Positions 1 to 64,000 of a stretch of DNA of 64,000 nucleotides are shown here, one piece after another. Below the pieces are notes generated by a model, which worked only from the letters and a program-made list of their open reading frames with translations, was not told the origin of the DNA and ran no database searches. The stretch is from a virus, in the IMG/VR virus record IMGVR_UViG_3300036792_000363, positions 1-64,000 of that record. One strand, given 5' to 3'. Each line of letters begins with the position of its first letter. Positions within the stretch are counted from its first letter, which is position 1. The position numbers were made by a program, and so were the translations under genes.

Positions 1-642
1 TCACTTGTACTTGGTAGCCATGGCGATGGCCAGGACGATGGGCGCGCCCGGCTCGCTCACCTCGGGGGTGCCGGTGCCGTGTCCGGTGCCGTGCGTCTGC
101 CGCTCGATGACGTGCGTCGTGTCGGCGATGAACGCGGCCATCAGCCCGTCCTCCTTGGCGTGGCGGAACATGACCCGCACCCCGTCCACCCGGTGGTCCG
201 CGGGCACCTCGTCTCCCGTCCACGCCGCCAGCCAGTCGGCCTCACCCGAGATCAGGCCGGCCATGGTGCCGTCGGCCAGCTGGTAGACCGCCATCAGGGT
301 GCCGGAGTAGTCGGTCACGTAAGCGGGCCGGTCGGCCAGCAGCACGCGGGTGGACGGCAGGTCGAAGCCGTCGTGCAGGAAAGCGCCCATGTTCGGCACC
401 TGCTTGCCCGACGGACTGACCTTCCCGTTCACCGCGTACGCGCCGGGGACGTCCGCGCTCAGGTTGTACTCCGCCAGCAGCGGGGCGATGCGGGCGGCGC
501 GGGTGATCCAGTACTTGTTGGTCGCCCACTGCTCGCCGTCGGCCTCGCCCACGTACAGGTCAACGGGGCCGTACTTGGCGGTGCTGTGCCCGCGGATGAT
601 GAACTTCTTGAGCTGGTTCGCGTTGGGAATGGTGCTGGTCAT
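1..642 (-). CDS. Hypothetical phage protein (213 aa)
   Basis: ORF preceded by shared leader GGCAGGCAC-ATG and a class I promoter. Confidence 0.75.
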   Translation of the reverse strand: MTSTIPNANQLKKFIIRGHSTAKYGPVDLYVGEADGEQWATNKYWITRAARIAPLLAEYNLSADVPGAYAVNGKVSPSGKQVPNMGAFLHDGFDLPSTRVLLADRPAYVTDYSGTLMAVYQLADGTMAGLISGEADWLAAWTGDEVPADHRVDGVRVMFRHAKEDGLMAAFIADTTHVIERQTHGTGHGTGTPEVSEPGAPIVLAIAMATKYK

Positions 643-681
643 GTGCCTGCCCTCTCTCTGGCTCGGATGCCTGGCGCCAGT

Positions 682-1401
682 CTAGGTGTCAGCTTGACTT
701 GAGTCAAGCTCAGCTAGAGCATCGAGCGCGTCCAGCCGGTCCAGCCTCGCCGTGCTGCACTCGGGCGCGTGCCTGCCCTCGCGTCCCTTGCAGCTGAAGC
801 AGCGCCTCGGCCCGGCGTGGTAGGCCCGCTCCTCGGCCAGTTCCTGCGCGGCGAGGGGAGCGCCCGGCGCCACCTCGACCGCCACCTTCCACGTGGTCAT
901 GTCCCACATGTCGACCGCGAACTCGGCCAGCCCGTCGGCGTTCACCCCCAGCTCGTGCACGTCGATCGCGAACGAGGAGTCGCCGTCGGCCGGCACCGCG
1001 CGCCCGGCCACCTCCGCCGCGTACTGCGCCGCGGTGATGCCGTCGGCGCGGCACTGCTGCGCCAGCACGCGGTCCTCGCGCGCCTCCGCCGTCAGCACGG
1101 CCACCTCGGCGTCGTAGGCCAGGTGGTGGACGTAGCCGAGGTCGTCCCGGTGGCAGTCGTGGCACCAGCCGTGCGAGCCGATCTGGTGCATCTGCGCGTC
1201 GTCACCCGCGCGCGGCCACCAGTACCAGCCGGAGGTGACCAGGTACGCCCCGTCAGCGTAGATGTCGATGTGGCCGTCCATCCTGTCGGCCATGACGCAC
1301 ACGTCGGCCAGGCTCGCGCCCTCGCGCGGCTGGAACAGCGCCAGCTTGCCGTCGTCTGCCTCGTCCCAGTCGCGGGTGCGCAGCTCGTAGGCGGTCATCA
1401 T
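682..1401 (-). CDS. Hypothetical protein with Cys/His clusters; 3' end reads through the next operator and stops in the TAG of the -10 box
   Basis: ATG-ATG start after GAAGGGGG; CHDCH and CFSC..H..C motifs; ends LDSSQADT*. Confidence 0.65.
   Translation of the reverse strand: MMTAYELRTRDWDEADDGKLALFQPREGASLADVCVMADRMDGHIDIYADGAYLVTSGWYWWPRAGDDAQMHQIGSHGWCHDCHRDDLGYVHHLAYDAEVAVLTAEAREDRVLAQQCRADGITAAQYAAEVAGRAVPADGDSSFAIDVHELGVNADGLAEFAVDMWDMTTWKVAVEVAPGAPLAAQELAEERAYHAGPRRCFSCKGREGRHAPECSTARLDRLDALDALAELDSSQADT
693..708 (-). promoter_or_regulatory. Class I promoter/operator: TTGACT-N17-TAGACT with palindrome CTTGACT-N2-AGTCAAG
   Basis: + strand AGCTTGACTTGAGTCAAGCT (691-710); AGTCTA 17 bp to the left. 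Confidence 0.85.
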
Positions 1402-1661
1402 GCCCCCTTCGGGTCGATGCAGGTGTCGCCCGCGCTCCGCAGGTAGTTGGCGGCCAGAGCGGGCTCGGCCAGCAGCTCGCGCATCGACCAGTGCGACCCG
1501 ATGAGCAGATCCTGCCCGGCCGGGCCCCAAGCGTGCCAGGACCAGGCGCCGATGCCCGTGCGGCGGTTGCGGTAGGTGCGGACCAGCCGGGTGCCCTCGG
1601 GCAGGTCCAGGCCCGGCAGCTCCTCGCGCAGCCGCTTCAGCAGCCGCTCCTGAACGGTCAT
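1398..1661 (-). CDS. Hypothetical protein
   Basis: ORF coupled to neighbours; start chosen at MTVQERLL. Confidence 0.6.
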   Translation of the reverse strand: MTVQERLLKRLREELPGLDLPEGTRLVRTYRNRRTGIGAWSWHAWGPAGQDLLIGSHWSMRELLAEPALAANYLRSAGDTCIDPKGA

Positions 1662-1662
1662 C

Positions 1663-2064
1663 TCACGCCTCCGGGACCGGCGCGCAGACCTGGCAGTACA
1701 GGTCGTAGTCCTTGCGCCGCCCGTGCTCGTCGCACGCCGGCTTGTCGCAGATCGCGCAGTAGCCGTCGGCCGGCTTCCCGCAGATGAAGCACGGCAGGTT
1801 GCCGTCCTCGTCATCGTCGCCCTCGTCAGCGGGGGCCAGCTGCGCGAAGCACCTGGCGTGCGTGCCGGAGATCAGCGCCTCGCGCTCGGCGGCGCTCATG
1901 CCCGGGAACGCGTCCTGCGCGAACGCCCCGGCCCTCCAGCGGGCCACCGCCTCGGGGTCGAGCCGGTCGACCGCGACCGGCACCCCGCACATCATGCACG
2001 AGCGCCGGGCGGTCCACCTGATGGTGCCGTCCTCGTTCTGGGTGATGTCCCCTGCCACGGCCAT
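1663..2064 (-). CDS. Small putative zinc-binding protein
   Basis: Several CxxC/CxxH pairs (CMMC, CFIC, CAIC, CDEH, CQVC); shared leader upstream. Confidence 0.7.
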   Translation of the reverse strand: MAVAGDITQNEDGTIRWTARRSCMMCGVPVAVDRLDPEAVARWRAGAFAQDAFPGMSAAEREALISGTHARCFAQLAPADEGDDDEDGNLPCFICGKPADGYCAICDKPACDEHGRRKDYDLYCQVCAPVPEA

Positions 2065-2111
2065 GGCTGCCTGCCTCTCGCTCGGATGCCTGACGCCAGT
2101 CTACGCACCCG

Positions 2112-2127
2112 CTTGACTCCAGTCAAG
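2112..2127 (-). promoter_or_regulatory. Class I promoter/operator
   Basis: CTTGACTCCAGTCAAG; minus strand TTGACT-N17-TAGACT. Confidence 0.85.
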
Positions 2128-2129
2128 AC

Positions 2130-2168
2130 AAAAGGCAGCGGGACGGCTGGTGTGGCCGTCCCGCTGCC
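2130..2168 (-). terminator. Intrinsic terminator directly upstream of a class I promoter
   Basis: 14-bp stem GGCAGCGGGACGGC/GCCGTCCCGCTGCC followed by a U-tract on the minus strand. Confidence 0.75.
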
Positions 2169-2178
2169 CTGCCCTCGT

Positions 2179-2667
2179 CTACTCGGTGACGGCGCCCGTG
2201 CGCGGGTCCACCTTGACCACGGTGAGGTGGTCGTGGCTGAGCCGGCCGTAGCGGTCGCCGTTGCCGCCCAGCCGGGCGACGTTGACCAGACGGCCCTTGT
2301 CCGCCATGACCACGGCCAGGTCCCCGTTCGAGATCACTTCGCTGATCTTGCCGGCCTTCAGGCCGTGCACGCGCACCAGGGTGCCGCACACCAGGTGCTC
2401 GCCGGGCTTGAGCATCTTCGCCGCGTCCGGGTGCTCGACGAACAGCACCTTGGCCAGTTCGATGAGCGTGGACCCGAACTCGGGGACGCTCACGGTCGCG
2501 TAGGTCTTGCCCTCGTAGCGCTCGAACTCCGTGATGGGCCCGGAGAACCCGTGCCCGCGGTTGATGAACACCACCACGTCGCCCAGCTTGTAGGTGTGGG
2601 GCCCGTACGGCGCGGGGAACCTGATGACCGCGGTGGTGATGGCCTCGGTGTCGGTGGTGCTGGTCAT
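2179..2667 (-). CDS. Hypothetical protein (possibly SH3/KOW-like beta domains)
   Basis: Start MTSTTD after GAGAGGCAGGCAC leader. Confidence 0.7.
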   Translation of the reverse strand: MTSTTDTEAITTAVIRFPAPYGPHTYKLGDVVVFINRGHGFSGPITEFERYEGKTYATVSVPEFGSTLIELAKVLFVEHPDAAKMLKPGEHLVCGTLVRVHGLKAGKISEVISNGDLAVVMADKGRLVNVARLGGNGDRYGRLSHDHLTVVKVDPRTGAVTE

Positions 2668-2730
2668 GTGCCTGCCTCTCTCGGTGATGCTCGGTCTGGT
2701 CTTGCTCTCGGCACGACAGTACCGCTGTTG

Positions 2731-2746
2731 CTTGACTTGAGTCAAG
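2731..2746 (-). promoter_or_regulatory. Class I promoter/operator
   Basis: CTTGACTTGAGTCAAG; minus strand TTGACT-N18-TACTGT. Confidence 0.8.
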
Positions 2747-3230
2747 CGCCAAGCTCCCACTTCCCGGCCTCGGCCAGCCTGAGCAGCTTCTCCCACTGGC
2801 TCAGCTGGGCGTCATCGCGCATGACCAGCGGGCCCAGCGCCACGTCCAGCTCCGCCAGGCGGGCGCGGACGTCGTTGGCCCGCGCGTCCATGAGCGTCTT
2901 CTCGGCCTCCCTGGCGGAGCGCGCGGAAAGATCCAGTTCCCATTCCGCGGGCGTGTACCAGCGGGCGGCGCGGACGTCGCCCGCCTTCACCAGCGCGCCC
3001 TCGGCCGTCATCTTGCCGAGCGCCCGCACGATCTTGGCGCGGAACGCGGCGTACGCTCGGTCTTTCGGGTACCCGCGCGGCACGTCCTCGTCGCTCCATC
3101 CGACAGCCTCCGCCACGGCCATGACGAAGCCGTAGCCCAGCACGAACCCGCCGCTCGGCGAGCGCTCCTGCGCCGCCGCCTGCTTGCGGGTTGCGGCCTC
3201 GATGTCGGCGAACCTGACGTCGGTTCCCAT
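2742..3230 (-). CDS. Hypothetical protein
   Basis: TGATG coupling with the upstream gene; start MGTDVRF. Confidence 0.6.
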   Translation of the reverse strand: MGTDVRFADIEAATRKQAAAQERSPSGGFVLGYGFVMAVAEAVGWSDEDVPRGYPKDRAYAAFRAKIVRALGKMTAEGALVKAGDVRAARWYTPAEWELDLSARSAREAEKTLMDARANDVRARLAELDVALGPLVMRDDAQLSQWEKLLRLAEAGKWELGA

Positions 3231-3466
3231 CACAGCCCCATCTCCCGGCGCCGCCGCGCCATCTCCTCGAACCCGGGGTCGCCCTTCAGCAGCGCGCCCG
3301 GGGCGTCGTAGCGCGCCTGCGCCTCCGCCGCCAGCTCCGGCCACGCGGTGCGGATCATGGCTGCGTTAGCGGTGTCCGCCTGGCGGAGGGCGGCGAAGAT
3401 GAGCGCGTAGAACGGGTGGTCCTCGGCCGCGAGGCGCCGGCCCTCCAGGTACTCGTGCAGGCTCAT
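3230..3466 (-). CDS. Hypothetical phage protein (78 aa)
   Basis: ORF with ATGA coupling; FYALIFAALRQAD helix. Confidence 0.7.
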   Translation of the reverse strand: MSLHEYLEGRRLAAEDHPFYALIFAALRQADTANAAMIRTAWPELAAEAQARYDAPGALLKGDPGFEEMARRRREMGL

Positions 3467-3702
3467 GACCCCTCCCCTCGGCGCGCTAGCTGCGCCAGCT
3501 GCATGATGCGCAGCCCGAGGTCCATCGCGTCCTCGGGGTCGAGATACACGTGCTTGCCGGGGAAGACGTCCGCGCCCAGCGTCACCCGCACCTCCCCGTT
3601 GTACCGGATCACCTTGACCGCGGTCCCGTCGGTTCCGATGAAGTCGGCCAGGTCGGCCAGCGGCGCGCCGCCCTCGGTGGTCATGTCCTCGGTCACTCGC
3701 AT
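3463..3702 (-). CDS. Hypothetical protein (79 aa)
   Basis: Follows the shared leader and class I promoter. Confidence 0.65.
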   Translation of the reverse strand: MRVTEDMTTEGGAPLADLADFIGTDGTAVKVIRYNGEVRVTLGADVFPGKHVYLDPEDAMDLGLRIMQLAQLARRGEGS

Positions 3703-3751
3703 GATGTGCCTGCCTCTCGCTCGGCTGCCTGGTGCCAGTCTAGGGCAGGTG

Positions 3752-3767
3752 CTTGACTCCAGTCAAG
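3752..3767 (-). promoter_or_regulatory. Class I promoter/operator
   Basis: CTTGACTCCAGTCAAG; minus strand TTGACT-N18-TAGACT. Confidence 0.85.
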
Positions 3768-3770
3768 ACA

Positions 3771-3808
3771 AAGCAGCACCCCCGGAGGTGCATGACTCCG
3801 GGGGTGCT
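3771..3808 (-). terminator. Intrinsic terminator
   Basis: 13-bp stem AGCACCCCCGGAG/CTCCGGGGGTGCT between a gene end and the next promoter. Confidence 0.7.
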
Positions 3809-3822
3809 GGCTCAGGGGCCGG

Positions 3823-4266
3823 TCAGGGGACGGTGACGGTGTACCGGCTGCTCGGGTGCTCCCGGTCGACCTCCAGCTTGACGGACGGCTGCCCGTCGCG
3901 CGGCAGGTGGAACGGCGCCCCGGAGTGAACATCCCGGAAGGCGGTACTGGTGGCCGGCTCCGACGTCACGCCGGCCGCCGCCAGCACGTTCGCGGCCTGC
4001 GCGCGGGTCTGGTCCCTGAAGACCAGTGGCTCGCGCGGAGGCTCGTGATGCCAGCCGCCGACGCGCTCCAGCGCCTCCGTCAGGTGCTTGCACACCGTGA
4101 CGGCCCGCCCGGCGTCGGTAAGGACGCTCTTGCCCTTGCGGTTGGTGAAGTCCGCGCAGTCGCAGTAGGGGAGGGTGACCAGGTGAACGGCCACGCCGTC
4201 CGACTGGCTGCGCACTGCCACCTGAACTGGGTAGACGGTCATGTCATAGTTCTTGCCTGCTGCCAT
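3823..4266 (-). CDS. SWIM-type zinc finger protein
   Basis: YCDCADF...VCKHL matches the CxC(xDF)...CKH SWIM signature. Confidence 0.75.
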   Translation of the reverse strand: MAAGKNYDMTVYPVQVAVRSQSDGVAVHLVTLPYCDCADFTNRKGKSVLTDAGRAVTVCKHLTEALERVGGWHHEPPREPLVFRDQTRAQAANVLAAAGVTSEPATSTAFRDVHSGAPFHLPRDGQPSVKLEVDREHPSSRYTVTVP

Positions 4267-4312
4267 GGGTGCCTGCCTCTCGGGTTGCCTACCCTCCCAT
4301 TATCCTATATTG

Positions 4313-4328
4313 CTTGACTGGAGTCAAG
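4313..4328 (-). promoter_or_regulatory. Class I promoter/operator
   Basis: CTTGACTGGAGTCAAG with an AT-rich -10 region (GATAAT at 17 bp). Confidence 0.8.
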
Positions 4329-4350
4329 TTGGAAGGTGCCCGGACGCAGA

Positions 4351-4392
4351 AGGACCCCCGGGCGCTACGGGGGATCACGCGCCGGGGGTCCT
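4351..4392 (-). terminator. Hairpin, probable terminator
   Basis: AGGACCCCCGG ... CCGGGGGTCCT inverted repeat. Confidence 0.5.
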
Positions 4393-4481
4393 CATGACGC
4401 GGCAGCGCGCGGGGCGGCGAGCTGCCGTTACTCGGGGCGGGGCGCTTGGGGTACGCCCGGCCGCTTTTCCGCTTCCCAGTA

Positions 4482-5255
4482 TCACACAGGATGGGCTTTA
4501 AGCCAGGCCTTGAACGGCATCTCGCGCCACTCGCCGGACAGCACGTACGCGTCGTAGGCCGGCTCCAGCTCGGCGGGCAGCGTGTCCGGGGCCGGTATCC
4601 CGCGCTGGCGGCACCCGGCCTCCGCCCACCCGGGCGGGTGCCCCTCGCCGTACCGGACGCAGCAGGTGGGCTGCATCGGCGCGTGCGCCGCCATGACCGC
4701 CAGCATCCGCAGCGCCACGTCCGCCCGCACGCCGGACAGATCGAGCGATATCGACTCCGGGTCGGTCAGCATGTAGGCCTCCGCCGTCCCCGACCCGTCC
4801 AGCCACTGCCCCAGATAGACCTTCCCGCCGTCCGGCTCGACGCCGAACAGCTCCGCCGCCCGGGCCATCAGCAGCTCCCTGGCCGCCTCCCTGCGGTCCT
4901 GCGCGGCCTTGCGGGCCAGCACCGCGGGCAGGTCGTCCAGGTACCCGGCCAGCAGCACCCGCCGGTTGGCCTCGCGCGCCACCGTCATCGCACCGCGGCC
5001 GGGGTCCACGTTGGCGCGGCGGACCGCGTGTGCTATCCCTTCCGGATACCGCCCCTCGACCGTCACCCGCTCCTCGGCGTGCAGCCCCCAGATGAGGCGC
5101 AGCACCGCGCCGTTGCCCGGGTTCGCGATATCGACCCACGGGAAGTCCGTGTCCGCGCCCGCGTTGCTGTCTCCGACCTTCCACGACTCGCCGCGCATCT
5201 GGCCCAGCCATGCCGCCGTGCCCGCGCCGAGCGCGGCCATCTCCTTGTGGTCCAT
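4482..5255 (-). CDS. Hypothetical protein
   Basis: Start MDHKEM after GAGAGAGGCAGGC leader. Confidence 0.65.
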   Translation of the reverse strand: MDHKEMAALGAGTAAWLGQMRGESWKVGDSNAGADTDFPWVDIANPGNGAVLRLIWGLHAEERVTVEGRYPEGIAHAVRRANVDPGRGAMTVAREANRRVLLAGYLDDLPAVLARKAAQDRREAARELLMARAAELFGVEPDGGKVYLGQWLDGSGTAEAYMLTDPESISLDLSGVRADVALRMLAVMAAHAPMQPTCCVRYGEGHPPGWAEAGCRQRGIPAPDTLPAELEPAYDAYVLSGEWREMPFKAWLKAHPV

Positions 5256-5472
5256 GCCTGCCTCTCTCACGTCGTCGCCCAGGGCGATGGGGTCGCCCAG
5301 CCGGGGCCGCTCGCGCCCTCGGGCGTCAGCACGGCCTCCGGGTCCTCCAGGTCCGGCAGCCCGGCGCACCTGCCCAGGTCGGTGTGCACCCACTGGAACG
5401 CCATCGTCGGCGGCCACAGCTGGACGAACACCCGCCGTCGGTGCGCCAGGCAGCTGGCGGTGGTCATGTAGC

Positions 5473-5628
5473 TCACCTATCCGGCCAGGTGATGAGACAG
5501 GCGATGACCGCGCCCAGGACCGAGCCCGCCGGGAGCGTGACGTACCACGGCTTCCGGGCGGCCAGGAACATGATGGCCACCGCTGCCAGCAGCAGGGCCA
5601 CCCCGGACCAGCGGGCGAACCTGCTCAC
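5473..5628 (-). CDS. Small membrane protein (two hydrophobic segments)
   Basis: VSRFARWSGVALLLAAVAIMFLAARKPWYVTLPAGSVLGAVIACLITW; GTGA coupling. Confidence 0.55.
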   Translation of the reverse strand: MSRFARWSGVALLLAAVAIMFLAARKPWYVTLPAGSVLGAVIACLITWPDR

Positions 5629-6014
5629 GTCCCCGCCGTCTCCCGCGCGGCCAGCCACTCGCGCCACGAGAGGCGGCCGGACACCCGCGCGTACTCCGGG
5701 TACAGCTCCGCGCCCTCGCCGTAGTGCGGGGACGGGTAGTCGTCCTCCGCCAGATGCGGCTCGCCGCGCTTGTCGTCGCCGGCCAGGGTCACCTCGTAGC
5801 CGGCCGCGTACCCGTGATCGAAGCTCAGGGTCATGCCCCACGCGGCCTTGTACATCCCGTCGGGGCCGTCGGAGTAGGCGATGCGCCAGTCCTCGCCCAG
5901 CGTGACCGCCGGGTGCCGGTACGGCTCGATCCGCGTGATGCGGTGCGGGGTGCTCAGGAACCACAGGTCGTCGCCGACGCGGACCTCCTGGCCCTTGACC
6001 TTGATGGTGGTCAC
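5625..6014 (-). CDS. Hypothetical protein (129 aa)
   Basis: GTGA-coupled ORF. Confidence 0.65.
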   Translation of the reverse strand: MTTIKVKGQEVRVGDDLWFLSTPHRITRIEPYRHPAVTLGEDWRIAYSDGPDGMYKAAWGMTLSFDHGYAAGYEVTLAGDDKRGEPHLAEDDYPSPHYGEGAELYPEYARVSGRLSWREWLAARETAGT

Positions 6015-6250
6015 GGCTGCGACCTGTGGACCTGGTGGTGGCGGCCGGTCAGGACCGCGCTAAGTCCGGCCTCGTACTGCTCCAGCACCTCGACCGGCAC
6101 CACGGCGGCGACGGGCTTGCCGTGCTCGTCCGTCAGCCAGGTGCTGCGGTCCTGGTCGCTGGCCCGGTCGATGGCGTCATAGATCTTGTCCTGGCACTCC
6201 TGGGCGCTCAGCCCGAACACGCCCGCCGTCTCGGTTGCGGTGAGAATCAT
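6011..6250 (-). CDS. Phd/YefM antitoxin-like protein without an adjacent toxin
   Basis: Short protein with LTDEHGKPVAAVVPVEVLEQYE resembling the Phd/YefM beta-hairpin-helix. Confidence 0.55.
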   Translation of the reverse strand: MILTATETAGVFGLSAQECQDKIYDAIDRASDQDRSTWLTDEHGKPVAAVVPVEVLEQYEAGLSAVLTGRHHQVHRSQP

Positions 6251-6304
6251 GGTTGCCTGCCTTCTCTCGGTAGCTGCTCTGCTGCGCCGATCCTATTGAA
6301 GTTG

Positions 6305-6320
6305 CTTTACTCGTGTCAAG
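6305..6320 (-). promoter_or_regulatory. Class I promoter/operator, near-consensus TTGACA-N18-TAGGAT
   Basis: CTTTACTCGTGTCAAG; ATCCTA 18 bp to the left. Confidence 0.8.
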
Positions 6321-6330
6321 CTGAACCAGG

Positions 6331-6389
6331 AAAACGCGAAGCCCCGTCGGGAGTTTGGCAGGCATACCGAGCACCGACGGGGCTTCGCG
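6331..6389 (-). terminator. Intrinsic terminator with a 23-nt loop
   Basis: Perfect 16-bp stem 6335-6350/6374-6389 followed by UUUU. Confidence 0.8.
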
Positions 6390-6670
6390 CGAGGGGGAGA
6401 TCGCGTTCGAACACCCCTCGTCTTTCACCCGCCCGCGCGGCAGCTCTGGACCCCCACGCTGACGGGCAGCTATTCAATTATGGGTCCCAGGCCGGCGTTA
6501 CCGCGCCCCCTGGTCCGTAGCAGTGTTGAGCGGTGGCCGCTCTCATGCGTTCGCCAGGTTCGGCGGTCCCGGCCTCCCGGCCTGGGAGGCTCTTGTCCGC
6601 AGGACCGGGCGGGTTCTGCCCCATCCCTCCCGGCGCTTGCGTGCCGGCCGCTTCCGCGGTCCTGCGGGGT
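6331..6670 (-). ncRNA. Putative ~340-nt structured non-coding RNA
   Basis: Bounded by a TTGACA-N18-TACTCT promoter and a 16-bp terminator stem; several internal stems (e.g. perfect 11 bp 6597-6607/6657-6667); no convincing ORF with an RBS. Confidence 0.55.
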
Positions 6671-6691
6671 GATCTCAGAGTATCCGACCAG

Positions 6692-6707
6692 CTTGACTCG
6701 TGTCAAG
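6692..6707 (-). promoter_or_regulatory. Class I promoter/operator driving the putative ncRNA
   Basis: CTTGACTCGTGTCAAG; minus strand TTGACA-N18-TACTCT. Confidence 0.75.
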
Positions 6708-6830
6708 CAAGATCCCGGGATGGATCACCAGTGGGAGAATGGGCTGGCGGCGCGGCGGCCGGAGCCCTCTCGGGGCCGCTTCGGGGGACCTGGCCGCCGC
6801 GCCGACCATCCCCGTCACGGTACCACGTTG

Positions 6831-7412
6831 TCACGTCGCGCGCCTGCGCGAATGCGCCGCGTGACGACGGCCCGCCAGCCTGCGCAGCGCGGGCAGCGGG
6901 GCGGTATCCCGCATCTGCCCGCCGCGCTCGCGCTCCCACGCCAGCGCCAGGCCGTCGCGGGCCCGGCTGGCCAGCTGCGCCACCGCGTTGGGGGTCATGC
7001 CCGCCAGCGCCGCCAGCTCGGCCGGCTCGCGCCCCTCCACCTCGGTCTGCCACAGCACCGCGCGCCAGCGGGGCGGCAGCGAGTCGTAGGCGCGGCCGAT
7101 GACCGCCAGCTCCTCGCGCCGGCCCGCCACCTCGCCGGCGCCGGGCGCCGACCCGCGGCGCTCCGGGTCGGCCACGGGCGTCTCGCGCCAGCGGCCCGCC
7201 TGCCAGTCGCGCGCCAGGTTTCGCACCGCGGCCATCAGGTAGGGCCGGAACTCGCGGGGCCGCCCCAGCCGGGCGGAGGCGGCCAGCACGCGGGCGAACG
7301 CCTCCGCCACGATGTCCTCGGCCGCGCTCGGCGGCACCAGGGCCATGGCGGTGCGCAGCGCGGCGGGCTGGTGCCGCGCCCACAGCGCGGCGTCGGTGTC
7401 CGGCGTTGTCAC
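6831..7412 (-). CDS. ECF-type RNA polymerase sigma factor
   Basis: Region 2 AEDIVAEAF...FRPYLMAAVRNLARDW and region 4 SLPPRWRAVLW...ELAALAGMTPNAVAQLASRARDGL; likely leaderless (TAGCAT-N6-GTG). Confidence 0.9.
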   Translation of the reverse strand: MTTPDTDAALWARHQPAALRTAMALVPPSAAEDIVAEAFARVLAASARLGRPREFRPYLMAAVRNLARDWQAGRWRETPVADPERRGSAPGAGEVAGRREELAVIGRAYDSLPPRWRAVLWQTEVEGREPAELAALAGMTPNAVAQLASRARDGLALAWERERGGQMRDTAPLPALRRLAGRRHAAHSRRRAT

Positions 7413-7479
7413 CCGGGAATGCTAACGGCCGCGGAGCGGGCCCCGCGGCCGTTGTCGGAAGATGCGCGCGCTGCTCGGG

Positions 7480-7626
7480 TCACCGGCACCCTCCGCAGGT
7501 GCAGGGGCGGCGACCCGGCTCCAGAATCTGCAGCTCAGCGCACGTGTGCACGCCGTCGGGGTACGCGGCGTCGATGCGCCGCATGTTATCCAGGGTGGCC
7601 TCGAAGGCGGCGTCGGCGTTGCTCAT
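7480..7626 (-). CDS. 48-aa Cys-containing peptide, probably leaderless
   Basis: ATG 7 nt after the TAGACT -10 box; not in the ORF track; MSNADAAFEATLDNMRRID...CTCGGCR. Confidence 0.5.
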   Translation of the reverse strand: MSNADAAFEATLDNMRRIDAAYPDGVHTCAELQILEPGRRPCTCGGCR

Positions 7627-7648
7627 ACAGGCCAGTCTAACGTCGATG

Positions 7649-7664
7649 CTTGACTCAAGTCAAG
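7649..7664 (-). promoter_or_regulatory. Class I promoter/operator
   Basis: CTTGACTCAAGTCAAG; minus strand TTGACT-N18-TAGACT. Confidence 0.85.
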
Positions 7665-7669
7665 ACAGC

Positions 7670-8659
7670 TCAGCGCGGGCAGGCTGCGCACAGGCGGCCC
7701 ACCTTCGCCCGCGCCATGAGCGCGTCCCTGTCCTTGGCGTACGCGCCCCACCCCCATTTGCGGCGCTCGGGCGGGATGTCCTCGCGCCCCTCCAGCAGAT
7801 CCTCCAGTTCGGCGATGAGCTGCACGCCCTCGTCGTCCCCGAACCACCGGACCAGCCACTCCAGCTCGCCCGGCTTGGCGAACGACCCGCACAGGCACTC
7901 GCCGGACATGTGCAGGATCTCCGACACCGGGTTGACGGGGATGTCGAACCGGGACCGATACAGGTTCATGTCGAGCTTGGTCCACAGCGCCAGCGGGCTC
8001 ACCCACATGATGGAGCGCTCCCGCTCCATCTCCGGCACCTCCGCCCGCCTGGCGCTCTCGTCGCGCCTGCGGCCGGCCACGAACACCACGCGCTCGCGGT
8101 GGGGGTCGGAGATCAGCTCATCGCGCATCGCGTTGAACGACCGCTCCTTGAGCCGCTGGTACATCTTGTAGTGCTGCGCTGGCCCGGGGAACCCGCGCTC
8201 CAGGACCAGGTGCCGGTAGCCGTCGATCACCTTGGGGGCGGATTTCTCCAGCAGCGGCAGCCCGAAGTACCCCGCGGCGGTCTCCCGGACGAACACGCGC
8301 GTGCGGGAGACGCCTATCCCGGTGTTCGCGTGCCCCAGATGCGTCAGGCGGCCCTGCATCAGGTGGGCGAGGGTAGACGAGTCGTTGCCGCCCGAGTACA
8401 TCCCCACCACCCCGGTGATGCGGCGGTAAAGCCGGGCGCGCCCGGTCATGTGCGTCTCGGCTATCCCGATGGCCTGGTCGAGCACCTTGCCCGCCAGGAT
8501 GGCCAGCTCATCAACGCGGGCGTTGCGCTGCGACAGGGTGAGCCTGGCCACCTGGTCCCCGGTCAGCTCCAGGTGCGGCGGCGCGTCCATCCGGAACTGG
8601 AACTTGTGCGTGCTGCCCTTTTGCCCGGTCGTCACAGAGGGTCTATCGACCCGGATCAT
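7670..8659 (-). CDS. Phosphoadenosine phosphosulfate reductase-family (PP-loop) protein
   Basis: SGGNDS PP-loop, HANTG, GRRRDESARR, SPLALWT, SGECLCG and C-terminal CAAC. Confidence 0.85.
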   Translation of the reverse strand: MIRVDRPSVTTGQKGSTHKFQFRMDAPPHLELTGDQVARLTLSQRNARVDELAILAGKVLDQAIGIAETHMTGRARLYRRITGVVGMYSGGNDSSTLAHLMQGRLTHLGHANTGIGVSRTRVFVRETAAGYFGLPLLEKSAPKVIDGYRHLVLERGFPGPAQHYKMYQRLKERSFNAMRDELISDPHRERVVFVAGRRRDESARRAEVPEMERERSIMWVSPLALWTKLDMNLYRSRFDIPVNPVSEILHMSGECLCGSFAKPGELEWLVRWFGDDEGVQLIAELEDLLEGREDIPPERRKWGWGAYAKDRDALMARAKVGRLCAACPR

Positions 8660-9090
8660 CAAGCGGGTATCCCGCGCATCGCGGTCTCGGCGGTCACCCG
8701 CAGCGCCAGGTCCCCGCGCATGACGGCCACCAGGCGCACCACCTCGGGGATGACCGGCGACAGCCGCCAGCTGCCGGGGGAGCTGAAGCGGGGCGCGGCG
8801 GTCCACCACACGTGGCAGTAGGCCTCGTACACGTCCTGCCCGATCATGCCGCGGTGATACCAGTCCTCGGCCCGCTCCATCGAGACATTCGCCAGCCGGC
8901 GGGCGTCGCAGTCATGACAGCCGAGGAAGTGCATGCCGTCGCCCGTCCGGACGTGCCCGGGGAAGAACTCCTCCGCCCGGTAGCAGCGGTCGCACACGGC
9001 CGCCGGCTCGCAGTCCTTGGCGTAGCCCCGGTAAAGCCACAAAGCGGGGTTGAGGCACCCGGAGCGGGTGCACTCGCCTAGCCCGCTCAT
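8659..9090 (-). CDS. Cys-rich hypothetical protein
   Basis: CTRSGC, CDRC and CHDC motifs; TGATG coupling. Confidence 0.6.
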   Translation of the reverse strand: MSGLGECTRSGCLNPALWLYRGYAKDCEPAAVCDRCYRAEEFFPGHVRTGDGMHFLGCHDCDARRLANVSMERAEDWYHRGMIGQDVYEAYCHVWWTAAPRFSSPGSWRLSPVIPEVVRLVAVMRGDLALRVTAETAMRGIPA

Positions 9091-9470
9091 CACGCCTGCT
9101 CCGCGTAATACTGGCCGTCCCGCACGTCGTACCACCGGTCGCCTACCAGGCAGCGCGGGGAGACCGGGGACGGGTCCCGCCACCCGCTGCGGCAGATCTC
9201 GCACAGCTTGTGGTAGTTGGGGTTGTCCCGCAGCCGCTCCGGCGGGAGCCCGGTCACGCGGTCGATCATGTCCCGGGTGAGCGCCAGGGTGTCGTCGTGG
9301 TGCCACAGGTCCCCGGACACCCAGGTCCACTCGCGGCCGAACCTGTCGCGGAACGCGGGGTGCTCCGCCTCCTCGATGGCGCGCAGCCCCGCGCGGGCCT
9401 CCTGCCACTCCGCCAGCAGCCCGCGGACAGCGAGCACGCCCCGGGCGGCCGCCTGGTCATCCGCCGCCAT
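9090..9470 (-). CDS. Hypothetical protein
   Basis: RBS GGAGGGG before MAADDQ. Confidence 0.6.
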   Translation of the reverse strand: MAADDQAAARGVLAVRGLLAEWQEARAGLRAIEEAEHPAFRDRFGREWTWVSGDLWHHDDTLALTRDMIDRVTGLPPERLRDNPNYHKLCEICRSGWRDPSPVSPRCLVGDRWYDVRDGQYYAEQA

Positions 9471-9472
9471 CG

Positions 9473-9907
9473 TCACCCCTCCTGCCCGTGCAGGACCCCG
9501 CACCAGAAGTAGGCGCGGCTCTTGGCCTCGTCGCTCATCGCGGAGTCGAAGATGTGCTTCTGCGCCTTGGCCGTCTCGCTCCCGTCCCCCGGGTCGAACA
9601 CGACCACGGGCACGACGCTGCCCTCCGCGCGGACCCAGGCCAGGCCGCGCGGGCCGTAGGTGACCGGGCAGCCCGTCACGGGCAACTGCGCCCCGCCGTG
9701 GAAGGCGAAGTAGCCGGCCCAGAAGCTGGCATAGCAGCGGTCCTCGTCGCTCAGCTCGGAGCCGCGGATGACGTCGAGCGCCGCCATGGCCCCGTCCAGG
9801 TCGCCGGCGTCGAACTTGGCGATCTCGCGCTCGGTGAAGTCCTCGAAGCAGATCACCCAGCGGCCGATCTGCTGCACCAGGTACGTCATGCTCGGAAGCC
9901 GCGCCAT
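9473..9907 (-). CDS. Hypothetical protein with an internal duplicated helix motif
   Basis: LSDEDRCYASFWAGYF vs MSDEAKSRAYFWCGVL. Confidence 0.7.
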   Translation of the reverse strand: MARLPSMTYLVQQIGRWVICFEDFTEREIAKFDAGDLDGAMAALDVIRGSELSDEDRCYASFWAGYFAFHGGAQLPVTGCPVTYGPRGLAWVRAEGSVVPVVVFDPGDGSETAKAQKHIFDSAMSDEAKSRAYFWCGVLHGQEG

Positions 9908-9908
9908 G

Positions 9909-10289
9909 TCAGTTCCCCTTCGCGCTTGCCAGGGCGGCGCGGCGCCTGGCCACGTCGGCGGTCACCTCGGCCACCACCATGGCGGCGGCCAGGTGCGGGT
10001 TGCGGGCGCTCTTGTCCGTCATCACGACGTCGAGCGGGCGGCCCGACTGCGGCTCGTCGTTCTCGCTGCAGTAGCTGGCCCACAGGAACGTCGGCCACAG
10101 GGCGTCCAGGGAACCGTAGTGCTGCAGCCCGTACCCGATCCAGTAGCCCGCCCCGCCCGGCAGCACGTCCAGGGGCACGAGCACGGCGGGCATGTTGCAG
10201 TCGAACCGCGCGCCCAGCCCGGTGCCCTCCAGCGCCGCCGCCAGCTCCCGGCGGAAATCCTGCTCCAGCTGCTCCTCGAACGGCTCCAT
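9909..10289 (-). CDS. Hypothetical protein
   Basis: RBS GGAGGC, start MEPFEEQ. Confidence 0.6.
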   Translation of the reverse strand: MEPFEEQLEQDFRRELAAALEGTGLGARFDCNMPAVLVPLDVLPGGAGYWIGYGLQHYGSLDALWPTFLWASYCSENDEPQSGRPLDVVMTDKSARNPHLAAAMVVAEVTADVARRRAALASAKGN

Positions 10290-10504
10290 CACGCCTCCTC
10301 GGCCAGGTGGTCGATGTCGTTCTCGTCCGCGCCGAAGCGCGGGATGCTGAAGCCCTCGCGCGAGCCGTTGACGGGCCTGCGGATGGGGGCCCACGCGCCG
10401 CGCGGGTACTCGCCCTGCAGGGTCTCGCCCTCGCGCAGCTCCAGCGGCCTGCGGCGGTGACGCCCGAGCTGCGGTCGGAGTCGGAGTCTCATGGTCATGC
10501 CCAC
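10289..10504 (-). CDS. Hypothetical protein (71 aa)
   Basis: First gene after the class I promoter at 10545. Confidence 0.55.
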   Translation of the reverse strand: MGMTMRLRLRPQLGRHRRRPLELREGETLQGEYPRGAWAPIRRPVNGSREGFSIPRFGADENDIDHLAEEA

Positions 10505-10544
10505 CCCTTCGGTTGCCTGCCTGTGCGGCCAGTCTAGTGATCGT

Positions 10545-10560
10545 CTTGACTGGAGTCAAG
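10545..10560 (-). promoter_or_regulatory. Class I promoter/operator
   Basis: CTTGACTGGAGTCAAG; minus strand TTGACT-N17-TAGACT. Confidence 0.85.
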
Positions 10561-10567
10561 CAAACGG

Positions 10568-10909
10568 TCAGAGCATCACCGCATCGTCGCCCAAGCCGGC
10601 CAGCCGCTTGGCTATCTCGTCGTGCAAGGCAGGCAGGCTCTCCTCCAGGGCGCGGGCTTCCGCCTGCAGCATCGGGCGCATGGACAGCAGGTCGTGGGCG
10701 GCGCTCGGGCTGCCGCTCATCTTCCGGGCCGCGGTCGCCTCCAGGTCCTCGACCCGGGCGTGGATCGCCTCCAGCCGCGACTCCACACGCTGCGCGGACC
10801 GCTGCAGCGCCAGCACGCGCTGCAGCTCGGCCTCGATCCGGCCGTCAGGATGCGGGATCCGCTCGGGCGGCGGCGGGGGTGGTGTCTTGTCCCTGCGGAA
10901 CAGGCCCAT
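10568..10909 (-). CDS. Coiled-coil hypothetical protein
   Basis: MGLFRRDKTPPPPPP followed by a heptad-like helix. Confidence 0.55.
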   Translation of the reverse strand: MGLFRRDKTPPPPPPERIPHPDGRIEAELQRVLALQRSAQRVESRLEAIHARVEDLEATAARKMSGSPSAAHDLLSMRPMLQAEARALEESLPALHDEIAKRLAGLGDDAVML

Positions 10910-11289
10910 CAGAAATGCCACCAGCCCGAGTACCCGTCGGGGATGGCCGGGTAGGTGGCCAGCATCGCGGTCAGCAGCTCCTTGGCCCTCGCCCGCTCGT
11001 CCTCCGGCAGCAGCGACCACAGCGTCCGGCCGTCCCAGCGGGCCGCGCAGTCGCCGCCGTAGCGGCCGTCCGTCCACTTGGCCAGGAAGTCGGCGGCGTC
11101 GACCGGCCCGGGCGCGTGGCCCCACAGCCGCCCCGTGCACGCCGCGGTGACCCCGCTCTTGCGCCGGAACCAGACGGCGGTCACCTCGCACCAGCTGTCG
11201 CCCGACGGGCTGACGCTGGTCACCTTGAAGGTAGCCGGGTCGGCGGCGTAGTACCGCCTCGACGGCTTGAACTCAGCGGTCCTGAACAT
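10909..11289 (-). CDS. Hypothetical protein
   Basis: Start MFRTAEF; Trp-rich. Confidence 0.6.
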   Translation of the reverse strand: MFRTAEFKPSRRYYAADPATFKVTSVSPSGDSWCEVTAVWFRRKSGVTAACTGRLWGHAPGPVDAADFLAKWTDGRYGGDCAARWDGRTLWSLLPEDERARAKELLTAMLATYPAIPDGYSGWWHF

Positions 11290-11737
11290 GAGGGCCCTCC
11301 GCCGTCTTGAAGTAGTCGTCCCAGAACATCGCCTGCGCGTGGAACTCCTCCGCCCAGTCGATCTCGGCGACGGCGCGCGCGGTGCGCTCCCGGCGCTCGG
11401 CCAGGTCGTCCAGCTCGGGGTACCAGTTCGCGGCGGTGTCGCCGAGCACCCAGTCATCCGGGCGCTCCGGCCACGTCACCGCGTCCGACCGGCGCACGGT
11501 CACCAGGCAGCCGTAGGCGCTCAGCAGCAGCGCCCGGCCGTACGCGCCCGACGAGGACAGGAAATGCCGCTCGCGGGGCCACCTGAACTCCCGCTTGCGC
11601 AGCGCGCGCCGCTCCTCGCGGGGCAGCCCGGCCAGGTACTTCGGGTCGTCCCACAGCGCCGGGCGCCACCCGGGGGCGTCGGAGCCCTCCGGGTAGTCGA
11701 TCTCCAGGCTGTAGACGCGGACCTCACTCATGGCCAA
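11273..11737 (-). CDS. Hypothetical protein
   Basis: ORF track; coupled to neighbours. Confidence 0.6.
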   Translation of the reverse strand: MAMSEVRVYSLEIDYPEGSDAPGWRPALWDDPKYLAGLPREERRALRKREFRWPRERHFLSSSGAYGRALLLSAYGCLVTVRRSDAVTWPERPDDWVLGDTAANWYPELDDLAERRERTARAVAEIDWAEEFHAQAMFWDDYFKTAEGPHVQDR

Positions 11738-12206
11738 GCTCGCTGATGCTGATGGTGCCCGCGTCGTCGATGCGCCGGGCCTCGTCGTCGTCCACCACGT
11801 GGTCGGACACGATCCACGCGTACTGGTCGGTCTGGGTGTCGTACGGGCGCAGGCGCACCCGGCCGCCGGACATCTCGGTCACGGCCCCGCCCATCTCGTC
11901 GAGCGGAGGCTGCGCCTTCCAGTCCCAGGTGAACATGCGGGCGGCGGAGCCGCCGCCGGTCACGCGCGCCAGCCAGGCGGCCAGCACCTTCTCGGCCAGC
12001 TCCCGCAGCCCGTTCTCGCTGCCAGCGCGCCAGCGCTTCCCCTCATAGCCGGGCAGCGCGCACGTCATCGCCCAGGGCTCGCCCGGGTGGCTCTTGCTGC
12101 CGTCCCAGGTGTAGGCGAACAGGCGGATGCCGCCGACCTCGCCGTCATGGGACTGCCCGCCCCGGCCGGTCTGGATCCACGAGATGCGGGGCTCAGACGA
12201 CGACAT
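11724..12206 (-). CDS. Hypothetical protein
   Basis: RBS GAGGAGG before MSSSEPR. Confidence 0.6.
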   Translation of the reverse strand: MSSSEPRISWIQTGRGGQSHDGEVGGIRLFAYTWDGSKSHPGEPWAMTCALPGYEGKRWRAGSENGLRELAEKVLAAWLARVTGGGSAARMFTWDWKAQPPLDEMGGAVTEMSGGRVRLRPYDTQTDQYAWIVSDHVVDDDEARRIDDAGTISISELGHE

Positions 12207-12723
12207 TTCCGGCCTCCTCGGCAACCAGGTCGAGCACGGTGCGGTCGCCCAGCGCGCCCAGGGTGAGCTGCGCCGCGTGGCTCGCCGCGTGGCGCGCGCG
12301 AACGACATCCCTGGCCTCCCGCAACGCGGCGTCCGCCGCGTCGTAGGCGTCCTGCGCCCGGCCGAAGTCCTCCTCCGCCTGCAGCGCGGCCAGCTGCGCG
12401 CGCACCGCCTCGGTCACGCCCGCCCGGGCCTCCAGGTCTCGCAGCACGTCGCGCCCGGAATCCAGGATGGCGAGGTAGACGACGGTGTGCATGGTGCGCT
12501 GCGCCACCAGGCGCTGCCGGTACAGCCCGCGCGCGGCGGCCGACAGGTCAGCCCTGCGCGCCAGGTCGCCCGGCGGGATGGCGAGGAACTCGCCCTCGGC
12601 CAGCCAGGTGAGGGTGTGCCAGTCCTCGCGCCCGTCGGGCTTGAGGACGCTGGGCGCGCGCTTGACGTGGGTCGCGGCGCGCAGCGCCTGCAAGATGGCG
12701 ATCTGGTCCTTCGAAAGCTTCAT
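12193..12723 (-). CDS. Hypothetical protein (possible winged-helix N-terminus, coiled-coil C-terminus)
   Basis: MKLSKDQIAILQAL; shared leader upstream. Confidence 0.65.
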   Translation of the reverse strand: MKLSKDQIAILQALRAATHVKRAPSVLKPDGREDWHTLTWLAEGEFLAIPPGDLARRADLSAAARGLYRQRLVAQRTMHTVVYLAILDSGRDVLRDLEARAGVTEAVRAQLAALQAEEDFGRAQDAYDAADAALREARDVVRARHAASHAAQLTLGALGDRTVLDLVAEEAGNVVV

Positions 12724-12769
12724 GGGGTGCCTGCCCTCCGAACTCGGTATGGCACCAGTGTACCAGTCT

Positions 12770-12785
12770 CTTGACTCAAGTCAAG
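12770..12785 (-). promoter_or_regulatory. Class I promoter/operator
   Basis: CTTGACTCAAGTCAAG; minus strand TTGACT-N16-TACACT. Confidence 0.8.
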
Positions 12786-12814
12786 AAACCAGGAGGCTCC
12801 CCAGCTCCTGGTTT
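12786..12814 (-). terminator. Intrinsic terminator
   Basis: AAACCAGGAG ... CTCCTGGTTT stem abutting the operator. Confidence 0.65.
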
Positions 12815-12837
12815 CCTGTGCCGTACCTGCGGTCAGG

Positions 12838-13452
12838 TCAGGGGTCGGTGTGCCACCCGTTCCCGATGATTACCTCGTTGCCCCAGCCACGTTGGCGCCC
12901 GGACCCCCAGAACACCGGGTTGACCCGGTGCGGCGTGTAGGGGTACATCAGGAAGAGGCCGTGGAAGCCCGGGAGCCGGATCACCGACACCTGCTGACGG
13001 CCGCCCGACAGCGGGAGGAACTGAAGAATCCAGTTCTTCCCGGCGTGGTCGGGCCGCACCATCTGCGCGAGGGGCGACCTGCCCGCCTGCCCGATGTCGA
13101 GCCTCGGGTTGGCCGCGCTGGTGCACGCGCCGAAACTGTAGTACTTGACGCAGTGCCACCACTCGTCGATGTCGCGTGGTTCGCAGGGGGCCATATACAA
13201 AAAGCTGCCGGCCTCCGGGTGCGCCACGGTCGAGATGCAGTAGTTGTGGCCCCTGATCAGGCCGCGTATCGCGATGTGGCCATCGGTGAACTCGCCTCGG
13301 GGGCCGGGTCCCTTCGCTGGCGTCGCGGCGGCGGGATGGGCGGCGCGCGGGGCCGTGGTCGCCGCGTTCGCGGTGGTGCCCGCGACCACGAGTCCCGCCA
13401 CCATGACCACGCCGGCGATGGCCGCCAGCAGGCCCGATCTTTTCTTTCTCAT
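12838..13452 (-). CDS. Secreted protein with a Sec signal peptide; possible ricin-B/beta-trefoil lectin-like fold
   Basis: MRKKRSGLLAAIAGVVMVAGLVVAGTTANA signal; spaced Cys and Trp (YCIS...APC...WW). Confidence 0.6.
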   Translation of the reverse strand: MRKKRSGLLAAIAGVVMVAGLVVAGTTANAATTAPRAAHPAAATPAKGPGPRGEFTDGHIAIRGLIRGHNYCISTVAHPEAGSFLYMAPCEPRDIDEWWHCVKYYSFGACTSAANPRLDIGQAGRSPLAQMVRPDHAGKNWILQFLPLSGGRQQVSVIRLPGFHGLFLMYPYTPHRVNPVFWGSGRQRGWGNEVIIGNGWHTDP

Positions 13453-13871
13453 TCCCGATTCTCCTGTTCTCCCGCTCCCCTTCCCTCCAGGTCCTGGAGG
13501 CGTATGGTGATCACTTCCGGCGGCCCGCTCTCCCGCAGCAGCGCCACCAGGGCGTCGCGCAGGCTGTCCACGGCAGAGCGCATAGTCGGGCCGGACCCCG
13601 ACACGAAATGGCCGGCCCCGACCCAGGCGCGGGCGCGCCAGGTGCCGCCCACCCGGGAGACGGCGTAGGGGACGTGCACGAGGGCCCGCTCCGCCTCGCA
13701 CCCGCGCCGGTACATGGCCTGCAGCAGGTGCGCGGCCATCTCGTCCCCGGTGAGGCCAGGATTGTCGTCGCCCCGGACCGCGGACCACGGCACCAGGGGC
13801 TCGCCCGCCGCCACGGACGCGCGGGCGGCCTCCGCAGCGGCGGCGTCCTCCTCGTCCTCGCGGCCGCTCAC
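13449..13871 (-). CDS. Hypothetical protein
   Basis: GTGA coupling. Confidence 0.55.
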   Translation of the reverse strand: MSGREDEEDAAAAEAARASVAAGEPLVPWSAVRGDDNPGLTGDEMAAHLLQAMYRRGCEAERALVHVPYAVSRVGGTWRARAWVGAGHFVSGSGPTMRSAVDSLRDALVALLRESGPPEVITIRLQDLEGRGAGEQENRE

Positions 13872-14113
13872 CGCAGGCTCCGTCGCTTCGGGGCGAGGAT
13901 CGGCACGTAGGGGTCGCCCCACGCGGTGAACCGGACGCAGCCGCCGGCCTCGAAGTAGCGGCGCAGCCCGCGCGCCGGGCCGTGCACCAGCACCAGCGCC
14001 TGGGCGACGGCCAGCTCCCGCAGCGCGGTGACCGCGGCGTCGATCATCTGGTCGGCGCTCAGCCCGTGCTGCGCGATCGAGTCCACCCGGACGTACATGA
14101 CGACCTGTCTCAA
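13868..14113 (-). CDS. Hypothetical protein
   Basis: ORF track, coupled. Confidence 0.5.
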   Translation of the reverse strand: MRQVVMYVRVDSIAQHGLSADQMIDAAVTALRELAVAQALVLVHGPARGLRRYFEAGGCVRFTAWGDPYVPILAPKRRSLR

Positions 14114-14391
14114 TTGAGGCCTGCCCGGGGGCCGATGGCGATGGTGATGGCCACCTCGTAGGCCTGCGCCAGGGCGCAGACGTGATCCACGGCGTCGGCC
14201 AGGATCCGGGCGGGCACGTCTGCCTTGCCGTACCCCGTCATCACGACCGCGCCGTCCTGGCCCTCGTCCAGGAACACGATCGCGCGCACCCCGGGGAACT
14301 GGTCCGCGAGCCGCAGCATGTGCTCGCCCAGCTTGGTCAGGTGGTTGTGGTCCGGGCCCGTGACCTTCCCCCTCGGGTCGTCGTCGGTCAT
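14110..14391 (-). CDS. Hypothetical protein
   Basis: ATGA coupling, start MTDDDPR. Confidence 0.55.
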   Translation of the reverse strand: MTDDDPRGKVTGPDHNHLTKLGEHMLRLADQFPGVRAIVFLDEGQDGAVVMTGYGKADVPARILADAVDHVCALAQAYEVAITIAIGPRAGLN

Positions 14392-14945
14392 GCCCTCACC
14401 CACAATCCGGGGGTCTCGTCAGTCAGCGTCGCCCGGCACTCCCGGCACTCCCAGCCCGACGGCCGGCACCAGGCGATGCGGTCGTGGTGGTAGGGCACGC
14501 CCGCCCGGCGCACGTGCATCATCCCCGGGGCCCACGCGGCGGCGAACGCCGCGCCGTCCCAGTCGCTGGCGATCCGGTGCTGGTGGAACGTCATGCCCAC
14601 GTCCAGCCGGACCTTGAGCGAGGCGTACTCGCGGATGGTGCGCTCGTACAGCCAGGTGGTCTCGGTGCGCTTGGACAGCGGGTCGGCCCCGTCCAGCGCC
14701 CTGCTCAGCCTGGCCAGGTAGTCGTAGGGATTCGACGCGCCCAGCCAGTTGGCGGCCGGGTCGAACAGGTGCGCCAGGTCGGGGTCGGCGCCGGAGAAGC
14801 TGCCAGACGCGTCCGCCGCCCGCCACTCGTCGCCGGGCGCCGCCGCGACGTGCACGGACACCCCGCACAGCGCGCACGGCCTCTCCGGCCCGGCCAGCAC
14901 GCGGGCCGCCTCGGCCGCGTGCAGCTCAGCAAGAAGCGCAGCCAT
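14388..14945 (-). CDS. Hypothetical protein with terminal CxxC motifs
   Basis: CALC near the N-terminus, WECREC near the C-terminus. Confidence 0.6.
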   Translation of the reverse strand: MAALLAELHAAEAARVLAGPERPCALCGVSVHVAAAPGDEWRAADASGSFSGADPDLAHLFDPAANWLGASNPYDYLARLSRALDGADPLSKRTETTWLYERTIREYASLKVRLDVGMTFHQHRIASDWDGAAFAAAWAPGMMHVRRAGVPYHHDRIAWCRPSGWECRECRATLTDETPGLWVRA

Positions 14946-15327
14946 CGGAGCCTCCCTCGAACACCGAGCCGCCCACCGCGTCGCGCAGGACGCGCCGCCG
15001 GTGCTGCCAGGCCGGGTAGCCCTCCAGGCTCTCCCCCGCCTCGAACCGCTCGGCGTAGGCCTTGGCCATCTCCATCAGAGAGGCGATCTCCAGCGCCAGC
15101 AGGCCGCCAGGCCTGCCGCCGCCGCGCCCCATCGGGAAGATGATCGCGTTGGCGGCGGCGTCCAGCGCGGCCTCGGACACCCGGGGGATGACCTGCGTGG
15201 AGTACCGGGACAGCCGGACCGCGGTCACCTCCTCGCCGTCCGCGCTCATGTCCGCGGTCACCAGGTAGGTCCAGCGCTCGCCGTAGCCCATCCCGGCCGT
15301 GTCGTCTCTCACCGATGCCCAGTCCAT
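14926..15327 (-). CDS. Hypothetical protein
   Basis: Start MDWASVR at a TTATG junction. Confidence 0.55.
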   Translation of the reverse strand: MDWASVRDDTAGMGYGERWTYLVTADMSADGEEVTAVRLSRYSTQVIPRVSEAALDAAANAIIFPMGRGGGRPGGLLALEIASLMEMAKAYAERFEAGESLEGYPAWQHRRRVLRDAVGGSVFEGGSDGCASC

Positions 15328-15839
15328 AACCGCGTCATCTCCATCAGGGCGCGGATCCGCGCCTCGGCCTCGGCGACCCGGGCCCCGTCGACCCCGGCGC
15401 TCTTCAGCGCGCCCAGGGCCTCCGCGGCGGGGGTCGGGAATGGCCCGCCCGTCCGCTGCAGCCAGCACACCAGGACGGCCAGGTGGTACGCCGGGTCGTA
15501 GGGCCGCTCCCCGGTCCTGGCACGGCGTACCAGGTCGGAGACGCCCTCGATGGTCAGCCGCTGCCCCAGCGCCAGCAGCGCCAGCATGGCGAACCGCGGG
15601 AACCAGTCGCCCGCCAGCTGCTCGCCGTAGGCGGCGGTGAAGGCCCTGATCTGCAGGAGGTAGACCTCCTTCTCGTCCAGCCAGCCGAGCATGTCGCTCA
15701 GCGCGGCGCCCGTCCACCCGGGCGGGAATCCCAGGTCCTCGGCGGCCATCAGGACGCTCCCCGCCTGCGCTGGCGTCAGCGCCAGCGCCGTCTGCGCGCA
15801 CGCGCTGCGCCTGTCTCCCTGCACCCCTGTTTCCGTCAT
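15309..15839 (-). CDS. Hypothetical protein
   Basis: Shared leader upstream; contains an in-frame TTA overlapping the next ATG. Confidence 0.65.
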   Translation of the reverse strand: MTETGVQGDRRSACAQTALALTPAQAGSVLMAAEDLGFPPGWTGAALSDMLGWLDEKEVYLLQIRAFTAAYGEQLAGDWFPRFAMLALLALGQRLTIEGVSDLVRRARTGERPYDPAYHLAVLVCWLQRTGGPFPTPAAEALGALKSAGVDGARVAEAEARIRALMEMTRLWTGHR

Positions 15840-15883
15840 CGCGCCTGCCTCTCGCTCGGTTACAGGGGGAGCGTATCAGGTGA

Positions 15884-15899
15884 CTTGACTGGAGTAAAG
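15884..15899 (-). promoter_or_regulatory. Class I promoter/operator (variant)
   Basis: CTTGACTGGAGTAAAG; minus strand TTTACT-N17-TACGCT. Confidence 0.7.
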
Positions 15900-15952
15900 A
15901 GAGAGACCCGATCCCCCGGGGTGGCAGGGGACCGGGCCTCTCGATCGGGGGG

Positions 15953-16492
15953 TCAGAACAGCGGGTTCATGTCGTCGCGGTCGCGGATGAGCGCCAGCCG
16001 GACCATGGCGGCCCGGGCGAGCTGGCGGGCCCGGTTCAGGTCAAGCGTCGGGGCGGTCGCCTCGCTGCACTCGGCCAGGTTCCACATGTCCTGCAGGTAC
16101 CCGGCCACCTCGTCCACCACCTGGTCCACGGTGCGGGGCAGGCCGAGGACGTCCGCCGGGTCCACGCCCCGCGCCAGGGCGTTGGCCAGGTCGGCGATCC
16201 GCTGCGCGCGGGCCAGCACCCGGCGCATCGCCTCGATCTCGCGCTCCCCGGCCGACGTCAGCTCGGACGACGACCAGCGGACCACTGCCCGCCCCTCGTC
16301 CGCGTACACCGCCGCGGCGATGCCGTGCACGCAGTAGCCCGGGCGGTTGCCGTCCTCCTCGCTGGTGTAGACGGCGGTCACGTCGACCGGCGCGAGCGCG
16401 GCCACGATCCCCGCGGCGTCCAGGTCGTCCAGGTCCGAGCTGCTCCAGCGGGTGCGCCGGACCCTGATGTCGTAAAGCGGATCGTCCGCCAT
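15953..16492 (-). CDS. Hypothetical protein
   Basis: GAGAGGCAGGCACC-ATG leader. Confidence 0.7.
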   Translation of the reverse strand: MADDPLYDIRVRRTRWSSSDLDDLDAAGIVAALAPVDVTAVYTSEEDGNRPGYCVHGIAAAVYADEGRAVVRWSSSELTSAGEREIEAMRRVLARAQRIADLANALARGVDPADVLGLPRTVDQVVDEVAGYLQDMWNLAECSEATAPTLDLNRARQLARAAMVRLALIRDRDDMNPLF

Positions 16493-16531
16493 GGTGCCTG
16501 CCTCTCGGGAGTTGGAGCGTACTTGGATCGC

Positions 16532-16777
16532 TCAGCCGACCGCGAAGTCGCGCATGACCACGGCCGCGTTCTGGCCCCGCGCCGCGGTGCCGATGACGTC
16601 GCACCGCGCGAAGGACGGCCGCAGCCAGAAGTCCGCGCTCTCGTCCCCGTGCTGCTCGGACGCCAGACGGCGCGCCTGCTGCTCGCTGTCGGCGATGACC
16701 ACGAACCCCCGGGCCTTGTCCAGGTCGAATGAGCGGTCGCTGTTCTGCTGCAGCGCCGCCAACTGGTAGATCTTCAT
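16532..16777 (-). CDS. Hypothetical phage protein (81 aa)
   Basis: Shared leader; GFVVIADSEQQARRLA. Confidence 0.7.
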   Translation of the reverse strand: MKIYQLAALQQNSDRSFDLDKARGFVVIADSEQQARRLASEQHGDESADFWLRPSFARCDVIGTAARGQNAAVVMRDFAVG

Positions 16778-16826
16778 GAGGTGCCTGCCTCTCGCTCGGT
16801 GCCTGTCACGCCAAGTCTACCGCGTG

Positions 16827-16842
16827 CTTGACTGGAGTCAAG
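16827..16842 (-). promoter_or_regulatory. Class I promoter/operator
   Basis: CTTGACTGGAGTCAAG; minus strand TTGACT-N16-TAGACT. Confidence 0.85.
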
Positions 16843-16848
16843 AGATCA

Positions 16849-17076
16849 TTATTTCTCGGCGACCGCGCGCCGGGTGACCGTGGTGGGGGCGTCCGCGTGC
16901 CACAGCGAGCTGCAGCCCCGCGGGTCGGTCGGGTGGCCGTCGAGCAGGTCCAGGGGCAGGTGCCCCTTGTCGTGGATCCACCAGCCAGGGGCGGGCATCC
17001 AGACGCAGCGCCGCCGGTGCCGCAGGCACCACACCACCGTGTCCCGGCCGGTCTCCTCGAACCCGTCGTCGGTCAT
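16849..17076 (-). CDS. Small Cys/His-containing hypothetical protein
   Basis: ATGA coupling; WCLRH, WWIH. Confidence 0.5.
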   Translation of the reverse strand: MTDDGFEETGRDTVVWCLRHRRRCVWMPAPGWWIHDKGHLPLDLLDGHPTDPRGCSSLWHADAPTTVTRRAVAEK

Positions 17077-17366
17077 GGCAGGTAGATCGCGTCGTAGCAG
17101 CCCCGCTCGCGGCAGTTCTCCGCGAACACCGCGCCCTCGGGGTGCGCCTGCTCGTGCAGCGACTGGAACACCGTCTCCACGGCGTCCGCGCGGTCGGCCG
17201 GGCAGTCGGCGTCCAGGTGCAGCTCGTGCTGCTCGGGCTCGATCGAGATGGTGACCGGGTGCGCCTTGCCCTTGCACTCGCACGTCGAGCCCGGCGCGTG
17301 GGCCAGCCCGAGCGCGGCCAGGTCCAGCGTGACGTCGATCTCGTGGCCGGTCTTCTTCTTGGGCAT
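17073..17366 (-). CDS. Small Cys-rich hypothetical protein
   Basis: RBS GGAGG; CEC, CRERGC. Confidence 0.6.
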   Translation of the reverse strand: MPKKKTGHEIDVTLDLAALGLAHAPGSTCECKGKAHPVTISIEPEQHELHLDADCPADRADAVETVFQSLHEQAHPEGAVFAENCRERGCYDAIYLP

Positions 17367-17375
17367 GAGTGCCTC

Positions 17376-18359
17376 CTAGAACGGCGGGGTCTCGTCGTCG
17401 TCAACCGGGACGGCAGGGGCGGGGGCGGGCTTCGCGCCCGGCCGGCTCGGGTGCTGGCCGCTGGTGCACTGGCACCCCCGGTCGGTGCACTCGCGGTGCG
17501 CCTTGGTGAGGCACTCGCCGCAGCGCGCGCCGGTGACCCACGTCATCCTGCCGTCGGGCATGGCCGGCAGCGGCAGGCCGCCGGGGGCCCTCTTCGGGCG
17601 GCGGGCGCCGACGGGGCGCGGGCTCTTCGGCCTGGCCGTCCCGGGCTGCGCGGCCTGGCGGCGCTTGTACTCGCCCTGCCGACTCGCGGCGGGCTGGCCG
17701 CCGTCCCCGCCGATCCGCCTCCGCGACAGCGGCCACAGCAGGGCGCAGCCGTGGCCGGTGAACTCGTCCTCGGCGATGTGCAGGGCCATGCCCAGCGCGC
17801 ACAGCCACCACAGGTCGGCGCGCACCGTCCAGACCGCGAACCCCGAGATGGCGCACCCGAACGCCACGGCCTCCAGGCCGCCGCGCGCGAACCGGGTGGC
17901 CTTCAGCCCGGCCGCCGCGCAGACGGCCAGCAGCACCGCCACCGCGGTGAGGGCGTGGTCGTTGGGGGCCCACAGCGTCGCCCAGGCGGTCAGCACGCTC
18001 ACCAGGGCGACGCCGAAAATCGAGTGCATGCCCTGCCGGTGGCCGCCGAACAGCGCGGAGATGACGTGCGCCAGCGTCCAGCTGACCGGCCCGGCCGCGT
18101 GCGCGAACGACGCGTCGTGGTGGTCGGCGTCGGGCAGCAGGGCCAGCGAGCCGGTCAGCATCCCGTAGGCCAGGGTCTGGCTGACGGCGTGGGCCACGTA
18201 GGGCCCGCCGTGCCCGGCCGGGAGGGTCAGCAGGCTGACCCCCACGCCGAGCGCGAGCCCGGTCGCGGCGTGAACGCTCCCGTCCATGTAGCGGGCCTCC
18301 TCCGTCTGCCGGGCGACCCGGGCGGCGCGCGGCCTGGCCGGCGCGTACGTGGCTGTCAT
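17376..18359 (-). CDS. Membrane-bound metal-dependent hydrolase (YdjM/LexA-binding inner-membrane family-like) with a basic, Cys-containing tail
   Basis: HAATG...LLPDADH...GHRQGMHS...HIAEDEFTGHG motif series between TM helices; leaderless start (TAGACT-N6-ATG). Confidence 0.8.
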   Translation of the reverse strand: MTATYAPARPRAARVARQTEEARYMDGSVHAATGLALGVGVSLLTLPAGHGGPYVAHAVSQTLAYGMLTGSLALLPDADHHDASFAHAAGPVSWTLAHVISALFGGHRQGMHSIFGVALVSVLTAWATLWAPNDHALTAVAVLLAVCAAAGLKATRFARGGLEAVAFGCAISGFAVWTVRADLWWLCALGMALHIAEDEFTGHGCALLWPLSRRRIGGDGGQPAASRQGEYKRRQAAQPGTARPKSPRPVGARRPKRAPGGLPLPAMPDGRMTWVTGARCGECLTKAHRECTDRGCQCTSGQHPSRPGAKPAPAPAVPVDDDETPPF

Positions 18360-18379
18360 GGTCTCAGTCTACCCGTCTG

Positions 18380-18395
18380 CTTGACTTGAGTAAAG
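18380..18395 (-). promoter_or_regulatory. Class I promoter/operator (variant), leaderless transcript
   Basis: CTTGACTTGAGTAAAG; minus strand TTTACT-N17-TAGACT-N6-ATG. Confidence 0.75.
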
Positions 18396-18494
18396 AGAAA
18401 TGAGAATGTCGCACGCCTGCGGTAGACTCCCCGTCGCGCGGGAGCCTCCGCTACGCGCACATGGCCCGCCTGCCGTGGACCTGTGGCGGGTCAG

Positions 18495-18530
18495 CGAAGC
18501 CACCGGTGCCCGCAGGTGCCGGTGGCTTCG
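18495..18530 (-). terminator. Strong hairpin right after a GCGTAGTA-N6-ATG site
   Basis: GAAGCCACCGG ... CCGGTGGCTTC. Confidence 0.55.
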
Positions 18531-18549
18531 TCATGCCCTGTACTACGCC

Positions 18550-18813
18550 TCACCGCCGCCGCGTTCTCAGCGGGGCGTCGGCCAGCCTCGACCGCGCGTG
18601 CCTGCCCCGGTAGGTGCGCGCGGGCGCGCCGTTCTCCCACCGGGTGCGCTCCCAGCGACCGTCCGGCCAGTCGCCGCCGGTCTCGGCGGTGGCGGCGCGG
18701 GCGCGGCGCACGTCCGCCTCGCGCCTGGCGCGGGTGCGGGCCTCCTGCCTGGCGCGCTGCTCCGCTTGCCTCCTGTGCCGCTCGCGCAGGAGGCCGACCC
18801 CGGGCAGCCGCAT
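18550..18813 (-). CDS. Arg-rich hypothetical protein
   Basis: TGATG coupling. Confidence 0.45.
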   Translation of the reverse strand: MRLPGVGLLRERHRRQAEQRARQEARTRARREADVRRARAATAETGGDWPDGRWERTRWENGAPARTYRGRHARSRLADAPLRTRRR

Positions 18814-18995
18814 CAGAGCCGGTGCCCGACTCGGAAGCCGAAGAGCCGGACGCTGCCGTACCAGCCCCGGCCGTAGGTGTAGTACAGGTTCGGGTGCATC
18901 CCGTGCTCCCGGTAGTGCCTGCGGTGGGCGCGGCCCCCGCCGGCCAGGTGCGCCAGCACCAGGATGACGACGACCGCGATGATGGCTTCCGCCAT
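18813..18995 (-). CDS. Small single-pass membrane protein
   Basis: MAEAIIAVVVILVLAHLA; RBS AGGAG. Confidence 0.6.
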   Translation of the reverse strand: MAEAIIAVVVILVLAHLAGGGRAHRRHYREHGMHPNLYYTYGRGWYGSVRLFGFRVGHRL

Positions 18996-19004
18996 GGCGT
19001 GCTC

Positions 19005-19238
19005 CTAACGTCCCCGCGCCCGGACGGCGCGGCGGCTTGTGCGGTCCAGCTCCCGGTTCCCGGCCGCCACCCCGCCGGCGATGATCCGGGTGATGAGCGA
19101 CGAGCCGCGGCGCAGCCGCCGCAGGTCGGCCTCGTCGGGCCCCCACGGCCGCAGCTTCCGGACGTTCGCCTCGTGCGTCTCGCACACGACCTTGAGGAAC
19201 CGCGCGCGGCTCGCCCGGTCCTCCTCGTACGACCTCAT
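19005..19238 (-). CDS. Hypothetical protein
   Basis: ATGA coupling. Confidence 0.5.
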   Translation of the reverse strand: MRSYEEDRASRARFLKVVCETHEANVRKLRPWGPDEADLRRLRRGSSLITRIIAGGVAAGNRELDRTSRRAVRARGR

Positions 19239-19510
19239 GACCTGCTCCTGTTCCGCCGCGCCCGCTCGGCGCGGTCTGCGTTGTCCTGGCGCTCGCGCTG
19301 AGCCGCGCGGCTCAGCGCGCCGGGCAGCTCGCGGGCGAACTGGGGGTTGCGGGCGGCCTCCGCCTCGGCGTAGCCCGCCAGCCTGCTGACGTACCGCTCG
19401 GCGTGCTGCTGGCCGTCCCGGGTGCGGAAGACCCGGCGCGCGATGCGGGCGCGGTTGGCCACGCTCTCGGCGTCCAGCGACCCCGGCTCGATGGGGCCCG
19501 TCGCGCTCAC
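19235..19510 (-). CDS. Hypothetical protein
   Basis: GTGA coupling. Confidence 0.5.
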   Translation of the reverse strand: MSATGPIEPGSLDAESVANRARIARRVFRTRDGQQHAERYVSRLAGYAEAEAARNPQFARELPGALSRAAQRERQDNADRAERARRNRSRS

Positions 19511-19782
19511 CGGTGCCTCGCGGCGCGGCGCCGCCGGGTGCGCTCCCGGTCGGCCCGCAGCTCGCGCGCCACCCGGTCGCGGCCCATGCCGTAGTGCGTC
19601 AGCACCATGGCCTCCTCGCCCCGGGCGGCCAGCAGCGACACCACCATCCGGGCGGGCTCGCTGCCCCCGGCGGCCCGGCGCGCCAGGCGGTCGGCGCCGC
19701 CGCCCAGCCCGGTCAGGCGGGCCGCGCGGTCGGTCAGCCTCCGCAGCCTGCCGAACACCTCGCAGTCGTAGCGGTCTTTCAC
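19507..19782 (-). CDS. Hypothetical protein
   Basis: GTGA coupling. Confidence 0.45.
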   Translation of the reverse strand: MKDRYDCEVFGRLRRLTDRAARLTGLGGGADRLARRAAGGSEPARMVVSLLAARGEEAMVLTHYGMGRDRVARELRADRERTRRRRAARHR

Positions 19783-20006
19783 GGCCCGCTCACCTCCGCC
19801 TCGTACTCGGCGGCGAACGCGTCGAACGCCGGGTCGGGGGAGGGGGCGGTGTTGTCGGGGGCAGGGGGGAACACGTAGCCGAGGTCGATCACGGGCGCGA
19901 GCCCGGCCGCCAGCCGCTCCGCGCACGGCCGGCACGCCCGCAGGCCGCCGTCGAAGACGACGGCGGCCCGGCCGCAGCCGAAGGCGCAGTACCGGCGGGC
20001 GGTCAC
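19779..20006 (-). CDS. Small CxxxC/CxxC protein
   Basis: YCAFGC...CRPC; GTGA coupling. Confidence 0.45.
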   Translation of the reverse strand: MTARRYCAFGCGRAAVVFDGGLRACRPCAERLAAGLAPVIDLGYVFPPAPDNTAPSPDPAFDAFAAEYEAEVSGP

Positions 20007-20236
20007 GGCCGGCTCCGCAGCCGGCGGACGGCCGCCATGGCGGCGGCCGCGCCCGTCAGCCAGCTGCCGACCGCCCGGCGCGTCAGCCGGCGCAGCGGCA
20101 GCCGCCCGGCGGCGGAGACGAGGCCGGCGGCGGCAGCCGCGAGCATGACCCACGCGGCCGACGGCCACGGCAGCAGCCAGTAGGCGGCGAACGCCAGCAG
20201 CCAGCAGACGGCCGCCGCGATCTCCAGCCGGGGCAT
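20003..20236 (-). CDS. Small membrane protein
   Basis: MPRLEIAAAVCWLLAFAAYWLLPW...; starts at a TTATG junction. Confidence 0.55.
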   Translation of the reverse strand: MPRLEIAAAVCWLLAFAAYWLLPWPSAAWVMLAAAAAGLVSAAGRLPLRRLTRRAVGSWLTGAAAAMAAVRRLRSRP

Positions 20237-20457
20237 AACCGCGCCGCCCGGCTCTGCCGGCGGGCCCGCTGGCGGGCGCGCAGCCGCGCGAGGTCGGCGG
20301 CCGCGGTCGCCAGCGGCTGGCCGGGGGCCTCGACGATCGAGTCCAGCGCGGCCCCCCACGTCGGGTACCTCTCGGCGACCCGCCTGCGCACGTCGGCGCG
20401 GTTGCGCTCCGCCAGCGCGGGGTCGGGGGCCTCGGTCGGCCCGTGAAGCTTCGGCAT
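20083..20457 (-). CDS. Hypothetical protein; may functionally end at the TTA codon (20236-20238)
   Basis: RBS AGGAGG after a double-operator promoter. Confidence 0.5.
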   Translation of the reverse strand: MPKLHGPTEAPDPALAERNRADVRRRVAERYPTWGAALDSIVEAPGQPLATAAADLARLRARQRARRQSRAARLCPGWRSRRPSAGCWRSPPTGCCRGRRPRGSCSRLPPPASSPPPGGCRCAG

Positions 20458-20475
20458 GCCCGCCTCCTGAAGTTG

Positions 20476-20514
20476 CTTGACTCAAGTCTAGACAGTCTCT
20501 TGACGCGAGTCAAG
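20476..20514 (-). promoter_or_regulatory. Class I promoter with two tandem operator copies
   Basis: CTTGACGCGAGTCAAG (20499-20514) over -35 and CTTGACTCAAGTCTAG (20476-20491) over -10; TTGACT-N17-TAGACT. Confidence 0.8.
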
Positions 20515-20916
20515 ATAACCGGGCTTGGGGCTGTGCTTGTGGCCCTTCTTGAACGGCCGGTTCTCCGCGCGCAGCCGCCCCTCCAGCTCGCCCCGCCGCC
20601 CGACGGTGTTGCGCTCCGGGTCGTAGCGCCGGATCAGCAGCAGCTCGTACAGGTCGGCCTCCGCCTGGTCCTCGACCTTGCGGACCCAGACCCGCGCCGG
20701 GTCGAACTGGCCCTTGAACTGGTAGGAGTGATCCCGGATCCGCGACAGGAAGTGGTCGGACTGCCCGGCGTAGAAGACGTGCCCGTCGCCGATGTCGCAC
20801 AGCGCGTACACCCACCAGCCGGACATGTCGGGGAACAGCTCCGCCTCGATGAACGCCAGCGCGGTGACCCCCGCGGGCGCCCCGGCCTCGGCGGCGCTCT
20901 TCCTGCGGAACAGCAC
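20488..20916 (-). CDS. GIY-YIG nuclease-domain protein
   Basis: WVY-x10-YAG, R..H, conserved E (LYELLLI) and N (PERN); RBS AGGAGG before GTG. Confidence 0.75.
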   Translation of the reverse strand: MLFRRKSAAEAGAPAGVTALAFIEAELFPDMSGWWVYALCDIGDGHVFYAGQSDHFLSRIRDHSYQFKGQFDPARVWVRKVEDQAEADLYELLLIRRYDPERNTVGRRGELEGRLRAENRPFKKGHKHSPKPGYLDSRQETV

Positions 20917-21175
20917 GGGTCCTCCTGAATAATGTTCGGGGGGTAGAGCTCTAGGGGTCGGTTCCGGCGGCACCCGGTTCGGCATCACGGCGGCATCACC
21001 GAACGAATCACCGGTAATCACTGTCAGCGCCGAACATCGCGTCAGCCCGTGGGCTGACAGCGCGGGGCTCAGGGCCGGCATGGCGGGCCGCAGGAAGATC
21101 TGCGGCGCGGGCCCGTCGGGGGCCTCGCATTTCGGGGGTCCCGACGGGAAGATTTCCCGTCAGGCGGGGAGGATC

Positions 21176-21346
21176 CTAGCGGCGGGGGCGTTTCCGCAGG
21201 CCACAGGACCAGGCCATCCCGACCGAGAACCCGAGGCACGCGACCCCGGCCAGCGCCAGCGCGGGGACGGAGCCGTCGATGATGGCGCCCACCGCCGCCA
21301 GGACGGTCAGGGTCACGCCCCAGGCGAGGATGGTGCGCGTCGTCAT
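21176..21346 (-). CDS. Small two-TM membrane protein (possible Spd-type spread protein)
   Basis: MTTRTILAWGVTLTVLAAVGAIIDGSVPALALAGVACLGFSVGMAWSCGLRKRPRR; downstream of the TraB-like gene. Confidence 0.5.
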   Translation of the reverse strand: MTTRTILAWGVTLTVLAAVGAIIDGSVPALALAGVACLGFSVGMAWSCGLRKRPRR

Positions 21347-21789
21347 GGCTGTTTCGTCCCCCGGGCCTGCGTTCGGGCGTCACCGTGGCGCTCAGGGCCA
21401 GGATATCCTCCGTTGCATGACCCGGGTCAACAGGAGGATCTCCGGCGCCAGGACGGCCGCTGCGGGCCGGGGGGGCCTCCTCGCCCGCGCGCGGGGCTCC
21501 GCGGCCCTCCTCGTGGCTCTGCGGGGCTCCCAGGGGCCCTCGCGGGGGCGCCTGCTGGCGGGGGGGCTCCGGGGCGGTTACTGTCAGTGCCGGCGGTGGT
21601 GACTCTCCGTTTGGCCTTCGGCTGATCCGGAGCTTCCTCCGCTTATCCGCCCCCCGAACCCCCGCGAATCCCCCCTCCGCGGCGCCGGCACCCGCCGTCC
21701 CGGCGCCGCCCGCCCCTGCTACCATCGACCCCTGCAGCGCCGCAGGCCCCGGGGCCGGGCTGGGGATGTCGTGATCCCGGCCCCGGGCG

Positions 21790-23751
21790 CTACCCCTCCT
21801 CACCGGGGGCCTCCTGCGACTGCGGCGGGACGATCCGCCACCTCCTGCGCGGCTTGTCGGTCATGAACTCCACCTCGCCGGTCTGGCGCAGCGTCTCCAC
21901 CACGTCGTACAGCCACGACCGGGAGCGCCCCGCCCTCTCGTGAACCTTCGTCTTCTGCAGCTCCAGCGACGTGAACGTGGTCTTGCCCGCCTTCAGCCAC
22001 GCCGCCAGCTGCTCGCGCACCGCCTGCTCCGCCTTCACCGCCGCGTCGTGCTGGTCGGGCTTGGCGGCGAACAGCTGGCGGACGTTCCCGGCGGGCGCCC
22101 TGCCCTCCGTCCCGGGCAGGGCGCCGCCGACCGGGGAGGCGGAGGTGGGGCTGACGGGCGGGGTCCAGGCGAGGGCCTCGCCGGTCACGTCGTCGAGCGG
22201 GCGGTCGACGCTCGGGTACAGGCCCGCGTAGTCGAACACCTGGCGCGCGCCGCCGGTGAAGTGGAAGAACCGCATCGGCATCACGCCGTAGCGCTCGTCG
22301 GGCAGGGTGGGCGCGTCCCAGTAGGCCATGCCGGGCACCCGCTTGCCCCACAGCTCCGGGCGGCACGCGGCCCCCCGCTGGCGGGCGGACAGGCCGTACC
22401 GGGAGTCCTCCGGGGTGTTGACGCCCAGGCACAGGTTGCTCATCTGGCCGTCGGCGACGCTGGGGATCTCGGTGGCCAGCGACAGCTGCAGGTCGATGTT
22501 GTCGGCGATGCCGGCGCTGCGGTTGTTCTTGACGTCGGACTGCCAGTCCTCCAGGGTGAACAGGCCCTGCTGCTGCGCGCGCTTGCCGGACGGCAGCAGC
22601 CGCAGGAAGTCGGGGGCCTCCGCCCAGTACAGGTCCAGGAAGCTCAGCCCGCAGCCGTCCTCCCACTCGATGTAGTGGTTCTTCCCCAGGTAGTCGGCCC
22701 GCATGACCCGGGCCCGGTGCAGCGCGGCGGCGAGGCGGACCGCGCCGTCGGGCTCCTTCTCGAACGCGTGCAGCGCCGTCTCCCAGCAGCCGTAGAACTG
22801 GCTGCCCTTGGACACGTCGACCACCATCGCGGCGTAGCCCTCGCGGGTCACCCCCTCCGCCAGCTGGTTCCAGGACCAGCCGGTGGTCTTCGCCGACCCG
22901 CTGGTGCCCATGGCGCGGGTGTGGAACAGCGGCAGGCGGGCGATCCGGCACTCGGCGCCGTCCTGCCACCGGCCGTAGCGGAACGGGACGGCCATCCCGG
23001 TGCCGGGCGCGCTCGGGCCGGGGAACGGCTCGGGCGTCACCAGCGCCCGCGGGTCGGTGGCGGTGAAGTCCGCGAACGCCGAGTTGCCCGCCTGCGGGGT
23101 GATGGTGACCGACCCGCGCGGGAACTGCAGCCCCTGCTCCAGCCGCTCGGCGGCCCGGGCGGCCTCGTCCATCCCCACCTCCGGCGGCAGCTGCACCCGG
23201 CCGGTCAGCGTCCGGGGGGCCCGGCTGCGGGACGCCCGGCGGCCGGGCGGGGCGGCCTCCGGCTTCGGCTGCCGCGGCTGCCGGGCGGCGGTCAGCGTGG
23301 CGGCCGCGCCCCACGCGGTCTCGCTGGCGCCGCCGAACATCAGCGACAGCTCGTGGCTGCCGGCCGCGTGCAGCCACGCGTCCCAGCCGATGCAGACGAC
23401 CGCGCCGCCCAGCGCCCACGTCAGCGCCAGCGGCACGGAGAAGCCGGCCAGCAGCCAGGCGGCGGTGACGGCGGCCCCGGCCGCGATGGTGACGGGGGCC
23501 ATCATCCGCCCCACCGGCGAGACGCGGCGGCCGTGCAGGTGGGCCAGGAAGGCGGCCAGGGCGAGGCCGAGCGCCAGCACCATGAGCGCGACCAGCCAGT
23601 CCCACCGCGCCAGCAGGAACGGCATCGGGCCGAACACGGCGGTCAGCGCCAGCCAGCACGCCCACGGGATGAGCCCGTGCAGCACCTTGCTCGCAACCTG
23701 GTCGCGGGCGTGGCGGATCTGGGCCTTCGGCCGGTCTCCGTGGTCAGGCAA
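21790..23751 (-). CDS. traB: TraB/TraSA-like FtsK/SpoIIIE DNA translocase of actinomycete conjugative elements
   Basis: N-terminal TM bundle, P-loop GTSGSAKT, Walker B-like VVDVSKG and WAEAP, GMAYW, C-terminal winged-helix-like domain; context with SpdA-like and GntR genes. Confidence 0.75.
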   Translation of the reverse strand: MPDHGDRPKAQIRHARDQVASKVLHGLIPWACWLALTAVFGPMPFLLARWDWLVALMVLALGLALAAFLAHLHGRRVSPVGRMMAPVTIAAGAAVTAAWLLAGFSVPLALTWALGGAVVCIGWDAWLHAAGSHELSLMFGGASETAWGAAATLTAARQPRQPKPEAAPPGRRASRSRAPRTLTGRVQLPPEVGMDEAARAAERLEQGLQFPRGSVTITPQAGNSAFADFTATDPRALVTPEPFPGPSAPGTGMAVPFRYGRWQDGAECRIARLPLFHTRAMGTSGSAKTTGWSWNQLAEGVTREGYAAMVVDVSKGSQFYGCWETALHAFEKEPDGAVRLAAALHRARVMRADYLGKNHYIEWEDGCGLSFLDLYWAEAPDFLRLLPSGKRAQQQGLFTLEDWQSDVKNNRSAGIADNIDLQLSLATEIPSVADGQMSNLCLGVNTPEDSRYGLSARQRGAACRPELWGKRVPGMAYWDAPTLPDERYGVMPMRFFHFTGGARQVFDYAGLYPSVDRPLDDVTGEALAWTPPVSPTSASPVGGALPGTEGRAPAGNVRQLFAAKPDQHDAAVKAEQAVREQLAAWLKAGKTTFTSLELQKTKVHERAGRSRSWLYDVVETLRQTGEVEFMTDKPRRRWRIVPPQSQEAPGEEG

Positions 23752-24688
23752 CGTCCTGCACCCCCTCCGGGGTCTTGTGGCGGCGGCGCAGCTCGGCCGC
23801 CCAGTAGCGGGAGATCTTGTGGATGCGGGCCACCTCGTTGGCGGAGGTGGAGTCGAACAGGGCCCGCAGCGCGGCCTCGCCCTGCGGCAGCGCGGCCATC
23901 ACCTCGGCGGGCGGGTCCCCGGCGCGGCGCTCGCGGCGCGGGGCGGCGGCGACGGCGGGCACCGACTTGAGCGGCCCCGGGTGCGCGGGGGCGGGCGCCG
24001 GGGCGGGGCGGGGCGCCTGCGCCCTGGCGGGGGCGGCGGGCGGCTGCGGGGCGGCGGCGCGGGGGGCCTGCGGCAGGGCCGGGACGGGCAGCGGCAGGAC
24101 GGGGCCGCGCTGCGGCCAGGCCGGGGCCTGCTCCGGGACGGCGGCGGGGCGGCGCGGGATGGCGGCCAGCGCCGCGTCGGCGAGGGCCCCCGCGGCGGCC
24201 ACCGCCTCGTGCAGCCCGGCGATCTCGGCCAGCGCGTCGGCGAGCAGGCCCTCGGCCGACTTCGCGGTCTTGCGGTCCGCCTTGCGGGCGTCCAGCCAGC
24301 GCTCGAACAGGAAGGTGGAGAACGCGAACGCCTGCGCGGGCACCGTCGCCCACCCGGCCGCCCACAGCCCGTGGTGGATGCCGGACTCCCAGTTGGCGAT
24401 CAGCGACTCGGTGATCCCCGGCAGCACGCCGAGCAGCAGGCCGCCCGCCTTCTGCCGCCAGTTCTTCCCGCCCATGAAGTAGGCGCTGCCGATGACGATC
24501 TGGCCGTCGATGCACAGCGGCATCAGGTGCGCCGTCTTCCAGCTCTGCCCCTCCGCCAGGGTCAGCGCGCAGATGTGGGTGAAGGAGATGAACCCGGACG
24601 CGAACGCGACCGCCGCCATCGCCGACCCGACGGTCAGCGACGACGACCGCCCGCGGACCGCCGCCATTATCACACCGAGCTTCCGCAT
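23744..24688 (-). CDS. SpdA-like (DUF2637-type) membrane protein with coiled coil and C-terminal HTH-like end
   Basis: AVAFASGFISFTHI...AHLMPLCIDGQIV...WATVPAQAFAFS TM pattern. Confidence 0.7.
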   Translation of the reverse strand: MRKLGVIMAAVRGRSSSLTVGSAMAAVAFASGFISFTHICALTLAEGQSWKTAHLMPLCIDGQIVIGSAYFMGGKNWRQKAGGLLLGVLPGITESLIANWESGIHHGLWAAGWATVPAQAFAFSTFLFERWLDARKADRKTAKSAEGLLADALAEIAGLHEAVAAAGALADAALAAIPRRPAAVPEQAPAWPQRGPVLPLPVPALPQAPRAAAPQPPAAPARAQAPRPAPAPAPAHPGPLKSVPAVAAAPRRERRAGDPPAEVMAALPQGEAALRALFDSTSANEVARIHKISRYWAAELRRRHKTPEGVQDVA

Positions 24689-24975
24689 CACGCCGCCGCC
24701 TTCCGGGCCCCGGGGAACCGCTCGTCCCACCACCGGCGCGACGCCGCGGCCATGTCGCCCGCCACCCCGGGCCGGGCTGAGGCGAGCACCGCGTCCAGCC
24801 AGGAGGCGTAGGTCGCCTTGCCGCCGGGCTGCTGCACGGCGGGCATGGCGATGGCCGGGTCGGCGAACCAGTTGTCGAGGGTGTCGGTCGAGCGGCCGAG
24901 CACCTTCGCGGCGCGCGGCCACGGCACCAGGGCGTCCCTGCGGCTCACCCGGGCCGCTGCTGCGGTCTCGCACAT
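24688..24975 (-). CDS. Small excisionase/MerR-like helix-turn-helix protein
   Basis: LVPWPRAAKVLGRSTDTLDNWF; RBS GGAGGG. Confidence 0.65.
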   Translation of the reverse strand: MCETAAAARVSRRDALVPWPRAAKVLGRSTDTLDNWFADPAIAMPAVQQPGGKATYASWLDAVLASARPGVAGDMAAASRRWWDERFPGARKAAA

Positions 24976-25016
24976 TCTTCGGCCCTCCGGCCCTCTCCCG
25001 AACTTTCCGCGATTCT

Positions 25017-25051
25017 CGTCCACTGTACGGTGAACCATACAGGTACGCAAG
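25017..25051 (-). promoter_or_regulatory. Promoter of the transfer operon with a palindromic operator in the spacer
   Basis: Minus strand TTGCGT-N17-TACAGT; imperfect palindrome CTGTACGGT-GA-ACCATACAG at 25023-25042. Confidence 0.6.
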
Positions 25052-25124
25052 GCATTCCCGGGCGCGCTGCCTGGGGGCGGGTAAAATCAGGCGCATCTGC
25101 ACCATCCACAGCACAGGAGACAGA

Positions 25125-25859
25125 GTGCCGCCCGTACGACGCACTGACCCGGCCCACCGCCAGCTGGCGGACTACTACAAGCAGCGGATCCTGTCAGGCG
25201 AGCTGCGCCCCGGCGACCCGATCCCGTCAGTCCGGCAGATGGCCCGCGCCTCGCAGGTCTCCCCCGCCACCGCCCAGCGCGCGATCGAGTGGCTGAGGGC
25301 GGGCCGGCTGGTGGACACCGGCCCGGCCGGCACGGTGGTCGCCCCGCTGCGGGCCGCCATCTCCCCGCAGCAGCGGCTGCGGCTGACCGGGGACCCGGAG
25401 TCGGAGTCGCAGGAGGTCACCTCCGCCGGCCTGGTCGAGGCGCCCGAGTACGTCCGGGCGATCTTCGGCCTGGCGGAGGGCGACGCGGTGCTCCGCCGCG
25501 AATGGGTGACGCTGGAGGACGGCGGGCCGTCGCGGCTGACCGTGACCTGGCACCGGGCGGACGCCTCCGGCCTGGTGCCGGAGCTGCTGGCCGAGGCCCC
25601 GCTACCCGACCCGCGGGGCGGGGCGGCGATGATCGCGGCGCGCTCGGGCTGGGACCTGGCGGTCCTTCGCGGCGGCAGCGCGTTCGAGTGCCGGGCAGCG
25701 AAGGACGACGGCCGGGAGCGGCCGCTGCTGCGCCTGGCGCGCGGGGCGTGCGTGCTGGCCGGGGTGTGGACCTGGGCCGGGCCGGACGGCGAGGTGGCCG
25801 AGTACGGCGAGTACATCGTGCCGCCCGGCCGGGTGATCGAGGCGGACATCGAGCCGTAG
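25125..25859 (+). CDS. GntR/HutC-family repressor with UTRA domain (KorSA/TraR-like), divergent from the transfer operon
   Basis: QLADYYKQRILSGELRPGDPIPSVRQMARASQVSPATAQRA winged helix plus C-terminal UTRA-like region; RBS AGGAG, GTG start. Confidence 0.9.
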   Translation: MPPVRRTDPAHRQLADYYKQRILSGELRPGDPIPSVRQMARASQVSPATAQRAIEWLRAGRLVDTGPAGTVVAPLRAAISPQQRLRLTGDPESESQEVTSAGLVEAPEYVRAIFGLAEGDAVLRREWVTLEDGGPSRLTVTWHRADASGLVPELLAEAPLPDPRGGAAMIAARSGWDLAVLRGGSAFECRAAKDDGRERPLLRLARGACVLAGVWTWAGPDGEVAEYGEYIVPPGRVIEADIEP

Positions 25860-25873
25860 ACCCCCGGGAACCA

Positions 25874-25914
25874 AGAAAAAGACCTGCCGTGGCTGGTGCG
25901 GCAGGTCTTTTTCT
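25874..25914. terminator. Bidirectional intrinsic terminator between converging genes
   Basis: AGAAAAAGACCTGCCG ... CGGCAGGTCTTTTTCT. Confidence 0.85.
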
Positions 25915-26081
25915 ATTCCGGAAGCATCTTCAGGGCGTTGATGGCGCGCACCGCGCGCAGCCGGCAGTCGCAGATGAGCGACACCTCCGACCGGGGGCAC
26001 CGCGGCCACGCCTGCGAGCAGTCCTCCTCGATCGCGGCCAGCGTCCGGGCCACCGCCGCCAGCGCCTGCGGCGAGCCCAGG

Positions 26082-26411
26082 TCAGGCAAGGCTCTCCCAC
26101 TGCCACGTCGGCAGGCCGGCCGTGGTCAGGCGCACCCGGTACTGGCCCGGCGGCGGCATGACCCCGGGGATGAAGGCCTCCTCCACGGCGCACGTCAGCA
26201 GCTCGCCGCCGACCCGCTCGCGCAGCGGGTGCTTGGCGCGCCACCCGTCGTCGGTGACCTCCACCAGGTGCGCGGTCTCCTCCTCGGCGAGGATCTCCGC
26301 CACGGTCGTCGGCCGGGGGCAGCCGGGGCGCGAGCACACCACCGCGCCGCCCTCGCCCAGCGTCAGGAACTCCCCGCAGCCCTGCGGGCAGTGGCCCGCC
26401 ACCCAGATCAT
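26082..26411 (-). CDS. Cys-rich actinophage protein (DUF6085-like)
   Basis: GHCPQGCG...VVCSRPGCPRP...HPLRER...LLTC. Confidence 0.6.
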   Translation of the reverse strand: MIWVAGHCPQGCGEFLTLGEGGAVVCSRPGCPRPTTVAEILAEEETAHLVEVTDDGWRAKHPLRERVGGELLTCAVEEAFIPGVMPPPGQYRVRLTTAGLPTWQWESLA

Positions 26412-26929
26412 CAGATCGTCCCGAAGCGGCCGAAGTCGGGGATCGGCGTCGCGGTCAGGCACGTCCACACGTGCAGCACCTCGCCGATGTTGACGTGCTT
26501 GTCCTCCGGCGCGATGACCTGCACGCCGGTGAGGTCGGGGTAGAGCAGGCGGTTGGCGTCGCGCACCTCCGCCCAGCCGGCGAGGGCGTCGCTCTGGTAG
26601 TACGACAGCGACAGGTGCCCCCACAGCTGCCCGTCGTCCTCGCGCATCACCGAGTGCAGCAGCTTCAGCCGGGTGCGCGGGTGCGTCCAGCCGCCGGCCC
26701 CGTCGCTGCCCTCGAACGCCTGCCGGTAGCCGGCCTGCCTCAGCCGCTGCCGCTGGCCGGGCAGGTCCGCCCGCCACCGCGCCTGCATCCCCTCGTCGGC
26801 GAGCGCCGCGGCGTGCGCGGCGATGATCTCCGGCCGGGAGGAGATCTCCTCGTACAGCGTCCTCATGCGGCCGGCCGCGTCGCCGGCGGCCGCCTGGTTC
26901 ACGCGCTTCAGCGCTGACTGTCGTCCCAT
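26411..26929 (-). CDS. Conserved phage protein (DUF7694-like C-terminal domain)
   Basis: HLSLS...W.EV...VIAPEDKHVNI..VLHVW; GCGTAGTA-N6-ATG upstream. Confidence 0.6.
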   Translation of the reverse strand: MGRQSALKRVNQAAAGDAAGRMRTLYEEISSRPEIIAAHAAALADEGMQARWRADLPGQRQRLRQAGYRQAFEGSDGAGGWTHPRTRLKLLHSVMREDDGQLWGHLSLSYYQSDALAGWAEVRDANRLLYPDLTGVQVIAPEDKHVNIGEVLHVWTCLTATPIPDFGRFGTI

Positions 26930-27573
26930 GTTCCCTACTACGCCCGAGCGCCCCTCGTCCGCCTGGCGCGGGGACTACTTTACTTGAGTTGAGCCCGGGC
27001 GTCCCGCAAACTGGGAGTACGCGGCCGTGTGCCCCCCCGAGACCCCCCCTTAACTCCCTGGTTCCCCATGGCGGGTCACTGCGGGTAGTCGGTGGTGGAT
27101 GGTCCGAAGTCCGGAAGAAACCATGGCAGAAATCTAAGAAGATGCAAGCCAGATGGCTTTTATCCCCCCGGCTAAAACCCGCATGCGGCACTCGCTACCC
27201 GGGTCCGTCAGTCGTGTTCTATTCCCGCCATTCAACTGCCGGTGGCTCCCGGCTTGAAGCTCTGAGCAGGCGGCTAGTGAGACCGCGGCACGCCCGGCGC
27301 GTCCGTGGGGACCTTCTACGGGAATGCGGCAAGTACCAGATCTGACCTGGGTTTGACCGGGTGACTAGTCCGGCGCTGCTCGATGTGTATCTCATCGGTC
27401 ACTTCAGCCAGGTGCCAGGCTACCGCTTGGCTCGGGTAAAGAAAAGACCCCCGCTGTCTCGCCCTGGCTGAAGTGACAAAACCAGGGCGGGCGAATCCTC
27501 ATTGGCGGTCAGGCCGAGGACGCGGGGGCCTTCTCCTAGCACACAAACCTCGCCGTGCAGGGCAATCACCAGT
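26930..27573. other. ~640-bp non-coding, less GC-rich, structured block (candidate origin or ncRNA)
   Basis: No credible ORF; G/C runs; 15-bp perfect inverted repeat 27399-27413/27463-27477; degenerate operator at 26978-26993. Confidence 0.45.
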
Positions 27574-28089
27574 CTACCCCGGCAGGACCTCGGACAACAG
27601 TTCCTCCGCCGCCAGGGCCACCGGCACCAGGTCGCCGTCCTCGCCGGGCAGCAGCAGGACGCCGGAGCACCGCAGCGACACCGGGGTGCCGTGCACCACC
27701 CGGGCCCCGAGGCTGCGCCGGACCACCCCGAGCGGCCGCAGCGCCACGCCCAGCGGGATGTCCGTCGTGTGCAGCTCGCGCGCGACCGAGGCCGAGCCGA
27801 GCCGCTGCGGCAGGTACACCGACGTGACGCGCCCCATGTCGCGGGCCCCGGAGGCCCGCAGCACCGCCTTGCGCCGCACCCCGGCGGTCGCCCCGTCGCG
27901 CCACGACTCCAGCAGGTGGTGTTCGCGCTCGTCCAGCGCGAGCGGGACGGTGCGGTGCAGGTTCGCGCAGACGACGGCCCCGCCGGCCGCGGACTCGGCG
28001 ACCTCGCTGAACAGCGCGCCGGCGTCCAGCCGCATCAGGTAGTGGTCCAGGGCGGGAGAGTGTGTCCCGGCGGTAGTGGTCATGGCCAT
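27574..28089 (-). CDS. Chorismate pyruvate-lyase (UbiC)/UTRA-fold protein
   Basis: VRRKAVLR...RVTSVYLPQRL...LHTTDIPLGVALRPL resembles the UbiC/DUF98 R.v.L...S...l...d.PLG..L pattern. Confidence 0.6.
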   Translation of the reverse strand: MAMTTTAGTHSPALDHYLMRLDAGALFSEVAESAAGGAVVCANLHRTVPLALDEREHHLLESWRDGATAGVRRKAVLRASGARDMGRVTSVYLPQRLGSASVARELHTTDIPLGVALRPLGVVRRSLGARVVHGTPVSLRCSGVLLLPGEDGDLVPVALAAEELLSEVLPG

Positions 28090-28148
28090 CCATACCTCTC
28101 TCCCGCCCCGGCCTGCCTGCTCACACTCCTATACGTAGTCGCACGTTG

Positions 28149-28796
28149 TCAACCGGTGACCGTGATCTCCGTGCGGAAGCACCAGGCGATGCCGGGGTCC
28201 TTCATCCCGAAGCCGCCCGGCGGCGCCTTGCGGTTCATCATCACCGAGGTGCCCTCGTCGTAGCACCGGCGCAGGACGTGGCCCGGCCGCGGCCGCCCGC
28301 CGCCGGTCGCCCAGCACCACTCGTTCCAGGGGAAGCACGCCTGGTCCTCGCTGAACGTGGCCTGCCCCTCGATGACGGTGAGCGCGCCGGTCACCCGCGG
28401 GTAGCCGGGGTCCATCGGCAGGTAGAAGCTGCGGGCCTCGTCCTCCCCCTCCGCCGCCGACAGGTGCGCCTGGTCGCGGCTGAACTCGGTCACGCCGTCG
28501 GCGCCCACCCCGAAGCAGGTCCGGCCCCGCTCCAGCGGGTACCCCTCGCCGACGATGAGCGCCGCCAGGTTGGCCAGCCCGGAGAACACCACCCCGTTGC
28601 CCTCGTCGTGCACCGTCCCGCACTCCGGCTCGCGGAACATCACCCGCATCCAGCTCCCGTTCAGCGCCCGGCCGGGGGTGCCCGCCCGCGCCAGCCACGC
28701 GCGCGCGTGCCTCGTCTGGTCGGCGCTGTACTTCTCCACCGTGCACCGGGGGTACCACCCGATGCCCTCCCTGTGACCTGCGTCCATCCCGCTCAC
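28149..28796 (-). CDS. Probable virion (tail/baseplate-associated) protein
   Basis: N.vv..GL..L..L, FGVG, F.WNEW, MNRK..G.K..G..W pattern typical of phage structural proteins; late-type motif CCGATTGC upstream. Confidence 0.55.
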   Translation of the reverse strand: MSGMDAGHREGIGWYPRCTVEKYSADQTRHARAWLARAGTPGRALNGSWMRVMFREPECGTVHDEGNGVVFSGLANLAALIVGEGYPLERGRTCFGVGADGVTEFSRDQAHLSAAEGEDEARSFYLPMDPGYPRVTGALTVIEGQATFSEDQACFPWNEWCWATGGGRPRPGHVLRRCYDEGTSVMMNRKAPPGGFGMKDPGIAWCFRTEITVTG

Positions 28797-28930
28797 GCGC
28801 TGCTCCCTTCCTGCGGCGGCAATCGGACGCGGGGATGGAAAAACCGGGAAACCATGGCCGGATGCGCAAACGAGACCTAAGCTGCCGCAGGGTGCGCTTC
28901 CGCCGGGGTGGCGGCGCGAGGGAGGGGTCG

Positions 28931-30286
28931 ATGAGCACGCAGGAGAGCAGCCCGAGAGACGGCGGCCGGAGATTCGGGCTGCCGGAGAGGGCGGCCCGCA
29001 AGAAGGGCAGGCCGGCGGCGGGGCTGCCGAGGACCAGGGCGGCGAGCGCCCTGCTGGCCGACCCGCCGGTGGCCGGGCCGACCGGGCGGATCCCGCTCGG
29101 GGACCCGGAACCGGAGTCGGCCGGGCCCGGGCGGGCGGAGCCCGCCGAGATCAACCCGGCGGCCATCCGGCTGTCGCTGGAGGGGATGGAGGCCGACGCG
29201 CAGAAGTGCGCGGGCGACTTCTACGGCTACCTGTTCAACGGGTGCCCGCGCCTGCGGGAGCTGTTCCCGCCGATGATGGACGTGCAGAACGAGCGGCTGT
29301 TCGCGGCGCTGCTGAAGATCGCGTCGCTGCTGGAGACCCCGGACCAGCTGGCCCGCTACCTCGCCCAGCTGGGCGCCGACCACCGCAAGTACGGGGTGCG
29401 CCCGGAGCACTACGCGCCGGTCGGGGACGCGCTGCTGCGCACCCTGCGCCGGCACTGCCCCAACTGGAGCGCCGAGGCGGAGGCGTCGTGGGCGGCCGCC
29501 TACGCGATGGCCGCCGAGCACATGATCTTCGCCGCCGCCACGGCGCGGGGCCCCGCCACCTGGCGGGCGCAGGTGATCCGGCACGAGCAGCGCGCCCGCG
29601 GGCTGGCGGTGCTCACCCTGCAGACCGACCAGCCGCTGCCGTACCGGCCGGGGCAGTACATCACCGTGCAGCACCCGAAGTGGCCGCGGGTGTGGCGGCA
29701 GTTCTCGATCGCCAACCCGCCGCAGATGTACGGCGAGCGCAGCCTCATCGAGCTGCACGTGCGCCAGGTGCGCGGCGGCTGGGTGAGCGGCGCGCTGGTG
29801 CGCGACACGGAGCTGTTCAGCGAGGTGACCATCGGGCCGCCGGCCGGGCTGATGACCGCCGACGCGCTCGGCGAGCGCGACCTGGTGGCGGTGGCCGGCG
29901 GCACCGGCCTCGCCCCGGTGAAGGCGGTCGTGGCGGCGGTGCTGATGGCCGACGAGGCCTCCGTGGCGGCCGGCGGCGGGTACCGGCGCAACATCCACCT
30001 GTTCCACGGCGCGCAGACCCCGACCGGCCTGTACGACATGCCCGCGCTGCGCGAGCTGTCGGATGTCTACCCCTGGCTGCAGGTGGTGCCGGTGGTGGCG
30101 GACGAGAACTTCCCCGGGCTGACCGGCTGCGTCTCCGACGCGGCGCTCGACTACGCGGAGTGGGCCGGCCGGGAGGCGCTCATCGCAGGCCCGCCGGACA
30201 TGACCGCGCTGGCCGTCAAGCAGTTCCGGGACGCAGGGTTCCTGGACATGCAGGTGCACTACGACCAGCTGGAGACGCAAGGGTAG
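28931..30286 (+). CDS. Globin-domain FAD/NAD(P)H oxidoreductase (flavohaemoglobin-like) with an ~85-aa low-complexity N-terminal extension
   Basis: Globin DFYGYLF..CP.LRELF...QLGADHRKYGVRPEHY..VGDALL; FAD-binding YRPGQY, RQFSIAN; NAD-binding VAGGTGLAP, GPPDM; RBS GGAGG. Confidence 0.92.
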   Translation: MSTQESSPRDGGRRFGLPERAARKKGRPAAGLPRTRAASALLADPPVAGPTGRIPLGDPEPESAGPGRAEPAEINPAAIRLSLEGMEADAQKCAGDFYGYLFNGCPRLRELFPPMMDVQNERLFAALLKIASLLETPDQLARYLAQLGADHRKYGVRPEHYAPVGDALLRTLRRHCPNWSAEAEASWAAAYAMAAEHMIFAAATARGPATWRAQVIRHEQRARGLAVLTLQTDQPLPYRPGQYITVQHPKWPRVWRQFSIANPPQMYGERSLIELHVRQVRGGWVSGALVRDTELFSEVTIGPPAGLMTADALGERDLVAVAGGTGLAPVKAVVAAVLMADEASVAAGGGYRRNIHLFHGAQTPTGLYDMPALRELSDVYPWLQVVPVVADENFPGLTGCVSDAALDYAEWAGREALIAGPPDMTALAVKQFRDAGFLDMQVHYDQLETQG

Positions 30287-31462
30287 GTGCTGATGTTCAC
30301 CTCCAGGCGCAGGACGACGGCGGAGTCCGTCCCCCTGGAAGAAGCCGAAAGGTTCGTGCGCGAGTACCACGCCGAGAACGGGGGCGAGGAGGGCAGGCGG
30401 CTGCGCGAGGTGCGCGCGTCGATCGCGCGCACCGGCACGTACCGGCACACGACGGCGGAGCTGGCGTGGGCGGCGCGGGCCGCCTGGCGGCACAGCGCCC
30501 GGTGCACCGGGCGCTACAACTGGCGCACGCTGCGGGTGCGGGACCTGCGCGGGGTCTCCGACCCCGACCGGGTGGCGGCGGAGACGATCGAGCACCTGCG
30601 CGTCGCCACCAACGGCGGCAGGGTCCGCTCCTACATCACGGTGTTCGCGCCGGACGAGCCGGGGCTGCCGGGGCCGCGCATCCTCAACGCCCAGACGGTG
30701 CGCTACGCCGGCTACCGGCAGCCGGGCGGCGAGGTGACCGGCGACCCGGGCAACGTCGGCCTCACCGACCTGGCGCGGGGGCTGGGCTGGCGCGGGGGCG
30801 GCGGGTCGTTCGACGTCCTGCCGCTGGTGATCTCCTCGGGCGGCCGGCTGCGGCTGTTCGAGGTGCCGCGGGACGCGGTGCTGGAGGTGCCGATCACCCA
30901 CCCCGACTTCCCCTGGTTCGCGGGGCTGGGGCTGCGCTGGTACGCGGTCCCGGTGGTGACCGACATGTACCTGGAGGCGGGCGGGGTGCGCTACCCGTGC
31001 GCCCCGTTCAACGGCTGGTACCAGGCGTCCACCGAGGTGGGCGTGCGCAACTTCGGGGACGAGGCGCGCTACGGGATGCTGCCCGCGGTGGCGGCGGGGA
31101 TGCGGCTGGACACGAGCAGCGAGTCGACGCTGTGGCGCGACCGCGCGGCGGTGGAGCTGGCGGTGGCGGTCACCCACAGCTTCAAGGCGGCCGGGGTGAT
31201 GGCGACCGACCACCAGACCGAGACGCGCCGGTTCATGAAGTTCGCGGAGACCGAGCGGGCGGCGGGGCGGCCGTGGAGCGCGGACTGGGGGTGGATCGTC
31301 CCGCCAATCGGGGGCTCGACCACCCCGCCGTTCCACGCGACCTACCCGAACGAGACGCTCACCCCGGGGTTCTTCCGGCACGACCCGCCGGACACCGCGC
31401 TCGCGGCGTGCCCGTTCGAGCACGGCGGCGCCTGGCGGGGCACCGCCAGCATCGCCGGCTGA
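30287..31462 (+). CDS. nos: Nitric oxide synthase oxygenase (bacterial type)
   Basis: Heme-thiolate motif AWRHSARCTGR, NAQTVRYAGY, GDP, FDVLPL, WYAVP, PFNGWY...TEVGVRNF, DHQT, ADWGWIVPP. Confidence 0.97.
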   Translation: MLMFTSRRRTTAESVPLEEAERFVREYHAENGGEEGRRLREVRASIARTGTYRHTTAELAWAARAAWRHSARCTGRYNWRTLRVRDLRGVSDPDRVAAETIEHLRVATNGGRVRSYITVFAPDEPGLPGPRILNAQTVRYAGYRQPGGEVTGDPGNVGLTDLARGLGWRGGGGSFDVLPLVISSGGRLRLFEVPRDAVLEVPITHPDFPWFAGLGLRWYAVPVVTDMYLEAGGVRYPCAPFNGWYQASTEVGVRNFGDEARYGMLPAVAAGMRLDTSSESTLWRDRAAVELAVAVTHSFKAAGVMATDHQTETRRFMKFAETERAAGRPWSADWGWIVPPIGGSTTPPFHATYPNETLTPGFFRHDPPDTALAACPFEHGGAWRGTASIAG

Positions 31463-31470
31463 GGGCTAGG

Positions 31471-31800
31471 TCAGGCGATCTTCCCGGCGCACAGCGGCGC
31501 GAACGCGCTGGCGAAGTTGAAGTTGGAGGGCTGGTTGGCGGTGCCGAAGAACACCCCCGACACGGTGCCCAGGTAGTCGACGACCTGCAGCGCGTACTCC
31601 GCGTCGGACTGGCTCCCCGGGTTCTCGGTGTTCGCCTCGCTGGCGAACCCCAGCTGCTGCAGGTAGGCCAGCCCGTTGCCCTGCCCGTTGATCCACCCGT
31701 TGAGGGTGACCGCCTGCTGGTTGAGGTCCCGCAGCCCCACCGTCAGGTCGGTGAGGATCTGGCTGACGGTAGCGGCGCTCGCCTGGTTCCCTACGCTCAT
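31471..31800 (-). CDS. Probable small virion/tail-associated protein (109 aa)
   Basis: Follows the tail tip gene; CCGATCAT-N6-ATG start. Confidence 0.65.
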   Translation of the reverse strand: MSVGNQASAATVSQILTDLTVGLRDLNQQAVTLNGWINGQGNGLAYLQQLGFASEANTENPGSQSDAEYALQVVDYLGTVSGVFFGTANQPSNFNFASAFAPLCAGKIA

Positions 31801-31817
31801 GCCCGGATGATCGGCGG

Positions 31818-34800
31818 CTAGGGCCCGAGCCGGGTGAACTTGCTGCCGTACCCGGTGATGGTCTCGCCGCTCGCGGTCGCGCCCCACTCCGCCGCGACGG
31901 CCACCGTGTTGGCGGCGGTGGTGTTGAACGCGATGGTCGAGTACGTGCTGCTGAGGTAGCCGTTGTTGTTGTTCGTCCCGGACGAGCGCGTGCCGGCATT
32001 GCCGACCCCGCCGTCCAGGAACACGGAGGCCGCGCCCGACCCCCCGGTGGAGACGACCTGCAGCTTGGCGCGGATGGTGCCGGCGAAGTTGGACGCGCTC
32101 GGGAAGAACGCCGGCCCGATGGTGATGGCCGCGCCCTGCTGGGAGCTGTTGAGCCAGAGCGTCCAGGTGAGCGTCTGGTTCTCGAACAGGCCGAAGAACG
32201 GGACCTCCACCTCGTACATGGTGGTGAACTGCGCGGTGTTCGCGGGGATCGACCAGGCCTTGGTGATGGCCGTGTACCCGGTGGAGGTGGCGGTGTAGGT
32301 GGCGGCGTCCACCTGGACCAGCGGGACGTAGCCGAAGGCCCCCGAGCCCGTCATCACCTCGACGCTGGTCCCCGTCGCGGACCCGGCCGGGGCCGGGAAG
32401 ATCTTGGCCCCCGCCGTCGGGGCGGCCGGGGCGGTGGCCGGGACGGCGAGGGTGAGCACGCCCTTCGCGTCGGTGCCCAGGTTCGGCCCGGCGGGGATCG
32501 AGTTGCCGTACTGGTCGATGAACGCCGGGCCGGTGTTGACGAAGAACCCGACGCTGGGCGTGCCCGTGATGTAGCTGAGCCGGACCTGCCCGTTCGCGCC
32601 CGCCGCGCCCGGGCTGATGTTGACCCCCGGGCGGGACCCGCCGCCTCCGCCGCCTCCGCCGGGGGTGAACCCGGCCTGCCCGGGCGACGCCCCGGAGGCG
32701 TGGGACGCGCCGCCCGCGCCGCCCGCGCCGCCGCCCGCCACGGCGGGCCCGCCCGCGCCGCCGTTGGTGCCGCTGGTGCCCGCGGGCGTGTCCCCGCCGT
32801 TCCCGAAGCCTCCGCTGCCCCCCGAGCCGCCGCCTCCGCCGCCGCCCGCGCCGCCGCCGTTCCCGGCGCCGAAGCCGCCCGTGTTCGCGATCGAGTTGCC
32901 GCTGGCCGCGCCGCCGTTGCCCCCGACGCCCGAGCCCGCGTTCCCGGGGGACCCGGGGTTGCCCGTCACGGTGGCGCTGGAGCCGGTGAGCGTGGACGCG
33001 CCGCTCGCCGCGCCGCCGTTCGACCCGACCGCGCCGCCGCTGCCGCCCGACCCGACCGAGTAGGAGACGGTGCCGCCGCTCGGCACCGCCAGGACCGGCT
33101 CGCAGCCGTAGCCGCCGCCGCCGCCCGCGCTGCCGCCGAACCCGGACGAGTTGCCGCCTCCGCCGCCTCCGCCCGGGCCCCAGGACTCGCCCTTGGCGAC
33201 GGTGATCCCGGCCGGGATGGGGATGGTGCCGCTGCCGCTGGTCTTGGTGACGATGACCTGGCTGCCCGCGCCCGAGTACAGGATCATCGCGTACGGGGAC
33301 AGCGCCATCAGCGGGGTGAACACCAGCGTCTCGCCGTCGGGGGTGCTGGTGGTGCCGAACGTCACCACCGCGGTGTCGGACCCGGTGTCGTTCTCGCTCT
33401 CCAGCAGCATCGCCGCGCCGGTGGTGGAGGCCAGCGGGCTGGAGACGACCAGCGACTGCTTGGTGGTGCCCCCGCTGCCCACGTCCATCGCGCCGATGAG
33501 GCCGGGGATGACCTCGTTGGAGTCGCCGCTGTTGTACTGGGTCATCGCGGTCAGGACGCCCGCGATGGCCGTGGTCAGGTTGAACGCCTGGTCGGCGTTC
33601 GGCTGCAGCACCAGGTTGCTGGAGCCCGGCGCCCCGATCATCAGCCCGGCCGGGTAGCTGTTGCCCGCGCCGCCGGAGACGGCCGAGTCGTTGCCCGCGG
33701 TCGCCGACCACGACCCGATCAGGTTGCCGACGGCGGGCGGGCCGGCGTAGACGAACACCTCGCCGGACGTGCCGTAGGCGACGAACTGCGCGCCCTCCAC
33801 CAGGGTGCCGTTCACCACCCCGGCCAGGATGATCCCGACCGCGATCTGGTTGGCGGTGATCGACAGGGCCTCGATGAGCTGGCCCTGCACCTGCCCGGCG
33901 GCCACCGCCCCGGTCACGTAGACGGTGACGCCCGAGGACGGCAGCTCGATGACCTGGTACCCGCTGGTGGTCCCGGAGGGGGCGTCCGACACCATCGCCA
34001 GCGGCGTCCAGATCGCCGGCGGGACGCTGAACGTCTGCAGCCCGCCCGCCCAGTTGAACCCGATCTGCACGTTGACCGCGGACCCCGACGGGTTGTAGAC
34101 CCAGGCGGTCATCGAGTAGGGCTGGCCCGCCGTCACCGGGAACGGGGCGGGCGACCCGTTCATGTACCCGTTGGCCGCGGTGGACGCCAGCTGCGCGCAC
34201 CACGGCGGGGCCCCCGGCGCCCCCGCGGGGACGGACTGGGTGGCGGTGAGGGTGGCGTTGGCGGCGGCCCACCCGGTGAGCGACCCGCCGTTGAAGAACG
34301 GGTTGGGGTTGAGGGCCCAGGACCCGGCGCTGTTGCCGAGCACGCTGGCCGGCAGCTGCCCGGTGACGATGCCGCCGGGCACCCCGGTGGCGGTGGCGGC
34401 CGCGCCGGGGGTGGGGGCGGAGGCGTTGCCCGAGGTGTTGACCGCGGTCAGCTTGGCCCAGTAGGTGACGCCCGCCGTCAGGCCGTTGACCGCCACGGTG
34501 CCCGCCGTCTGCAGCGTGCCCATCAGGGTGGACGGGCCCGGGGTGAACGACGAGGAGGTGCCCAGGTAGACCTGGACGTACTGGAAGTCGGACAGCGGGG
34601 TCGCGCCGCCCCCCACCTTCCCGTCCCAGGTGATGGTGACGCCCGCGATGACGCCGACGGCGGCCGGGGTGTCGGGAACGCCGGGGGCGGGGCCGTTGGA
34701 GTCCACGACGGTGACGGTGCCGTCGCCCTGCAGCCCGACCGTGGTCCTGGTGGCCCCGTTGACGACGATGACGGTGGTGTCGGGGGCCTGGGTGTTGGAG

Positions 34801-37800
34801 GCGGTGGGGCTGGACACCGACGACGGCAGCGTGCTCCCGGTCACCGGGTCGGTGGTGCCGGCCAGCTGGTAGTTCCCGGTGGTCGGGTTGTAGACCAGCG
34901 GCGAGTTGGCGAGGGTGCTCCCGGCCGACCCGGTGGCGACGTCGGCGAGCCGGGCGAGGGTGGCGGCCGGGTCGAAGTAGGTGGGGACCTGCCCGGTGCC
35001 GTACTTGCTCGGGGCCACCGGGCTGGTGCCGAGCACGTTGACGAACTGGCCGCCCAGCCGGCTGGAGATGTAGGTCAGCTGCTCCTGCAGCCACTGGATG
35101 TAGCTGATGAGCGTCAGCTCGTGCGCCTCGTTGCCGCCGGAGTCCACCGACACGGCGATGCCCATCACCCGCACGTCGTCGACCGCCGAGAAGTCGGGCC
35201 GCTCCAGGCCCAGCCAGTCGCCGACGCTGAAGTTCTCGAAGACCGTCCGGCCCGGCAGGTTGGGCGCCAGCTGCAGGGTCCAGCTCAGGATCTCGGTCTC
35301 GTTCTGCGCCAGCGCCGACGCGGTGGCGTAGGCCATCGAGGTCGGGTCCACCTGGACCGCGGTCTGGTACCAGGCCTCCCGCTGCCCCCACTGCGCGATG
35401 TAGCCCGGGCTGGAGGCGGAGATCTCGTGCCCGTCGGCGTTCTCCCCGCCGATGAGGGTGGTGATCTGGTTGCGGGCGCGGACCCGGGTCTTGGCGGCGC
35501 AGTCGTAGCCCTCGCGCAGGATCAGGTACGAGGACCGGTCGGTGCCGAGCGCCACCTGCCCCGGCGCCGGCTGGCCGACCCGCAGCTGGAACCCGGGCAG
35601 CATGATGTAGTCGGCGTTCACCACCGACGCGGCGGACTGCAGGAACGAGTACAGGTCGGTGCCGTTGGTGGCCTGCACGTTCTGGGCGTCGCTCCAGGCC
35701 CGGCCGAAGCTGTCGGCGGTCGCGCTGGTGTCGGTGTGCATGAACGGGATGGTGCCGCGCGCCTTGGCGGCCTCGAACTGGTCGAGCCACACGCCCATCA
35801 GCGGGACGTTCAGGTAGATCCGGCCCTGGTAGCTGGGGGTGGTGACGTTGGAGTTCAGGTTGGTGAGCTGGGCCGACTGCCCGGTGCCGGAGTAGGAGGC
35901 GGTGAAGTAGAGCGAGACGTCGGTCGCGTCCCAGTTGTGGACGATCGTCCACTGCTGGGTCCAGGTCTGGCCGTCGGGGCTGGTCCAGAAGTAGAACGTG
36001 CCCGACCCGCCGGGGGTGCCGCCCTGCTCGGTGATCTGCCAGTACGCGTGGCTGGTCGGGTTATAGGCGGGCAGCACCTTGGTGTAGGTGCCGCTCGGCC
36101 CCCGGAACTGGCAGTAGAAGGCCGACGCCGACAGCCCGAACAGCGCGTAGTAGGCGGTGTTGAGGTTGGACTCGATGTAGAACTGGGTCAGCTGCGAGCC
36201 GTTCAGCCCGGCCCCGTACGGGGCCGGGGTGGAGGAGTCGGCCGCGTTGGCGCTCACCCCGACCGGGGTCACCTGGGCGGAGATCAGGGTGTTGGTCGCG
36301 TCGTAGGGCGACGCCCCCAGGAACGTGGTCCCCGGGGTGGCCACCAGGGTGACCGACCCCGACGGGTACAGGGTGGACAGCGCGTAGCCGGTCCCGCCCG
36401 GGTAGTTGTAGATGACCCCGGTCGGGGTGATGTAGACGTCGGCGGCCGGGGTGGCGGTGGTCCAGATGTTGGTGTCGAGGACCCCGTTGCCGTTGACGTC
36501 GGTCTCGTCGAAGCTGTCGAGGATGCCGTCGAGCTTCAGGATGATGTCGGGGAAGCCCTGCGGGGCGATCATCGCCCACTTGAGGGCGGCGATGGTGCCG
36601 GGCCCGGTGATGGTGGCGGTGCGCTGCTCGGACGGGTCCACCAGCTGCTCGGTGACGGTCTCGCCGAAGAACTCGAACCGGCGCACCCCGTCCTGCCAGA
36701 ACTGCCACAGGCACTCCTCGTCCAGCAGGGTGGACGAGGGCAGCCCGCCGGGGAGGGTGACGTGCTGCCACCACGGGTCGTCCTGCGACAGCACCACCGT
36801 GCCGGAGCCGATGTCGTCCAGCTGCATCGCGAACTGGAAGCTGACCAGCATCGACGACGGGATGACGGCCAGCAGCGTCACGTAGTCGGCGGCGGAGACG
36901 ACCTGGATCTCCCACCCGTTGCCCACCGCCGACGGGGTGATCGCGCCGACCCCGGCCGGGCCGCCCGGGTAGCCCGCCGGGTTGACGGCGGCGGGCATGC
37001 CCGTCTGCACGGTGGGGCCGGACCCCAGGCGCGGCCCGCCCAGCCGCCCGCCGACGGGCGGGTTCGCCCCGACCACGCCGGGCAGCGTGCCGATGAAGGT
37101 GGACGGCTCGGGCGGCAGGATGACCGCGCCGCCGGCGGACGTCCCCAGCGCGGCCATGGCCAGGTGGCCGGTGCCGGTCACGTTGCTGCCGTGCTCGGAG
37201 CCGGCGCCGGACATCCCGAGCGGGGCCATGGCCAGGGACCCGGCGGAGGTGACCCCGCCGCCCGTCTGGGACCCGGCGCCCGACACGCCCAGCGGGGCCA
37301 TGGCCAGGTGGCCGGCGGAGGCGATGTTCTCGCCCGCGGCGCCCGACACGCCCAGCGGGGCCATGGCCAGGGACCCGGCGGAGGTGACGGCGGGCGGGGC
37401 GCCGATGACGAGGATCGCCGAGCTTGGCACGTCCCAGGTGGCGCCGGTGGTGAGCGTGCACGACACCGCCGAGCCCGCCGTGGCCGCCACGTTGTAGGCG
37501 GCGAGCGTGTCGGTGAAGGACAGCAGGGTGTAGCCGCTGGACGCGCCCGTCCACTCGCCGTTCAGGAGGCTCGTGTTGACGCAGACCAGGACCGGGCTGC
37601 CGGACGGCGCGTTGACCGACGGCGTGGTGATGCTGCTGACCCCGCTGGCGAGGGTGCCGTTGGAGGCCGCGCCGAGCACCCGGGCCCCGGCCGGCAGGCC
37701 GCTGAACTCCTGGACCTGGACCTCGGCGAAGTCGCCGCTGCCCGACAGCACGACAGTGACGGAGGTGACCGCGTTCGCCACGAGGCAGCAGGCGATGGCG

Positions 37801-38051
37801 GTCATCCCGTACTGGGTGACCGAGGCGTCGTAGGAGCCGTTAACCGGCGGGTTCTGGTTGGCGGTGGCGGTCGAGTAATTCCACGTGTTGCCGGCGGTGT
37901 CGCTGATGGAGACGATGTGGAGCGCGGTGTTGCTGGTCACCCACTGCGTCGCGTACAGGACCAGGCAGTGCCCGGCAGTGGTGGTGATCGGGACGGTGAA
38001 CGTCGTGCCGCCGCCGGTCTGCGCCGTCCCGTCCTGGACGTGCGTGGTCAC
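31818..38051 (-). CDS. Large multidomain tail tip/central fibre protein (2077 aa)
   Basis: Tal/hub-like segment (WEIQV...LDDIGSGTVVL), FN3-like and carbohydrate-binding-like (NPNPFFNGGSLTGW) domains, Gly-rich C-terminal region. Confidence 0.85.
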   Translation of the reverse strand: MTTHVQDGTAQTGGGTTFTVPITTTAGHCLVLYATQWVTSNTALHIVSISDTAGNTWNYSTATANQNPPVNGSYDASVTQYGMTAIACCLVANAVTSVTVVLSGSGDFAEVQVQEFSGLPAGARVLGAASNGTLASGVSSITTPSVNAPSGSPVLVCVNTSLLNGEWTGASSGYTLLSFTDTLAAYNVAATAGSAVSCTLTTGATWDVPSSAILVIGAPPAVTSAGSLAMAPLGVSGAAGENIASAGHLAMAPLGVSGAGSQTGGGVTSAGSLAMAPLGMSGAGSEHGSNVTGTGHLAMAALGTSAGGAVILPPEPSTFIGTLPGVVGANPPVGGRLGGPRLGSGPTVQTGMPAAVNPAGYPGGPAGVGAITPSAVGNGWEIQVVSAADYVTLLAVIPSSMLVSFQFAMQLDDIGSGTVVLSQDDPWWQHVTLPGGLPSSTLLDEECLWQFWQDGVRRFEFFGETVTEQLVDPSEQRTATITGPGTIAALKWAMIAPQGFPDIILKLDGILDSFDETDVNGNGVLDTNIWTTATPAADVYITPTGVIYNYPGGTGYALSTLYPSGSVTLVATPGTTFLGASPYDATNTLISAQVTPVGVSANAADSSTPAPYGAGLNGSQLTQFYIESNLNTAYYALFGLSASAFYCQFRGPSGTYTKVLPAYNPTSHAYWQITEQGGTPGGSGTFYFWTSPDGQTWTQQWTIVHNWDATDVSLYFTASYSGTGQSAQLTNLNSNVTTPSYQGRIYLNVPLMGVWLDQFEAAKARGTIPFMHTDTSATADSFGRAWSDAQNVQATNGTDLYSFLQSAASVVNADYIMLPGFQLRVGQPAPGQVALGTDRSSYLILREGYDCAAKTRVRARNQITTLIGGENADGHEISASSPGYIAQWGQREAWYQTAVQVDPTSMAYATASALAQNETEILSWTLQLAPNLPGRTVFENFSVGDWLGLERPDFSAVDDVRVMGIAVSVDSGGNEAHELTLISYIQWLQEQLTYISSRLGGQFVNVLGTSPVAPSKYGTGQVPTYFDPAATLARLADVATGSAGSTLANSPLVYNPTTGNYQLAGTTDPVTGSTLPSSVSSPTASNTQAPDTTVIVVNGATRTTVGLQGDGTVTVVDSNGPAPGVPDTPAAVGVIAGVTITWDGKVGGGATPLSDFQYVQVYLGTSSSFTPGPSTLMGTLQTAGTVAVNGLTAGVTYWAKLTAVNTSGNASAPTPGAAATATGVPGGIVTGQLPASVLGNSAGSWALNPNPFFNGGSLTGWAAANATLTATQSVPAGAPGAPPWCAQLASTAANGYMNGSPAPFPVTAGQPYSMTAWVYNPSGSAVNVQIGFNWAGGLQTFSVPPAIWTPLAMVSDAPSGTTSGYQVIELPSSGVTVYVTGAVAAGQVQGQLIEALSITANQIAVGIILAGVVNGTLVEGAQFVAYGTSGEVFVYAGPPAVGNLIGSWSATAGNDSAVSGGAGNSYPAGLMIGAPGSSNLVLQPNADQAFNLTTAIAGVLTAMTQYNSGDSNEVIPGLIGAMDVGSGGTTKQSLVVSSPLASTTGAAMLLESENDTGSDTAVVTFGTTSTPDGETLVFTPLMALSPYAMILYSGAGSQVIVTKTSGSGTIPIPAGITVAKGESWGPGGGGGGGNSSGFGGSAGGGGGYGCEPVLAVPSGGTVSYSVGSGGSGGAVGSNGGAASGASTLTGSSATVTGNPGSPGNAGSGVGGNGGAASGNSIANTGGFGAGNGGGAGGGGGGGSGGSGGFGNGGDTPAGTSGTNGGAGGPAVAGGGAGGAGGASHASGASPGQAGFTPGGGGGGGGSRPGVNISPGAAGANGQVRLSYITGTPSVGFFVNTGPAFIDQYGNSIPAGPNLGTDAKGVLTLAVPATAPAAPTAGAKIFPAPAGSATGTSVEVMTGSGAFGYVPLVQVDAATYTATSTGYTAITKAWSIPANTAQFTTMYEVEVPFFGLFENQTLTWTLWLNSSQQGAAITIGPAFFPSASNFAGTIRAKLQVVSTGGSGAASVFLDGGVGNAGTRSSGTNNNNGYLSSTYSTIAFNTTAANTVAVAAEWGATASGETITGYGSKFTRLGP
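37140..37390 (-). repeat. Four tandem ~20-aa repeats (S/T-A/G-G-S/H-LAMA-P/A-LG-x-S) in the tail tip protein
   Basis: Repeated CCCAGCGGGGCCATGGCCAG-like DNA units. Confidence 0.8.
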
Positions 38052-38089
38052 GCGCTCACCTCCCTACCAGCCGGGGACACTGGCCGGGG

Positions 38090-38500
38090 TCAGGTGCCGG
38101 TCTGCGACTGCGTGATGGTGAACGCCGAGCAGGAGACGGTGGCCCCGCTGACGATCGACAGCGTGGACAGGTTCAGGTCGCCGCCGCTGGGGCTCGCGAC
38201 GGTGCCGGTGGCCACGACGGTGCCGCCGGACTCCTCCACCACGAAGTAGCCCGCGGTCCCGGTGTTGCCGGCCGTGCCGCTGGCGATGGCGTTGGCGGTC
38301 GCGGTGACCGTGCCGGAGGCGGCGGTGGAGGACCCGAACGCGGTGCCGCCGAAGGTGAGGGTGGCCAGCAGCGTGCCGGTCACCGCGCCGTCGAGCGCGG
38401 GCTGGGTGCCGGTGTAGAGCTTGAGGGTGCCGCCGTTCAGCAGCGCGGCCACGGCGTTGACCGACGCCTCCACCGTGACGTCGTACCAGTAGCTGCTCAC
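38090..38500 (-). CDS. Virion structural protein (Thr/Gly/Ala-rich beta protein)
   Basis: GGTLKLYTGTQP...LLATLTF...ASGTAGNTGTAGYF. Confidence 0.75.
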   Translation of the reverse strand: MSSYWYDVTVEASVNAVAALLNGGTLKLYTGTQPALDGAVTGTLLATLTFGGTAFGSSTAASGTVTATANAIASGTAGNTGTAGYFVVEESGGTVVATGTVASPSGGDLNLSTLSIVSGATVSCSAFTITQSQTGT

Positions 38501-38772
38501 CGCGCGGGCTCGTCATCCTGCGCCGGGGCCGGCGCGGGCCTGGCGGCCAGCGGCGGCAGCCGCAGCCCGCCGCTCATCGTCACCGGCGGCGGCTGCTCGT
38601 CCTGCTCGCGCTCCTGCTCCACGTGGCGTCCCCTCGTGTCGTTGCCTGCGGGGCGCGGGCGCGGCCCCGGGGTCTCGGGGTAGGGGGTGAAGCCCCTCCC
38701 GCGGCGGGTGACCTCCAGGCCCTCGCCGATGCGGACGGCATCGCCGTCTGTGATGGTCACGGGCTCGCTCAC
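38497..38772 (-). CDS. Hypothetical protein
   Basis: GTGA coupling within the tail operon. Confidence 0.45.
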   Translation of the reverse strand: MSEPVTITDGDAVRIGEGLEVTRRGRGFTPYPETPGPRPRPAGNDTRGRHVEQEREQDEQPPPVTMSGGLRLPPLAARPAPAPAQDDEPAR

Positions 38773-39002
38773 CAGTCGCCCTCGCCCATCACCAGCAGCA
38801 GGTCCACCAGGTCGGCCCGGTCCAGGTACGGCCGCGGGACGGAGATCTGCTCGCGCACCCGGCGGCGCAGCCGGGCCGTCGCCTCGCGCCTGCGCCGGGC
38901 CGCGCCCGTCTCCCCGGAGGCGTCGGGCTCGGGCAGCGGGCCCTGCCACTCCCGGTCGGCGTACCGGCAGCCGGCCAGGTCGATGATCCGCTCGGTGGCC
39001 AC
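38769..39002 (-). CDS. Hypothetical protein
   Basis: Coupled within the tail operon. Confidence 0.55.
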   Translation of the reverse strand: MATERIIDLAGCRYADREWQGPLPEPDASGETGAARRRREATARLRRRVREQISVPRPYLDRADLVDLLLVMGEGDW

Positions 39003-39005
39003 GGC

Positions 39006-39932
39006 TCACCCGATCCCGTAGAGGCTGAACTGGCTGCCCACCAGGAAGTCGGACCCGGCCGGGGCGGTCAGCGAGATGGAGGAGACCGCCGCCTGCGACC
39101 CCGGGTTCCAGAAGCCCCAGCGGGTGCGCCCGTCCACCATCGAGGACGTGCCGTTGCCGGCGCCGGACAGGGAGTAGGCGGCCTTGTTGTAGGAGGCGTT
39201 CGAGTAGTTGGGGATGACCGCGAACCCGCCGCCGGCGTTGGCCGGGGCCCCGCCCTGCGCGGCCGCCACCCGGAACAGCGGGATGCCCGCCACGGCGTAG
39301 CCGGTGGTCTGGGCGGCCACCAGCGACCCGGAGGTGTTGGCCACCGAGCTGTTGAGGTAGCTGTAGTCCGCCCCGGTGTCGCCGTTGAAGTTCAGCGTGA
39401 TGTCGTCGGTGAGGGCGGTGGTCTCCGTCAGCCGCGCCTGCACGACCACCAGCAGGTGCAGGCTGGTCTGGGGGATCGACGACCAGGTGACCACGTTGGT
39501 GGTGGAGTTCGCCAGCGTCGTCTCGTTGAAGGTGGCGCAGGCGTTGGCGAGCCAGGCCGAGTTCGGCAGCCCGTGCACCCCGCTGCCCGACCCGGCGGCG
39601 TAGTGCGCGGCCGCCGCCGTCAGGTCGCCCGCGCTCCAGGTGTGGGCGATGGCCGTGCCCGCCACGTGGGTCCGGGGTGTGGTGCCGTCGTACCCGCGGG
39701 TGACGATCCACGGCGCCGCCGACGTGCCCGCGCCGGAGGTGACGCTCACCAGCTCGAAGTTGGCGCTGCCCGGCTCCAGATCGAGGGTGAACGGGAACGA
39801 GGTCGGGTAGCCGACGGGCGCGCCCGAGCCGGCGTAGATCGACGTGGCCGACGTCGACAGGTTCCCGCCGCCGGTCACCGCGAGGGTGTCCTGCACAGCG
39901 ACGTTACTGTAAAAGCGCCATTGCGTAGTCAC
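39006..39932 (-). CDS. Minor tail protein
   Basis: Position after Dit; FPFTLDL..ELVSVT..VTRGYDGT..H.AG motif of actinophage minor tail proteins. Confidence 0.75.
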   Translation of the reverse strand: MTTQWRFYSNVAVQDTLAVTGGGNLSTSATSIYAGSGAPVGYPTSFPFTLDLEPGSANFELVSVTSGAGTSAAPWIVTRGYDGTTPRTHVAGTAIAHTWSAGDLTAAAAHYAAGSGSGVHGLPNSAWLANACATFNETTLANSTTNVVTWSSIPQTSLHLLVVVQARLTETTALTDDITLNFNGDTGADYSYLNSSVANTSGSLVAAQTTGYAVAGIPLFRVAAAQGGAPANAGGGFAVIPNYSNASYNKAAYSLSGAGNGTSSMVDGRTRWGFWNPGSQAAVSSISLTAPAGSDFLVGSQFSLYGIG

Positions 39933-39986
39933 GCCGACTGCCCTCCCTCGGTCCTCGCGGGGACTCTCGGGAGGGTTAATCGGTGA

Positions 39987-40676
39987 CTAGGCGGCAGCCT
40001 CCAGGCCGATGGGCCGGGCGTCCAGGTAGTCAGGGAGCCGGGCCGCGATACCCCGGCACTCCAGCTTGCCGAGAGTCACGTTGCACGAGAAGCAGAGAAG
40101 CCCGCGGATGCAACGACCGCAGGACTTGGCTCCGGGACAGCAGCGCCGGTCATGATCGACCGCAAGAAGCTTCAGCTTCCCGCTCTGATGGTGAGCCCGC
40201 TCGGGCTTACGGCACAAGGCGCACACGCCCCCTTGCGCCTCAAGCAAGGCTGTGTACTGCTCCGGGGTGATGTTGAACCGCCGTACCAGCTGGTAAACCC
40301 GCCGGTACTCCTGCAGGTAGGCCTTGGTCTCTGGACGGCTATGGCACTCTATGCACCTGCAGTCCTTGGTCCTCGCCTGTCCGGGCAGTGCGGACCCCCG
40401 GGCTCTAGCGTCGACGCAAGACCAGAACTCGGACCAAGGCTTGTACTGGCCGCAGATAGTGCACTCACGTCCGTTTTCGTCGATGCGGTGTTTAGAAAGC
40501 GTGCGAGGACGCCGGGGGATGTCGAACTTCTTCAACCGGTACCAGACGGAGGACGGCTCGCACCCCGCCTCGTCGGCGATGGAGGCGGTAGAGCGCCCTT
40601 TGGTGACGTACTGCTCGTACAGCCAGCCGCGGTCTGCCAGCAGCCCGCCTGCCTTGATGCCCTGTCTACGATCCAT
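39987..40676 (-). CDS. Recombination endonuclease VII-family (His-Me) endonuclease with N-terminal HTH, probable homing endonuclease
   Basis: FNITPEQY..LL.AQGGVCALC...LAVDHD..C...C..CIRGLLCFSCN..LG; visibly lower GC than flanks. Confidence 0.85.
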   Translation of the reverse strand: MDRRQGIKAGGLLADRGWLYEQYVTKGRSTASIADEAGCEPSSVWYRLKKFDIPRRPRTLSKHRIDENGRECTICGQYKPWSEFWSCVDARARGSALPGQARTKDCRCIECHSRPETKAYLQEYRRVYQLVRRFNITPEQYTALLEAQGGVCALCRKPERAHHQSGKLKLLAVDHDRRCCPGAKSCGRCIRGLLCFSCNVTLGKLECRGIAARLPDYLDARPIGLEAAA

Positions 40677-40704
40677 GCCTTCTACTACGCGCAACACCGC
40701 CGTA

Positions 40705-41568
40705 CTAGACGTACGCGTCGTTCCAGGCGAAGGTCGCGGTCCCGGCCGTGTTGGTGATGACGTTGGCGCCGCTGAGCAGGCACTGCCACATCCGGCTGCC
40801 GACGTGGCTGAGCCCGCCGACGCAGTTGTTGCCCGCGGCGTCGACGGCGGTGTAGCGCAGGATGTCGATCGTCACCGGGTAGGCCGCCACGCCCGCGCCG
40901 CTGTGGGTGAGGCTCACCCCGGCGGTGGTGTTGGTGACGGTGGTCGCGGCGGTGATGGTGACGGTGAACGAGTTGACGGCCGACGCGAACCCCTCGCCCA
41001 CCACCCCCTCGCCGTAGGCGTTGATCGTCGCGCCCGCGGTGGTGACCGCCTGGGTGCGCGCCCCTCCGTAGAAGTACGGGTCGGACAGCAGCAGGTCGAC
41101 GCTGAAGGCGGCCGAGGTGCGGCCGTTCATCGTCGGGTCCATGCTGCCCGCCAGCTCCGCCATCGCGGTCGACTGGACCATGGTCGGGGTGCCGTTGAGC
41201 GTCCAGTACCAGTTGCGCTGCAGCTGGCTCTGCACCTGCCCCTGCGCGCCGCGCTTGAAGAACAGCGCCCGCAGCGCCTGCCAGTTGTCGTTGAACGCCC
41301 GCCGCGGGTCGCCCGCCGGGTACGACTGGTTGGCCGACATCTGGCTGTCGGTCCACATGGTCAGGGTGATGGTGCGCTCGTCCGGGTACTTGGACCGCCA
41401 CAGCTGGCCCGCCCGGTAGGGCACCTGGTAGTCCTGGCCGCGCAGCGTCGGCACCCCGGCGCGCGACCCCCCGAAGGTGGCCACGTTGTAGTAGCTGGTC
41501 GACAGCGGGACCCCGTTGAAGTACCAGATCTCATTCGGGGAGTAGGCCCCCACCGGCGCGCTGGGCAT
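40705..41568 (-). CDS. Distal tail protein (Dit-like)
   Basis: Directly after the tape measure; ERTITLTM, F.VDLLLSDPYFYG. Confidence 0.8.
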   Translation of the reverse strand: MPSAPVGAYSPNEIWYFNGVPLSTSYYNVATFGGSRAGVPTLRGQDYQVPYRAGQLWRSKYPDERTITLTMWTDSQMSANQSYPAGDPRRAFNDNWQALRALFFKRGAQGQVQSQLQRNWYWTLNGTPTMVQSTAMAELAGSMDPTMNGRTSAAFSVDLLLSDPYFYGGARTQAVTTAGATINAYGEGVVGEGFASAVNSFTVTITAATTVTNTTAGVSLTHSGAGVAAYPVTIDILRYTAVDAAGNNCVGGLSHVGSRMWQCLLSGANVITNTAGTATFAWNDAYV

Positions 41569-44500
41569 AAGGCGATCCCCCTCCCGGCGAGGAACGCGAG
41601 GCGGTTGGAGCTTCTCGTGATCGAGTCGCTCGGCTTCTCGGGCCGCGGGTTGTTAATCGTTAGCTGGCCGACCTCCAGGCCGACGGTGCGCCCGGCCGCC
41701 TCCGACAGCGAGCGCGGCATGGTGCCGGTCGCCTGCGAGGAGAGCTGGCTCTGCATGGTGGCCGACAGGCCCGGCAGGAACAGGTTGGGCACCACCCCGC
41801 CGGCCGCCATGCCGGCCCCGAACATCGACGACACGGCCGCCGGGACCCCGCCCCCGCCGGCGAGCCCGAACCCGTAGTCCCCGCCGGGGGACCCGCCGCC
41901 CGGCCCGCCGACGATGAGGCTGTTCAGGTCCACCGTGACGGGGGCGTTGCCCGGGTTGCGCACCGTGATGCCGGGGATCAGGTACTCGCCCCAGATCCCC
42001 TGCCAGGCCTTGGCGGCCCCGGCGACGTCGCCCTCCAGCATCTGCAGGTGGTCGTAGGTGTCGCCCCACGCCTCCGGCCGGTACTCCTTGCCCACGGAGG
42101 CGTTGCGCAGCGCCGCCGCCCACCCCGTCAGGCTCCGCTCGGCGGCGGTCCAGTCCCCGGAGGTGAGCGCGGCCGGGTCGTTCACGTCGGCGAAGATCGG
42201 GCTGAGCGCGGCGTTGGCGTTCTTCTCCGCGAGGGCGGCGCCGGCCCGCTGGGCCATCCACGTGTTCCACTGGGCCTGGGTGGGGGCCTTCCCCCCGGCC
42301 GGCCGGGGCATCTGGTAGAGGGCCTGCCAGTTGCCGAACGCCTGCTGCCAAGTGGCCTTCATTCCCCTGGTGCTCTTGCCCGCCACGTCCTTCTCCAGCT
42401 GCCCGACGTCCGCCCGGGCGTTGGCCCAGAACTCCGGGTGGTACTGCCGCCCCAGGTTCATCGCGCCGAGCGCGCTGTCCCAGGAGGCCAGGTCGCGGCC
42501 GGCCAGCTGCCACTCGGCCGTCGTCGGGGCGCGGGCGCCCAGCAGCGCGTCGACCGCCTTGTTGGCGTTCTTCTCGGCCAGGGCCGCGGCCGTGCGCTCG
42601 GCGTCGAACTGCAGCCACTGCGCGTTCGTCGGGCCGTACCCGGCCGCCGGGCGCTTGTTGAGCTGGTAGAGGTCCTGCCAGGCGATGAACGCCTGCTGCC
42701 ACTGCGGGTGGATCTGCCCCGCGTACCTCGCCCAGGCGGTCACGTCCGCCTTGGGGATGACGGAGCTGGTGGGCACCGGCGGGACGGCCAGCGCGCTGCC
42801 GACCTGCTTCCACCCCTCGGTCAGCAGCGCCTTGTCGGGGGTGTGCCACGACGTGCCCGCCGCGGTCTGCGCGATGGCGGCGGCGTACAGCGCGGCCTGC
42901 TCCGGCTGGGACTTCCACCGGGCGGCGCTGGAGGAGTTGACCGACGTGCGGTAGTACGGCTCCATCAGCCGGGCGGCCTTGGTCGGGTTGTAGGCGTCGG
43001 CGGCGGTGAACCCCTTGTGCTTGCGCAGGTTGGTCAGCCACGCGCCGTACTCGTCGGCCGACGGGTCCTTCGCGGTCGCGTCCCAGCGGGACAGCAGCCA
43101 CGACGCCAGCGCCATCGACTCCCGCTGCTCCAGGTTGCCGGTGACCGACTTCAGCGCCGACACCACCGGGCCGCCGCCCGCGTACCACCCGTCCGCCAGT
43201 TCGTGCGCCCAGGCCCCGACCGGCGTCCCGTAGCGGTCCTTGATGTAGTTGATCATGGCGGTGATCTGGCCGACGGCCGACGCGCTGCTGCCGCCGTACT
43301 GCGCGTACTCCGACGGCCCGTTGATGAACTGCGCCAGCCCGTACGCGCCCGACGTCGGGTTCCTGGCGGACAGGTTGTAGCCGGCCTCGCGCATCTCGAC
43401 GTTGTTCAGCGCCGACCAGTTCGCGCCGGTCCACCCGACGGAGGCGGCCATCGACTGCATCAGCTTCTGGATGGTCGCGCCGGCGCCGGTCGGGTGCAGG
43501 GAGGAGCCCGCCGCCTCGGCCTTGGAGGTCTGGCCGTTGATGTAGTTCTCGACCCCGTTGTGGATCTGCTGCACCCACGACGCGGCCATGTCCCCGGGGG
43601 TGCCCAGGTGCTCCAGCCCGGCCTCCGCGGGGGCCCCGCTGACCGACCACATGGCGTCGAAGACGGCCTTCTCGCCGTACCGGGCGACGTCGCGGGCGGC
43701 CCCCGCCACCCCGCTCCAGGCCCCCTTCGCGAGGGACCCCACGTCGCCCGCGACGTCGCCCAGCCAGTTCCCGATGTTGTTGATGATCCCGCCGCCCGCG
43801 TACCTCCCGGTGGCCGGGCGGCGCTGGCTGGCCGCGTTCCCGCGCGACCCCGAGCCCAGCCAGGCGTCGGCGTTGTTGAGGTGGTCCATGAAGTCCGGCC
43901 CGTAGGCGGCCTGCAGCGCCATCCGGGCGGGCTTGCGGAGCATGTACTCCCCGCCCATGGCGATGATGTGGGTGCCGTCCTCGTCGCCGGTGCCGGGCAC
44001 CGAGCCCGACGCCATCGGCACCCCGCCGCCGCGCGCCAGCTTGGGGATCGGGCTGATGTGGACGCCCACCACCCCGGTGACGGAGTTGATGAACCCGATG
44101 ACGGTGTTCATCCCGCCGATCGCCCTGTCGATGCCGCCCTTCAGCCCGCCCCAGATGGCGTTGGGCATGGTGGTGGTGAACCAGCGCTCCATCGGCTGCA
44201 CCAGCCCCCGGCTGAAGTCGGTCCAGCCCTGGCTCCAGAACTTGTTCCAGTCCCGCCCGAGGCCGTCGAACCAGTTCGGCATCTGGCTGTTGAAGAACTT
44301 GCCGACGTCCGAGACCAGGTAGTGGCCGAATCCCTGGCTGACGTTCACCCAGACCCCGGTCAGGGCCGTGCCGGCGCTGATGAACCAGCCGGTGACGGTG
44401 TTGTTCCAGAACTGGTCCCACGGCGCGCGGATGTTGCCGTCCCACCACCGGTTGAACGCCTGCCATCCGGCGATGAGGGCGTTGTTGGAGGCGTTGTAGG

Positions 44501-47500
44501 CCTCGGGGATCTGCTTGTTGAAGAAGTTGCTGAGCGGGTGGTTGACGTCGTTGAAGAACCCGGTGTAGACGGCGTTCCAGCCTACGTTCGCGGCGTGCGG
44601 GAGGGTGTCGGTGAACCAGCGGGCGAGCTTGGCGGTGTTGGCGTCGCTCTGCGCCATGTAGCCGGGCGGCGGGTTGTAGGCCTGGCCGTAGTCCCTCTGC
44701 ATCTCGGCCAGCCGGGACTGCAGCGGGGTCAGGTTGAGCGTCGGGGTGATGGGCTTGCCGAGCTGCCCCTCCACGTCCCTCAGCCGGTTCTGCAGGGGGG
44801 TCAGGTTGGGCAGCGTGTTGGTCGCCTTGGTCGTGTCGGCCGCCCACAGCTGCAGCGCCTGGGCCCGCTTGACCCCCATCTGGGTGAGGGTCGCGACGAA
44901 CTCGTTCTTCGCCTGGTCGAGCCCCTGCGGGGTGGTGCCGTAGACCGCGATGAGCGCGTTGGCCACCGAGGTCGACAGGCTCACCTCCTGCGCGGTGGGC
45001 CCGTTCGCGACCGCCTTCCGGTTGGTGAGGATGTACTGGTAGAGCCCGGCGACCGCCTTGGTGATCTGGGGCATGGCGACCAGCCCGTTGGCGATGGCCT
45101 GGGTGAGGTTGGTGCCGACGGCGGCGGCCAGGTTGAGCACGTCGGTGCTGAGGTTGGAGCTGCCGGTCTGCAGGGTCCCGACCTGCTTGTTCAGGTCCTT
45201 CAGGGTCCCGGTGACGTCGTGGTTGCCGCCCGACCACTTCTCCAGGGCGTCGTAGGTGGCCTTGCCGGTGTAGCCCATGGACTGGGCGAGCGCGTAGGTG
45301 CCCTGCACCGACTCCTCGCCGGCCCCGCCCTGGGCCAGCATGATCGACACCAGGTCGCGCCCGGAGGCGGCGAGCGCGGCGTTGGTCTTGGCGGTGTTGC
45401 CGGCAGCGGCGTTCTGCTCCAGCAGGTTGTTGTAGAGGGTCTGCCCGGACGACAGCTGCGACTCCCACGACTGGCGCAGGGTGAAGCTGGCGGCGTTGAC
45501 CCCGCCCATCGACGCGCCGGCGGCCTTCAGGTTGGTGGCCACCGTGTAGATGCCGGACCCGAAGGCGTCCAGGGCCGTCTGCCCCTGGGTGGTGAGGGTC
45601 AGGAACGCGGTGAAGTCGGCGGTCAGGGTGGCGATCGAACTGGACTGCAGCTCGCTGGAGAGGGTGACCGCGTTGATCGCCGCGCCCAGTTGGTTCATCC
45701 CGTTCTTCAGCTGGTAGCCGGCCACCCCCATGTTCAGCCAGCCGGTCACCAGGTCGTCGACCTTGGTCTGCTGCGTCGCCAGGTTGTCGGTGACCTTCAC
45801 CCCGGCCAGGTCCATCAGGGCGAACGACTCCTGGGCGGTGGTGCCGTACTTCTTGGTGGCGTCGGCGGCCTCCGCCAGGGTGGTGGTCCAGTCCTTCTGC
45901 TCGGCGGTCTGCTCGCGCAGCACCAGGGCGGTCGACCCCGGCTGCTGGTTGGTCCCGGTGATCGCCTCCCACAGGTCCTTGTAGACGCTCAGGTGCAGCC
46001 CGAACCCGGACGCGTCGCGGAACAGGTCCGACCAGCCCTGCGCCATGTTGCCGACGAAGTTGCGCTGGTTGGTCGACGCCGCGGTCAGCCACTGGCCGAT
46101 GGAGGCGAGGTTCGTCTGGATCCGGGCGAACCCCTGGCTGGCGTTGTCGGACGCGAGCGCCTGCTGCAGCCCGGCGACGTAGGACTTGGCCTGGCTGCTG
46201 GCCTGCGCGGCGGAGTAGATCGCGTAGCCCACCGCGGCGATGGCGGCGGCTATCGCCAGGATGCCCCCGGCCGGGACGGTCGCGAAGGCCGTCTTCATGC
46301 TCGCCCCGAGCGCGTCGAACGCCCCGCCGACCAGCGGCAGATTGCCCAGCAGGGTGACCAGCCACACGGACACGAACTCAAGCTGGGTGACCACCCACAC
46401 CAGCGCGCTCGCCAGCAGGCCGCCGTAGTGCACCACCGCGAAGAACGCGATGCCCACGGCGGTGGCGTACGGCCCGACGATCGCCAGCGCCTTGGCCACC
46501 ACCGACAGGGCGTAGGCGATGCCCTCGAACAGCAGCTCCGAGACGTGGGTCAGCTCCCCCGCGCGCAGCAGCTCGCCGAAGAGCTGCGCCAGCGACCCGC
46601 CGATGGACCCGAGGATCCGCAGGTCGTTGACGGCGGTGTTGATCAGCTGGCTGAGGCCGCTGCCGCGGTTGGCGAGGGCGGACTGGATCTTGACCGCCAG
46701 GTCCTCCACCCACGTCCCGGTGGTCTTGACGATCGACTGCAGCAGCCCGGTGTTGCGGGTGACGATGTTGATGGCGGCCCCGTAGAGGGTCACCGCCTCG
46801 GGGGCCATGGCGGTCTGCAGCGACCGGAGCGAGACCGGCAGCGGCTTCATGGTCGCGTTGAGGGTCCCCATCTGGTCGGACAGGAAGCCGATGTGCTGGG
46901 TGGCCTGGCTGATGGGGCCGTTGCCGGTGGACAGGGCGTCCAGCGCCGTGTGCAGGCCCAGGAACCGGTTGTAGACGTCCTTGGCGGCCGGCTCGATGGC
47001 GACCGCGAACGCGCCGAGGGCGACCCCGGCGGCGACGACGGCGGGCACCAGGACGATGAAGAAGTCGAGCAGCGTGTGCAGCGCCAGCGCCCACACGCTG
47101 ATGTGGCCTAGCAGCGGGACCCCGGAGAACACCCCGGCGAACAGGGTGAGCTGCCGGCCCCAGAACCCCCACAGGCCGCCTGCCGTGCGCGCGGCGTTCC
47201 CGGCGGTCCCGGCGGCCGCCCCGGCGGCCTTGGAGGTGGCGGCGGAGCGCACCGCCTCGTCGTCGGTGCCCTTCATGGCCGCTTCGAGCGAGCGCCAGAA
47301 CTCGGCGTCGTCCCCGCCGTCCGCCGCGCCGGGGGCGGTCGGCGTCGGCGGCTGCCCCGCGCCCCCGCCCGCGCCTGCTGTGCTGGCGGCCTCCTCGAAC
47401 CGGCGGGCGGCCGCGTTGGCGGCCCCGTAGGCGGCGGTCAGGCTGTCGGCCTCGGCGGCGAGCCTGATCATGTCCCGCAGCGCGTCGTCGCTGCTGGCGT

Positions 47501-49469
47501 TCAGGTCCTCCTGGCTGATCCCCAGCAGCCGGGTGATCGCGTTGAGGGCGAGCAGCTTCTGGTACGAGCTGCCGGAGGCGTCCGCCAGGGCCCGGATGTT
47601 CGCCACCGCGTCGGCGATGGTGGGGACGGTGTGCCCCTCCAGCACGTCCCCCAGGTCGGCGGCGGCGGCGTCGTCGTCCCGCATGGCCTGCGCGGCCTCC
47701 GCGGCGGACTCGCCGATCCCGCGCAGCTCCTCGTCGGTGGCGGAGAAGATGGGGGCGTCCGCCTCCAGCTCACGCCGGAGGGCGGCCGGCCCGATGGCCA
47801 GCTGATCGTTGAACCCGAGGTCGGCCAGCGCCGCCCGGGCGATGAGCGCGTCCCGCGCCAGGCGGGCGGTGTAGTCGTCGACCTGGTACCCCAGCAGCGA
47901 GAAGCTGCCCGCGGCCCCCTCGTTGGCGACGGCCAATTCCGCGGCGGACCTGGCGGCCTGGTCCTGCGCGCCCGCGTAGTACTCCAGGGCGAGCCGGGCC
48001 CCGGCCAGGGCCTGCGTGCCGCTGCCGGTGGCCGCGATGCTCGCCAGGATGCCCCGGATGCGGCCGTCGTCGCCCTGGTTCAGCACCTCCTGCGACATGG
48101 CGAGCAGGAGGTTGGCGGCCCGCGCCGCCCGGGTCTGCTGGGTCAGGCTGGACGAGGCGGCGGCCAGCGCGTTCGCGTTGCCGACGGCATCGCCCAGGTG
48201 GACGCCATACTCGATGGCCGCCTTCCCGGCGGCGCTCATCCCCAGCGCGGTCTCGGCGGCGGACTCGCCCACCGCGCCGAGCGCCCTGTCCATCTCCTCG
48301 AACAGGGGGGCGTCCTCGGCCGCGTCCTGGCGCGCCCGCTCCCAGTCGTCTAGCAGGCTGCTCCAGGCGGACTCGGAGGTCCCCGGGGAGCCGCCCCCGC
48401 CCCCGCCGGACGTCCCGCCCATGCCGAGCGTCGTCGGGGCCTTGATCTCCCGCGCCCGCTCCATCATGGTGTCCAGCGCCTCGTTCACCGCGGTGTCGTC
48501 CAGCTCCGGGCGGAAGACGTACTTCTCCCGCACGGCGTCGGTCAGATCCCCGACGAACGCCTGCAGCCCGCTCTCGGCCTTCTGGTCGTCGAACTCGGAC
48601 CGGAACACCACCGGGGGGACCGCGCTCGGCGGGAGCGCGGCGGGCTCCGGCTCGGCCCTCGGCGCCTCCTGCCCGACCAGCGGGATGCCCGTGCGCATCG
48701 AGGACGAGAGGATGTCGAGCGACTCCGCGCGCGGGATGGCGGCCAGCGACGCCCGGTAGGCGGCGATCTGGGCGATGGCGGGGGCGTCGTCGAAGAGCGC
48801 CTGGGTGGTCACCACCGACGGCAGCCCGGTGAGCGCGGCGGCATAGGCGCTGGCCCCGCCGCCCAGCTGCCCGAGCGACTGGTGGGTGCCGAGGACCGCG
48901 TTATCGTACGCCAGCATGGCGGCGGTCTCGATGCCGATCGCGGCGGCCCGGGCGCGGATGGCGGCGGCCTGCGAGGTGGACCCGGCGATCTCGCGCTGCA
49001 TGAAGCCCAGGTACTGGTCGGCGGTCAGGTAGCCGGCGAAGTGGGCCTTGTTCTCCAGCAGCGCCAGCTGGTACATCTGCTGCCGGTAGCTCATGGCCTG
49101 CTGCACGGAGGAGAACCCGAGCCAGTGCTGGCGGTTGAGCAGGGTGGTGTAGTTCAGCTCCTGCGCGATGTCGGACAGGTGCTGGGCCATGTTGGTGCGG
49201 CCGCCGTAGAGCAGCTGCTGGTTGGCCTGCTCCGCCGCGGTGGCGGCCTGCGCGAGCGCCTGGGTCTGGTCGCGGATCGCAACCGTGTCCTTCTGGCGCG
49301 CTGCGGCGGCCTGGGTCGAGCCGGCCACCTCGGCCGCGGTCTCGGCCTTAACCGCGTCGGCCATCCCCTGCAGCGCGGCCTTGGCCTGGGCCGCGTCGCG
49401 CATCAGGCCGGAGAAGTCGCCGACCGCCTTGTAGATGACGTACCAGTACTCAGGGCCCTCGTAAGCCAC
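41361..49469 (-). CDS. Tape measure protein with C-terminal lytic transglycosylase-like domain
   Basis: 2702-aa Ala-rich helical protein after the tail chaperone; REAGYNLSARNPTSGAYGLAQF...INYIKDRYG; overlaps Dit by ~208 bp after an in-frame TTA. Confidence 0.92.
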   Translation of the reverse strand: MAYEGPEYWYVIYKAVGDFSGLMRDAAQAKAALQGMADAVKAETAAEVAGSTQAAAARQKDTVAIRDQTQALAQAATAAEQANQQLLYGGRTNMAQHLSDIAQELNYTTLLNRQHWLGFSSVQQAMSYRQQMYQLALLENKAHFAGYLTADQYLGFMQREIAGSTSQAAAIRARAAAIGIETAAMLAYDNAVLGTHQSLGQLGGGASAYAAALTGLPSVVTTQALFDDAPAIAQIAAYRASLAAIPRAESLDILSSSMRTGIPLVGQEAPRAEPEPAALPPSAVPPVVFRSEFDDQKAESGLQAFVGDLTDAVREKYVFRPELDDTAVNEALDTMMERAREIKAPTTLGMGGTSGGGGGGSPGTSESAWSSLLDDWERARQDAAEDAPLFEEMDRALGAVGESAAETALGMSAAGKAAIEYGVHLGDAVGNANALAAASSSLTQQTRAARAANLLLAMSQEVLNQGDDGRIRGILASIAATGSGTQALAGARLALEYYAGAQDQAARSAAELAVANEGAAGSFSLLGYQVDDYTARLARDALIARAALADLGFNDQLAIGPAALRRELEADAPIFSATDEELRGIGESAAEAAQAMRDDDAAAADLGDVLEGHTVPTIADAVANIRALADASGSSYQKLLALNAITRLLGISQEDLNASSDDALRDMIRLAAEADSLTAAYGAANAAARRFEEAASTAGAGGGAGQPPTPTAPGAADGGDDAEFWRSLEAAMKGTDDEAVRSAATSKAAGAAAGTAGNAARTAGGLWGFWGRQLTLFAGVFSGVPLLGHISVWALALHTLLDFFIVLVPAVVAAGVALGAFAVAIEPAAKDVYNRFLGLHTALDALSTGNGPISQATQHIGFLSDQMGTLNATMKPLPVSLRSLQTAMAPEAVTLYGAAINIVTRNTGLLQSIVKTTGTWVEDLAVKIQSALANRGSGLSQLINTAVNDLRILGSIGGSLAQLFGELLRAGELTHVSELLFEGIAYALSVVAKALAIVGPYATAVGIAFFAVVHYGGLLASALVWVVTQLEFVSVWLVTLLGNLPLVGGAFDALGASMKTAFATVPAGGILAIAAAIAAVGYAIYSAAQASSQAKSYVAGLQQALASDNASQGFARIQTNLASIGQWLTAASTNQRNFVGNMAQGWSDLFRDASGFGLHLSVYKDLWEAITGTNQQPGSTALVLREQTAEQKDWTTTLAEAADATKKYGTTAQESFALMDLAGVKVTDNLATQQTKVDDLVTGWLNMGVAGYQLKNGMNQLGAAINAVTLSSELQSSSIATLTADFTAFLTLTTQGQTALDAFGSGIYTVATNLKAAGASMGGVNAASFTLRQSWESQLSSGQTLYNNLLEQNAAAGNTAKTNAALAASGRDLVSIMLAQGGAGEESVQGTYALAQSMGYTGKATYDALEKWSGGNHDVTGTLKDLNKQVGTLQTGSSNLSTDVLNLAAAVGTNLTQAIANGLVAMPQITKAVAGLYQYILTNRKAVANGPTAQEVSLSTSVANALIAVYGTTPQGLDQAKNEFVATLTQMGVKRAQALQLWAADTTKATNTLPNLTPLQNRLRDVEGQLGKPITPTLNLTPLQSRLAEMQRDYGQAYNPPPGYMAQSDANTAKLARWFTDTLPHAANVGWNAVYTGFFNDVNHPLSNFFNKQIPEAYNASNNALIAGWQAFNRWWDGNIRAPWDQFWNNTVTGWFISAGTALTGVWVNVSQGFGHYLVSDVGKFFNSQMPNWFDGLGRDWNKFWSQGWTDFSRGLVQPMERWFTTTMPNAIWGGLKGGIDRAIGGMNTVIGFINSVTGVVGVHISPIPKLARGGGVPMASGSVPGTGDEDGTHIIAMGGEYMLRKPARMALQAAYGPDFMDHLNNADAWLGSGSRGNAASQRRPATGRYAGGGIINNIGNWLGDVAGDVGSLAKGAWSGVAGAARDVARYGEKAVFDAMWSVSGAPAEAGLEHLGTPGDMAASWVQQIHNGVENYINGQTSKAEAAGSSLHPTGAGATIQKLMQSMAASVGWTGANWSALNNVEMREAGYNLSARNPTSGAYGLAQFINGPSEYAQYGGSSASAVGQITAMINYIKDRYGTPVGAWAHELADGWYAGGGPVVSALKSVTGNLEQRESMALASWLLSRWDATAKDPSADEYGAWLTNLRKHKGFTAADAYNPTKAARLMEPYYRTSVNSSSAARWKSQPEQAALYAAAIAQTAAGTSWHTPDKALLTEGWKQVGSALAVPPVPTSSVIPKADVTAWARYAGQIHPQWQQAFIAWQDLYQLNKRPAAGYGPTNAQWLQFDAERTAAALAEKNANKAVDALLGARAPTTAEWQLAGRDLASWDSALGAMNLGRQYHPEFWANARADVGQLEKDVAGKSTRGMKATWQQAFGNWQALYQMPRPAGGKAPTQAQWNTWMAQRAGAALAEKNANAALSPIFADVNDPAALTSGDWTAAERSLTGWAAALRNASVGKEYRPEAWGDTYDHLQMLEGDVAGAAKAWQGIWGEYLIPGITVRNPGNAPVTVDLNSLIVGGPGGGSPGGDYGFGLAGGGGVPAAVSSMFGAGMAAGGVVPNLFLPGLSATMQSQLSSQATGTMPRSLSEAAGRTVGLEVGQLTINNPRPEKPSDSITRSSNRLAFLAGRGIALCPARRWGPTPRMRSGTSTGSRCRPATTTWPPSGGRAPGCRRCAARTTRCPTGRASCGGPSTRTSAPSP

Positions 49470-49616
49470 GGCTCACCCTGCCGTCGATCAGATCGGCGGA
49501 CCGCTCCAGCACCCGGATGACGACCCGCAAGGCGAAGGTTCGGCGCTTAGCCCGGGTGGCCAGCACCTCCGCTGCAGCCCGCAGCGTCTCGGCGTCGGCC
49601 GGGCGATTGCGCTCCA

Positions 49617-50177
49617 TCACTCCCTCCCCGGAACCGGCGGCGGGCCGCCCATCATGGACAGGAAGGCCTCGTACGAGCCGCTCGCGTTCTCGGCGTCCAC
49701 GCCCTTGTCCGGGTCGGCCGCCACCTTGGCGAACCGCGAGTCCTCCGACACGTCGCGCGCCACCATCGGCCCGCGCATGCGGTCAAGCTCCTCCTCCTCG
49801 GGCGAGCGGGTGCCGAGGATGTCCAGCGACAGGGCCATATCCACCAGCGGGTTGCGCCCGCCCGTCTTCTTGGTGTCGATCTGGGCCTGCGCGCCGATGA
49901 AGCTGCACACCGTCTTGACCTGCCATTCGATGAGCTTCAGGCGGGTGTGGTGCTCCCGGTCGCGGCGGGCTCGAATGGCCTCGATGACCTGTCGTAGTCG
50001 GCAGACGGGGAGGTCGAGAAGGTACTCGTCGGACCATCCGTACTCGTGGCTGAGGGTGTCGAAGGCTGCTGCGAAGGCGCCGACGAGAGATCCTGCGGGC
50101 TCAGCTCCGGCTCCGCCGGCTCCTTGTCCTGCCCCGTCTTGCGGAACAGGGAGATCATCCGCTCCAGTTTTTTTCCC
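49617..50177 (-). CDS. Tail assembly chaperone, -1 frameshift extension
   Basis: -1 frame open from the slippery site to 49617 (AFDTLSHEYGWSDEYLLDLP). Confidence 0.75.
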   Translation of the reverse strand, partial: GKKTGADDLPVPQDGAGQGAGGAGAEPAGSLVGAFAAAFDTLSHEYGWSDEYLLDLPVCRLRQVIEAIRARRDREHHTRLKLIEWQVKTVCSFIGAQAQIDTKKTGGRNPLVDMALSLDILGTRSPEEEELDRMRGPMVARDVSEDSRFAKVAADPDKGVDAENASGSYEAFLSMMGGPPPVPGRE

Positions 50178-50623
50178 AGGGCCTGCAGCTCGGGGGCCTC
50201 CTGGCGCACGATGGCCTCCACCAGGTCCATCGTGTCCTCGATCTCCGGGTTGTGCATGTCCTCGTTGAACCGGGCCCACAGCGCGGCGTTCGCCTCGGTC
50301 TCGGCCTTGGTGAGCTGGGAGGCCTGCTTCTCCACCAGCCCGGCCGGGCGGGTCATGGAGGCGAGGAACGCCACCGCCTCCTGCTCGGCGTCGGGGATCG
50401 AGACGACCACCAGCATCAGCAGCTTGCCGGCGAACTCCGACGCCTCGCCCTTGAAGTCGAGGCTGTTCTGCATCAGCGCCGGCCCCGCGCCGTGGGTGAG
50501 CACCCGCAGCAGGCGGAAGAACTGGCGGGTGCGCATCCGCTGGATGTCCAGCGTCAGCCCGGTGTGCAGCTTGCACTGCAGCGGCTGCGGGTCGATCCGG
50601 TCCAGCTCCGACTGCTCGGCCAT
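49937..50623 (-). CDS. Tail assembly chaperone
   Basis: Between major tail and tape measure genes; RBS GGGAGGG; contains the slippery sequence. Confidence 0.8.
   Translation of the reverse strand: MAEQSELDRIDPQPLQCKLHTGLTLDIQRMRTRQFFRLLRVLTHGAGPALMQNSLDFKGEASEFAGKLLMLVVVSIPDAEQEAVAFLASMTRPAGLVEKQASQLTKAETEANAALWARFNEDMHNPEIEDTMDLVEAIVRQEAPELQALGKKLERMISLFRKTGQDKEPAEPELSPQDLSSAPSQQPSTPSATSTDGPTSTFSTSPSADYDRSSRPFEPAATGSTTPA
50168..50177 (-). other. Programmed -1 ribosomal frameshift site G GGA AAA AAA
   Basis: GGGAAAAAAA fits X XXY YYZ in frame; an A7 run is very unusual at this GC. Confidence 0.8.
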
Positions 50624-50752
50624 GCGGCCCTCCCGGGGGCTCTCGGCGGTGTTGTCCGGGGCAATCGGCGGGCGGCGCCGGGCAGCGAAAAGCGGTGCGC
50701 CCCGGATTTGTTTTGCCGACAAGCTCCGGTGAGGCGCACCGCTCCCTCGATA

Positions 50753-50944
50753 CTACGGGTGAGCCCCGGTGTTGTCGGGCAAGTCGGGGTTCTGCTGGTT
50801 CTCGGCGATGACCTCGCCCCCGGTGACCGGGCCCTCCAGGTCCTCGTGCTCGTCCGGCTCGACCCCGGCCGCGGGCTGGCCCTGGGCCATGCCCGCGACG
50901 CCCGGCTGCGGCTCCTGCGGCTCGTCCTTCTTGCGCCCGGCCAC
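50753..50944 (-). CDS. Small acidic protein
   Basis: Coupled directly after the major tail gene. Confidence 0.55.
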   Translation of the reverse strand: MAGRKKDEPQEPQPGVAGMAQGQPAAGVEPDEHEDLEGPVTGGEVIAENQQNPDLPDNTGAHP

Positions 50945-51604
50945 CTAGACCACCACGCCGCCGCCGGCGCCGAACGGCTCCGCCACGAACGCGCCGGTCT
51001 CGGTGCCCGGCAGCGACACCAGGCGGCCGATGCTCATGCCCGCCGAGCCCGACGTGCCGCCGTAGGCGGCTGGCAGGGACTGCCCGATCTCGTTCACCGT
51101 CGAGAACAGCGCGCGCCCGGCGATGCTGCAGCTCAGGCCGGTCTTGTAGCTCGGGCCGGTGAAGTTGAAGGGCTGGAACTGGACCCGGTAGAGGATGAAG
51201 TCCAGCGTCCTGATCTGGCCCCCGGCGTCCTTGGCCGGGACGCGCACCGCGAGCGGCTGGGTCACCTGGTTCATGGACGCGAGGGTCCACAGCGGGATGG
51301 CGTAGTAGTCCGCCCCCGCCGCGCCCGAGCTGGTCACCGTGGTGCCGGTGATGTAGGCGATCGTCGAGAAGGGGATGTACCCCTCCTCAATCGTGATGTT
51401 GGCGAAGTTGATCCAGAAGTGCTCGCTGAGCACAACGTCGTCGCCGGTGTTCTCGAAGTTCCCCTGGTCGGTCGAGATCGTGCCGTTGCGCACGCCGTAG
51501 ACCGTGGCGCCCTCCGCGCCGGTGGACCCGTTCAGGATCGCCGCGTGGCTCAGGGAGAAGCCTTCGAACGGCGTGCCCGCGTAGGCATTGCTGGCAGTAG
51601 GCAT
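50945..51604 (-). CDS. Major tail (tube) protein
   Basis: Position upstream of chaperone and tape measure; 219 aa; G/T/F-rich beta pattern. Confidence 0.75.
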   Translation of the reverse strand: MPTASNAYAGTPFEGFSLSHAAILNGSTGAEGATVYGVRNGTISTDQGNFENTGDDVVLSEHFWINFANITIEEGYIPFSTIAYITGTTVTSSGAAGADYYAIPLWTLASMNQVTQPLAVRVPAKDAGGQIRTLDFILYRVQFQPFNFTGPSYKTGLSCSIAGRALFSTVNEIGQSLPAAYGGTSGSAGMSIGRLVSLPGTETGAFVAEPFGAGGGVVV

Positions 51605-51655
51605 TGTCGAGCGCCCTCCGGCTAGACCAAGGTTCAGCTGGTCTAATCGGCTCCG

Positions 51656-52087
51656 CTACTTGTAGAGCGCAGAGCAGTCCTCGGCCGCGAACGTCTTGTC
51701 GACGAAGCCCAGGAACTTGGTCTCCTCCGCGGTCCGGGGCGACTTGGTGAGCGTGAACAGGTAGCTCCACAGCACGCGCTCGGACGCCCGCGTCTGGTTG
51801 GTCAGCGCGCACGCCGACAGCTGCGACGCGTGCAGGGTGGCGTTCTGGGACAGCGCGAGGGACGTCAGCACCGACACCACCACCGTCAGCACCACGTCGA
51901 ACCCGAACGAGATGGCGAGCCCGAGCGCCAGCCGCCGCGTGCGCTTCTCGCGCCTGGAGGTCCTCTCCTCGCGGTCCGACAGGGCGCGCAGCTCCGTCAC
52001 CACGTCCCCGAGCTGCCCGGCCAGGAGGTCCAGCTTCCCCAGAACGGGGTCCGGGAGCGACTCCGCGACCCCGGGCGTCTCACTCAT
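51656..52087 (-). CDS. Membrane protein of the lysis block (holin/spanin-like)
   Basis: Coiled coil, one long TM helix, two Cys in the C-terminal part. Confidence 0.55.
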   Translation of the reverse strand: MSETPGVAESLPDPVLGKLDLLAGQLGDVVTELRALSDREERTSRREKRTRRLALGLAISFGFDVVLTVVVSVLTSLALSQNATLHASQLSACALTNQTRASERVLWSYLFTLTKSPRTAEETKFLGFVDKTFAAEDCSALYK

Positions 52088-52286
52088 CAGGGTCCCGCCC
52101 AGCGCGGCGCAGCGTGTCCGACGCGTCTCTCACAGTCACCCGAAGCTCCCCCGCGAGCATGTCAGCCGCCTTCAGGAGGCGGTCGATCTCTCGGTCCTTG
52201 ACGTTCAAATCGGTCATCGCCTGCTCATGATCAACTTCTGTCGGGCTCGGGGGCCTGCGCCTGCGCCACCACCTCACCGCGGTCAC
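52080..52286 (-). CDS. Small hypothetical protein of the lysis block
   Basis: Coupled ORF. Confidence 0.45.
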   Translation of the reverse strand: MTAVRWWRRRRPPSPTEVDHEQAMTDLNVKDREIDRLLKAADMLAGELRVTVRDASDTLRRAGRDPDE

Positions 52287-52596
52287 CCCCGTCCAGCAGC
52301 TGGGCGACCGCGGCAGTGAGGTCCTGGAGTGATCCGTTGATGACGGTGAGCATGGGAAGCACCTGCTCGGTGTAGGCGCCGATGAGCCGGTCGCGCTGCT
52401 CCTCGGCCTTCGACAGCTGGGTCAGCAGCGTGTCCCGCATGTCCTGGCTCTGCTGCCACAGGACCGCGGCCTCCGACGTGTCCACCCTCCCGTGGGCCGC
52501 GCGCCTGCCGCCCAGGTACGTGCCGATCCCGGCCACGGCCGCGACCAGCGCGACGGCGACCGTGGCCAGGATGGTCATGAAGTCGGAGGTGTTCAC
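52231..52596 (-). CDS. Holin-like protein (N-terminal TM plus coiled coil)
   Basis: ILATVAVALVAAVAGIGTYL followed by heptads; directly after the hydrolases. Confidence 0.55.
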   Translation of the reverse strand: MNTSDFMTILATVAVALVAAVAGIGTYLGGRRAAHGRVDTSEAAVLWQQSQDMRDTLLTQLSKAEEQRDRLIGAYTEQVLPMLTVINGSLQDLTAAVAQLLDGGDRGEVVAQAQAPEPDRS

Positions 52597-52620
52597 GCGG
52601 CTCCCGCCGGCGGGGACCCG

Positions 52621-53415
52621 TCAGACGTACTGCATGTCCGCCAGAAGCTGCTGCAGGTCCATCCCCTCAATCGTCGCGCCGTTCGCCTCCACCCAGTCGG
52701 CGGTGACGACGGCCCACGCCTCCTCCGCCGCGTAGGCCTGGAACTCGGCGGTGGCGGGCTGCAGCGCGCCCCAGGTGACGTACTCCAGCGGGGCGTCCGC
52801 CCCGCCCCGGCGGCGCTGCAGGCAGATCGCGTGGCCCCCGACCGGCTGCGCGCCCTGCTGCCACGTCCACGGCTGGCCGTCGGCGAACTCGGTCTCCATC
52901 TGCTGCTGCACGTTGATGCCGACGTACACCGAGCCGAACACGTCGAGCACCTGGGCGAGCAGGTCCTCGTCGGCCGGGTTCCCGAGGCCGGCGTAGGCCA
53001 GGATCTTGTGCGTCTTCCCGGCGGCGTCGGTCATCCCGGTCGTCACCTGGTCGGCGAGCACGTCCTGCATCACGCAGCCGTTGTCGGTGCTGGCGTCGCC
53101 CGGCACGTAGCCGCCGACGCGCGAGTACACCGCCTGGATCTGCGAGTCGGCGAACAGCCCCTCGGTGCCGCTGGCGTACCAGGTCCACGCGCCGTACATG
53201 TGGCCGATGCCGGCGATGGTGCAGTCGCCCAGCTGGTCGTTCAGGTACACGGGCCAGCTGGGCACGGCGCTCGCCCGGTCGACGTCGGCGCTCGCGGCGA
53301 CCGGCGGCAGCCCGCCCTGGGCCAGCTTCCTGCGCGGGTCCAGGTACTTCTCCAGCGTGAGGCGCTTGCGGGCGGGGTCAGGCGACTTGCGACCGTACTT
53401 CCCGGGCTGCGGCAT
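52621..53415 (-). CDS. Papain-like (C1-type) cysteine peptidase
   Basis: NDQLGDCT (Cys), GGHAI (His), TWG. Confidence 0.75.
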   Translation of the reverse strand: MPQPGKYGRKSPDPARKRLTLEKYLDPRRKLAQGGLPPVAASADVDRASAVPSWPVYLNDQLGDCTIAGIGHMYGAWTWYASGTEGLFADSQIQAVYSRVGGYVPGDASTDNGCVMQDVLADQVTTGMTDAAGKTHKILAYAGLGNPADEDLLAQVLDVFGSVYVGINVQQQMETEFADGQPWTWQQGAQPVGGHAICLQRRRGGADAPLEYVTWGALQPATAEFQAYAAEEAWAVVTADWVEANGATIEGMDLQQLLADMQYV

Positions 53416-53434
53416 GGTGCCTCCAGGCACGACG

Positions 53435-53464
53435 AAGGGCGGGACCCGGACAGGTCCCGCCCTT
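53435..53464 (-). terminator. Hairpin in the leader of the peptidase gene
   Basis: AAGGGCGGGACC/GGTCCCGCCCTT. Confidence 0.5.
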
Positions 53465-53477
53465 GCGAATCGGCCCG

Positions 53478-54287
53478 TCAGCAGCGGCCCTGGTACAGCC
53501 CCTCGGTGTAGGTGGTCCACGCGCCCCAGTTGGCGCCGTCGTCGGACAGGATGATGGCCGACTTGGCGTTCCCGAGCGCGCTGTAGGTGGCCAGCGCCCC
53601 GTTGGAGGCGTTGATCTGCCAGTAGCCCAGGTCGTCGGTCGGGCTCAGCGCGTACTGCCTGCCGCCGGACTCCGCCATGGCGATCTCGGCCGCCATGAAG
53701 GCGTCGGCCGGGTTCCCGCCTGCCGCGTCCCACAGCGCCTGCAGCCCGGCGCAGGAGAGCGTCCCCCCCGCCGAGTCCACGGTGGCGACCGCCCCCGTGG
53801 TCACAGGCGCGCTCACAGGATGGGCCACAGGATGGGCCACAGGGCGCGCCACAGGAACGCTCTGCCGGGGGGCGGCGGGCGGCGCGGAGGCGGCCATGAC
53901 CTTGGCCACGGCGCTGGCGGCGGCGCGGCACGCGAGCCGGACCGCCTCGCCCGGGTAGATGAGGTTGGCGTCCGCGATGGCGCTGTTGGCGGCCAGGTCG
54001 GGGTAGGCGCTGGCGGTCCCGCAGAACCGGCGGGCGATCGACGACAGCGTGTCCCCCGGGCGGACCGTGTAGCGGCCCGGGACGGCCTTCCTGGCCGCCT
54101 TGTGGACCTGCGCGGCCGGAACCCGCAGCGCGGTCGCGGAGAGCGTCCTGGGGGGCGCTGGGGGCGCTGCGGGGGTCGCGGCCGACGCCACGGCGAACGG
54201 GAGCGCCGCCCCGGCGGCGCCGGTGGCCACCGCCGCGGTGACTGCGATGTAGCCGCGCGACCGCCGCGCGTGCCTCGGTCTGCTCAC
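53478..54287 (-). CDS. Signal-peptide LysM plus lytic transglycosylase (lysozyme-like) protein, probable endolysin
   Basis: Signal-like N-terminus, LysM YTVRPGDTLSSIA...NLIYPGE, catalytic AIAMAESGG...DLGYWQIN...WGAWTTY. Confidence 0.85.
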   Translation of the reverse strand: MSRPRHARRSRGYIAVTAAVATGAAGAALPFAVASAATPAAPPAPPRTLSATALRVPAAQVHKAARKAVPGRYTVRPGDTLSSIARRFCGTASAYPDLAANSAIADANLIYPGEAVRLACRAAASAVAKVMAASAPPAAPRQSVPVARPVAHPVAHPVSAPVTTGAVATVDSAGGTLSCAGLQALWDAAGGNPADAFMAAEIAMAESGGRQYALSPTDDLGYWQINASNGALATYSALGNAKSAIILSDDGANWGAWTTYTEGLYQGRC

Positions 54288-54371
54288 AGAAGTAGCTCCT
54301 CAACATCAGGTCGGGGTGCGGGTTCCGTGACGCTAGCACCGGCAATCACGCCCGCGCAGCCGAACGCGCCA

Positions 54372-54947
54372 TCAGGCCGGCGTCAGCGACTGCAGCAGGT
54401 CGGCCAGGTCCCCCGGCGTGACGTAGCCGGGCCACCGCTTGTCGGTGAACAGCTGCACGCCGTTGGCGGCGTAGTCGGCGTCCGTCTCCTGGCTGCAGAT
54501 CATGTGGCCGGTTGACGCGATGAAGCCCCGCAGGCCCGGCACGGGGATCCGCAGGCGGTGCGCCACCAGCGCCGCGTAGTCCAGCCACGAGTAGCCGGTG
54601 CCCTCGTGCTCGACCGCCCAGGCGACCACGCCCGCCCGCTGCGCCGGGGTCAGGCTGATGATGCCCGACGACCACAGCGCGCCCGGCAGCGCCGACGCCG
54701 GGCAGGGCAGGGCGACCTTGCCGTGCCCTCGCGGGTAGGTGCTGACGGTGTAGCCGTACGGCGCGCTCTCGTCGGGCTGGCCGATGTAGATCTCGGTGTG
54801 GTCGTAGGGCTGGAACCGCGAGCCGTCCAGCCACTGCAGGAACTCGATGGCCCAGCCGACGCCCCCGTGGACGGGCACGCAGCAGAAGTCGCCCGGCTCG
54901 GGGGCCTGCAGCACTATCCGCGGCGGAAGCGGGGATCTGGTCGTCAC
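54372..54947 (-). CDS. Permuted NlpC/P60 (papain-like amidase) protein
   Basis: PGDF, DHTEIYIG (His) preceding MICSQ (Cys), G.GYSW. Confidence 0.75.
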   Translation of the reverse strand: MTTRSPLPPRIVLQAPEPGDFCCVPVHGGVGWAIEFLQWLDGSRFQPYDHTEIYIGQPDESAPYGYTVSTYPRGHGKVALPCPASALPGALWSSGIISLTPAQRAGVVAWAVEHEGTGYSWLDYAALVAHRLRIPVPGLRGFIASTGHMICSQETDADYAANGVQLFTDKRWPGYVTPGDLADLLQSLTPA

Positions 54948-54953
54948 CGCCGG

Positions 54954-55211
54954 CTAATCGGCTTCCGCCTCCTTCTTGCGGTGCACCTCCAGCAGCCACT
55001 CCATCCCGGCCACGTGGCCCACGATGTCGCGCGGCCACTCCCCTGACTCCGGGAAGAACCGGTGCTCCCGGTGACGGCGCAGCCGCTTGCTGCGCCCGAT
55101 GACGACGCTGCCCTCGGCGAGCGGCAGCCCCAGCCAGATGACGTACCATTCCGGCGGCTTGTCAGGGCCCGCCAGGGGCTGGCGGTGGAGCCCGTCCGGG
55201 ACGAACCGCAT
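54954..55211 (-). CDS. Hypothetical protein
   Basis: ORF in the operon. Confidence 0.5.
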   Translation of the reverse strand: MRFVPDGLHRQPLAGPDKPPEWYVIWLGLPLAEGSVVIGRSKRLRRHREHRFFPESGEWPRDIVGHVAGMEWLLEVHRKKEAEAD

Positions 55212-55220
55212 GCCGGGCAA

Positions 55221-55625
55221 CTAGGCCGCCGTGGCCCGGGCCGCCAGGTAGGCCTCGTAGTCGTCGAGCAGGGTGTCGTAGCGGTAGTTGACCTTGGCCG
55301 ACTTGGATCCCGGCCGGTGCCTGATCAGGTACTCCTCCGTCCGGCCCTGCGAGTCGGCCCAGGCGCGCAGCCCCTCGTAGAACCGGCGGGACTCCCTCGA
55401 CCCCGGCCTGAAGTCGGCCACGGCCGTCGGCCTGGCGTCCTCCCTCTGCGCCGACCGCAGCCACTGCCCGGTCACGGCGTCCAGCTCCGCCGCGCACGGG
55501 GCGCACAGGTCCCAGTGCCCGGGCTTTCCCTGGTACGCCATGTCGCGGACCTCGGTCGCCTCCACCTTCTCGCCAGTGGCGCTGTGATGCTGATCGCACC
55601 ACAGCTTGATGACGATCTGCTGCAT
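55221..55625 (-). CDS. Lsr2-like nucleoid-associated protein (divergent)
   Basis: MQQIVIKLWCD...ATEV...G..GHWDLC..CAAEL dimerisation-type domain and LRAWADSQG C-terminal domain. Confidence 0.65.
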   Translation of the reverse strand: MQQIVIKLWCDQHHSATGEKVEATEVRDMAYQGKPGHWDLCAPCAAELDAVTGQWLRSAQREDARPTAVADFRPGSRESRRFYEGLRAWADSQGRTEEYLIRHRPGSKSAKVNYRYDTLLDDYEAYLAARATAA

Positions 55626-56104
55626 CAGGCTCTCCTGAACACGGCGGGCGGCGCGCCCTCGTCATCGTCGTCTTCCACCAGGGTGGTGACCCGCCCGAGC
55701 AGCTCCCGGATCTGGTCGTTGGCGGCGGTGTAGCGGGCGTCGCGCATCACCCGGCGCGACCGCGGCACGTCCCGGTCCAGCCTCACCCACTCCGGCCCGT
55801 ACTGGATATGCCGCGGCAGGTAGCCGTCGAATATCCCGCCGGGGTGCGTGTAGGTCACCCCGGTCACCGCCAGGCAGTCGGTGCACGGCTCCACCAGCTT
55901 CAGCCTGCCCTCGCTGGCGGGCATGACGGTGACCCCGCGGGGGATCGCCTCCTCCCCGGGCAGCCACCGGTCGAGCGCGAACGTGTGATGCCCGGCGCGG
56001 CACCGCAGCTGGCGGGCGGGGATCGACCCCACCTCCGCTGGCGTCTCCGCCACTGCCTTCAGGTGCGCGGGCCTCGGGTTGCTTTTCCTCCTGTGTGCTG
56101 GCAT
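55625..56104 (-). CDS. Hypothetical Cys/His-containing phage protein
   Basis: CRAGHH, CTDC; RBS GGAGGTGAGG. Confidence 0.6.
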   Translation of the reverse strand: MPAHRRKSNPRPAHLKAVAETPAEVGSIPARQLRCRAGHHTFALDRWLPGEEAIPRGVTVMPASEGRLKLVEPCTDCLAVTGVTYTHPGGIFDGYLPRHIQYGPEWVRLDRDVPRSRRVMRDARYTAANDQIRELLGRVTTLVEDDDDEGAPPAVFRRA

Positions 56105-56145
56105 CTGCAGCCTCACCTCCGCTGCTGAGGCTAGCCTGCAATCAC

Positions 56146-56412
56146 CTAGCCGTCAGTAAGTGTCGTCACCAGGTTCCCGGCAAGGTCGAACCGGTGCAGC
56201 ACCCTGTTCACGCGGATGCCCCGCTTCCTCAGCTGGTACCTGCAGTCATCGCACGGCAGCTCGATCAGGTTGTCGGGCTGGACGAACGACGGCGGCTCCC
56301 CCGCCATCTGCAGCTTGAACAGCAGCCTGCCGGGGCGGCAGTGCCCGTCCGGCAGCTGGTACCCCACCGGGCACCGCACCTCGATCTCGCGCGCCTCCAC
56401 CGCCGTGGTCAC
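56146..56412 (-). CDS. Small zinc-ribbon-like protein
   Basis: EVRCP...C..GRLLFK...IELPCDDC. Confidence 0.55.
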   Translation of the reverse strand: MTTAVEAREIEVRCPVGYQLPDGHCRPGRLLFKLQMAGEPPSFVQPDNLIELPCDDCRYQLRKRGIRVNRVLHRFDLAGNLVTTLTDG

Positions 56413-57629
56413 ATCCGGCCCCACTGCCCGCCCGGCCCCGGCGGCCCGGCGGGGGCGGGCTCGCGGCGGCAGGCCCGGGCCATGGCGGCGATCTCCGGCC
56501 CCGGCCCGGTCACCTGGTCCCCGATCCGGCGGAACAGCGCCTCCAGCACCACCTGCCAGTCGCACATGGCGGGGATCACCCGGCTCGCCAGCTCCGCCTT
56601 CTCCCGGGCCTCGCCGCGGTGGGTGTAGATGTGCCACATGACGTCCTTCATGTGGGCGACCTCCACCCGGGCGTCGTGCGCCGCCCAGGGCTTGTCCTCG
56701 AATGTCGGCGCCAGGTGGTAGTCAAGGGGGTACGCGTAGTCGGCGTTCAGCCACTGCGTGTGGCCCCCGAAGTTGGTGGCGGCCACCACCCCGCCGGTCG
56801 CCTGGAACTCCAGCGCCGGCAGGTTCTTGCCCTCGCCGCGGGACGGGGCCACCAGGCAGTGCGCGGCCGCGTAGAACTGGTCGAGCGTCTCCTTGTCGAA
56901 CGCGTCGACGAAGATCCGGATCTTGGTGTCGGCCAGCGGCCCGTTCAGCTCGGGGAACAGCGTGCCCGGGGCGCTGGTGTGCAGCGCGAACGTCGCCCCC
57001 TCGAACTCGGGGCGCTCGAACTTCAGCTCGTTGAAGGCCTGGATGGCGGTCCACGGGGCCTTCCGGCTGTTGAGCGCGCCGTGCATGATGAACGCGAACC
57101 GGTCCCCGAACCAGTCGCGCTCGGTCTTCTTCCACAGGTCCGACTCGAATCCGCCCTGCAGGATCCCGCTGTGCGTCTTGGGCGGGATGTAGGGCGCGAG
57201 CGCGTCGAGCGACACCTGGTCGTAGCCGAGCACCAGGTCGAACCACTGCAGCCTGCTGCGCAGCGACCCGCGGCGCCCGCAGTGCGGCACCAGCCCGGAC
57301 ACGCCCTTCCCGTTCTTCCCCGGCCCGCCGGCGAACTCCCACATGGTCCAGGCGACCGCCACCCGGCAGAACTCGCGGGCCTCGCGGGTGATCTCCAGGT
57401 GCTCGGGGTCCCAGTGGTTGATGAGCAGGTCGAACGGGCCCTGCAGCTCCCTGGCGAACAGCGGCAGCAGGTCGCGCGGGATGGGGACGTCCATCCACAT
57501 CGGCTGCGGGTAGACGTCGCAGCCCCACTCGTGCAGGGCCCGCAGCAGGCCGAACCCGTCGTTGCCGTACCCGCTGAAGCGCGAGAACGGGCTTTTCAGC
57601 AGGACCTTGAGCGGCCTGTCGGAGATCAT
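56409..57629 (-). CDS. Glycosyltransferase (GT-B, family 4-like)
   Basis: SGYGNDG, GALNSRK, CLVAPSRGEGKNLPALEF.ATG..V.ATNFGGH. Confidence 0.9.
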   Translation of the reverse strand: MISDRPLKVLLKSPFSRFSGYGNDGFGLLRALHEWGCDVYPQPMWMDVPIPRDLLPLFARELQGPFDLLINHWDPEHLEITREAREFCRVAVAWTMWEFAGGPGKNGKGVSGLVPHCGRRGSLRSRLQWFDLVLGYDQVSLDALAPYIPPKTHSGILQGGFESDLWKKTERDWFGDRFAFIMHGALNSRKAPWTAIQAFNELKFERPEFEGATFALHTSAPGTLFPELNGPLADTKIRIFVDAFDKETLDQFYAAAHCLVAPSRGEGKNLPALEFQATGGVVAATNFGGHTQWLNADYAYPLDYHLAPTFEDKPWAAHDARVEVAHMKDVMWHIYTHRGEAREKAELASRVIPAMCDWQVVLEALFRRIGDQVTGPGPEIAAMARACRREPAPAGPPGPGGQWGRM

Positions 57630-57689
57630 GGGCACCCCTCCCGCGTACGTCACGGCGCGGGCGGCCGGGTATGACGCGCCCCGGGTGAG

Positions 57690-58214
57690 TTATTCGGACG
57701 CGTCGCTCCAGCCGGCGCACGCGACGCCGTAGAAGGCGGTGCCGCGCTGCAGGTAGTCGCCGTCGGCCACCGGGGTGAAGATGATGTCGGTCAGCAGCTG
57801 GCACCCGACGGTCACCAGGTCGCCCCACAGCACCGCGTCGTTGTCGGTGCGCTGCAGCCGGAACTGCGCGGCGGCGAACACGGCCAGCCCGCGGTTGGTG
57901 GTGATCGAGGACGACTCGGTGACGTTCCTGCCGCCGTCGCGCGCCGGGTCCACCCACACGTCCACCCGCAGCCGGCGGAACCGCAGCGTGCCCAGGATGG
58001 GGGGCACCTCCCAGCCGCCGTAGTCGCCGCACACGATCGCCGCGGCCGAGCTGCCCTCCAGGGTGGCGAGCACGCCCTGGTTGGTGTCGGAGAACAGCCA
58101 CGGCTTCCCGGCATCGCCGCCCACCGGGTCACCGGGCGGGAAGGACCCGAGCACCGAGGTGACGTCGCTGAAGCCGGACAGGAACTTCACGGCCCCGCTG
58201 GCGACGTCATCCAT
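57690..58214 (-). CDS. Tail terminator/completion-like protein
   Basis: Position after the neck gene; RLRVDVWVD. Confidence 0.6.
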   Translation of the reverse strand: MDDVASGAVKFLSGFSDVTSVLGSFPPGDPVGGDAGKPWLFSDTNQGVLATLEGSSAAAIVCGDYGGWEVPPILGTLRFRRLRVDVWVDPARDGGRNVTESSSITTNRGLAVFAAAQFRLQRTDNDAVLWGDLVTVGCQLLTDIIFTPVADGDYLQRGTAFYGVACAGWSDASE

Positions 58215-58220
58215 GCACCG

Positions 58221-58403
58221 CTAATCGGGCCGGCGCTCGCACACCAGCCGCAGCTCCAGCGTGTCGGCGTAGGGCATCTCCCGGCGCATCTGGTCCAGCT
58301 CGGCCATGACGGCGGCCTTCCAGCCGACCACGGCGCTGTCGGCCAGGTCGGCCAGCGCCACCCGGCGGGTCAGCGTCACCCGCGCCGTCTCGTCGTCGTC
58401 CAT
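58221..58403 (-). CDS. Small hypothetical protein
   Basis: TGATG coupling. Confidence 0.45.
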   Translation of the reverse strand: MDDDETARVTLTRRVALADLADSAVVGWKAAVMAELDQMRREMPYADTLELRLVCERRPD

Positions 58404-58828
58404 CAGTCGCCGCCCGACGGCCAGCCGAGCCCGCCGTCCGGGGCGACCCCGCCCTTGCCGTCGGTCACCCAGTCCCAGAAGGCCTGCCGCACTTCCCTCT
58501 GGAAGAAGTGGCCGGCCGGGTCGAAGAAGTAGTGCCTGCCCGGGAACGGGTGGTGCCTGGTGGGGGCGTCGCCGCGCGCCAGCTCGAAGATGCCCGGGTT
58601 GCGGGCGTAGTTGACCTGGCCGGACCACACGTGCAGGTCGTAGCTGGACTGCGGGTGCCCGGACGCCCGCAGCGCGCCGGTGATGACGTGCACCCGCTGG
58701 TCGGTGGCGACGAAGCAGGTCAGCACCGCCGCCTCCATGCGCGCGATGGTCTCCGGCGGCGGCCCGGCGGCCAGCCGGTCCAGCTCCTCCCCCGCGCCGT
58801 TCAGGTAGAGGACGAAGTGGTCGGACAT
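58403..58828 (-). CDS. Neck / HK97 gp10-like head-tail protein
   Basis: VHVITGALRAS...Y.RNPGIFE..RG...YFFDP. Confidence 0.7.
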   Translation of the reverse strand: MSDHFVLYLNGAGEELDRLAAGPPPETIARMEAAVLTCFVATDQRVHVITGALRASGHPQSSYDLHVWSGQVNYARNPGIFELARGDAPTRHHPFPGRHYFFDPAGHFFQREVRQAFWDWVTDGKGGVAPDGGLGWPSGGD

Positions 58829-59151
58829 CAGGCGGACTCCCTCCGGACCACGGTCCCGGTCGCCTCAAGAACGCGCAGCAGCGCCTCCCACTCGCCGCGC
58901 CGGCCCAGCCGCTGGCCGTTGACCACCGTCACCATGCCGAGGTGCACGCCATGCAGCTCGTCCGGCCCGGCGACGAACGACCACCGGTCCCCGCCGAGCC
59001 CTTCCCGCCGGGCCCAGTCCTGCGCCTCCCGGTACCGCGGGGCGGCCACCAGGATTTTCGGGGGGCGTCCGTACGCCTCCTCAGCGGCGCGCTTCAGCTC
59101 CCGGATGTCGCGCAGCGGGCTCGCCTCCGGGTGCCACCACGGCGCGCTCAC
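58828..59151 (-). CDS. Hypothetical protein
   Basis: Coupled on both sides. Confidence 0.55.
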   Translation of the reverse strand: MSAPWWHPEASPLRDIRELKRAAEEAYGRPPKILVAAPRYREAQDWARREGLGGDRWSFVAGPDELHGVHLGMVTVVNGQRLGRRGEWEALLRVLEATGTVVRRESA

Positions 59152-59645
59152 CCCGCGCTCCCGGGGAACGGGGTCGGGCTGCCCGGCTTCAGCATCTGGC
59201 TGACCTCCACCACCTGGACCTCGACGTGGTGCGCGCCGATCATGTCCTGCGCCACGTCAGGGATCACCCGGATGTCGAAGGTGCCGAAGATCGGCCCGGC
59301 GACGCACTTGAGCCGGTCGGCCGCCAGCACCAGCGGGACGTTGCTGTCGTCGGTGGCCAGGTCGAAGTAGCAGACCCCGATCCGGTCGGGCGCGCGGCCG
59401 GCCACGATCGGCATCGGCTGGTCCTTCCCGGGCCGCACGAACAGCAGGTCGAGACGGCACTTCAGCAGCCCCGGCTGCCCCAGCGGCGGATCCACCACCG
59501 AGGTGACCGGCGCCCAGCTCATCGTCATCCCGCCGCCCGAGCCGACCACCGGGTTGAGCCGCAGCACCTGGCAGGTGGAGGTGTAGAACATCCGCATCCC
59601 GGCCTGGCCGGGCGCGAACTGGTTGTAGGGCAGCGGGGTGGTCAC
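59148..59645 (-). CDS. Head closure / head-tail adaptor-like protein
   Basis: CQVLR, LKCRLD, DRL, F.I..IPD, HHVEVQV; position. Confidence 0.65.
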   Translation of the reverse strand: MTTPLPYNQFAPGQAGMRMFYTSTCQVLRLNPVVGSGGGMTMSWAPVTSVVDPPLGQPGLLKCRLDLLFVRPGKDQPMPIVAGRAPDRIGVCYFDLATDDSNVPLVLAADRLKCVAGPIFGTFDIRVIPDVAQDMIGAHHVEVQVVEVSQMLKPGSPTPFPGSAG

Positions 59646-59907
59646 AGCGTCACCTCGTCGTCGATCATCGCGCAGCTGTCGCCGGGCACGTCGTCGCCGT
59701 CCTGTGCTCCACCGTGAAGTAGACGTTGCCGTCGACCCGAACCAGCGCCTCCGGCGGCCACATGGCCGGCATCGGGTCCTGGCCCTCCAGCACGGCGATC
59801 CGGTTGAGGTCGTAGTCGCACAGCACGGCCCCGCACCAGGCGCAGCGCTGGCGCAGGCGGGTGCCCACCTGCACCTTGAGCCCGGCGAAATGCGTGATCG
59901 CGGTCAC
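59642..59907 (-). pseudogene. Small CxxC protein apparently split by a 1-bp deletion near 59702
   Basis: RQRCAWCG frame loses quality after VEH; another frame continues DGDDVPGDSCAMIDDEVTL* and ends in a GTGA overlap with the next gene. Confidence 0.5.
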
Positions 59908-60041
59908 GGCGTCATCGTGCTCCAGACGACGGCGAAGTACACGCCGTAGACGAGCGCGATGCCGACGACCAGCCCGAGGACGATCAGGACGCGGTTCAGC
60001 GCCGCGCTGCGCCTCTGCAGGGTCCCGGGGGCCCGGTGCAT
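59904..60041 (-). CDS. Small membrane protein
   Basis: VLIVLGLVVGIALVYGVYFAVVW. Confidence 0.55.
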   Translation of the reverse strand: MHRAPGTLQRRSAALNRVLIVLGLVVGIALVYGVYFAVVWSTMTP

Positions 60042-60043
60042 TG

Positions 60044-60166
60044 TCAGATCACCCGCCAGCCTCGTCCGTGGGCCAGATTCCACACCTTGCCGTGCACGCC
60101 CTCGGGCCAGTACCACTGGGTGGCCCAGTCCGCGGGCGCTGCGAACATCCACAAGGCGCGCAACAT
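60044..60166 (-). CDS. Small Trp-rich peptide
   Basis: CCGATTAC-N6-ATG start. Confidence 0.45.
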   Translation of the reverse strand: MLRALWMFAAPADWATQWYWPEGVHGKVWNLAHGRGWRVI

Positions 60167-60168
60167 GA

Positions 60169-60618
60169 CTAGGTAATCGGGACGCCGAACCTCTTCACCG
60201 GGACGCCGTGGTCCTCCGCGAAGTCGGCGCAGTGCACCGACCCGTGGGTGCCATGGTAGGGCAGGCCGCGGTCCGGGCGCTTGCGAACGCACGCCTCGCG
60301 CGGGCAGCGGTCGATGAACGCCAGGCACCCCCAGAACGGGCCGTGCTCGGTGACCATCTTCACGTTACGCCGGATCCCGGCGGACAGGTCGAGCTGGCCG
60401 TTCGGGTACCAGTCGGCCACCGGCACGCGCTCGGCCCCGCCGCCCAGGTACTCGTCCCAGTAGGTCTCGCAGAGCAGGTCCGCGCCTTTCGGGCACGCCC
60501 CGTGCACCAGCAGGATGTCAGAGTCGAAGGTCCACGCGGCCTTGAGCGCGCGCCAGATGACGGAGGCGTCGCCCCAGCTGCGCGACCCGGTGACAAGCAG
60601 GCGCCTGCGCTCGGTCAT
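60169..60618 (-). CDS. SLOG-superfamily (YspA/DUF2493-like) protein
   Basis: LLVTGSRSW...LVHGACPKGAD...GIRRN..MV...H.....H. Confidence 0.85.
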   Translation of the reverse strand: MTERRRLLVTGSRSWGDASVIWRALKAAWTFDSDILLVHGACPKGADLLCETYWDEYLGGGAERVPVADWYPNGQLDLSAGIRRNVKMVTEHGPFWGCLAFIDRCPREACVRKRPDRGLPYHGTHGSVHCADFAEDHGVPVKRFGVPIT

Positions 60619-60903
60619 GCCCGTTACTACGCGGCAGGTGCCGGGAAGAGTCCCTCACGCCAGGCGTCGATGACCGTCAGGTGCTTTTTCTCGTCGTCCT
60701 CCGGGCTGCGGACAACCTCGCCGTTGCGCACCTCGGTAACCAGCTTCATGGTCCACCAGCACCCGGACCCGTCCGCGTACCGGCCGAACTGGACGTCGTA
60801 CAGCCGGTCGTCTTTCGGGGCGTCCTTCAGCCAGAGCAGCGCACCCGCCAGGGCGTCGTTCTCGGCATTCGCGGCATTGCTCATGCCCGTTACTACGCGG
60901 CAG
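60615..60903. repeat. 23-bp direct repeat TCATGCCCGTTACTACGCGGCAG flanking one gene
   Basis: Identical copies at 60615-60637 and 60881-60903. Confidence 0.9.
60627..60884 (-). CDS. Hypothetical protein (85 aa)
   Basis: GCGTAGTA-N6-ATG start. Confidence 0.6.
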   Translation of the reverse strand: MSNAANAENDALAGALLWLKDAPKDDRLYDVQFGRYADGSGCWWTMKLVTEVRNGEVVRSPEDDEKKHLTVIDAWREGLFPAPAA

Positions 60904-61582
60904 CCTGATACGCCGCCAGCCGCTCGCGGTAGGCGGGATGGCTCGACGCGAACGCCACCCAGGTCTCCATCCCCCCAGCCCTGTCCTCGACGAACTCCAG
61001 GTAGCGCAGCATGCGGCCCAGGTTCTCGTCGGGCCCGAAGCGGAAGAACTGGCCGTCCCCGGAATGACAGCCCAGGTGCGCCGAGTACAGGAGGCGCTTA
61101 CGGGTGTTGACCCGGCCCATGTGGACCCACAGCCCGCGAAGCCGGGCCTCGGCCACCATCTCGACCACCTCGGCGCTGGCCTTGAACTCGTCGGTGCCGC
61201 CGATGAACAGCACGTCGAACTCGCCCCACGGCAGGTCGGCGCTGGTCCCCCCGTCCTGCACCGCGAGCGCCACCGGGTACCCGATCGAGCGGATGAGCGG
61301 CAGCCACGGGCGGGACAGCGCCAGCGACGCCTCGTGCTCGAACGGGACGTCGGGCGCGACCGCGAACTTGCACCGATCCGCCTGCGGCGCGAAGAGCCGG
61401 AGGAACTGGGTGAACTTCTCGTCGCCCACCCAGCCCTTCCCGAACTTCCCGTTGTCAGCGCACCACGTCACCCCGTCGGGGATCGGGTTGAACTGCTTCG
61501 GGGTGACGATCTGCCCCAGGCGGCCGGCCTTCATCGCGGCGATGATCCGGTCGTTAGTGCAGGTGGTCCCGAAATAAAGCAC
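60893..61582 (-). CDS. dpdA: DpdA-like 7-deazaguanine DNA transglycosylase (TGT fold)
   Basis: WCADNG.F, APDV, AVQDG, LFIGG, HMGRVN, SGDG motifs; adjacent to QueF-like and YhhQ-like genes. Confidence 0.75.
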   Translation of the reverse strand: MLYFGTTCTNDRIIAAMKAGRLGQIVTPKQFNPIPDGVTWCADNGKFGKGWVGDEKFTQFLRLFAPQADRCKFAVAPDVPFEHEASLALSRPWLPLIRSIGYPVALAVQDGGTSADLPWGEFDVLFIGGTDEFKASAEVVEMVAEARLRGLWVHMGRVNTRKRLLYSAHLGCHSGDGQFFRFGPDENLGRMLRYLEFVEDRAGGMETWVAFASSHPAYRERLAAYQAAA

Positions 61583-61838
61583 GCGCCCTGACCTCGACCG
61601 CCCACGGCCCGGTGCTCCAGGTGGTGACCACCTCCGAGCCCTCGGGCACCAGGGCCGCCACCTCGCGGGTGAAGTCCTCGTGGGTGATGGGCTCGGTCGT
61701 CAGGGCGTCGATGCGCGCGCCCAGCTCGTGCAGCTCCGGGGCCTCGTCGGCGTCGATCGTGATGACAAGCTCGCCGACGTCGGTCTCGTTCTTGAAAGGG
61801 CAGGTCTTGACGACCTGCCGGCGCAGGGTGACGTTCAC
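61554..61838 (-). CDS. QueF-like T-fold protein (preQ0 reductase or amidinotransferase)
   Basis: CP....D.G.L.I...EL........THE conserves the QueF Cys, Asp, Glu and HE residues. Confidence 0.75.
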   Translation of the reverse strand: MNVTLRRQVVKTCPFKNETDVGELVITIDADEAPELHELGARIDALTTEPITHEDFTREVAALVPEGSEVVTTWSTGPWAVEVRARALFRDHLH

Positions 61839-62395
61839 GCGGGCATCGCCACAGGGCCGGTCCTGCGCAGGCCCCACACCACCGGCACGGCCGCCAGCTG
61901 CACCCAGACCTTGCCGAGGACGAGCCCGGCGACGGCCGCCTCCCCCGAAGGCAGGTTAGCCAGGTGCAGGAAGACCACCGAGTCGACCACGGCGGCCACG
62001 CAGCCGGAGGCCAGCACGGCGGGGACGAGCCAGCGGCGCTGCAGCGGGGTGTAGATCAGGAAGTCGGCGCTCTCCGAGCACAGGTAGGTCAGCCCCGACG
62101 CCAAGGCGATGTGCGGGCTGCTGACGCCGTAGGAGACGGCCGCGCCCACCACGATGGCGGCCACCCCGAGCCAGCGGCCGCCGATCCGCTGGGTGACGTC
62201 GCGGGCGGGGAAGCTGACCGCGGCGGCCCAGACGCCCGACGGGGCCAGCAGGCCGAAGCCGACGTAGGTCAGGTGGGTGCCCGGCCCGGCGGGGATCCCG
62301 ACGTACGTGATCAGGTAGTTGGAGAGGACGATGGCGGCCACGTAGACGCCGAACGCAGCCGCGGCCCAGGGCCAGGTCTCTTTGATTTTGGGCAT
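61835..62395 (-). CDS. yhhQ: VUT-family (YhhQ-like) queuosine precursor transporter
   Basis: SNY, PSG...FPARD..Q, ALAS...L.SE..DF.IY..L, VDS.VFL, GK. Confidence 0.88.
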   Translation of the reverse strand: MPKIKETWPWAAAAFGVYVAAIVLSNYLITYVGIPAGPGTHLTYVGFGLLAPSGVWAAAVSFPARDVTQRIGGRWLGVAAIVVGAAVSYGVSSPHIALASGLTYLCSESADFLIYTPLQRRWLVPAVLASGCVAAVVDSVVFLHLANLPSGEAAVAGLVLGKVWVQLAAVPVVWGLRRTGPVAMPA

Positions 62396-62441
62396 GAGTG
62401 TCTCCCGGTAGAGGGCTGATGCTCTCTATTACGGGCGAAGG

Positions 62442-63023
62442 TCAGATGCCCGGGTCCGTGGGGAAGCTCTGGGCGTTGACGTCGAAGAACTGCATGTCGA
62501 GCTGGTCGCGGTCGGCCGGGCCCACCAGGACCATCCGGCCCTCCTCGGGGTCCCACTTGATCCGCGCCAGGTCGTCCTTGGCGAAGTGCTCGAAGCCGGT
62601 GATCTGCCCGTAGAACACGCCGGCCAGGGACTGGCGCCGCGCCAGCCGCCGGATCGCCAGGTCGAACATGTCGACCCCGGTCTTCTCCGACGTCACTTCG
62701 ATCGCCTGCGCGTTGCGGGCCATCTCCTGGATCGGCTTGCTGTAGGAGTAGGACCCGATCTCCTCGGCCTGCAGCGGGTTGGCCATCACCTGCTGGTAGG
62801 GCCAGCGCAGGTACAGCCAGTCGGCCATCGCCATCACGCCCATGTTGGCGAGCAGCTGGTAGTCGGCGCTCAGCCCGCCGTAGTCGTCCGCCCCCAGCTC
62901 CGACAGGATCGTGAACATGATCGCGGCCTGCAGCAGCGCCGAGTTGGCGTACCCGGTGTAGCTGGTCACCGGCCGGCCAGAGTAGTTGGCAAGCTCGGCG
63001 ACGGTGGGGACCGGCCAGGGCAT
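62442..63023 (-). CDS. Head-tail connector/adaptor protein
   Basis: PTVAELA, EEIGSYSYS motif; position. Confidence 0.75.
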   Translation of the reverse strand: MPWPVPTVAELANYSGRPVTSYTGYANSALLQAAIMFTILSELGADDYGGLSADYQLLANMGVMAMADWLYLRWPYQQVMANPLQAEEIGSYSYSKPIQEMARNAQAIEVTSEKTGVDMFDLAIRRLARRQSLAGVFYGQITGFEHFAKDDLARIKWDPEEGRMVLVGPADRDQLDMQFFDVNAQSFPTDPGI

Positions 63024-63757
63024 CAGCCCTCCTGCCGCGCGAAGGCCAGCCGCGCCAGCTCGTGCCCCTCGTCGAGCACCAGCGCGCCGCCGTCAGCCCT
63101 GGCCGCCATGTGCTGCGCGTGCACCTGGCTGCCGACGTTGGCCCACAGCACCTGCACCCGGCCGTCGCCGCTGCCCCGCGCGCCCATCGGCACCACCGCT
63201 GCCTGGTGCCCTTCGGAGTCGGTGACGAACAGGTTGAAGTCGGCGCGCTTGAACGTCTCGATGTCGGTGATGGGCGTCGGGTAGTGGTGCACCCCGCCGC
63301 CGTGCGGCAGCACCCCCGAGTGCAGGCCCGCGGGCATCGGCACGCTGGCGTTGCAGATGCTGTCGGTCCACCTCGCGACCCCGGCCGCGTCCGTGATCGG
63401 GGCGGCCAGCAGGTCAGCGATCCCCAGTTCGCTCACCGCGCCGGGGAAGGCGGCGTACAGCCTGGACGCGTTGAGGCGAAGCTGGTCAACTCTGGACGGA
63501 TCTGCGCAGAACTGGGCGCTCCACTCGATGCCGGCCAGGTTGCGGACGAAGAACCAGCCGCCGGAGTCCTTCAGCCACAGGCCGCCGCCGTGGTGGTCCT
63601 GGATGGGCGGCGGGCCGTAGTAGGTGCCGTCGCCGACCAGGTGGTGCAGCTCCGCCCGCGAGGCCTGGTACTCCGGGGAGTCGGTCCGGGGCGGGTGGTC
63701 GGGGATCTCGATGTCCCAGCCGTGGTCCTCGTGCTCGGTGTGGGTGCCCTCGCTCAT
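63023..63757 (-). CDS. Uncharacterised His-rich putative metalloprotein
   Basis: HPPRTDSPEY, DHHGGG, H.G...GGVHHYP.P. Confidence 0.6.
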   Translation of the reverse strand: MSEGTHTEHEDHGWDIEIPDHPPRTDSPEYQASRAELHHLVGDGTYYGPPPIQDHHGGGLWLKDSGGWFFVRNLAGIEWSAQFCADPSRVDQLRLNASRLYAAFPGAVSELGIADLLAAPITDAAGVARWTDSICNASVPMPAGLHSGVLPHGGGVHHYPTPITDIETFKRADFNLFVTDSEGHQAAVVPMGARGSGDGRVQVLWANVGSQVHAQHMAARADGGALVLDEGHELARLAFARQEG

Positions 63758-63781
63758 GACCGTTGAATCGGAGAGGCTTCG

Positions 63782-64000
63782 CTAGTCTGCGCCCATGAAC
63801 GCCAGGAACGCCGACGGGTTGCCGGGAGCGGGGCCGACGGTCAGCTCCGCCTGGTCCATGGTGACGGAGATGACCGTCGTGGAGCCGATCTCCGGGACCT
63901 GGAGGTAGGCCGCGACGCGGACGGTGTTAGGCGGGCACAGGTAGCTCACGCTGTACCGGGTGGGCGTGCCGGTCAGCGTGGTGAAGTTGGTGTCGGACTC
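63782..64000 (-). CDS. C-terminal part of a probable virion protein (runs off the window)
   Basis: Open frame ...TRYSVSYLCPPNTVRVAAYLQV...DQAELTVG...AFMGAD*, carbohydrate-binding-like beta pattern. Confidence 0.55.
   Translation of the reverse strand, partial: ESDTNFTTLTGTPTRYSVSYLCPPNTVRVAAYLQVPEIGSTTVISVTMDQAELTVGPAPGNPSAFLAFMGAD

Follow-up and report, generated by a model that had tools for sequence, protein, structure and literature searches.

A predicted structured RNA of a soil actinophage whose terminator loop is complementary to the shared leader of the early mRNAs

The locus described here raises two questions: what is made from a stretch of about 340 nucleotides that lies behind a sigma factor gene in the early region of a phage, and why the hairpin loop at its end is complementary to the leaders of early mRNAs encoded elsewhere. 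The DNA that was analyzed (the window, 64,000 nucleotides) covers positions 1 to 64,000 of an IMG/VR virus record that is 124.8 kb long and has a G+C content of 72%, and its source is a large uncultured soil actinophage. A minus-strand early region occupies bases 1-20 kb, and the RNA unit lies on the same strand. A sequence-only reading of this DNA had proposed that a strong promoter fires into a structured RNA whose terminal loop, acting in trans as an antisense element, could shut down translation of the whole early regulon.

The promoter described in that reading, TTGACA-N18-TACTCT, is present at 6706-6677 on the minus strand, as are all features of the unit. The -35 hexamer TTGACA (6706-6701) is contained in an imperfect palindrome, TTGACAcgAGTCAAG (6692-6706), and the -10 hexamer TACTCT (6677-6682) stands 18 nt past it, which by sequence would place the transcript start at approximately 6666-6671. 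The body extends for about 340 nt, to a U-tract at 6334-6331, and was predicted to fold at -190.9 kcal/mol (z = -3.97 versus dinucleotide shuffles). This fold, together with the lack of any conserved ORF, agrees with the earlier description of a region with many stems and no good reading frame. From its 5' end the RNA is made up of a branched hairpin domain which is variable among relatives (6589-6664, from folds and alignment), a conserved core domain with a long closing stem around CCUGGCGAACGCnUGAG, a variable hairpin and CAACACnGCUACGGACCAG (6484-6588), an A-rich linker, CAUAAUUGAAUAGCUG, followed by hairpin 3 (6428-6483, from folds), hairpin 4, in which GACGAGGGG is paired with CCCCCUCG (6390-6422), and a terminal hairpin (6335-6389). 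With respect to known RNAs of the 6S or Ms1 type, the fold has multiple domains rather than a single bubble-bearing hairpin, and no Rfam match was obtained.

The terminal hairpin was found exactly as first drawn, with a perfect 16-bp stem (6389-6374 with 6350-6335) and a 23-nt loop, UGCUCGGUAUGCCUGCCAAACUC (6351-6373), which holds the anti-leader sequence. The GC-rich stem is followed by the U-tract of the tail UUUUCC (6329-6334), the arrangement of an intrinsic terminator. The loop is far beyond the usual terminator range of 3-8 nt, and it is because of this size that the hairpin was not listed by the terminator scan; ordinary terminators in the window have loops of 7-8 nt, and those located before early promoters do not carry the motif. 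Within the loop RNAfold predicts a 4-bp inner helix between GGUA and UGCC, which lowers the mean unpaired probability of the loop from 1 to 0.60. Judged on sequence and predicted fold, the best explanation of the terminal hairpin is a terminator which also displays the 23-nt loop.

The predicted targets of this loop are the leaders of the early genes. A consensus scan of bases 1-20 kb gave ten sigma-70-type promoter-like sites, all on the minus strand, where 0.5 were expected. In the early promoters the -35 hexamer lies inside a 14-bp palindrome, TTGACTnnAGTCAAG, and the -10 element is TAGACT-like. The promoter of the RNA belongs to a rarer TTGACA subclass of these with an imperfect palindrome, and for that reason, speculatively, it may escape a protein that binds the perfect palindromes. 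Most early promoters lead into a short leader which opens with CAGGCAnCCGAGC and closes with (C)GAGAGGCAGGCAC 1-4 nt 5' of the start codon. The 5' block makes up the first ~13 nt of the mRNA, judged by distance from the -10 element, and is exemplified by the predicted target CAGGCAUCCGAGC at 661-673 (minus strand), with an identical second copy at 2080-2092. Both of these read CAGGCATCCGAGC, and variants occur near 3720, 12742 and 16795; all of these positions had been reported correctly. The second block, at the ribosome site, is GGCAGGCA, found for example at 644-651 (minus strand) and again at minus-strand copies starting at 2075, 2676, 3714, 4277, 6261, 10521, 12735, 16502 and 16789. It fills the gap that separates the start codon from the Shine-Dalgarno purines (GAGAGG), and it accompanies start codons also at genes without a promoter of their own (2676 and 16502). 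The window contains 15 minus-strand and 2 plus-strand copies, and one of the plus-strand copies is the RNA loop. Ten of the 15 minus-strand copies lie 1-4 nt 5' of the start codon of a real ORF and two more lie at 9 nt, in keeping with the earlier estimate of about a dozen genes; the copies associated with start codons are confined to the early region (1-17 kb).

The RNA unit sits directly between two of its neighbors. Upstream is a gene for an ECF-type sigma factor (6831-7412, minus strand; Pfam Sigma70_r2 and r4_2). Downstream, the next early promoter unit, with TTGACAcgAGTAAAG and the -10 element TAGGAT (6250-6319, minus strand), starts 16 nt past the terminal stem. Its leader closes with GAAGGCAGGCAACC-ATG and lacks the 5' block, and it serves a gene of 79 aa whose product has only a weak Pfam match to Phd/YefM.

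Relatives were gathered using the sigma protein and a conserved 17-mer of the RNA as queries. Besides the window, the family comprises five phage records of 146-152 kb (G001-G005) and at least three metagenome members (L080, L097 and L140), the latter retrieved by the 17-mer only. In the genome-collection scan no bacterial genome copy of the RNA was present among the matches listed, and a second search with a core pattern returned chance matches only, apart from the known relatives. The unit directly follows the sigma gene in six members (the window, G001-G004 and L080), while L097 is cut upstream. A TTGACAcgAGTCAAG-N-TAnnnT promoter heads the unit in G001-G004 and L080, with the same 15-mer in G001-G003 and L080, and the N18 spacing to the TAnnnT hexamer is retained in every relative. 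At 340 nt the unit of the window is the smallest; others measure 560-960 nt, and that of G005 reaches ~1.4 kb. These size differences correspond to whole hairpin domains gained or lost. The linkers of the relatives read A(A/C)AACUCAACAG, a sequence which is almost confined to the RNA and recurs between hairpin domains, and in the larger relatives hairpin 4 contains an inserted multi-branch domain, which its two strands enclose. Between promoter and RNA, G003 has an inserted genuine gene of 46 aa that bears the leader tag.

The core domain was found in all nine members, including a clade without the loop, and is the most conserved part of the RNA. Across the nine sequences 99.4% of the cells in its predicted helices are paired, and the GAAC and UACGG strands of the internal loop do not vary. 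Four core pairs show compensatory changes on both sides; the n-pair of GCnUGAG/CACnGC, for instance, is G-C in seven members, A-U in the window and C-G in L006. Covariation over the core was 0.157 versus 0.054 for shuffles, with 0 of 500 shuffles reaching the observed value, and it was at most 0.032 when the partners were slid. When five genomes were searched with a covariance model of the core, exactly one copy was found in each (the window and G001-G004). The model scored only a fraction of the first-look candidates in three actinomycete genomes and in 151 sampled genomes from the family of a Streptomyces MAG (G006), and among those searched the core was not found.

Database searches were consistent with a family not previously described. 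At gathering score none of the 4227 families of Rfam 15, which include 6S, C4 antisense RNA, tmRNA, riboswitches and GOLLD/ROOL/HEARO, matched the window or the eight related loci. A search of 6200-6850 with E values up to 10 gave only a chance snoRNA match of 16 bits, and the 1.4-kb relative gave no Rfam match. ARAGORN reported no tRNA or tmRNA. A permuted tRNA- or tmRNA-like origin had been considered on account of a T-arm-like GCGGGUUCGAGUCCCGC seen in L006 only; it was unsupported by ARAGORN and the element is absent in the other members. No match to the unit was obtained by blastn against 50,697 cultured phage records, and no publication on this RNA family was found in the literature. The region is best explained, from sequence comparison, as an independent gene whose product is a structured non-coding RNA of ~340 nt, the minimal member of a modular phage family.

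A terminal hairpin of the same kind ends seven of the nine members. The seven RNAs contain five distinct stem sequences (for example GAAGCCCCGUCGG, AACGCCCUAGCGG, GAGGCCCCCCGUG and GGAGCCCCGCGGC), each with 13-16 uninterrupted pairs as counted by script on RNAfold-derived arms, a procedure by which the pairing is partly obtained by construction. The loops measure 20-23 nt, and all seven contain (U/A)UGCCUGCC, preceded immediately 5' by CUCGGU in five; U-tracts are weak in some relatives. Conservation of the loop had been named as a check on the antisense proposal, and six further members do keep the loop core on stems that differ in sequence yet stay paired. On sequence comparison, a large loop that stays constant while its stem changes is what would be expected if the loop is read as sequence. 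The remaining two members, G005 and L140, form a clade in which the RNA core is present, GCCUGCC occurs nowhere in the RNA, and the leaders keep (C)AGGGCAGGCA. The ribosome-site motif can therefore occur in the absence of this loop, and so can the RNA, and it follows from this clade that the RNA body must have a role beyond carrying the loop.

In the window the GCUCGGUAUGCCUG half of the loop complements the 5' block CAGGCAUCCGAGC over 13 pairs with one bulge, and the UGCCUGCC half complements the ribosome-site block GGCAGGCA. Exact complements of 8-14 nt were found between loops and leaders which lie 0.4-17 kb away. The median longest exact complement was 8 nt in the window, 10 nt in G001, G002 and G003 and 9 nt in G004, compared with 5 nt in controls. 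Leaders with at least 9 nt of complement numbered 1 of 11 in the window, 17 of 25 in G001, 19 of 27 in G002, 21 of 24 in G003 and 17 of 27 in G004, while only 0.2-3% of control windows across the genomes reached 9 nt and 0.9-6.7% reached 8 nt. For the window itself, 9 of the 11 promoter leaders have an exact complement of at least 8 nt versus 0.9% of control windows, more than chance would give. When all 8-mers of each RNA were scanned without bias, only those of the terminal loop had complements recurring in three or more leaders. The sense motif GGCAGGCA occurs 13-36 times per early region versus 2-6 times for the antisense TGCCTGCC, and in every case the loop accounts for one of the antisense copies. 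Median duplex energies were 4.6-8.5 kcal/mol better than the shuffled-loop mean, a margin that is moderate because random windows of high G+C content already give strong energies.

Loop and leader variants could also be compared between lineages. Leaders with GGGCAGGCA accompany the loop UGCCUGCCC in G001-G003, L080 and L097. In G004 approximately half of the leaders read AGGCAGGCA and half GGGCAGGCA, and the loop UGCCUGCCU has a U that can pair with both; the 5' block variant CAGGCAACCAA of this phage accompanies the loop UUGGUUGCCUG. The commonest 5' block of the window is CAGGCAUCC, with U for A after CAGGCA, and the loop carries an extra A there. The window loop also has an A facing the A or G that precedes GGCAGGCA, and the ribosome-site match stops at 8 nt. 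The variants of loop and leader change together in some lineages, and the covariation is partial. The expectation that the loop should covary with the leaders was thus borne out for some lineages and not for the A of the window loop or for the G005/L140 clade, which has no anti-leader loop.

The reading that we favor, and hold to be fairly probable, is that the RNA acts in trans as an antisense regulator of the early mRNAs as a class, most probably by repressing their translation. The RNA would be transcribed from a host-type early promoter and would end in a long stable hairpin, whose loop would pair in trans with the shared early leader at two sites, the mRNA 5' end and the ribosome-site block. 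Pairing on GGCAGGCA would keep the 30S subunit off, and as the stable RNA accumulated the translation of the whole early class would therefore be damped or shut off. We infer from sequence the production of the RNA, its pairing and its repressive effect. If pairing occurs, repression seems the more likely outcome; pairing at the extreme 5' end of the mRNAs, where the stronger loop match of the window lies, could equally alter mRNA stability or decay. To judge by the spread of the predicted targets, one RNA probably controls the whole early gene set. Points against antisense action are that a single RNA promoter would have to titrate more than 10 mRNA species made from similar promoters, that part of the loop is predicted to be taken up by the 4-bp inner helix, and that the ribosome-site match of the window extends over only 8 nt; the clade with the core and no anti-leader loop and the moderate energy margin weigh on the same side. 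With respect to the original proposal of a trans-acting antisense shut-off, the loop-specific and leader-specific complementarity was upheld, while shutting down is only one possible direction of the effect.

A different account, which we consider unlikely though worth keeping in view, is that the main job of the RNA resides in the conserved core and modular body, as a protein-binding element or scaffold, and that the loop is a later accessory in some lineages. Candidate partners would be RNA polymerase, the neighboring phage sigma factor or a ribosomal component, and such a function is compatible with antisense action. It accords with a core that is better conserved than any other part and persists in the loop-less clade, with the invariant GAAC and UACGG strands, with the conserved position of the RNA behind the sigma gene, and with a body that ranges between 340 nt and ~1.4 kb through gain and loss of whole hairpin domains joined by the recurring A-rich linker. 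Against it, neither 6S nor any other Rfam family was matched, and the invariant, leader-matched loop core of seven members is left unexplained.

Action in cis would require that on read-through transcripts the loop pairs with the leader of the adjacent downstream gene and silences it. In its favor, the next early promoter and tagged leader begin ~5-25 nt past the hairpin in all seven loop-bearing members. We regard this reading as improbable: other terminators before early promoters have 7-8-nt loops without the motif, the loop fits the consensus of all leaders while the downstream leader of the window lacks the 5' block, and a 16-bp GC-rich stem with a U-tract should terminate efficiently.

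It is improbable, in our judgment, that a phage or host protein which reads either orientation recognizes the shared motif as a site in DNA, the copy in the loop being unrelated to RNA pairing. In favor of such a site, the 14-bp palindrome that covers the -35 element of the early promoters clearly suits a DNA-binding protein, and the 5' block occupies +1 to +13, a region open to the action of regulators. A DNA site would not readily account for the strand bias (13-36 sense versus 2-6 antisense copies) or for a motif that tracks start codons at the promoterless genes at 2676 and 16502, and a conserved antisense copy that is always placed in a loop with a covarying stem points to a constraint at the level of RNA or of single strands.

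The chance that the region encodes a small protein, from a 48-aa ATG frame (6624-6478) or a leaderless frame, with the hairpin merely its terminator, is close to negligible, and a protein-coding reading was rejected: sense-strand ORFs of 48-78 aa are present, but no ORF of at least 30 aa in the unit is conserved among relatives, whose similarities consist of short stretches on either strand and in varying frames with indels and length differences that do not keep to multiples of three, no gap separates the ATG at 6624 from its GGAGGG, the only candidate leaderless frame is broken by a 1-nt indel, and the candidate frames lack the leader tag carried by real early genes. Two further ideas about the loop were also set aside. 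It is not an rRNA mimic, because the 16S rRNAs of two actinomycetes do not contain UGCCUGCC. Purely intramolecular pairing of the loop with the 5' end was rejected for the window, whose RNA does not contain CAGGCA; in some relatives it is possible over 6-8 nt.

The antisense regulator proposed here has parallels among phages. The CI RNA of P4 is a phage antisense RNA of the c4 and sar kind. To our knowledge, the phage antisense RNAs described so far control one gene or operon, and class-wide shut-off of early messages is known only via proteins. In a 2025 review, c4 (P1/P7) and sar (P22) are phage antisense RNAs that use loops against the ribosome site, and no such RNA from actinophages is listed (PMC12197685). 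Like c4, sar and CI, the RNA described here is of phage origin, is predicted to act in trans on phage mRNA, and presents in a hairpin loop a complement to the ribosome-binding region of mRNAs encoded elsewhere; as with P4 CI and c4, there are two separate target blocks for one RNA. It would be an independent transcript, to judge by a predicted promoter and terminator that are conserved and by ORFs that are not. In contrast, those RNAs are 70-80 nt in length, act on one operon (ant or the P4 early operon) and are part of immunity, whereas the predicted targets here are at least 10 transcription units in the window and ~25 in relatives, the family measures 340-1400 nt with a conserved core, and the host is a high-GC actinomycete, not known to have Hfq. 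Unlike c4, the window RNA matches no Rfam family in sequence or structure.

Two other systems offer comparison. In T4, RegA is a translational repressor and RegB is a GGAG-specific endoribonuclease. The proposed action here would resemble theirs as a class-wide post-transcriptional shut-off of early genes via a short ribosome-site sequence; RegA and RegB are proteins, whereas the specificity element here would be an RNA loop. RNAIII of Staphylococcus aureus, a large and structured RNA, pairs with several mRNAs at their ribosome sites through its hairpin loops, and the present RNA is likewise large and multi-hairpin with loop complementarity to several such sites. RNAIII differs in being cellular and peptide-encoding, in using C-rich loops against ordinary Shine-Dalgarno sequences and in having no shared address tag, and there is no homology between the two.

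The leader tag itself is most readily compared with the start-associated sequences (SAS, with extended SAS promoters or ESAS) of Cluster K mycobacteriophages, which lie 3-9 nt 5' of starts, in one orientation, at non-structural genes and often behind inverted-repeat promoter elements (PMC3203893, PMC11373665, PMC12699233). Pope et al. (2011) left open "RNA or protein" as the SAS partner (PMC3203893), and in 2024-25 the role of SAS was still called unknown, with no partner published (PMC11373665, PMC12699233). Like SAS/ESAS, the tag is asymmetric, longer than a Shine-Dalgarno sequence and placed a few nt 5' of gene starts (11-19 non-structural genes in Cluster K), is often preceded by an inverted-repeat element with a promoter, and has one lone copy in the opposite orientation. 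Its placement agrees in that a single orientation dominates (15 versus 2 copies), the genes are early, and palindromic promoters lie upstream. The motif does not agree: the 13-bp SAS motif GGGATAGGAGCCC, with two or fewer deviations allowed, does not stand before the start codons, the tag here being GGCAGGCA in (C)GAGAGGCAGGCAC together with the 5' block CAGGCAnCCGAG, and the phages are unrelated, at ~150 kb. A further difference from SAS is that a candidate RNA partner is evident here. By analogy, the tag is an SAS analogue and not a member, and the RNA would work like c4 and sar while its tag looks like SAS.

A hairpin is also predicted in Cluster K itself. In phage Anaya the lone reverse SAS of Pope et al. 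is located in the gp96-gp97 gap, on the mRNA strand, and in the RNAfold prediction its CCUCCUAUCC occupies the loop, 10 nt long, of a hairpin with a GCGCGG/CCGCGC stem. Matches to this region occur in 178 Cluster K records, 156 of them covering at least 80% of the query, and most of the 25 records listed carry no annotation there. The hairpin is retained in six further phages. In Unicorn the homologous loop has diverged and the SAS consensus has not, so that no covariation of loop and SAS is seen, and we take the Cluster K hairpin as a suggestive parallel only.

As a broader and tentative proposal, which taken as a whole we rate as possible and no better than that, large phages may use an RNA address system, in which every early message carries a tag at its 5' end and at its ribosome site, and a single RNA displays the anti-tag in its terminator loop and switches the whole class, with a second function in the core. 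If this is true, the RNA would be a master riboregulator joined to that second function, and RNA address logic would explain the start-associated sequences in other actinophages, giving a concrete RNA-partner model for those of actinobacteriophages. The regulatory logic would be a new form of phage antisense control, and the RNA family is new to databases: a large structured phage RNA of 340-1400 nt, absent from Rfam, with exchangeable domains and an invariant core. The window copy is the best starting point for experiments because it is the smallest. An RNA that reads a tag shared by 10-25 early transcripts would be a new, programmable way to time the phage program.

These phages carry a class of early promoter, found on the minus strand at window 1-20500 and in the early regions of five related phages of ~150 kb (G001-G005), in which the -35 element lies inside the 14-bp palindrome TTGACTnnAGTCAA. 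Approximately 16-27 such promoters were present on the early strand of each phage, while the control in which the pattern was read backwards gave 0-1 matches. In G005 the half-site variant AGTCAGG is used throughout. The promoter of the RNA belongs to a less common, asymmetric TTGACA subclass.

Within the RNA, a single-stranded linker rich in A, A(A/C/U)AACU(C/G)(A/C)A(C/G/U)AG, lies between the hairpin domains; it is present in the RNA units of L004, L006, L007, L008 and L009 from related phages and of metagenome contigs L080 and L097, with a degenerate equivalent at window 6468-6483. The linker is nearly restricted to the RNA unit, which held 2 of 2, 1 of 3, 2 of 2, 2 of 2 and 3 of 3 of the sense copies in early regions of 40-60 kb, and may serve for processing or for protein binding. 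Directly downstream of the RNA in several family members is the gene for a 79-aa protein (window 6011-6250, minus strand); Pfam gives this protein an antitoxin-like Phd/YefM hit that is weak and falls short of its cut-off (E = 0.008).

Individual relatives carry features of their own. Near its 5' end the G002 RNA contains a perfect tRNA T-arm-like sequence, GCGGGUUCGAGUCCCGC (L006:10700-10760), followed by a D-arm-like sequence, in permuted order; no other member has such sequence, and ARAGORN called nothing. In G003, a 46-aa acidic ORF beginning MYAGEYYADG and possessing the full leader tag (L007:11430-11580) is inserted between the RNA promoter and the RNA, so that the RNA there is the 3' part of an mRNA. 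The RNAs of two other relatives contain a tag mimic that masks itself: in an internal hairpin (L004:5005-5030, with an equivalent in L008), a copy of the sense tag, CAGGCAGGCC, is base-paired to the complementary strand.

A suggestive parallel was seen in Cluster K mycobacteriophages, where Anaya (JF704106) has only one start-associated sequence (SAS) in reverse orientation, GGCCTCCTATCCC, at record position 59,870 (region L290:39760-40000, record 59,759-59,999). It lies on the mRNA strand within an unannotated intergenic gap, and RNAfold predicts that it sits in the loop, 10 nt long, of a hairpin with the stem GCGCGG/CCGCGC. This hairpin is preceded by another, strong one and by a conserved TAGACT. 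Matches to this region occur in 178 Cluster K records. The homologous hairpin loop has diverged in Unicorn, where the SAS is unchanged.

A sister clade comprising G005 (L009:763-2175) and contig L140 (1-410) has a version of the RNA with neither an anti-leader loop nor a clear terminator ahead of the next tagged gene. Its core is as in other family members, and at ~1.4 kb this form would rank as a very large structured phage RNA.

Follow-up and report, generated by a model that had tools for sequence, protein, structure and literature searches.

What does a large tailed phage do with a DNA pump of the kind carried by actinomycete plasmids? Such plasmids use TraR/TraB-type pairs of repressor and pump to push double-stranded DNA between hyphae, and the locus discussed here appears to hold such a pair. 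That this locus lies in a tailed phage is confirmed. The analysed stretch of 64,000 nucleotides (the window) makes up the opening 64 kb of a 124,773-bp IMG/VR record with genes for capsid, protease, portal, terminase, endolysin and replication. No culture of the phage exists, and it is known from one soil metagenome only.

It is highly probable that the cassette is a conserved and functional unit of the TraB type. A wider reading is held tentatively and falls somewhat short of probable: the region would be a TraR/TraB-type cassette of plasmid origin that serves to move double-stranded DNA, captured once and kept by a subclade of ~150-kb phages, which spreads phage DNA through the mycelium.

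Layout and control of the cassette

Genes were called by third-position GC content combined with family searches. An earlier sequence-only reading had proposed a divergent GntR gene, an operon of HTH, DUF2637 and TraB genes and a small 2-TM gene, and every element was recovered, the layout being borne out almost to the base:

21176-21346, minus strand: gene for a small 2-TM protein (56 aa, GC3 0.96)
21347-21789, minus strand: conserved non-coding element from traB to the 2-TM gene (443 bp, five-phage alignment)
21790-23751, minus strand: gene for a TraB-like double-stranded DNA translocase (653 aa, NF041214 match)
23744-24667, minus strand: gene for a DUF2637-family membrane protein (307 aa, PF10935)
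24688-24975, minus strand: gene for a small HTH protein (95 aa, first of the operon)
24976-25124, no strand: divergent control region (promoter/operator sequence)
25125-25859, plus strand: gene for a GntR/HutC-type repressor, TraR/KorA-like (244 aa, Pfam GntR)
25874-25914, no strand: bidirectional intrinsic terminator (18-bp perfect stem)

The operon runs from HTH through DUF2637 to TraB (24975 down to 21790, minus strand), divergent from the GntR gene. All frames of the module are intact with a GC3 of 0.96-0.99, and its GC content of 0.75-0.78 lies slightly above that of the flanks (0.72). The module is situated in the variable early/accessory arm, adjoining a cargo of NOS and flavohaemoglobin genes.

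The terminator is strong and, as had been supposed, bidirectional. Its stem of 18 bp lies between an A-run and a U-run and folds at -37.1 kcal/mol (z -5.4; 0 of 200 shuffles folded as well), and the region is also self-complementary in sequence comparison. It does not close the operon, however, but the GntR end, where the GntR gene converges with a gene at 25913-26089. At the other end of the module, the 2-TM protein displays two hydrophobic segments by hydropathy and a basic C-terminus (MTTRT...LRKRPRR); its Pfam match to DUF202 is sub-threshold only. Orthologues occupy the same place in the related phage records L010, L012 and L013, with 40% identity to the L012 and L013 genes by BLASTP, and a shorter form exists in L011.

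How might the operon be controlled? A putative promoter, TTGCGT-17 nt-TACAGT, lies upstream on the minus strand, and its spacer and -10 hexamer are covered by the predicted operator, the 20-bp palindrome CTGTATGGTTCACCGTACAG (25023-25042), which has no second copy in the 125-kb record. L010-L013 share this promoter and operator, and L014 has a weaker form of them. The putative GntR promoter has its -10 hexamer TAAAAT at about 25083-25088 on the plus strand. Following kil-kor logic, the GntR protein would occupy the operator and thereby keep the HTH/DUF2637/TraB operon off.

The repressor itself had been described as a GntR-UTRA protein. Its GntR domain scores 37.3 bits in Pfam (cut-off 27), but UTRA reaches only 19.5 bits and stays under its cut-off of 23.8. 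It also matches phrog_10724 (E 4e-24), and its orthologues are 43-59% identical in six relatives. The small HTH gene, with a ribosome binding site GGAGGG 7 nt before its ATG, encodes a motif resembling Xis/MerR. The protein has no family match of its own; among its orthologues, present in all relatives at 43-47% identity, two of five give weak HTH_17/MerR matches (best E 2.8e-4).

The third neighbour of the pump is a membrane protein whose hydrophobic N-terminal domain is followed by a Pro/Ala-rich linker and by an HTH-like tail conserved at the C-terminus. The protein belongs to DUF2637, scoring 23.2 bits against PF10935 and thus above the gathering score (22.8); five of seven orthologues match the same family, with a best E of 2.1e-10. 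These orthologues hold the same position in all relatives and are 45-54% identical in four of them, 30% in L015 and 23% in L014. The family assignment therefore stands. The accompanying equation with SpdA finds no plasmid counterpart: neither the plasmid collection, nor the proviruses checked, nor the surroundings of plasmid and genomic TraBs contain a similar protein.

The TraB-like protein and its candidate target

Translation of traB starts at a TTG, with an 8-nt overlap with the upstream DUF2637 stop that couples the two genes translationally. The product matches the NCBIfam family NF041214 (plasmid_TraB) with an E of 5.9e-44 and 150.6 bits. Since the equivalog cut-off of this family is 800 bits, the protein lies far under it and is a clear homologue, not an equivalog. 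All five genomes tested contain a match to the family; it scores 122-142 bits in the relatives and in G002 covers profile positions 12-636. Further matches are found to phrog_24831, a PHROG profile with no assigned function (E 8e-27), and in 33 actinomycete plasmids at 24-36% identity.

A match to Pfam FtsK_SpoIIIE (PF01580) had been anticipated, yet the TraB of the window gives none, and five genomes translated in six frames and searched at E <= 1 gave nothing except an unrelated 11-bit match in G003. The relationship to FtsK rests on the NCBIfam TraB profile and the predicted fold. In an AlphaFold2 model (pLDDT 78), TraB has an FtsK-type motor fold: the top Foldseek matches are the FtsK motor structures 6T8G (bound to double-stranded DNA, E 1.8e-12), 6T8O and 2IUS as well as the conjugation coupling protein TcpA, with E values of 1e-12 to 1e-10 and a probability of 1.00. 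The predicted domains comprise an N-terminal helical membrane domain (~10-147), a beta-rich domain, an FtsK/HerA-type ATPase, a disordered linker (535-565) and a C-terminal winged helix (567-640). By this model the protein keeps both its membrane anchor and its winged helix, visible as long helices at 10-147 and as a helix/strand pattern at 567-640. The C-terminus also aligns with NF041214 positions 557-637, and a TrmB wHTH match at 599-643 is sub-threshold.

The ATPase motifs consist of a Walker A GTSGSAKT (282-289), the Walker B Asp312 and RSAG...Q (411-422), the RxxG...Q pattern presumably corresponding to the FtsK motor motif. Among 27 TraB homologues, no variation is seen at K288, D312, R411, S412, G414 and Q422. 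The remark on GSAKT in the P-loop, in place of GSGKT, is confirmed: Lys and Thr are retained, and Ala takes the place of a Gly in the canonical GxxGxGK[ST]. This Ala is common to ~20 diverged homologues near the clade, whereas farther homologues and the TraB of plasmid pJV1 have Gly. In the homologue P0011, a LAGLIDADG-type intein interrupts the P-loop between its K and its T, and P0010, P0043 and P0054 are other long TraB forms similar to it. The retention of Ala across the near clade and the intein within the P-loop of some homologues suggest that the site is probably functional. GSAKT is, on the evidence of these alignments, a conserved trait of the clade and not a sign of decay.

Which DNA might such a pump recognise? 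Plasmid TraB systems possess a cis-acting clt locus near traB with repeated 8-bp TraB recognition sequences. The non-coding element at 21347-21789 is a candidate for such a locus in the phage. It contains a GC-rich hairpin directly 3' of the traB stop (~21745-21786, z -2.4), and the five-phage alignment reveals an invariant 13-mer, GCCGAAGGCCAAA, at 21610-21622 and an invariant stretch AGGATATCCTG..CCTGAGCG that includes a 10-bp palindrome (21400-21409). The latter probably serves the 2-TM gene as promoter/operator. Between them lie five same-strand GGAGSSCC motifs at 21570, 21530, 21510, 21500 and 21480, spaced by multiples of 10 bp. This phased cluster is unique in 125 kb, but it was chosen post hoc and comparable triplets of exact 8-mers occur at ~20 places in the genome; an unbiased repeat test of all six gaps finds no significance, the observed count being attained in 16-56 of 100 simulations. 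The five-phage alignment of the element yields no Rfam match and no covariation.

Capture and retention in a phage lineage

The module was sought in related phages and found to be syntenic in six related records (L010-L015). Their shared order is giant tail protein, cargo, g052, GntR, HTH, DUF2637, TraB, non-coding element, 2-TM, a GIY-YIG-like and a YdjM-like gene. In a tree, the TraBs of the clade are monophyletic with a support of 100 and stand apart from plasmid TraBs. Such synteny in six records indicates that the cassette was captured once, by the ancestor of the subclade, and kept as an old, vertically inherited accessory module. The complete but more distant relatives G010, G012, G013, G015 and G016 have no traB, so the gene is dispensable for such phages.

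The lineage consists of uncultured tailed phages of ~150 kb, with filamentous actinomycetes of the soil as hosts. A tblastn search with the TraB of the window among 50,697 phage records returned zero matches even at E 0.1. The TraB-bearing clade is thus, by sequence, a different and uncultured lineage from the cultured Streptomyces phages with FtsK-like genes. Members of the clade are also absent from 185,579 species genomes, searched with patterns conserved within the clade, and the top cellular match in these genomes is 33-38% identical. For both TraB and the adjacent NOS gene, the closest relatives in cellular genomes belong to Streptosporangiales, not Streptomyces. Judged by these relatives, the host is likely a mycelial actinomycete of the former order rather than Streptomyces.

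Could the module instead be a recently inserted AICE or small plasmid, or a decaying and inactive remnant? The slightly raised GC content and the non-canonical P-loop would agree with this explanation. It is nevertheless extremely improbable and already contradicted by the same genes in the same position in six relatives, by intact frames of high GC3, by invariant catalytic residues and by the Ala shared among ~20 diverged sequences. Moreover, no att-like direct repeats flank the module, no tRNA lies within the 64-kb window, and the integrase/recombinase families PF00589, PF00239 and PF07508 are absent from the 5-6 genomes searched; a rep-type maintenance gene was likewise not seen among the family matches. 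Together with the absence of partition genes and the synteny, these results uphold the proposal of a captured transfer function as opposed to a complete AICE.

A different possibility is persistence of the phage in a prophage or phage-plasmid state, with TraB conjugating it between hyphae of different mycelia. The Streptomyces plasmid-phage pZL12, or phage ZL12, reportedly described by Zhong et al. in 2010 (J Bacteriol 192:3747), would be the model. It is an experimental precedent in that its conjugal transfer needs a tra gene and adjacent genes, as cited in PMC3583192 and PMC4487206. A sigma-70-like promoter of host type, controlled by a repressor, suits long-term carriage, and other TraB-bearing IMG/VR records are classed as proviruses. 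We nonetheless regard this alternative as quite unlikely. In five genomes that are 97-100% complete, not only tyrosine and serine integrases and recombinases but also ParB (PF02195) and ParA (PF13614) are missing, with PF01656 giving only sub-threshold P-loop matches. No clade member appears among the species genomes, and the phage's own replisome and sigma factor are typical of large virulent phages. The prophage or plasmid state that had been suggested for it is supported by none of these findings.

Possible functions and known counterparts

If spread through the mycelium is the function, how would it proceed? Derepression during infection would allow a membrane-anchored TraB ring to form at septal cross-walls or hyphal contacts, probably joined by the coupled DUF2637 membrane protein. 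The winged helix of TraB would recognise the phage genome, perhaps at a site within the conserved non-coding stretch that follows traB. TraB might then pump replicating phage DNA in double-stranded form to neighbouring compartments or hyphae, so that the infection spreads through the mycelium with no need for virions. This mechanism of spreading via TraB is a serious possibility, though one that we would stop short of calling probable.

Two other explanations also grant the pump activity but assign it a different task. TraB overexpression is toxic in plasmids with kil-kor systems, and the pump might accordingly act on the host or on competitors instead of on the phage genome, either by 'kil' damage to hyphae or by excluding or expelling incoming plasmid or phage DNA. 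The tight repression from a single operator resembles kil-kor control, the module lies beside other host-manipulating cargo (NOS and flavohaemoglobin), and TraB is only 35-47% identical across related phage records compared to 78-90% for the capsid protein, a contrast suggestive of an arms race or of shifting specificity. However, no protein of the module matches a PADLOC defence family, and a sequence-specific winged helix and a full translocase architecture have been retained that mere toxicity would not require. We consider this explanation unlikely. Alternatively, the pump might handle phage DNA inside the mycelium, clearing or segregating concatemers at closing septa or loading prespore compartments to give phage-carrying spores. 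The FtsK/SpoIIIE fold is compatible with such a role; the protein is, however, of the plasmid TraB type with a TraR-like repressor and not a chromosomal FtsK/SffA, Pfam FtsK_SpoIIIE does not match it, and related complete phages replicate without traB, which leaves this task distinctly improbable.

In its most far-reaching form, the preferred reading of mycelial spread would have apparently virulent ~150-kb phages use a domesticated conjugation pump, TraB together with DUF2637, as a 'movement module' that carries infection from cell to cell, across septal cross-walls or hyphal contacts, with no virions, receptors or lysis. This form is somewhat unlikely, and the gain of a host-lysing phage from the cassette is hypothetical. 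If true, the movement module would be a bacterial counterpart of the movement proteins of plant viruses.

Precedents are known in pZL12 and in the FtsK-like genes of Streptomyces phages. By description, pZL12 and the present clade both combine genes for phage particles with a Streptomyces-type tra gene. With ~90 kb, ParA/ParB and an existence as a plasmid (PMC3583192, PMC4487206), pZL12 differs from the present clade, in which maintenance genes of the par, int or rep type were not seen and which gives the impression of virulent phages. The cultured Streptomyces phages Geonosis, Jaresh and AndoPrime have annotated FtsK/SpoIIIE-like genes (PMC11536984, PMC13587820). Here too ATPases of the FtsK superfamily are borne by actinophages, there as annotations only, and the sole link to the TraB of the window is the PHROG profile match phrog_24831.

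The korSA/traSA/spd architecture of pSAM2-type AICEs, to which the module had been compared, shares a GntR-type Kor repressor and a single FtsK-like Tra for the transfer of double-stranded DNA. The comparison holds for TraB and GntR, which are homologous to plasmid traB and traR and share their layout, but no Spd homologues were found. The integrase and tRNA att site that define these elements are absent from the phage module, and an excisionase or Rep was not seen.

The closest likeness in layout is to the kil-kor units of the small Streptomyces plasmids pJV1, pSN22 and pSVH1, in which a divergent GntR gene likewise faces an operon ending in a TraB of ~650-680 aa. In traR-traA-traB of pJV1 (NC_001759), the GntR gene diverges from traA-traB just as in the phage cassette; the TraBs are 25% identical (E 3e-17, collinear), and the GntR protein encoded beside traA-traB is 34% identical (E 8e-14). 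Between repressor and TraB, the phage has the Xis/MerR-like HTH and DUF2637 genes where the plasmid has TraA, with no similarity between them. The phage cassette further differs in lacking spd genes, in clt repeats that are not demonstrable and in GSAKT instead of GSGKT. Common to both are the operator overlapping the operon promoter and a TraB with membrane anchor, FtsK-like ATPase and C-terminal winged helix, which in the phage sits within a 150-kb genome that encodes virions.

The module in its phage setting

The 124,773-bp IMG/VR record (CheckV completeness 82%), whose first 64 kb form the window, encodes, beyond the window, a major head protein, maturation protease, portal, large terminase and endolysin, together with glycosyltransferases, a sigma factor and replication proteins (clamp, clamp loader, DNA polymerase, and helicases of the DnaB-like and SNF2 types). 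The tailed-phage context put forward in the sequence-only reading is therefore genuine. Among sequencing runs a search listed just the probable source, a soil metagenome, and none of RNA. The G+C content of the window is 72%, and nearly all of its genes lie on the minus strand. Every gene that had been named as part of a conjugation module was recovered within 21176-25914, with GC3 values of 0.96-0.99.

Features of the module (coordinates in the window, strand, description)
25874-25914: bidirectional terminator, 18-bp stem with A-run and U-run (z -5.4)
25125-25859, plus strand: GntR regulator (GntR domain 37 bits; UTRA sub-threshold)
24688-24975, minus strand: HTH protein, 95 aa (weak HTH_17/MerR matches, in orthologues only)
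23744-24667, minus strand: DUF2637 protein (marginal, 23.2 bits against 22.8; five of seven orthologues match, best E 2e-10)
21790-23751, minus strand: TraB-like protein, 653 aa (NCBIfam plasmid_TraB)
21176-21346, minus strand: 2-TM protein, 56 aa

The regulator had been described as a GntR-UTRA repressor, of which the GntR part holds and the UTRA part falls below threshold. The bidirectional terminator exists as well, on the GntR side and not at the operon end where it had been placed.

The 149-bp region between the divergent GntR gene and the operon contains a host-type promoter, TTGCGT-17-TACAGT, whose spacer and -10 box are spanned by the palindrome CTGTATGGTTCACCGTACAG, a putative operator with a single occurrence in the 125-kb record. 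Comparison with TraB loci of related phage records shows that operon promoter and operator are kept in four of them (L010-L013), with a weaker version in a fifth (L014); a consensus promoter and terminator scanner had missed every site that comparison brought out afterwards. Such a conserved promoter and unique operator in the divergent region argue that repressor and operon form a self-contained, kil-kor-like unit. The small Streptomyces plasmid pJV1, which carries a kil-kor unit, likewise has a GntR gene divergent from traA-traB; its GntR protein is 34% identical to that of the phage (E 8e-14) and its TraB aligns collinearly. The partner genes, however, are unlike those of the plasmids: the phage DUF2637 protein has no similarity to TraA of pJV1, gave zero tblastn matches in the plasmid collection, and lacks a counterpart beside the cellular TraB homologues examined. 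DUF2637 was also not found in pJV1, pCQ3, Nonomuraea plasmid p1 and two proviruses, a weak null as the control genomes were unmatched too.

The TraB-like protein and the element behind its gene

The TraB-like protein matches the NCBIfam model with an E-value of 5.9e-44 and 150 bits, which does not attain the equivalog cut-off of 800 bits. By tblastn, 33 actinomycete plasmids match it at 24-36% identity, led by Nonomuraea and Thermobispora and followed by annotated Streptomyces traB genes. The Pfam profile FtsK_SpoIIIE, suggested earlier as a check, found no match in the protein. An AlphaFold2 model (input of 27 homologues, pLDDT 78) predicts a RecA-like core that is preceded by four long N-terminal helices and a beta-rich domain, and followed by a disordered linker and the C-terminal winged helix; at the top of its Foldseek matches stand the dsDNA-bound FtsK motor (6T8G, E 1.8e-12) and TcpA, a coupling protein of conjugation. 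Among the 27 homologues K288, D312, R411, S412, G414 and Q422 are invariant.

The P-loop reads GTSGSAKT, and its Ala is kept in about 20 diverged near-clade sequences, with Gly instead in more distant TraB relatives and in pJV1. Inteins are typically located at indispensable sites. In the homologue P0011 a LAGLIDADG-type intein-like insert of about 370 aa splits the P-loop (Walker A) exactly after its Lys and before its Thr. Because Ala is conserved across the near clade and an intein occupies the loop in P0011, GTSGSAKT is, on sequence grounds, probably not a sign of decay. Four homologues (P0010, P0011, P0043 and P0054, none in the window) are about 1020-1040 aa long; the LAGLIDADG domain (PF14528) is also present in P0010, and from length and a split profile match we infer that P0043 and P0054 bear inteins too.

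Between traB and the 2-TM gene lie 443 bp of non-coding DNA (21347-21789) that are conserved in five phages. Their invariant blocks are the 13-mer GCCGAAGGCCAAA, the pentamer CTGAC, and AGGATATCCTG..CCTGAGCG, which probably serves the 2-TM gene as promoter/operator. In plasmids, the cis-acting TraB recognition locus clt sits at the corresponding position, after traB. The window element contains five GGAGSSCC motifs in one orientation, spaced by 10, 20 or 40 bp, against at most one per 150-nt stretch elsewhere in the record; the pattern is a post hoc discovery, and about 20 spots of the genome hold exact 8-mer triplets. A clt repeat test (best 8-mer with up to one mismatch, against Markov simulations) was not significant in any of six phages, and a generic repeat finder returned noise only on the module. 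The stretch can be regarded as a conserved element and no more than a candidate clt. A structured RNA is not supported here: the RNAalifold covariation term is unfavourable, and Rfam gave a single chance miRNA match in 20900-21900 and nothing else.

At the position of this element L014 has two TAGATATCTAGATATCT palindromes instead. In L010, L011 and L012 a winged-helix-like protein of about 72-76 aa directly follows traB (L010:12064-12282, L011:4208-4438, L012:12017-12238), and further small ORFs accompany it; all of these are absent from the window, whose non-coding element adjoins traB. The corresponding gap in L015, another of the related loci, has an early-gene promoter that is also shared by minus-strand genes of the window ending at 2064, 3696, 4215, 6220, 15824, 16777 and 18359; it consists of the palindrome TTGACTCCAGTCAAGC, TAGACT-like -10 boxes about 7 nt later, and a common leader ending CCGAGCGAGAGGCAGGCA.

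Age, spread and neighbourhood of the cassette

Sought in related phage genomes, the module was found in the same layout in six IMG/VR records (L010-L015): giant tail protein, variable cargo, g052, GntR, HTH, DUF2637 and TraB, then small ORFs, a gap of about 400 bp, and the 2-TM, GIY-YIG-like and YdjM-like genes. Identity to the window is 78-90% for the capsid and 43-59% for GntR, but only 35-47% for TraB. In a tree these six TraBs and that of the window form one clade (support 100), separate from the TraBs of plasmids and of other viral records. A protein search returned about 35 full-length homologues (31-64% identity), and many of their contigs measure 146-153 kb; P0002, the closest at 64%, is on a 152,467-bp contig. 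At E <= 1e-30 the matching cluster representatives number 352. Cultured phage records gave no tblastn match to TraB even at E 0.1. The gene is also absent from five more distant relatives (93-100% complete, capsid 54-76% identical) in a search whose positive controls matched, and one TraB-less relative, G010, has only 56 of 159 proteins in common and a different early arm. Synteny, a single clade and TraB-less distant relatives together argue that the cassette belongs stably to one subclade as an accessory module, acquired once, long ago, and evolving fast.

The same synteny, as well as the conserved residues, contradicts a recent insertion of an actinomycete integrative and conjugative element (AICE) or a dead remnant, which we regard as very improbable. 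No att-like repeats flank the module, the window is free of tRNAs and integrase models are unmatched, in line with the original view of a captured transfer function rather than a complete inserted AICE. Fast TraB evolution and tight repression would fit a kil or exclusion function aimed at the host or at competitors; no PADLOC defence family matches the module, the winged helix would be superfluous for such a task, and this reading seems rather unlikely.

Several neighbouring features can be described. An opposite-strand cargo cassette (28892-31462, plus strand), with tail genes on one side and the TraB module on the other, pairs a flavohaemoglobin-like gene (globin, FAD and NAD domains) with a bacterial nitric oxide synthase (NOS) oxygenase gene (Pfam E 7e-134); this NOS is 81% identical to one on a 152,467-bp contig, a length shared by the contig that bears P0002, and the cargo spot in L010 and L014 holds only a flavohaemoglobin-like gene. 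Two giant minus-strand ORFs without Pfam match (31818-38051, 2077 aa; 41361-49469, 2702 aa) are conserved in relatives, the former at 41-68% identity; their products presumably act in the tail, as tape measure or in host recognition. Just past the 2-TM gene, the GIY-YIG-like gene (20488-20916, minus strand; Pfam 23.8 bits on a longer frame) is kept in L010-L014 at 30-48% identity and may belong to the module, as it travels with it. Three independent assemblies of about 150 kb (L010, L011 and L014, corresponding to genomes G001, G007 and G004) end 0.1-6 kb from the TraB module, which points to hypervariability at the strain level or to a true genome end nearby; G007 and another relative, G009, have an identical start point relative to the capsid gene. 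At 53824-53855, within a 956-bp stretch without a called gene (53416-54371), GCCACAGG occurs three times with a 12-nt period.

Lifestyle, host and possible role

Models of tyrosine integrase, resolvase, large-serine recombinase, ParB and ParA had no matches in five to six subclade genomes, most of them 97-100% complete, and matched the control genomes. Peptide patterns conserved in the clade, run against 185,579 species genomes, returned only distant TraBs, the best from Streptosporangium (33-38% identical). There is thus no sign of the prophage or phage-plasmid state envisaged at first, and conjugation from such a carrier or plasmid state, for which these models detected no maintenance genes, seems unlikely, though a maintenance system of another type may exist. 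The 'direct terminal repeats' assigned by IMG/VR to the related genome G003 were not taken to prove that it is a virulent phage of the DTR type, as they may merely reflect a self-closing assembly. Among named cellular sequences, those closest to the neighbouring NOS gene, at 58-63% identity, belong to Nonomuraea, Microtetraspora, Spirillospora and Bailinhaonella; with the TraB matches they point to Streptosporangiales as the likely host, rather than to Streptomyces.

What could such a cassette do for a phage? A role in handling DNA at septa, or in bringing it into spores, seems quite unlikely to us. Best supported among the readings compared, and still tentative, is the pumping of phage dsDNA between hyphal compartments or hyphae. 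The repressor would control the TraB operon, TraB would form a ring together with a coupled DUF2637 membrane protein, and this ring would pump the DNA from one compartment or hypha into another. If so, infection could spread without virions inside a multicellular bacterium, with a bearing on plaque size, host range, receptor-based resistance and soil phage ecology. The diverse natural TraB set, including the P-loop variant and intein-bearing forms, is useful for studies of recognition specificity.

Single-protein conjugation of dsDNA by TraB is regarded as a speciality of plasmids and AICEs in mycelial actinomycetes; here the machinery appears long fixed in a large-phage lineage, outside this usual home. 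To our knowledge, the one tested phage case is pZL12, a plasmid-phage. This virion-encoding Streptomyces element with a tra gene is the experimental precedent, as cited in PMC3583192 and PMC4487206. Cultured Streptomyces phages have FtsK-like genes among their annotations, without a tested role (PMC11536984, PMC13587820), and a search of the literature on phage-borne TraB found nothing beyond these and pZL12. Whereas pZL12 is a plasmid-phage, the present lineage shows no means of lysogeny or plasmid maintenance. New here is a clearly bounded lineage of large phages, to all appearances non-temperate, with an old, syntenic and rapidly diverging cassette and a conserved Gly-to-Ala change in the P-loop, with an intein in that loop in some homologues.

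Follow-up and report, generated by a model that had tools for sequence, protein, structure and literature searches.

A large tailed phage of soil actinobacteria carries two abutting genes that encode a flavohaemoglobin-like protein and a nitric oxide synthase (NOS) oxygenase, and the two form a genuine phage operon that is kept by selection and belongs to the morons or auxiliary metabolic genes. The two proteins probably combine nitric oxide (NO) synthesis with dioxygenation of NO to nitrate, which would keep the NO flux in infected cells under control. Each of the two enzyme families is well known; an NO-making virus is not.

Genomic context of the gene pair

The window analyzed here is the first 64 kb (64,000 nucleotides) of the IMG/VR record IMGVR_UViG_3300036792_000363 (termed G000), a linear metagenome contig of 124,773 bp that is 82% complete. 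The record contains genes for the major head protein, protease, portal, terminase, DNA polymerase, clamp loader and DnaB, and the window itself contains those for the tape measure, tail chaperone and tail fibre. All gene calls between about 26.4 and 59.9 kb are on the minus strand, the NOS/flavohaemoglobin pair excepted (Table 1). These hallmark genes, together with syntenic relatives and two phage genomes that are complete and have terminal repeats, bear out the claim of an earlier note that the pair is phage-encoded. No tyrosine or serine recombinase was found in the 82% complete record, and a 24-kb megablast search against GenBank phages gave zero matches. A Pfam search for Terminase_6N was negative in all six records, even in G000, whose terminase is identified by PHROGs, and is uninformative.

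The flanks of the pair are shared with related contigs. Homologues of the divergent 215-aa gene upstream adjoin the pair in L087, L089, L090 and L100. Homologues of the convergent 109-aa gene downstream, with 34-39% identity, are located at the equivalent place in L086-L090 and L099, and the contigs L086, L087, L089 and L090 have a homologue of the 2077-aa protein on the downstream side of the pair. The gene order of 215-aa gene, pair, 109-aa gene and 2077-aa gene is the same in the soil contigs L086, L087, L089 and L090, which come from four other samples. The 109-aa gene on the minus strand is absent from the earlier note; its stop codon is 8 nt from that of the NOS gene.

It is exceedingly improbable that the pair is a passenger, captured recently from host DNA and unexpressed, or an artefact of a join between phage and bacterial sequences in assembly. 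Such an origin would be compatible with a linear and incomplete metagenome contig, and related genes are indeed neighbours in Actinomycetospora chromosomes, which indicates that the source is cellular in the long run. However, positions 27800-32600 are covered by a separately assembled 8,407-bp contig, which spans both junctions with zero differences and even depth, and which represents an independent assembly, probably from the source sample, rather than an independent sample. The contiguity of the flanks, which the earlier note had proposed to check, is thus confirmed at both junctions. In addition, the pair sits at the equivalent site in contigs of four other samples and occurs in two complete terminal-repeat genomes. 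The phage copies are 15-40% apart at the protein level, yet all intact. The nearest named bacteria are only 58-63% identical in NOS and 45-49% in the partner. The third-position GC content (0.97 for gene 1 and 0.99 for the NOS gene) is like that of the neighbouring genes and fits the phage. Moreover, each of the two proteins falls into a well-supported clade of its own, separate from cultured bacteria. Altogether, the separate assembly, the four syntenic contigs, the two complete genomes and the separate clades indicate that the pair is neither a chimera nor a recent host insert, and this reading is refuted as far as sequence allows.

Table 1. Features at and around the gene pair, with positions in the window
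Feature	Coordinates	Strand	Basis or remark
Divergent phage gene, 215 aa, upstream flank	28149..28796	-	phrog_23653
Promoter-like element: -35-like TGGCCG (28855-60), 17-nt spacer, -10-like TAAGCT (28878-83)	28855..28883	+	conservation
Shine-Dalgarno sequence GAGGGAGGGG	28918..28927	+	3 nt before ATG 28931
Flavohaemoglobin-like gene, 451 aa (gene 1)	28931..30286	+	Pfam, AF2 model, Foldseek
Bacterial-type NOS oxygenase gene, 391 aa (GTG 30287) or 389 aa (ATG 30293) (gene 2)	30287..31462	+	PF02898
Gene convergent with NOS, 109 aa, downstream flank	31471..31800	-	GC3 1.0 in frame; translation
Virion/tail-region protein, 2077 aa, marker of the syntenic site	31818..38051	-	without family match
Virion protein gene	38090-38500	-	annotation near the pair
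Tail-fibre-like gene	39006-39932	-	annotation near the pair
Tape measure gene	41361-49469	-	annotation near the pair

Layout and putative expression signals of the pair

The two genes abut on the plus strand against their minus-strand neighbours, as described previously. Gene 1 starts at ATG 28931 and ends with TAG at 30284-86, which is directly followed by the GTG start of the NOS gene at 30287; the latter ends with TGA at 31460-62. A 389-aa version of the protein in the database searched implies an alternative NOS start at ATG 30293. Stop and start codons of the pair abut or overlap in all phage copies. The GGGAGGG core of the Shine-Dalgarno sequence is found at the equivalent position ahead of the start codon in L087, L089, L090 and L100, and this conservation supports translation of the N-terminal extension of gene 1.

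The layout of the promoter-like element (xTGxCx, 17 nt, TA[AGT]GCT) upstream of the pair is common to the syntenic relatives L087, L089, L090 and L100, and L083 has a comparable TTGCAG-17-TAGGCT. The element is a candidate promoter of the pair. Transcription of the pair probably starts at a host-type promoter of its own and runs opposite to that of the late tail genes. A scan with the strict sigma-70 consensus called no promoter at the pair. Two terminator-like sites were found, both inside flanking genes, and no terminator would fit into the 8 nt between the NOS gene and the convergent gene. A palindrome of the relatives is missing from G000.

Gene 2 encodes a bacterial-type NOS oxygenase

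Profile match and motifs identify the product of gene 2 as a NOS oxygenase of the bacterial type. The profile search suggested in the earlier note returned a full-length match to the Pfam family NO_synthase over residues 17-367 (E 7e-134, 447 bits against a cut-off of 22.7), spanning positions 6-359 of the 362 in the PF02898 model. The best PDB match is the NOS of Geobacillus (PDB 2flq), with an E-value of 1.5e-108. All the motifs pointed out before are present, namely WRHSARCTGR (with Cys73), QTVRYAGY, NGWY, TEVG (with Glu250) and DWGWIVPP. Residues C73, W67, E250, W244, Y245, W336, P339 and P340 are invariant among 24 NOS sequences; their roles, as the haem-thiolate Cys with its Trp partner, the substrate Glu, and the WY and WxW(I/V)VPP motifs, we take from established structural knowledge. 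The protein has neither a fused reductase nor an N-terminal zinc hook, and no other Pfam domain was found in it.

The phage enzyme resembles the NOS of Geobacillus (gsNOS, 2flq) and Bacillus subtilis (bsNOS, 1m7v/2an0) in consisting of one oxygenase domain, about 360-390 aa long, in which the haem, substrate and pterin motifs are all present. However, its clade has one extra residue just ahead of the substrate Glu (WYQASTEVG versus WYMGTEIG), RC(T/S)GR in place of RCIGR and DHQ in place of DHH. The phage enzymes also differ in being phage-encoded, in forming a separate clade and in being always coupled to a flavohaemoglobin gene. Beside the substrate, the G000 enzyme and that of L086 have Val (in the stretch PVV) rather than the Ile of gsNOS and bsNOS, whereas most phage copies have Ile. 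This position is Ile in most bacterial NOS, and the Val of the animal enzymes has been linked to efficient NO release (PMC9500659).

Gene 1 encodes a divergent flavohaemoglobin-like protein

Pfam finds a globin domain at residues 96-195 (E 3e-13), FAD_binding_6 at 218-306 (E 4e-6) and NAD_binding_1 at 321-428 (E 3e-11) in the one chain of gene 1, in agreement with the domains originally assigned to it. The three domains extend over about residues 76-204 (globin), 211-306 (FAD) and 318-444 (NAD(P)H), and residues 1-68 form a disordered extension rich in Arg, Pro and Gly with a pLDDT below 50 in the AlphaFold2 (AF2) model, the mean pLDDT of which is 81. Structural similarity search using Foldseek revealed that the matches ranked 1-6 are all flavohaemoglobins aligned over ~400 columns, among them E. 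coli Hmp (PDB 1gvh), with an E-value of 5e-22 and a TM-score of 0.71. Residues Y98, Q119, L123, H151, Y161, R256, S259, G323, G324 and P329 are invariant among the 27 clade members. By a by-eye assignment against E. coli Hmp, we take the pocket residues among them to be TyrB10, GlnE7, LeuE11, HisF8 and TyrG5. The RxFS and GGTGxxP motifs are kept in the clade, with the Tyr of RxYS replaced by a nearly invariant Phe (F258).

Compared to Hmp (1gvh), Cupriavidus FHP (1cqx/3ozu) and the yeast protein (4g1v), gene 1 has the same domain order, whole-length fold, pocket residues and RxFS and GGTGxxP motifs; however, it is only ~20% identical, carries the disordered ~70-aa N-terminal extension, and is phage-encoded and translationally coupled to NOS. 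Against the NCBIfam model of NO-inducible flavohaemoprotein (NF009805) it scores 95.3 bits, under the cut-off of 432, and is therefore filed as a divergent flavohaemoglobin-like subfamily rather than an Hmp equivalog. An NO dioxygenase activity of gene 1 is thus an extrapolation from these likenesses. Searched in parts, the globin matches flavohaemoglobins and single-domain bacterial haemoglobins with E-values between 1e-6 and 3e-11, haemoglobin-like flavoproteins standing at 3e-11 and flavohaemoglobins at ~1e-6, and the FAD/NAD half has as its best PDB match GcoB (5ogx, E 2e-16), the reductase of a haem-thiolate P450. In genomes of Amycolatopsis and Pseudonocardia, homologues of the globin-FNR type lie a long way from NOS, and the clade member L094 is without NOS within ~3 kb downstream, which suggests that the function of the gene 1 family does not depend on NOS.

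Distribution and evolution of the pair

A survey of viral databases for the gene pair, as the earlier note had advised, revealed that it recurs in several unrelated phages. Only five of 2.9 million IMG/VR contigs scanned with two conserved NOS motifs were positive; single-sequence pattern scans missed relatives, and alignment-based scans were needed. G001 (103,563 bp, terminal repeats, CheckV 100%) carries the pair between the endolysin and integrase genes, and G003 (165,085 bp, terminal repeats, 100% complete) carries it in a genome with a different capsid family; both are complete, unrelated phages that have the pair at another genomic place. In G002 the pair adjoins the terminase and portal genes. 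About 31 metagenome contigs of up to 161 kb match by size between the hit lists of the two proteins, and presumably carry both genes on the same contigs. In the low-GC phage G004, an unrelated NOS is paired with a globin-domain protein without a flavin domain. This pairing is independent of that in G000, and hints that the recurring partner of NOS is a globin and not a reductase.

The pair has dN/dS values of 0.03-0.58, which are rough because dS is compressed by a third-position GC content of ~99%. The clades of the two proteins have an SH-aLRT support of 100% and branch in a broadly congruent manner. Among cellular genomes, NOS is present in 56 of the 101 Pseudonocardiaceae sampled. Both families are found within ~3 kb of each other, as a pair, in many Actinomycetospora genomes and in the metagenome-assembled genomes L009 (same strand) and L008 (convergent), and in L010 a 382-aa gene without Pfam match separates the NOS and globin-FNR genes. 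Unlike the co-directional and abutting phage genes, those of the cells point away from or towards each other with other genes in between, and the partners in Actinomycetospora and uncultured Actinomycetota are only 40-45% identical to that of the phage. No description of this chromosomal neighbourhood was found in the literature searched.

The earlier note knew of no described phage NOS system, and the literature searched, PHROGs and the verified GenBank phage records agree with this. NOS matched no PHROG family and was absent from verified GenBank phage records, and the word phage is absent from a 2022 review of bacterial NO formers. Two NOS matches in Staphylococcus “phage” entries were rejected as probable host DNA; both are unannotated, one (OR845001) being labelled UNVERIFIED_ORG and the other a fragment of 1,539 bp. 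NO governs development and antibiotic production in soil actinobacteria, and if the pair is active, NO would join the metabolites that phages manipulate in these hosts. Together with the pairings of Actinomycetospora and G004, it might offer a tractable system for studying where bacterial NOS obtains electrons and how NO producers avoid poisoning themselves, as well as a small module of two genes with which the conversion of arginine to NO or nitrate could be engineered.

Proposed functions of the two proteins

We infer from the identities of the two proteins what they catalyse, where the electrons come from and how the phage benefits, and propose that NO would be both made and quenched. The NOS oxygenase would convert L-arginine to citrulline and NO, using host pterin or folate as cofactor and electrons from host flavoproteins, as stand-alone bacterial NOS do. 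In the gene 1 product, NAD(P)H would reduce FAD and FAD would reduce the protein's own globin haem, the oxygenated form of which would dioxygenate NO to nitrate. The net result would be a flow from arginine via NO to nitrate, with a self-limited NO flux in the infected cell. As candidate benefits, NO might shield the host cell factory from oxidative or antibiotic stress, or might serve in signalling while respiration is spared self-poisoning.

The pair had previously been interpreted as a split syNOS-like unit. The syNOS of Synechococcus PCC 7335 also couples a NOS oxygenase with a globin; however, it is one polypeptide of globin, NOS oxygenase and diflavin reductase, compared to two polypeptides in the phage, the reductase module of which is of the single-flavin FNR type. 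The partner has a single-flavin flavohaemoglobin architecture and fold and lacks an FMN/FAD diflavin reductase, and Pfam found no flavodoxin or FMN domain in either gene. The globin of gene 1 matches the syNOS chains (PDB 9q05, 9q15) only with an E-value of 0.086, so by descent the pair is no split syNOS; the weak match and the missing diflavin reductase leave the earlier interpretation unsupported. The FNR-type module of the phage would instead serve its own globin. As the globin of syNOS turns NO into nitrate (PMC9500659; PMC6104048), the pair is likely a two-polypeptide functional analogue of this NOS-plus-globin chemistry.

The evidence leans towards synthesis and quenching of NO over a supply of electrons by the partner, in which gene 1 would feed the NOS haem through FAD, and possibly through the globin haem, to form a self-sufficient NO generator. 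A dedicated reductase of this kind is possible though doubtful, and the role may hold alongside NO dioxygenation. The tight coupling of NOS to an NAD(P)H-flavin protein, with stop and start codons that abut or overlap in every phage copy, could point to an electron donor, and the broadly congruent gene trees fit co-inheritance. The best match of the FAD/NAD half to GcoB and an FNR-like segment directly upstream of NOS at a Polyangiaceae locus (L052) are in line with such a role. A precedent is the NOS of Sorangium cellulosum, which Agapie in 2009 (cited in PMC9500659) reportedly described as self-sufficient, with a fused reductase. That reductase is of the 2Fe-2S/FNR type. Both systems associate an NAD(P)H-flavin module of the FNR superfamily with a bacterial NOS; however, the module is fused in Sorangium and has an iron-sulphur relay, whereas the phage partner is separate and has a globin in place of the ferredoxin domain. 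Moreover, bacterial NOS are mostly single oxygenase domains that draw on cellular reducing equivalents (PMC9500659). By contrast, the distal and proximal pocket residues of the partner are invariant in the 27 members, which is unexpected for a globin that serves only as a scaffold. The predicted whole-length model superposes on flavohaemoglobins, and in the solved structures of the latter the flavin faces the protein's own haem. In addition, the NOS partner of G004 has no flavin domain, and family members are located far from NOS in several actinobacterial genomes. The predicted complex of NOS with partner residues 80-451 scored 0.00 in a run without controls and is evidence neither way. It is unlikely, though conceivable, that the partner is dual-purpose, feeding the NOS haem and dioxygenating surplus NO, and that phages of several lineages reprogram actinobacterial physiology via NO. 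If so, the pair would be the first natural two-component self-sufficient system of bacterial-type NOS, and NO might affect respiration, development or anti-phage defence during infection.

Two further readings concern the destination of the NO. It is very unlikely that the pair serves biosynthetic nitration, with NOS as the NO source of a nitrating enzyme, the part that TxtD plays for TxtE in the synthesis of thaxtomin. The actinobacterial NOS TxtD and RufN indeed feed the P450s TxtE and RufO (PMC9500659), but no P450 or biosynthetic gene lies beside the pair at any annotated phage locus, and the conserved partner is a flavohaemoglobin. It is quite unlikely, too, that NO is made for use as a weapon or signal while the flavohaemoglobin only shields phage replication. 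In the host or in competitors, NO might act on Fe-S and haem sensors (such as the WhiB-like and DosS/DevS-like ones of the earlier note), on respiration, on development or sporulation, on defence enzymes of the radical-SAM or another type, or on superinfecting phages, all of which are conjectural targets. No WhiB or other obvious NO-responsive gene was found in the 82% complete G000 record, and the Val beside the substrate in G000 and L086, which is animal-like (PMC9500659) and would suit such a use, is not conserved in the phage copies. On the other hand, the pair apparently has its own putative promoter, apart from the late genes, and in Streptomyces a cycle of NO, nitrate and nitrite that involves a flavohaemoglobin governs signalling (PMC4766573). 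The use of NO as a weapon or signal concerns purpose, and is compatible with a chemistry in which NO is made and quenched.

Organization of the NOS gene pair

The earlier note had described an abutting plus-strand pair encoding a globin-flavoprotein (gene 1) and a nitric oxide synthase (NOS, gene 2), and both genes were recovered where it had placed them, with TAG directly against GTG and opposed to all remaining gene calls over ~26-60 kb, which are on the minus strand. The claimed domains are borne out by Pfam matches of gene 1 to Globin (E 3e-13), FAD_binding_6 (E 4e-6) and NAD_binding_1 (E 3e-11), and of gene 2 to NO_synthase (447 bits, E 7e-134). The GC3 values of the pair (0.97 and 0.99) are the same as those of the flanking genes. 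Downstream lie a 109-aa gene without a family match, which is kept in relatives at 34-39% identity, and a 2077-aa gene without a Pfam or PHROG match.

Features of the cassette and of the loci compared
Feature	Record or contig	Position	Strand	Remark
CCGATT motif	Window	28821-28826	-	~25 nt before the 215-aa gene start
-10-like hexamer	Window (G000)	28878-83	+	
Gene 1 start ATG	Window	28931	+	GAGGGAGGGG 5' of start codon
Gene 1 N-terminal extension	Window	28931-29134		
Gene 1 stop TAG	Window	30284-86	+	directly followed by GTG
NOS start GTG	Window	30287	+	abuts gene 1 stop
Alternative NOS start ATG	Window	30293	+	6 nt 3' of GTG; implied by a 389-aa version in the searched protein database
NOS insertion region	Window	31018-31045		NOS residues 244-253
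NOS stop TGA	Window	31460-62	+	
109-aa gene	Window	31471-31800	-	convergent with NOS, stops 8 nt apart; absent from the earlier note
2077-aa gene	Window	31818-38051	-	
Palindrome TGTGTGA(A/T)TCACAC	L089	8625-8660		
Palindrome TGTGTGA(A/T)TCACAC	L090	1171-1200		
Palindrome TGTGTGA(A/T)TCACAC	L100	794-825		
tRNA-like sequence	L084 (G003)	8575-8650		directly upstream of the G003 cassette; read by eye
NOS and globin protein of G004	L109	5935-7772		
NOS of OR845001.1	L105	9494-10561		
Globin-FNR, 382-aa gene, NOS	L010	2299-7104		Actinomycetospora
NOS and single-domain globin	L102	3216-5497		high-GC metagenome contig

A conserved element precedes the pair in the source record (G000) and in four compared loci (L087, L089, L090 and L100), with a comparable one in L083. 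In it, 17 nt separate a -35-like hexamer from a -10 hexamer TA[AGT]GCT that fits the actinobacterial TAnnnT form. The element differs from CGATT, a proposed late-promoter motif, which sits on the opposite strand ahead of the divergent 215-aa gene. A scan with the strict sigma-70 consensus gave zero promoter calls for the cassette. Judged from these motifs, independent transcription of the cassette by the host polymerase is plausible. Just 3' of the -10 in L089, L090 and L100 is a perfect palindrome, absent from G000, that looks like an operator.

Phage context and contiguity of the flanks

The G000 record is linear, 124,773 bp long and 82% complete by CheckV, with 117 of its 137 gene calls on one strand; the window is its first 64 kb. 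PHROGs matches in the window include a 2702-aa tape measure, a tail assembly chaperone, a tail-fibre-like protein and a virion protein, and those in the remainder a major head protein, prohead protease, portal, terminase, DNA polymerase, clamp loader and DnaB. A chimeric assembly of phage and host DNA was considered and rejected. An 8,407-bp Logan contig from a separate assembly covers 27800-32600, across both junctions, with zero differences and flat depth; it probably derives from the source sample and is thus independent as an assembly, though not as a sample. In addition, four contigs from other samples (L086, L087, L089 and L090) carry homologues of the 215-aa gene, the pair, the 109-aa gene and the 2077-aa gene in the same order, at 55-85% protein identity.

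Recurrence of NOS in unrelated phages

Three further virus records with the pair emerged from alignment-based scans of IMG/VR; in each, the two genes run in the same direction and abut or overlap. One of them, G002, is a fragment of 35.8 kb from a relative (portal 73% identical), in which the pair sits beside the terminase and portal. G001 (103,563 bp, direct terminal repeats, 100% complete) has a portal just 27% identical, and its pair has an endolysin on one side and a tyrosine integrase on the other. G003 (165,085 bp, direct terminal repeats, 100% complete) has no detectable portal or capsid homology to G000; its capsid, 9 kb upstream of the pair, belongs to a different PHROG family. A tRNA-like sequence adjoins this cassette. 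Large protein databases hold >60 partner clusters and >100 NOS clusters at 53-85% identity. About 31 'longest contig' sizes, up to 161 kb, match between the two cluster lists, from which we infer that these entries represent identical contigs, many of them as long as a phage genome.

General NOS motifs match 5 of 2.9 million IMG/VR contigs. A further phage of 134 kb, G004 (IMGVR_UViG_3300027857_000012; ~43% GC, CheckV 100% complete), carries a terminase, portal, tape measure and DNA polymerase together with a NOS that is 46% identical and groups with Firmicutes and archaea in the tree. This NOS is unrelated to that of the cassette and was acquired independently. A 211-aa protein begins 14 nt after it, with a C-terminal globin (PF00042, E 2.5e-10) bearing the proximal-His motif LGARHEKYGV and an N-terminal ~75-aa domain without a family match. 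This protein lacks a flavin domain and might act as a sensor or regulator through its haem, and not as an enzyme.

Consistent with the earlier statement that no described phage NOS system was known, none was found in the literature searched; the word 'phage' is absent from a 2022 review on NO formation by bacteria, and neither NOS nor partner matches any PHROGs family. Among GenBank phages, NOS occurs only in two unannotated Staphylococcus records, a 1,539-bp fragment and OR845001.1. The latter carries an UNVERIFIED_ORG flag and was rejected as a phage NOS, since its DNA probably came from the host and was carried along in the phage preparation. The enzymes themselves are known; what is new is their viral context, operon form and recurrence across unrelated phages.

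Structural features of NOS and its partner

Gene 2 is a bacterial-type NOS oxygenase, the closest solved relative being Geobacillus NOS (2flq, E 1.5e-108). The thiolate Cys73, Trp67 and Glu250 do not vary, nor do the WY motif and WxWIVPP. All phage-type sequences share a one-residue insertion just N-terminal to the substrate Glu (WYQASTEVG, compared to WYMGTEIG elsewhere) and have RC(T/S)GR and DHQ where other NOS have RCIGR and DHH; the Cys in YPCAPF is also conserved in the phage clade. The substrate-adjacent position, Ile in bacteria and Val in animals, is Val in G000 and L086 and Ile in most other phage copies, so the idea that these enzymes release NO fast deserves little weight.

The gene 1 model has a mean pLDDT of 81, with residues 1-68 disordered. 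Foldseek returned flavohaemoglobins as the top six matches, aligned over the whole length (1gvh, E 5e-22). Y98, Q119, L123, H151 and Y161, which by comparison with E. coli Hmp we take to be TyrB10, GlnE7, LeuE11, HisF8 and TyrG5, show no variation among 27 clade members, and the RxFS and GGTGLAP motifs are likewise invariant. Nevertheless, gene 1 is distant from canonical Hmp (95 bits against an NCBIfam cut-off of 432), and its FAD/NAD half most closely resembles GcoB, a P450 reductase. The N-terminal extension (~70 aa, Arg/Pro/Gly-rich, pLDDT <50) keeps its length, hardly its sequence, across phage copies; Actinomycetospora homologues have it too, and those of Streptosporangiales (~370 aa) do not.

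Proposed function of the pair

The pair probably sustains a buffered NO flux: NOS would make NO from arginine, with electrons and pterin supplied by the host, and the flavohaemoglobin would use its own haem to oxidise NO, yielding nitrate. This reading is supported by the flavohaemoglobin fold of gene 1, the invariant O2/NO-handling residues of its globin, the occurrence of partner family members away from NOS, and the independent NOS/globin case in G004. In syNOS, the NOS and globin domains carry out this same chemistry (PMC6104048; PMC9500659). The likeness is one of likely function, and the earlier description of a split syNOS-like unit does not hold, as the phage globin has no specific kinship to that of syNOS (E 0.086) and gene 1 has no FMN domain.

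As the main alternative, the partner might be the missing NOS reductase, a role that would not exclude NO removal and that we regard as less likely. Its GcoB-like flavin module and the strict coupling of the two genes speak for such a role, as does the self-sufficient NOS of Sorangium, whose reductase is reportedly of the FNR type. In G004, however, the partner is a globin without a flavin domain, which argues that the recurring companion of phage NOS is a globin and not a reductase. NO might benefit the phage by protecting the host cell factory, by acting as a signal, by disturbing Fe-S or haem proteins of the host, or by aiding competition with other phages or bacteria.

Origin and maintenance of the cassette

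In maximum-likelihood trees, phage-context NOS form one clade (SH-aLRT 100), apart from those of Pseudonocardiaceae and of Streptosporangiales, the nearest named organisms (58-63% identical). The partners form a 26-member clade (support 100) that excludes Streptosporangiales sequences annotated 'globin domain-containing protein / NO dioxygenase' (45-49% identical). Within these clades the two trees branch in broadly the same way, which fits joint inheritance of the pair as a unit. Every phage copy of the pair is intact, with pairwise dN/dS of 0.03-0.58, values that overestimate relaxation because GC3 near 99% compresses dS. One NOS subclade, for which our statements rest on the unpublished genome G005, includes a contig (L008) on which the neighbouring genes look bacterial (MgtE-like and methyltransferase genes) and the globin-FNR gene falls outside the phage partner clade; its placement may point either to a donor lineage or to phage-to-cell transfer.

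Many Actinomycetospora chromosomes carry a 40%-identical globin-FNR gene ~2.5 kb from a divergently transcribed NOS, so that the association is older than the phage cassette or at least runs parallel to it; in phages it is compacted into an operon. The intervening 382-aa gene belongs to no known family and has no Pfam match. This neighbourhood recurs in L010 and ~25 other Actinomycetospora loci, and no description of it was found in the literature searched. A third NOS/globin arrangement occurs on three high-GC metagenome contigs (L102, L103 and L104), where a 49%-identical NOS adjoins an oppositely oriented single-domain globin.
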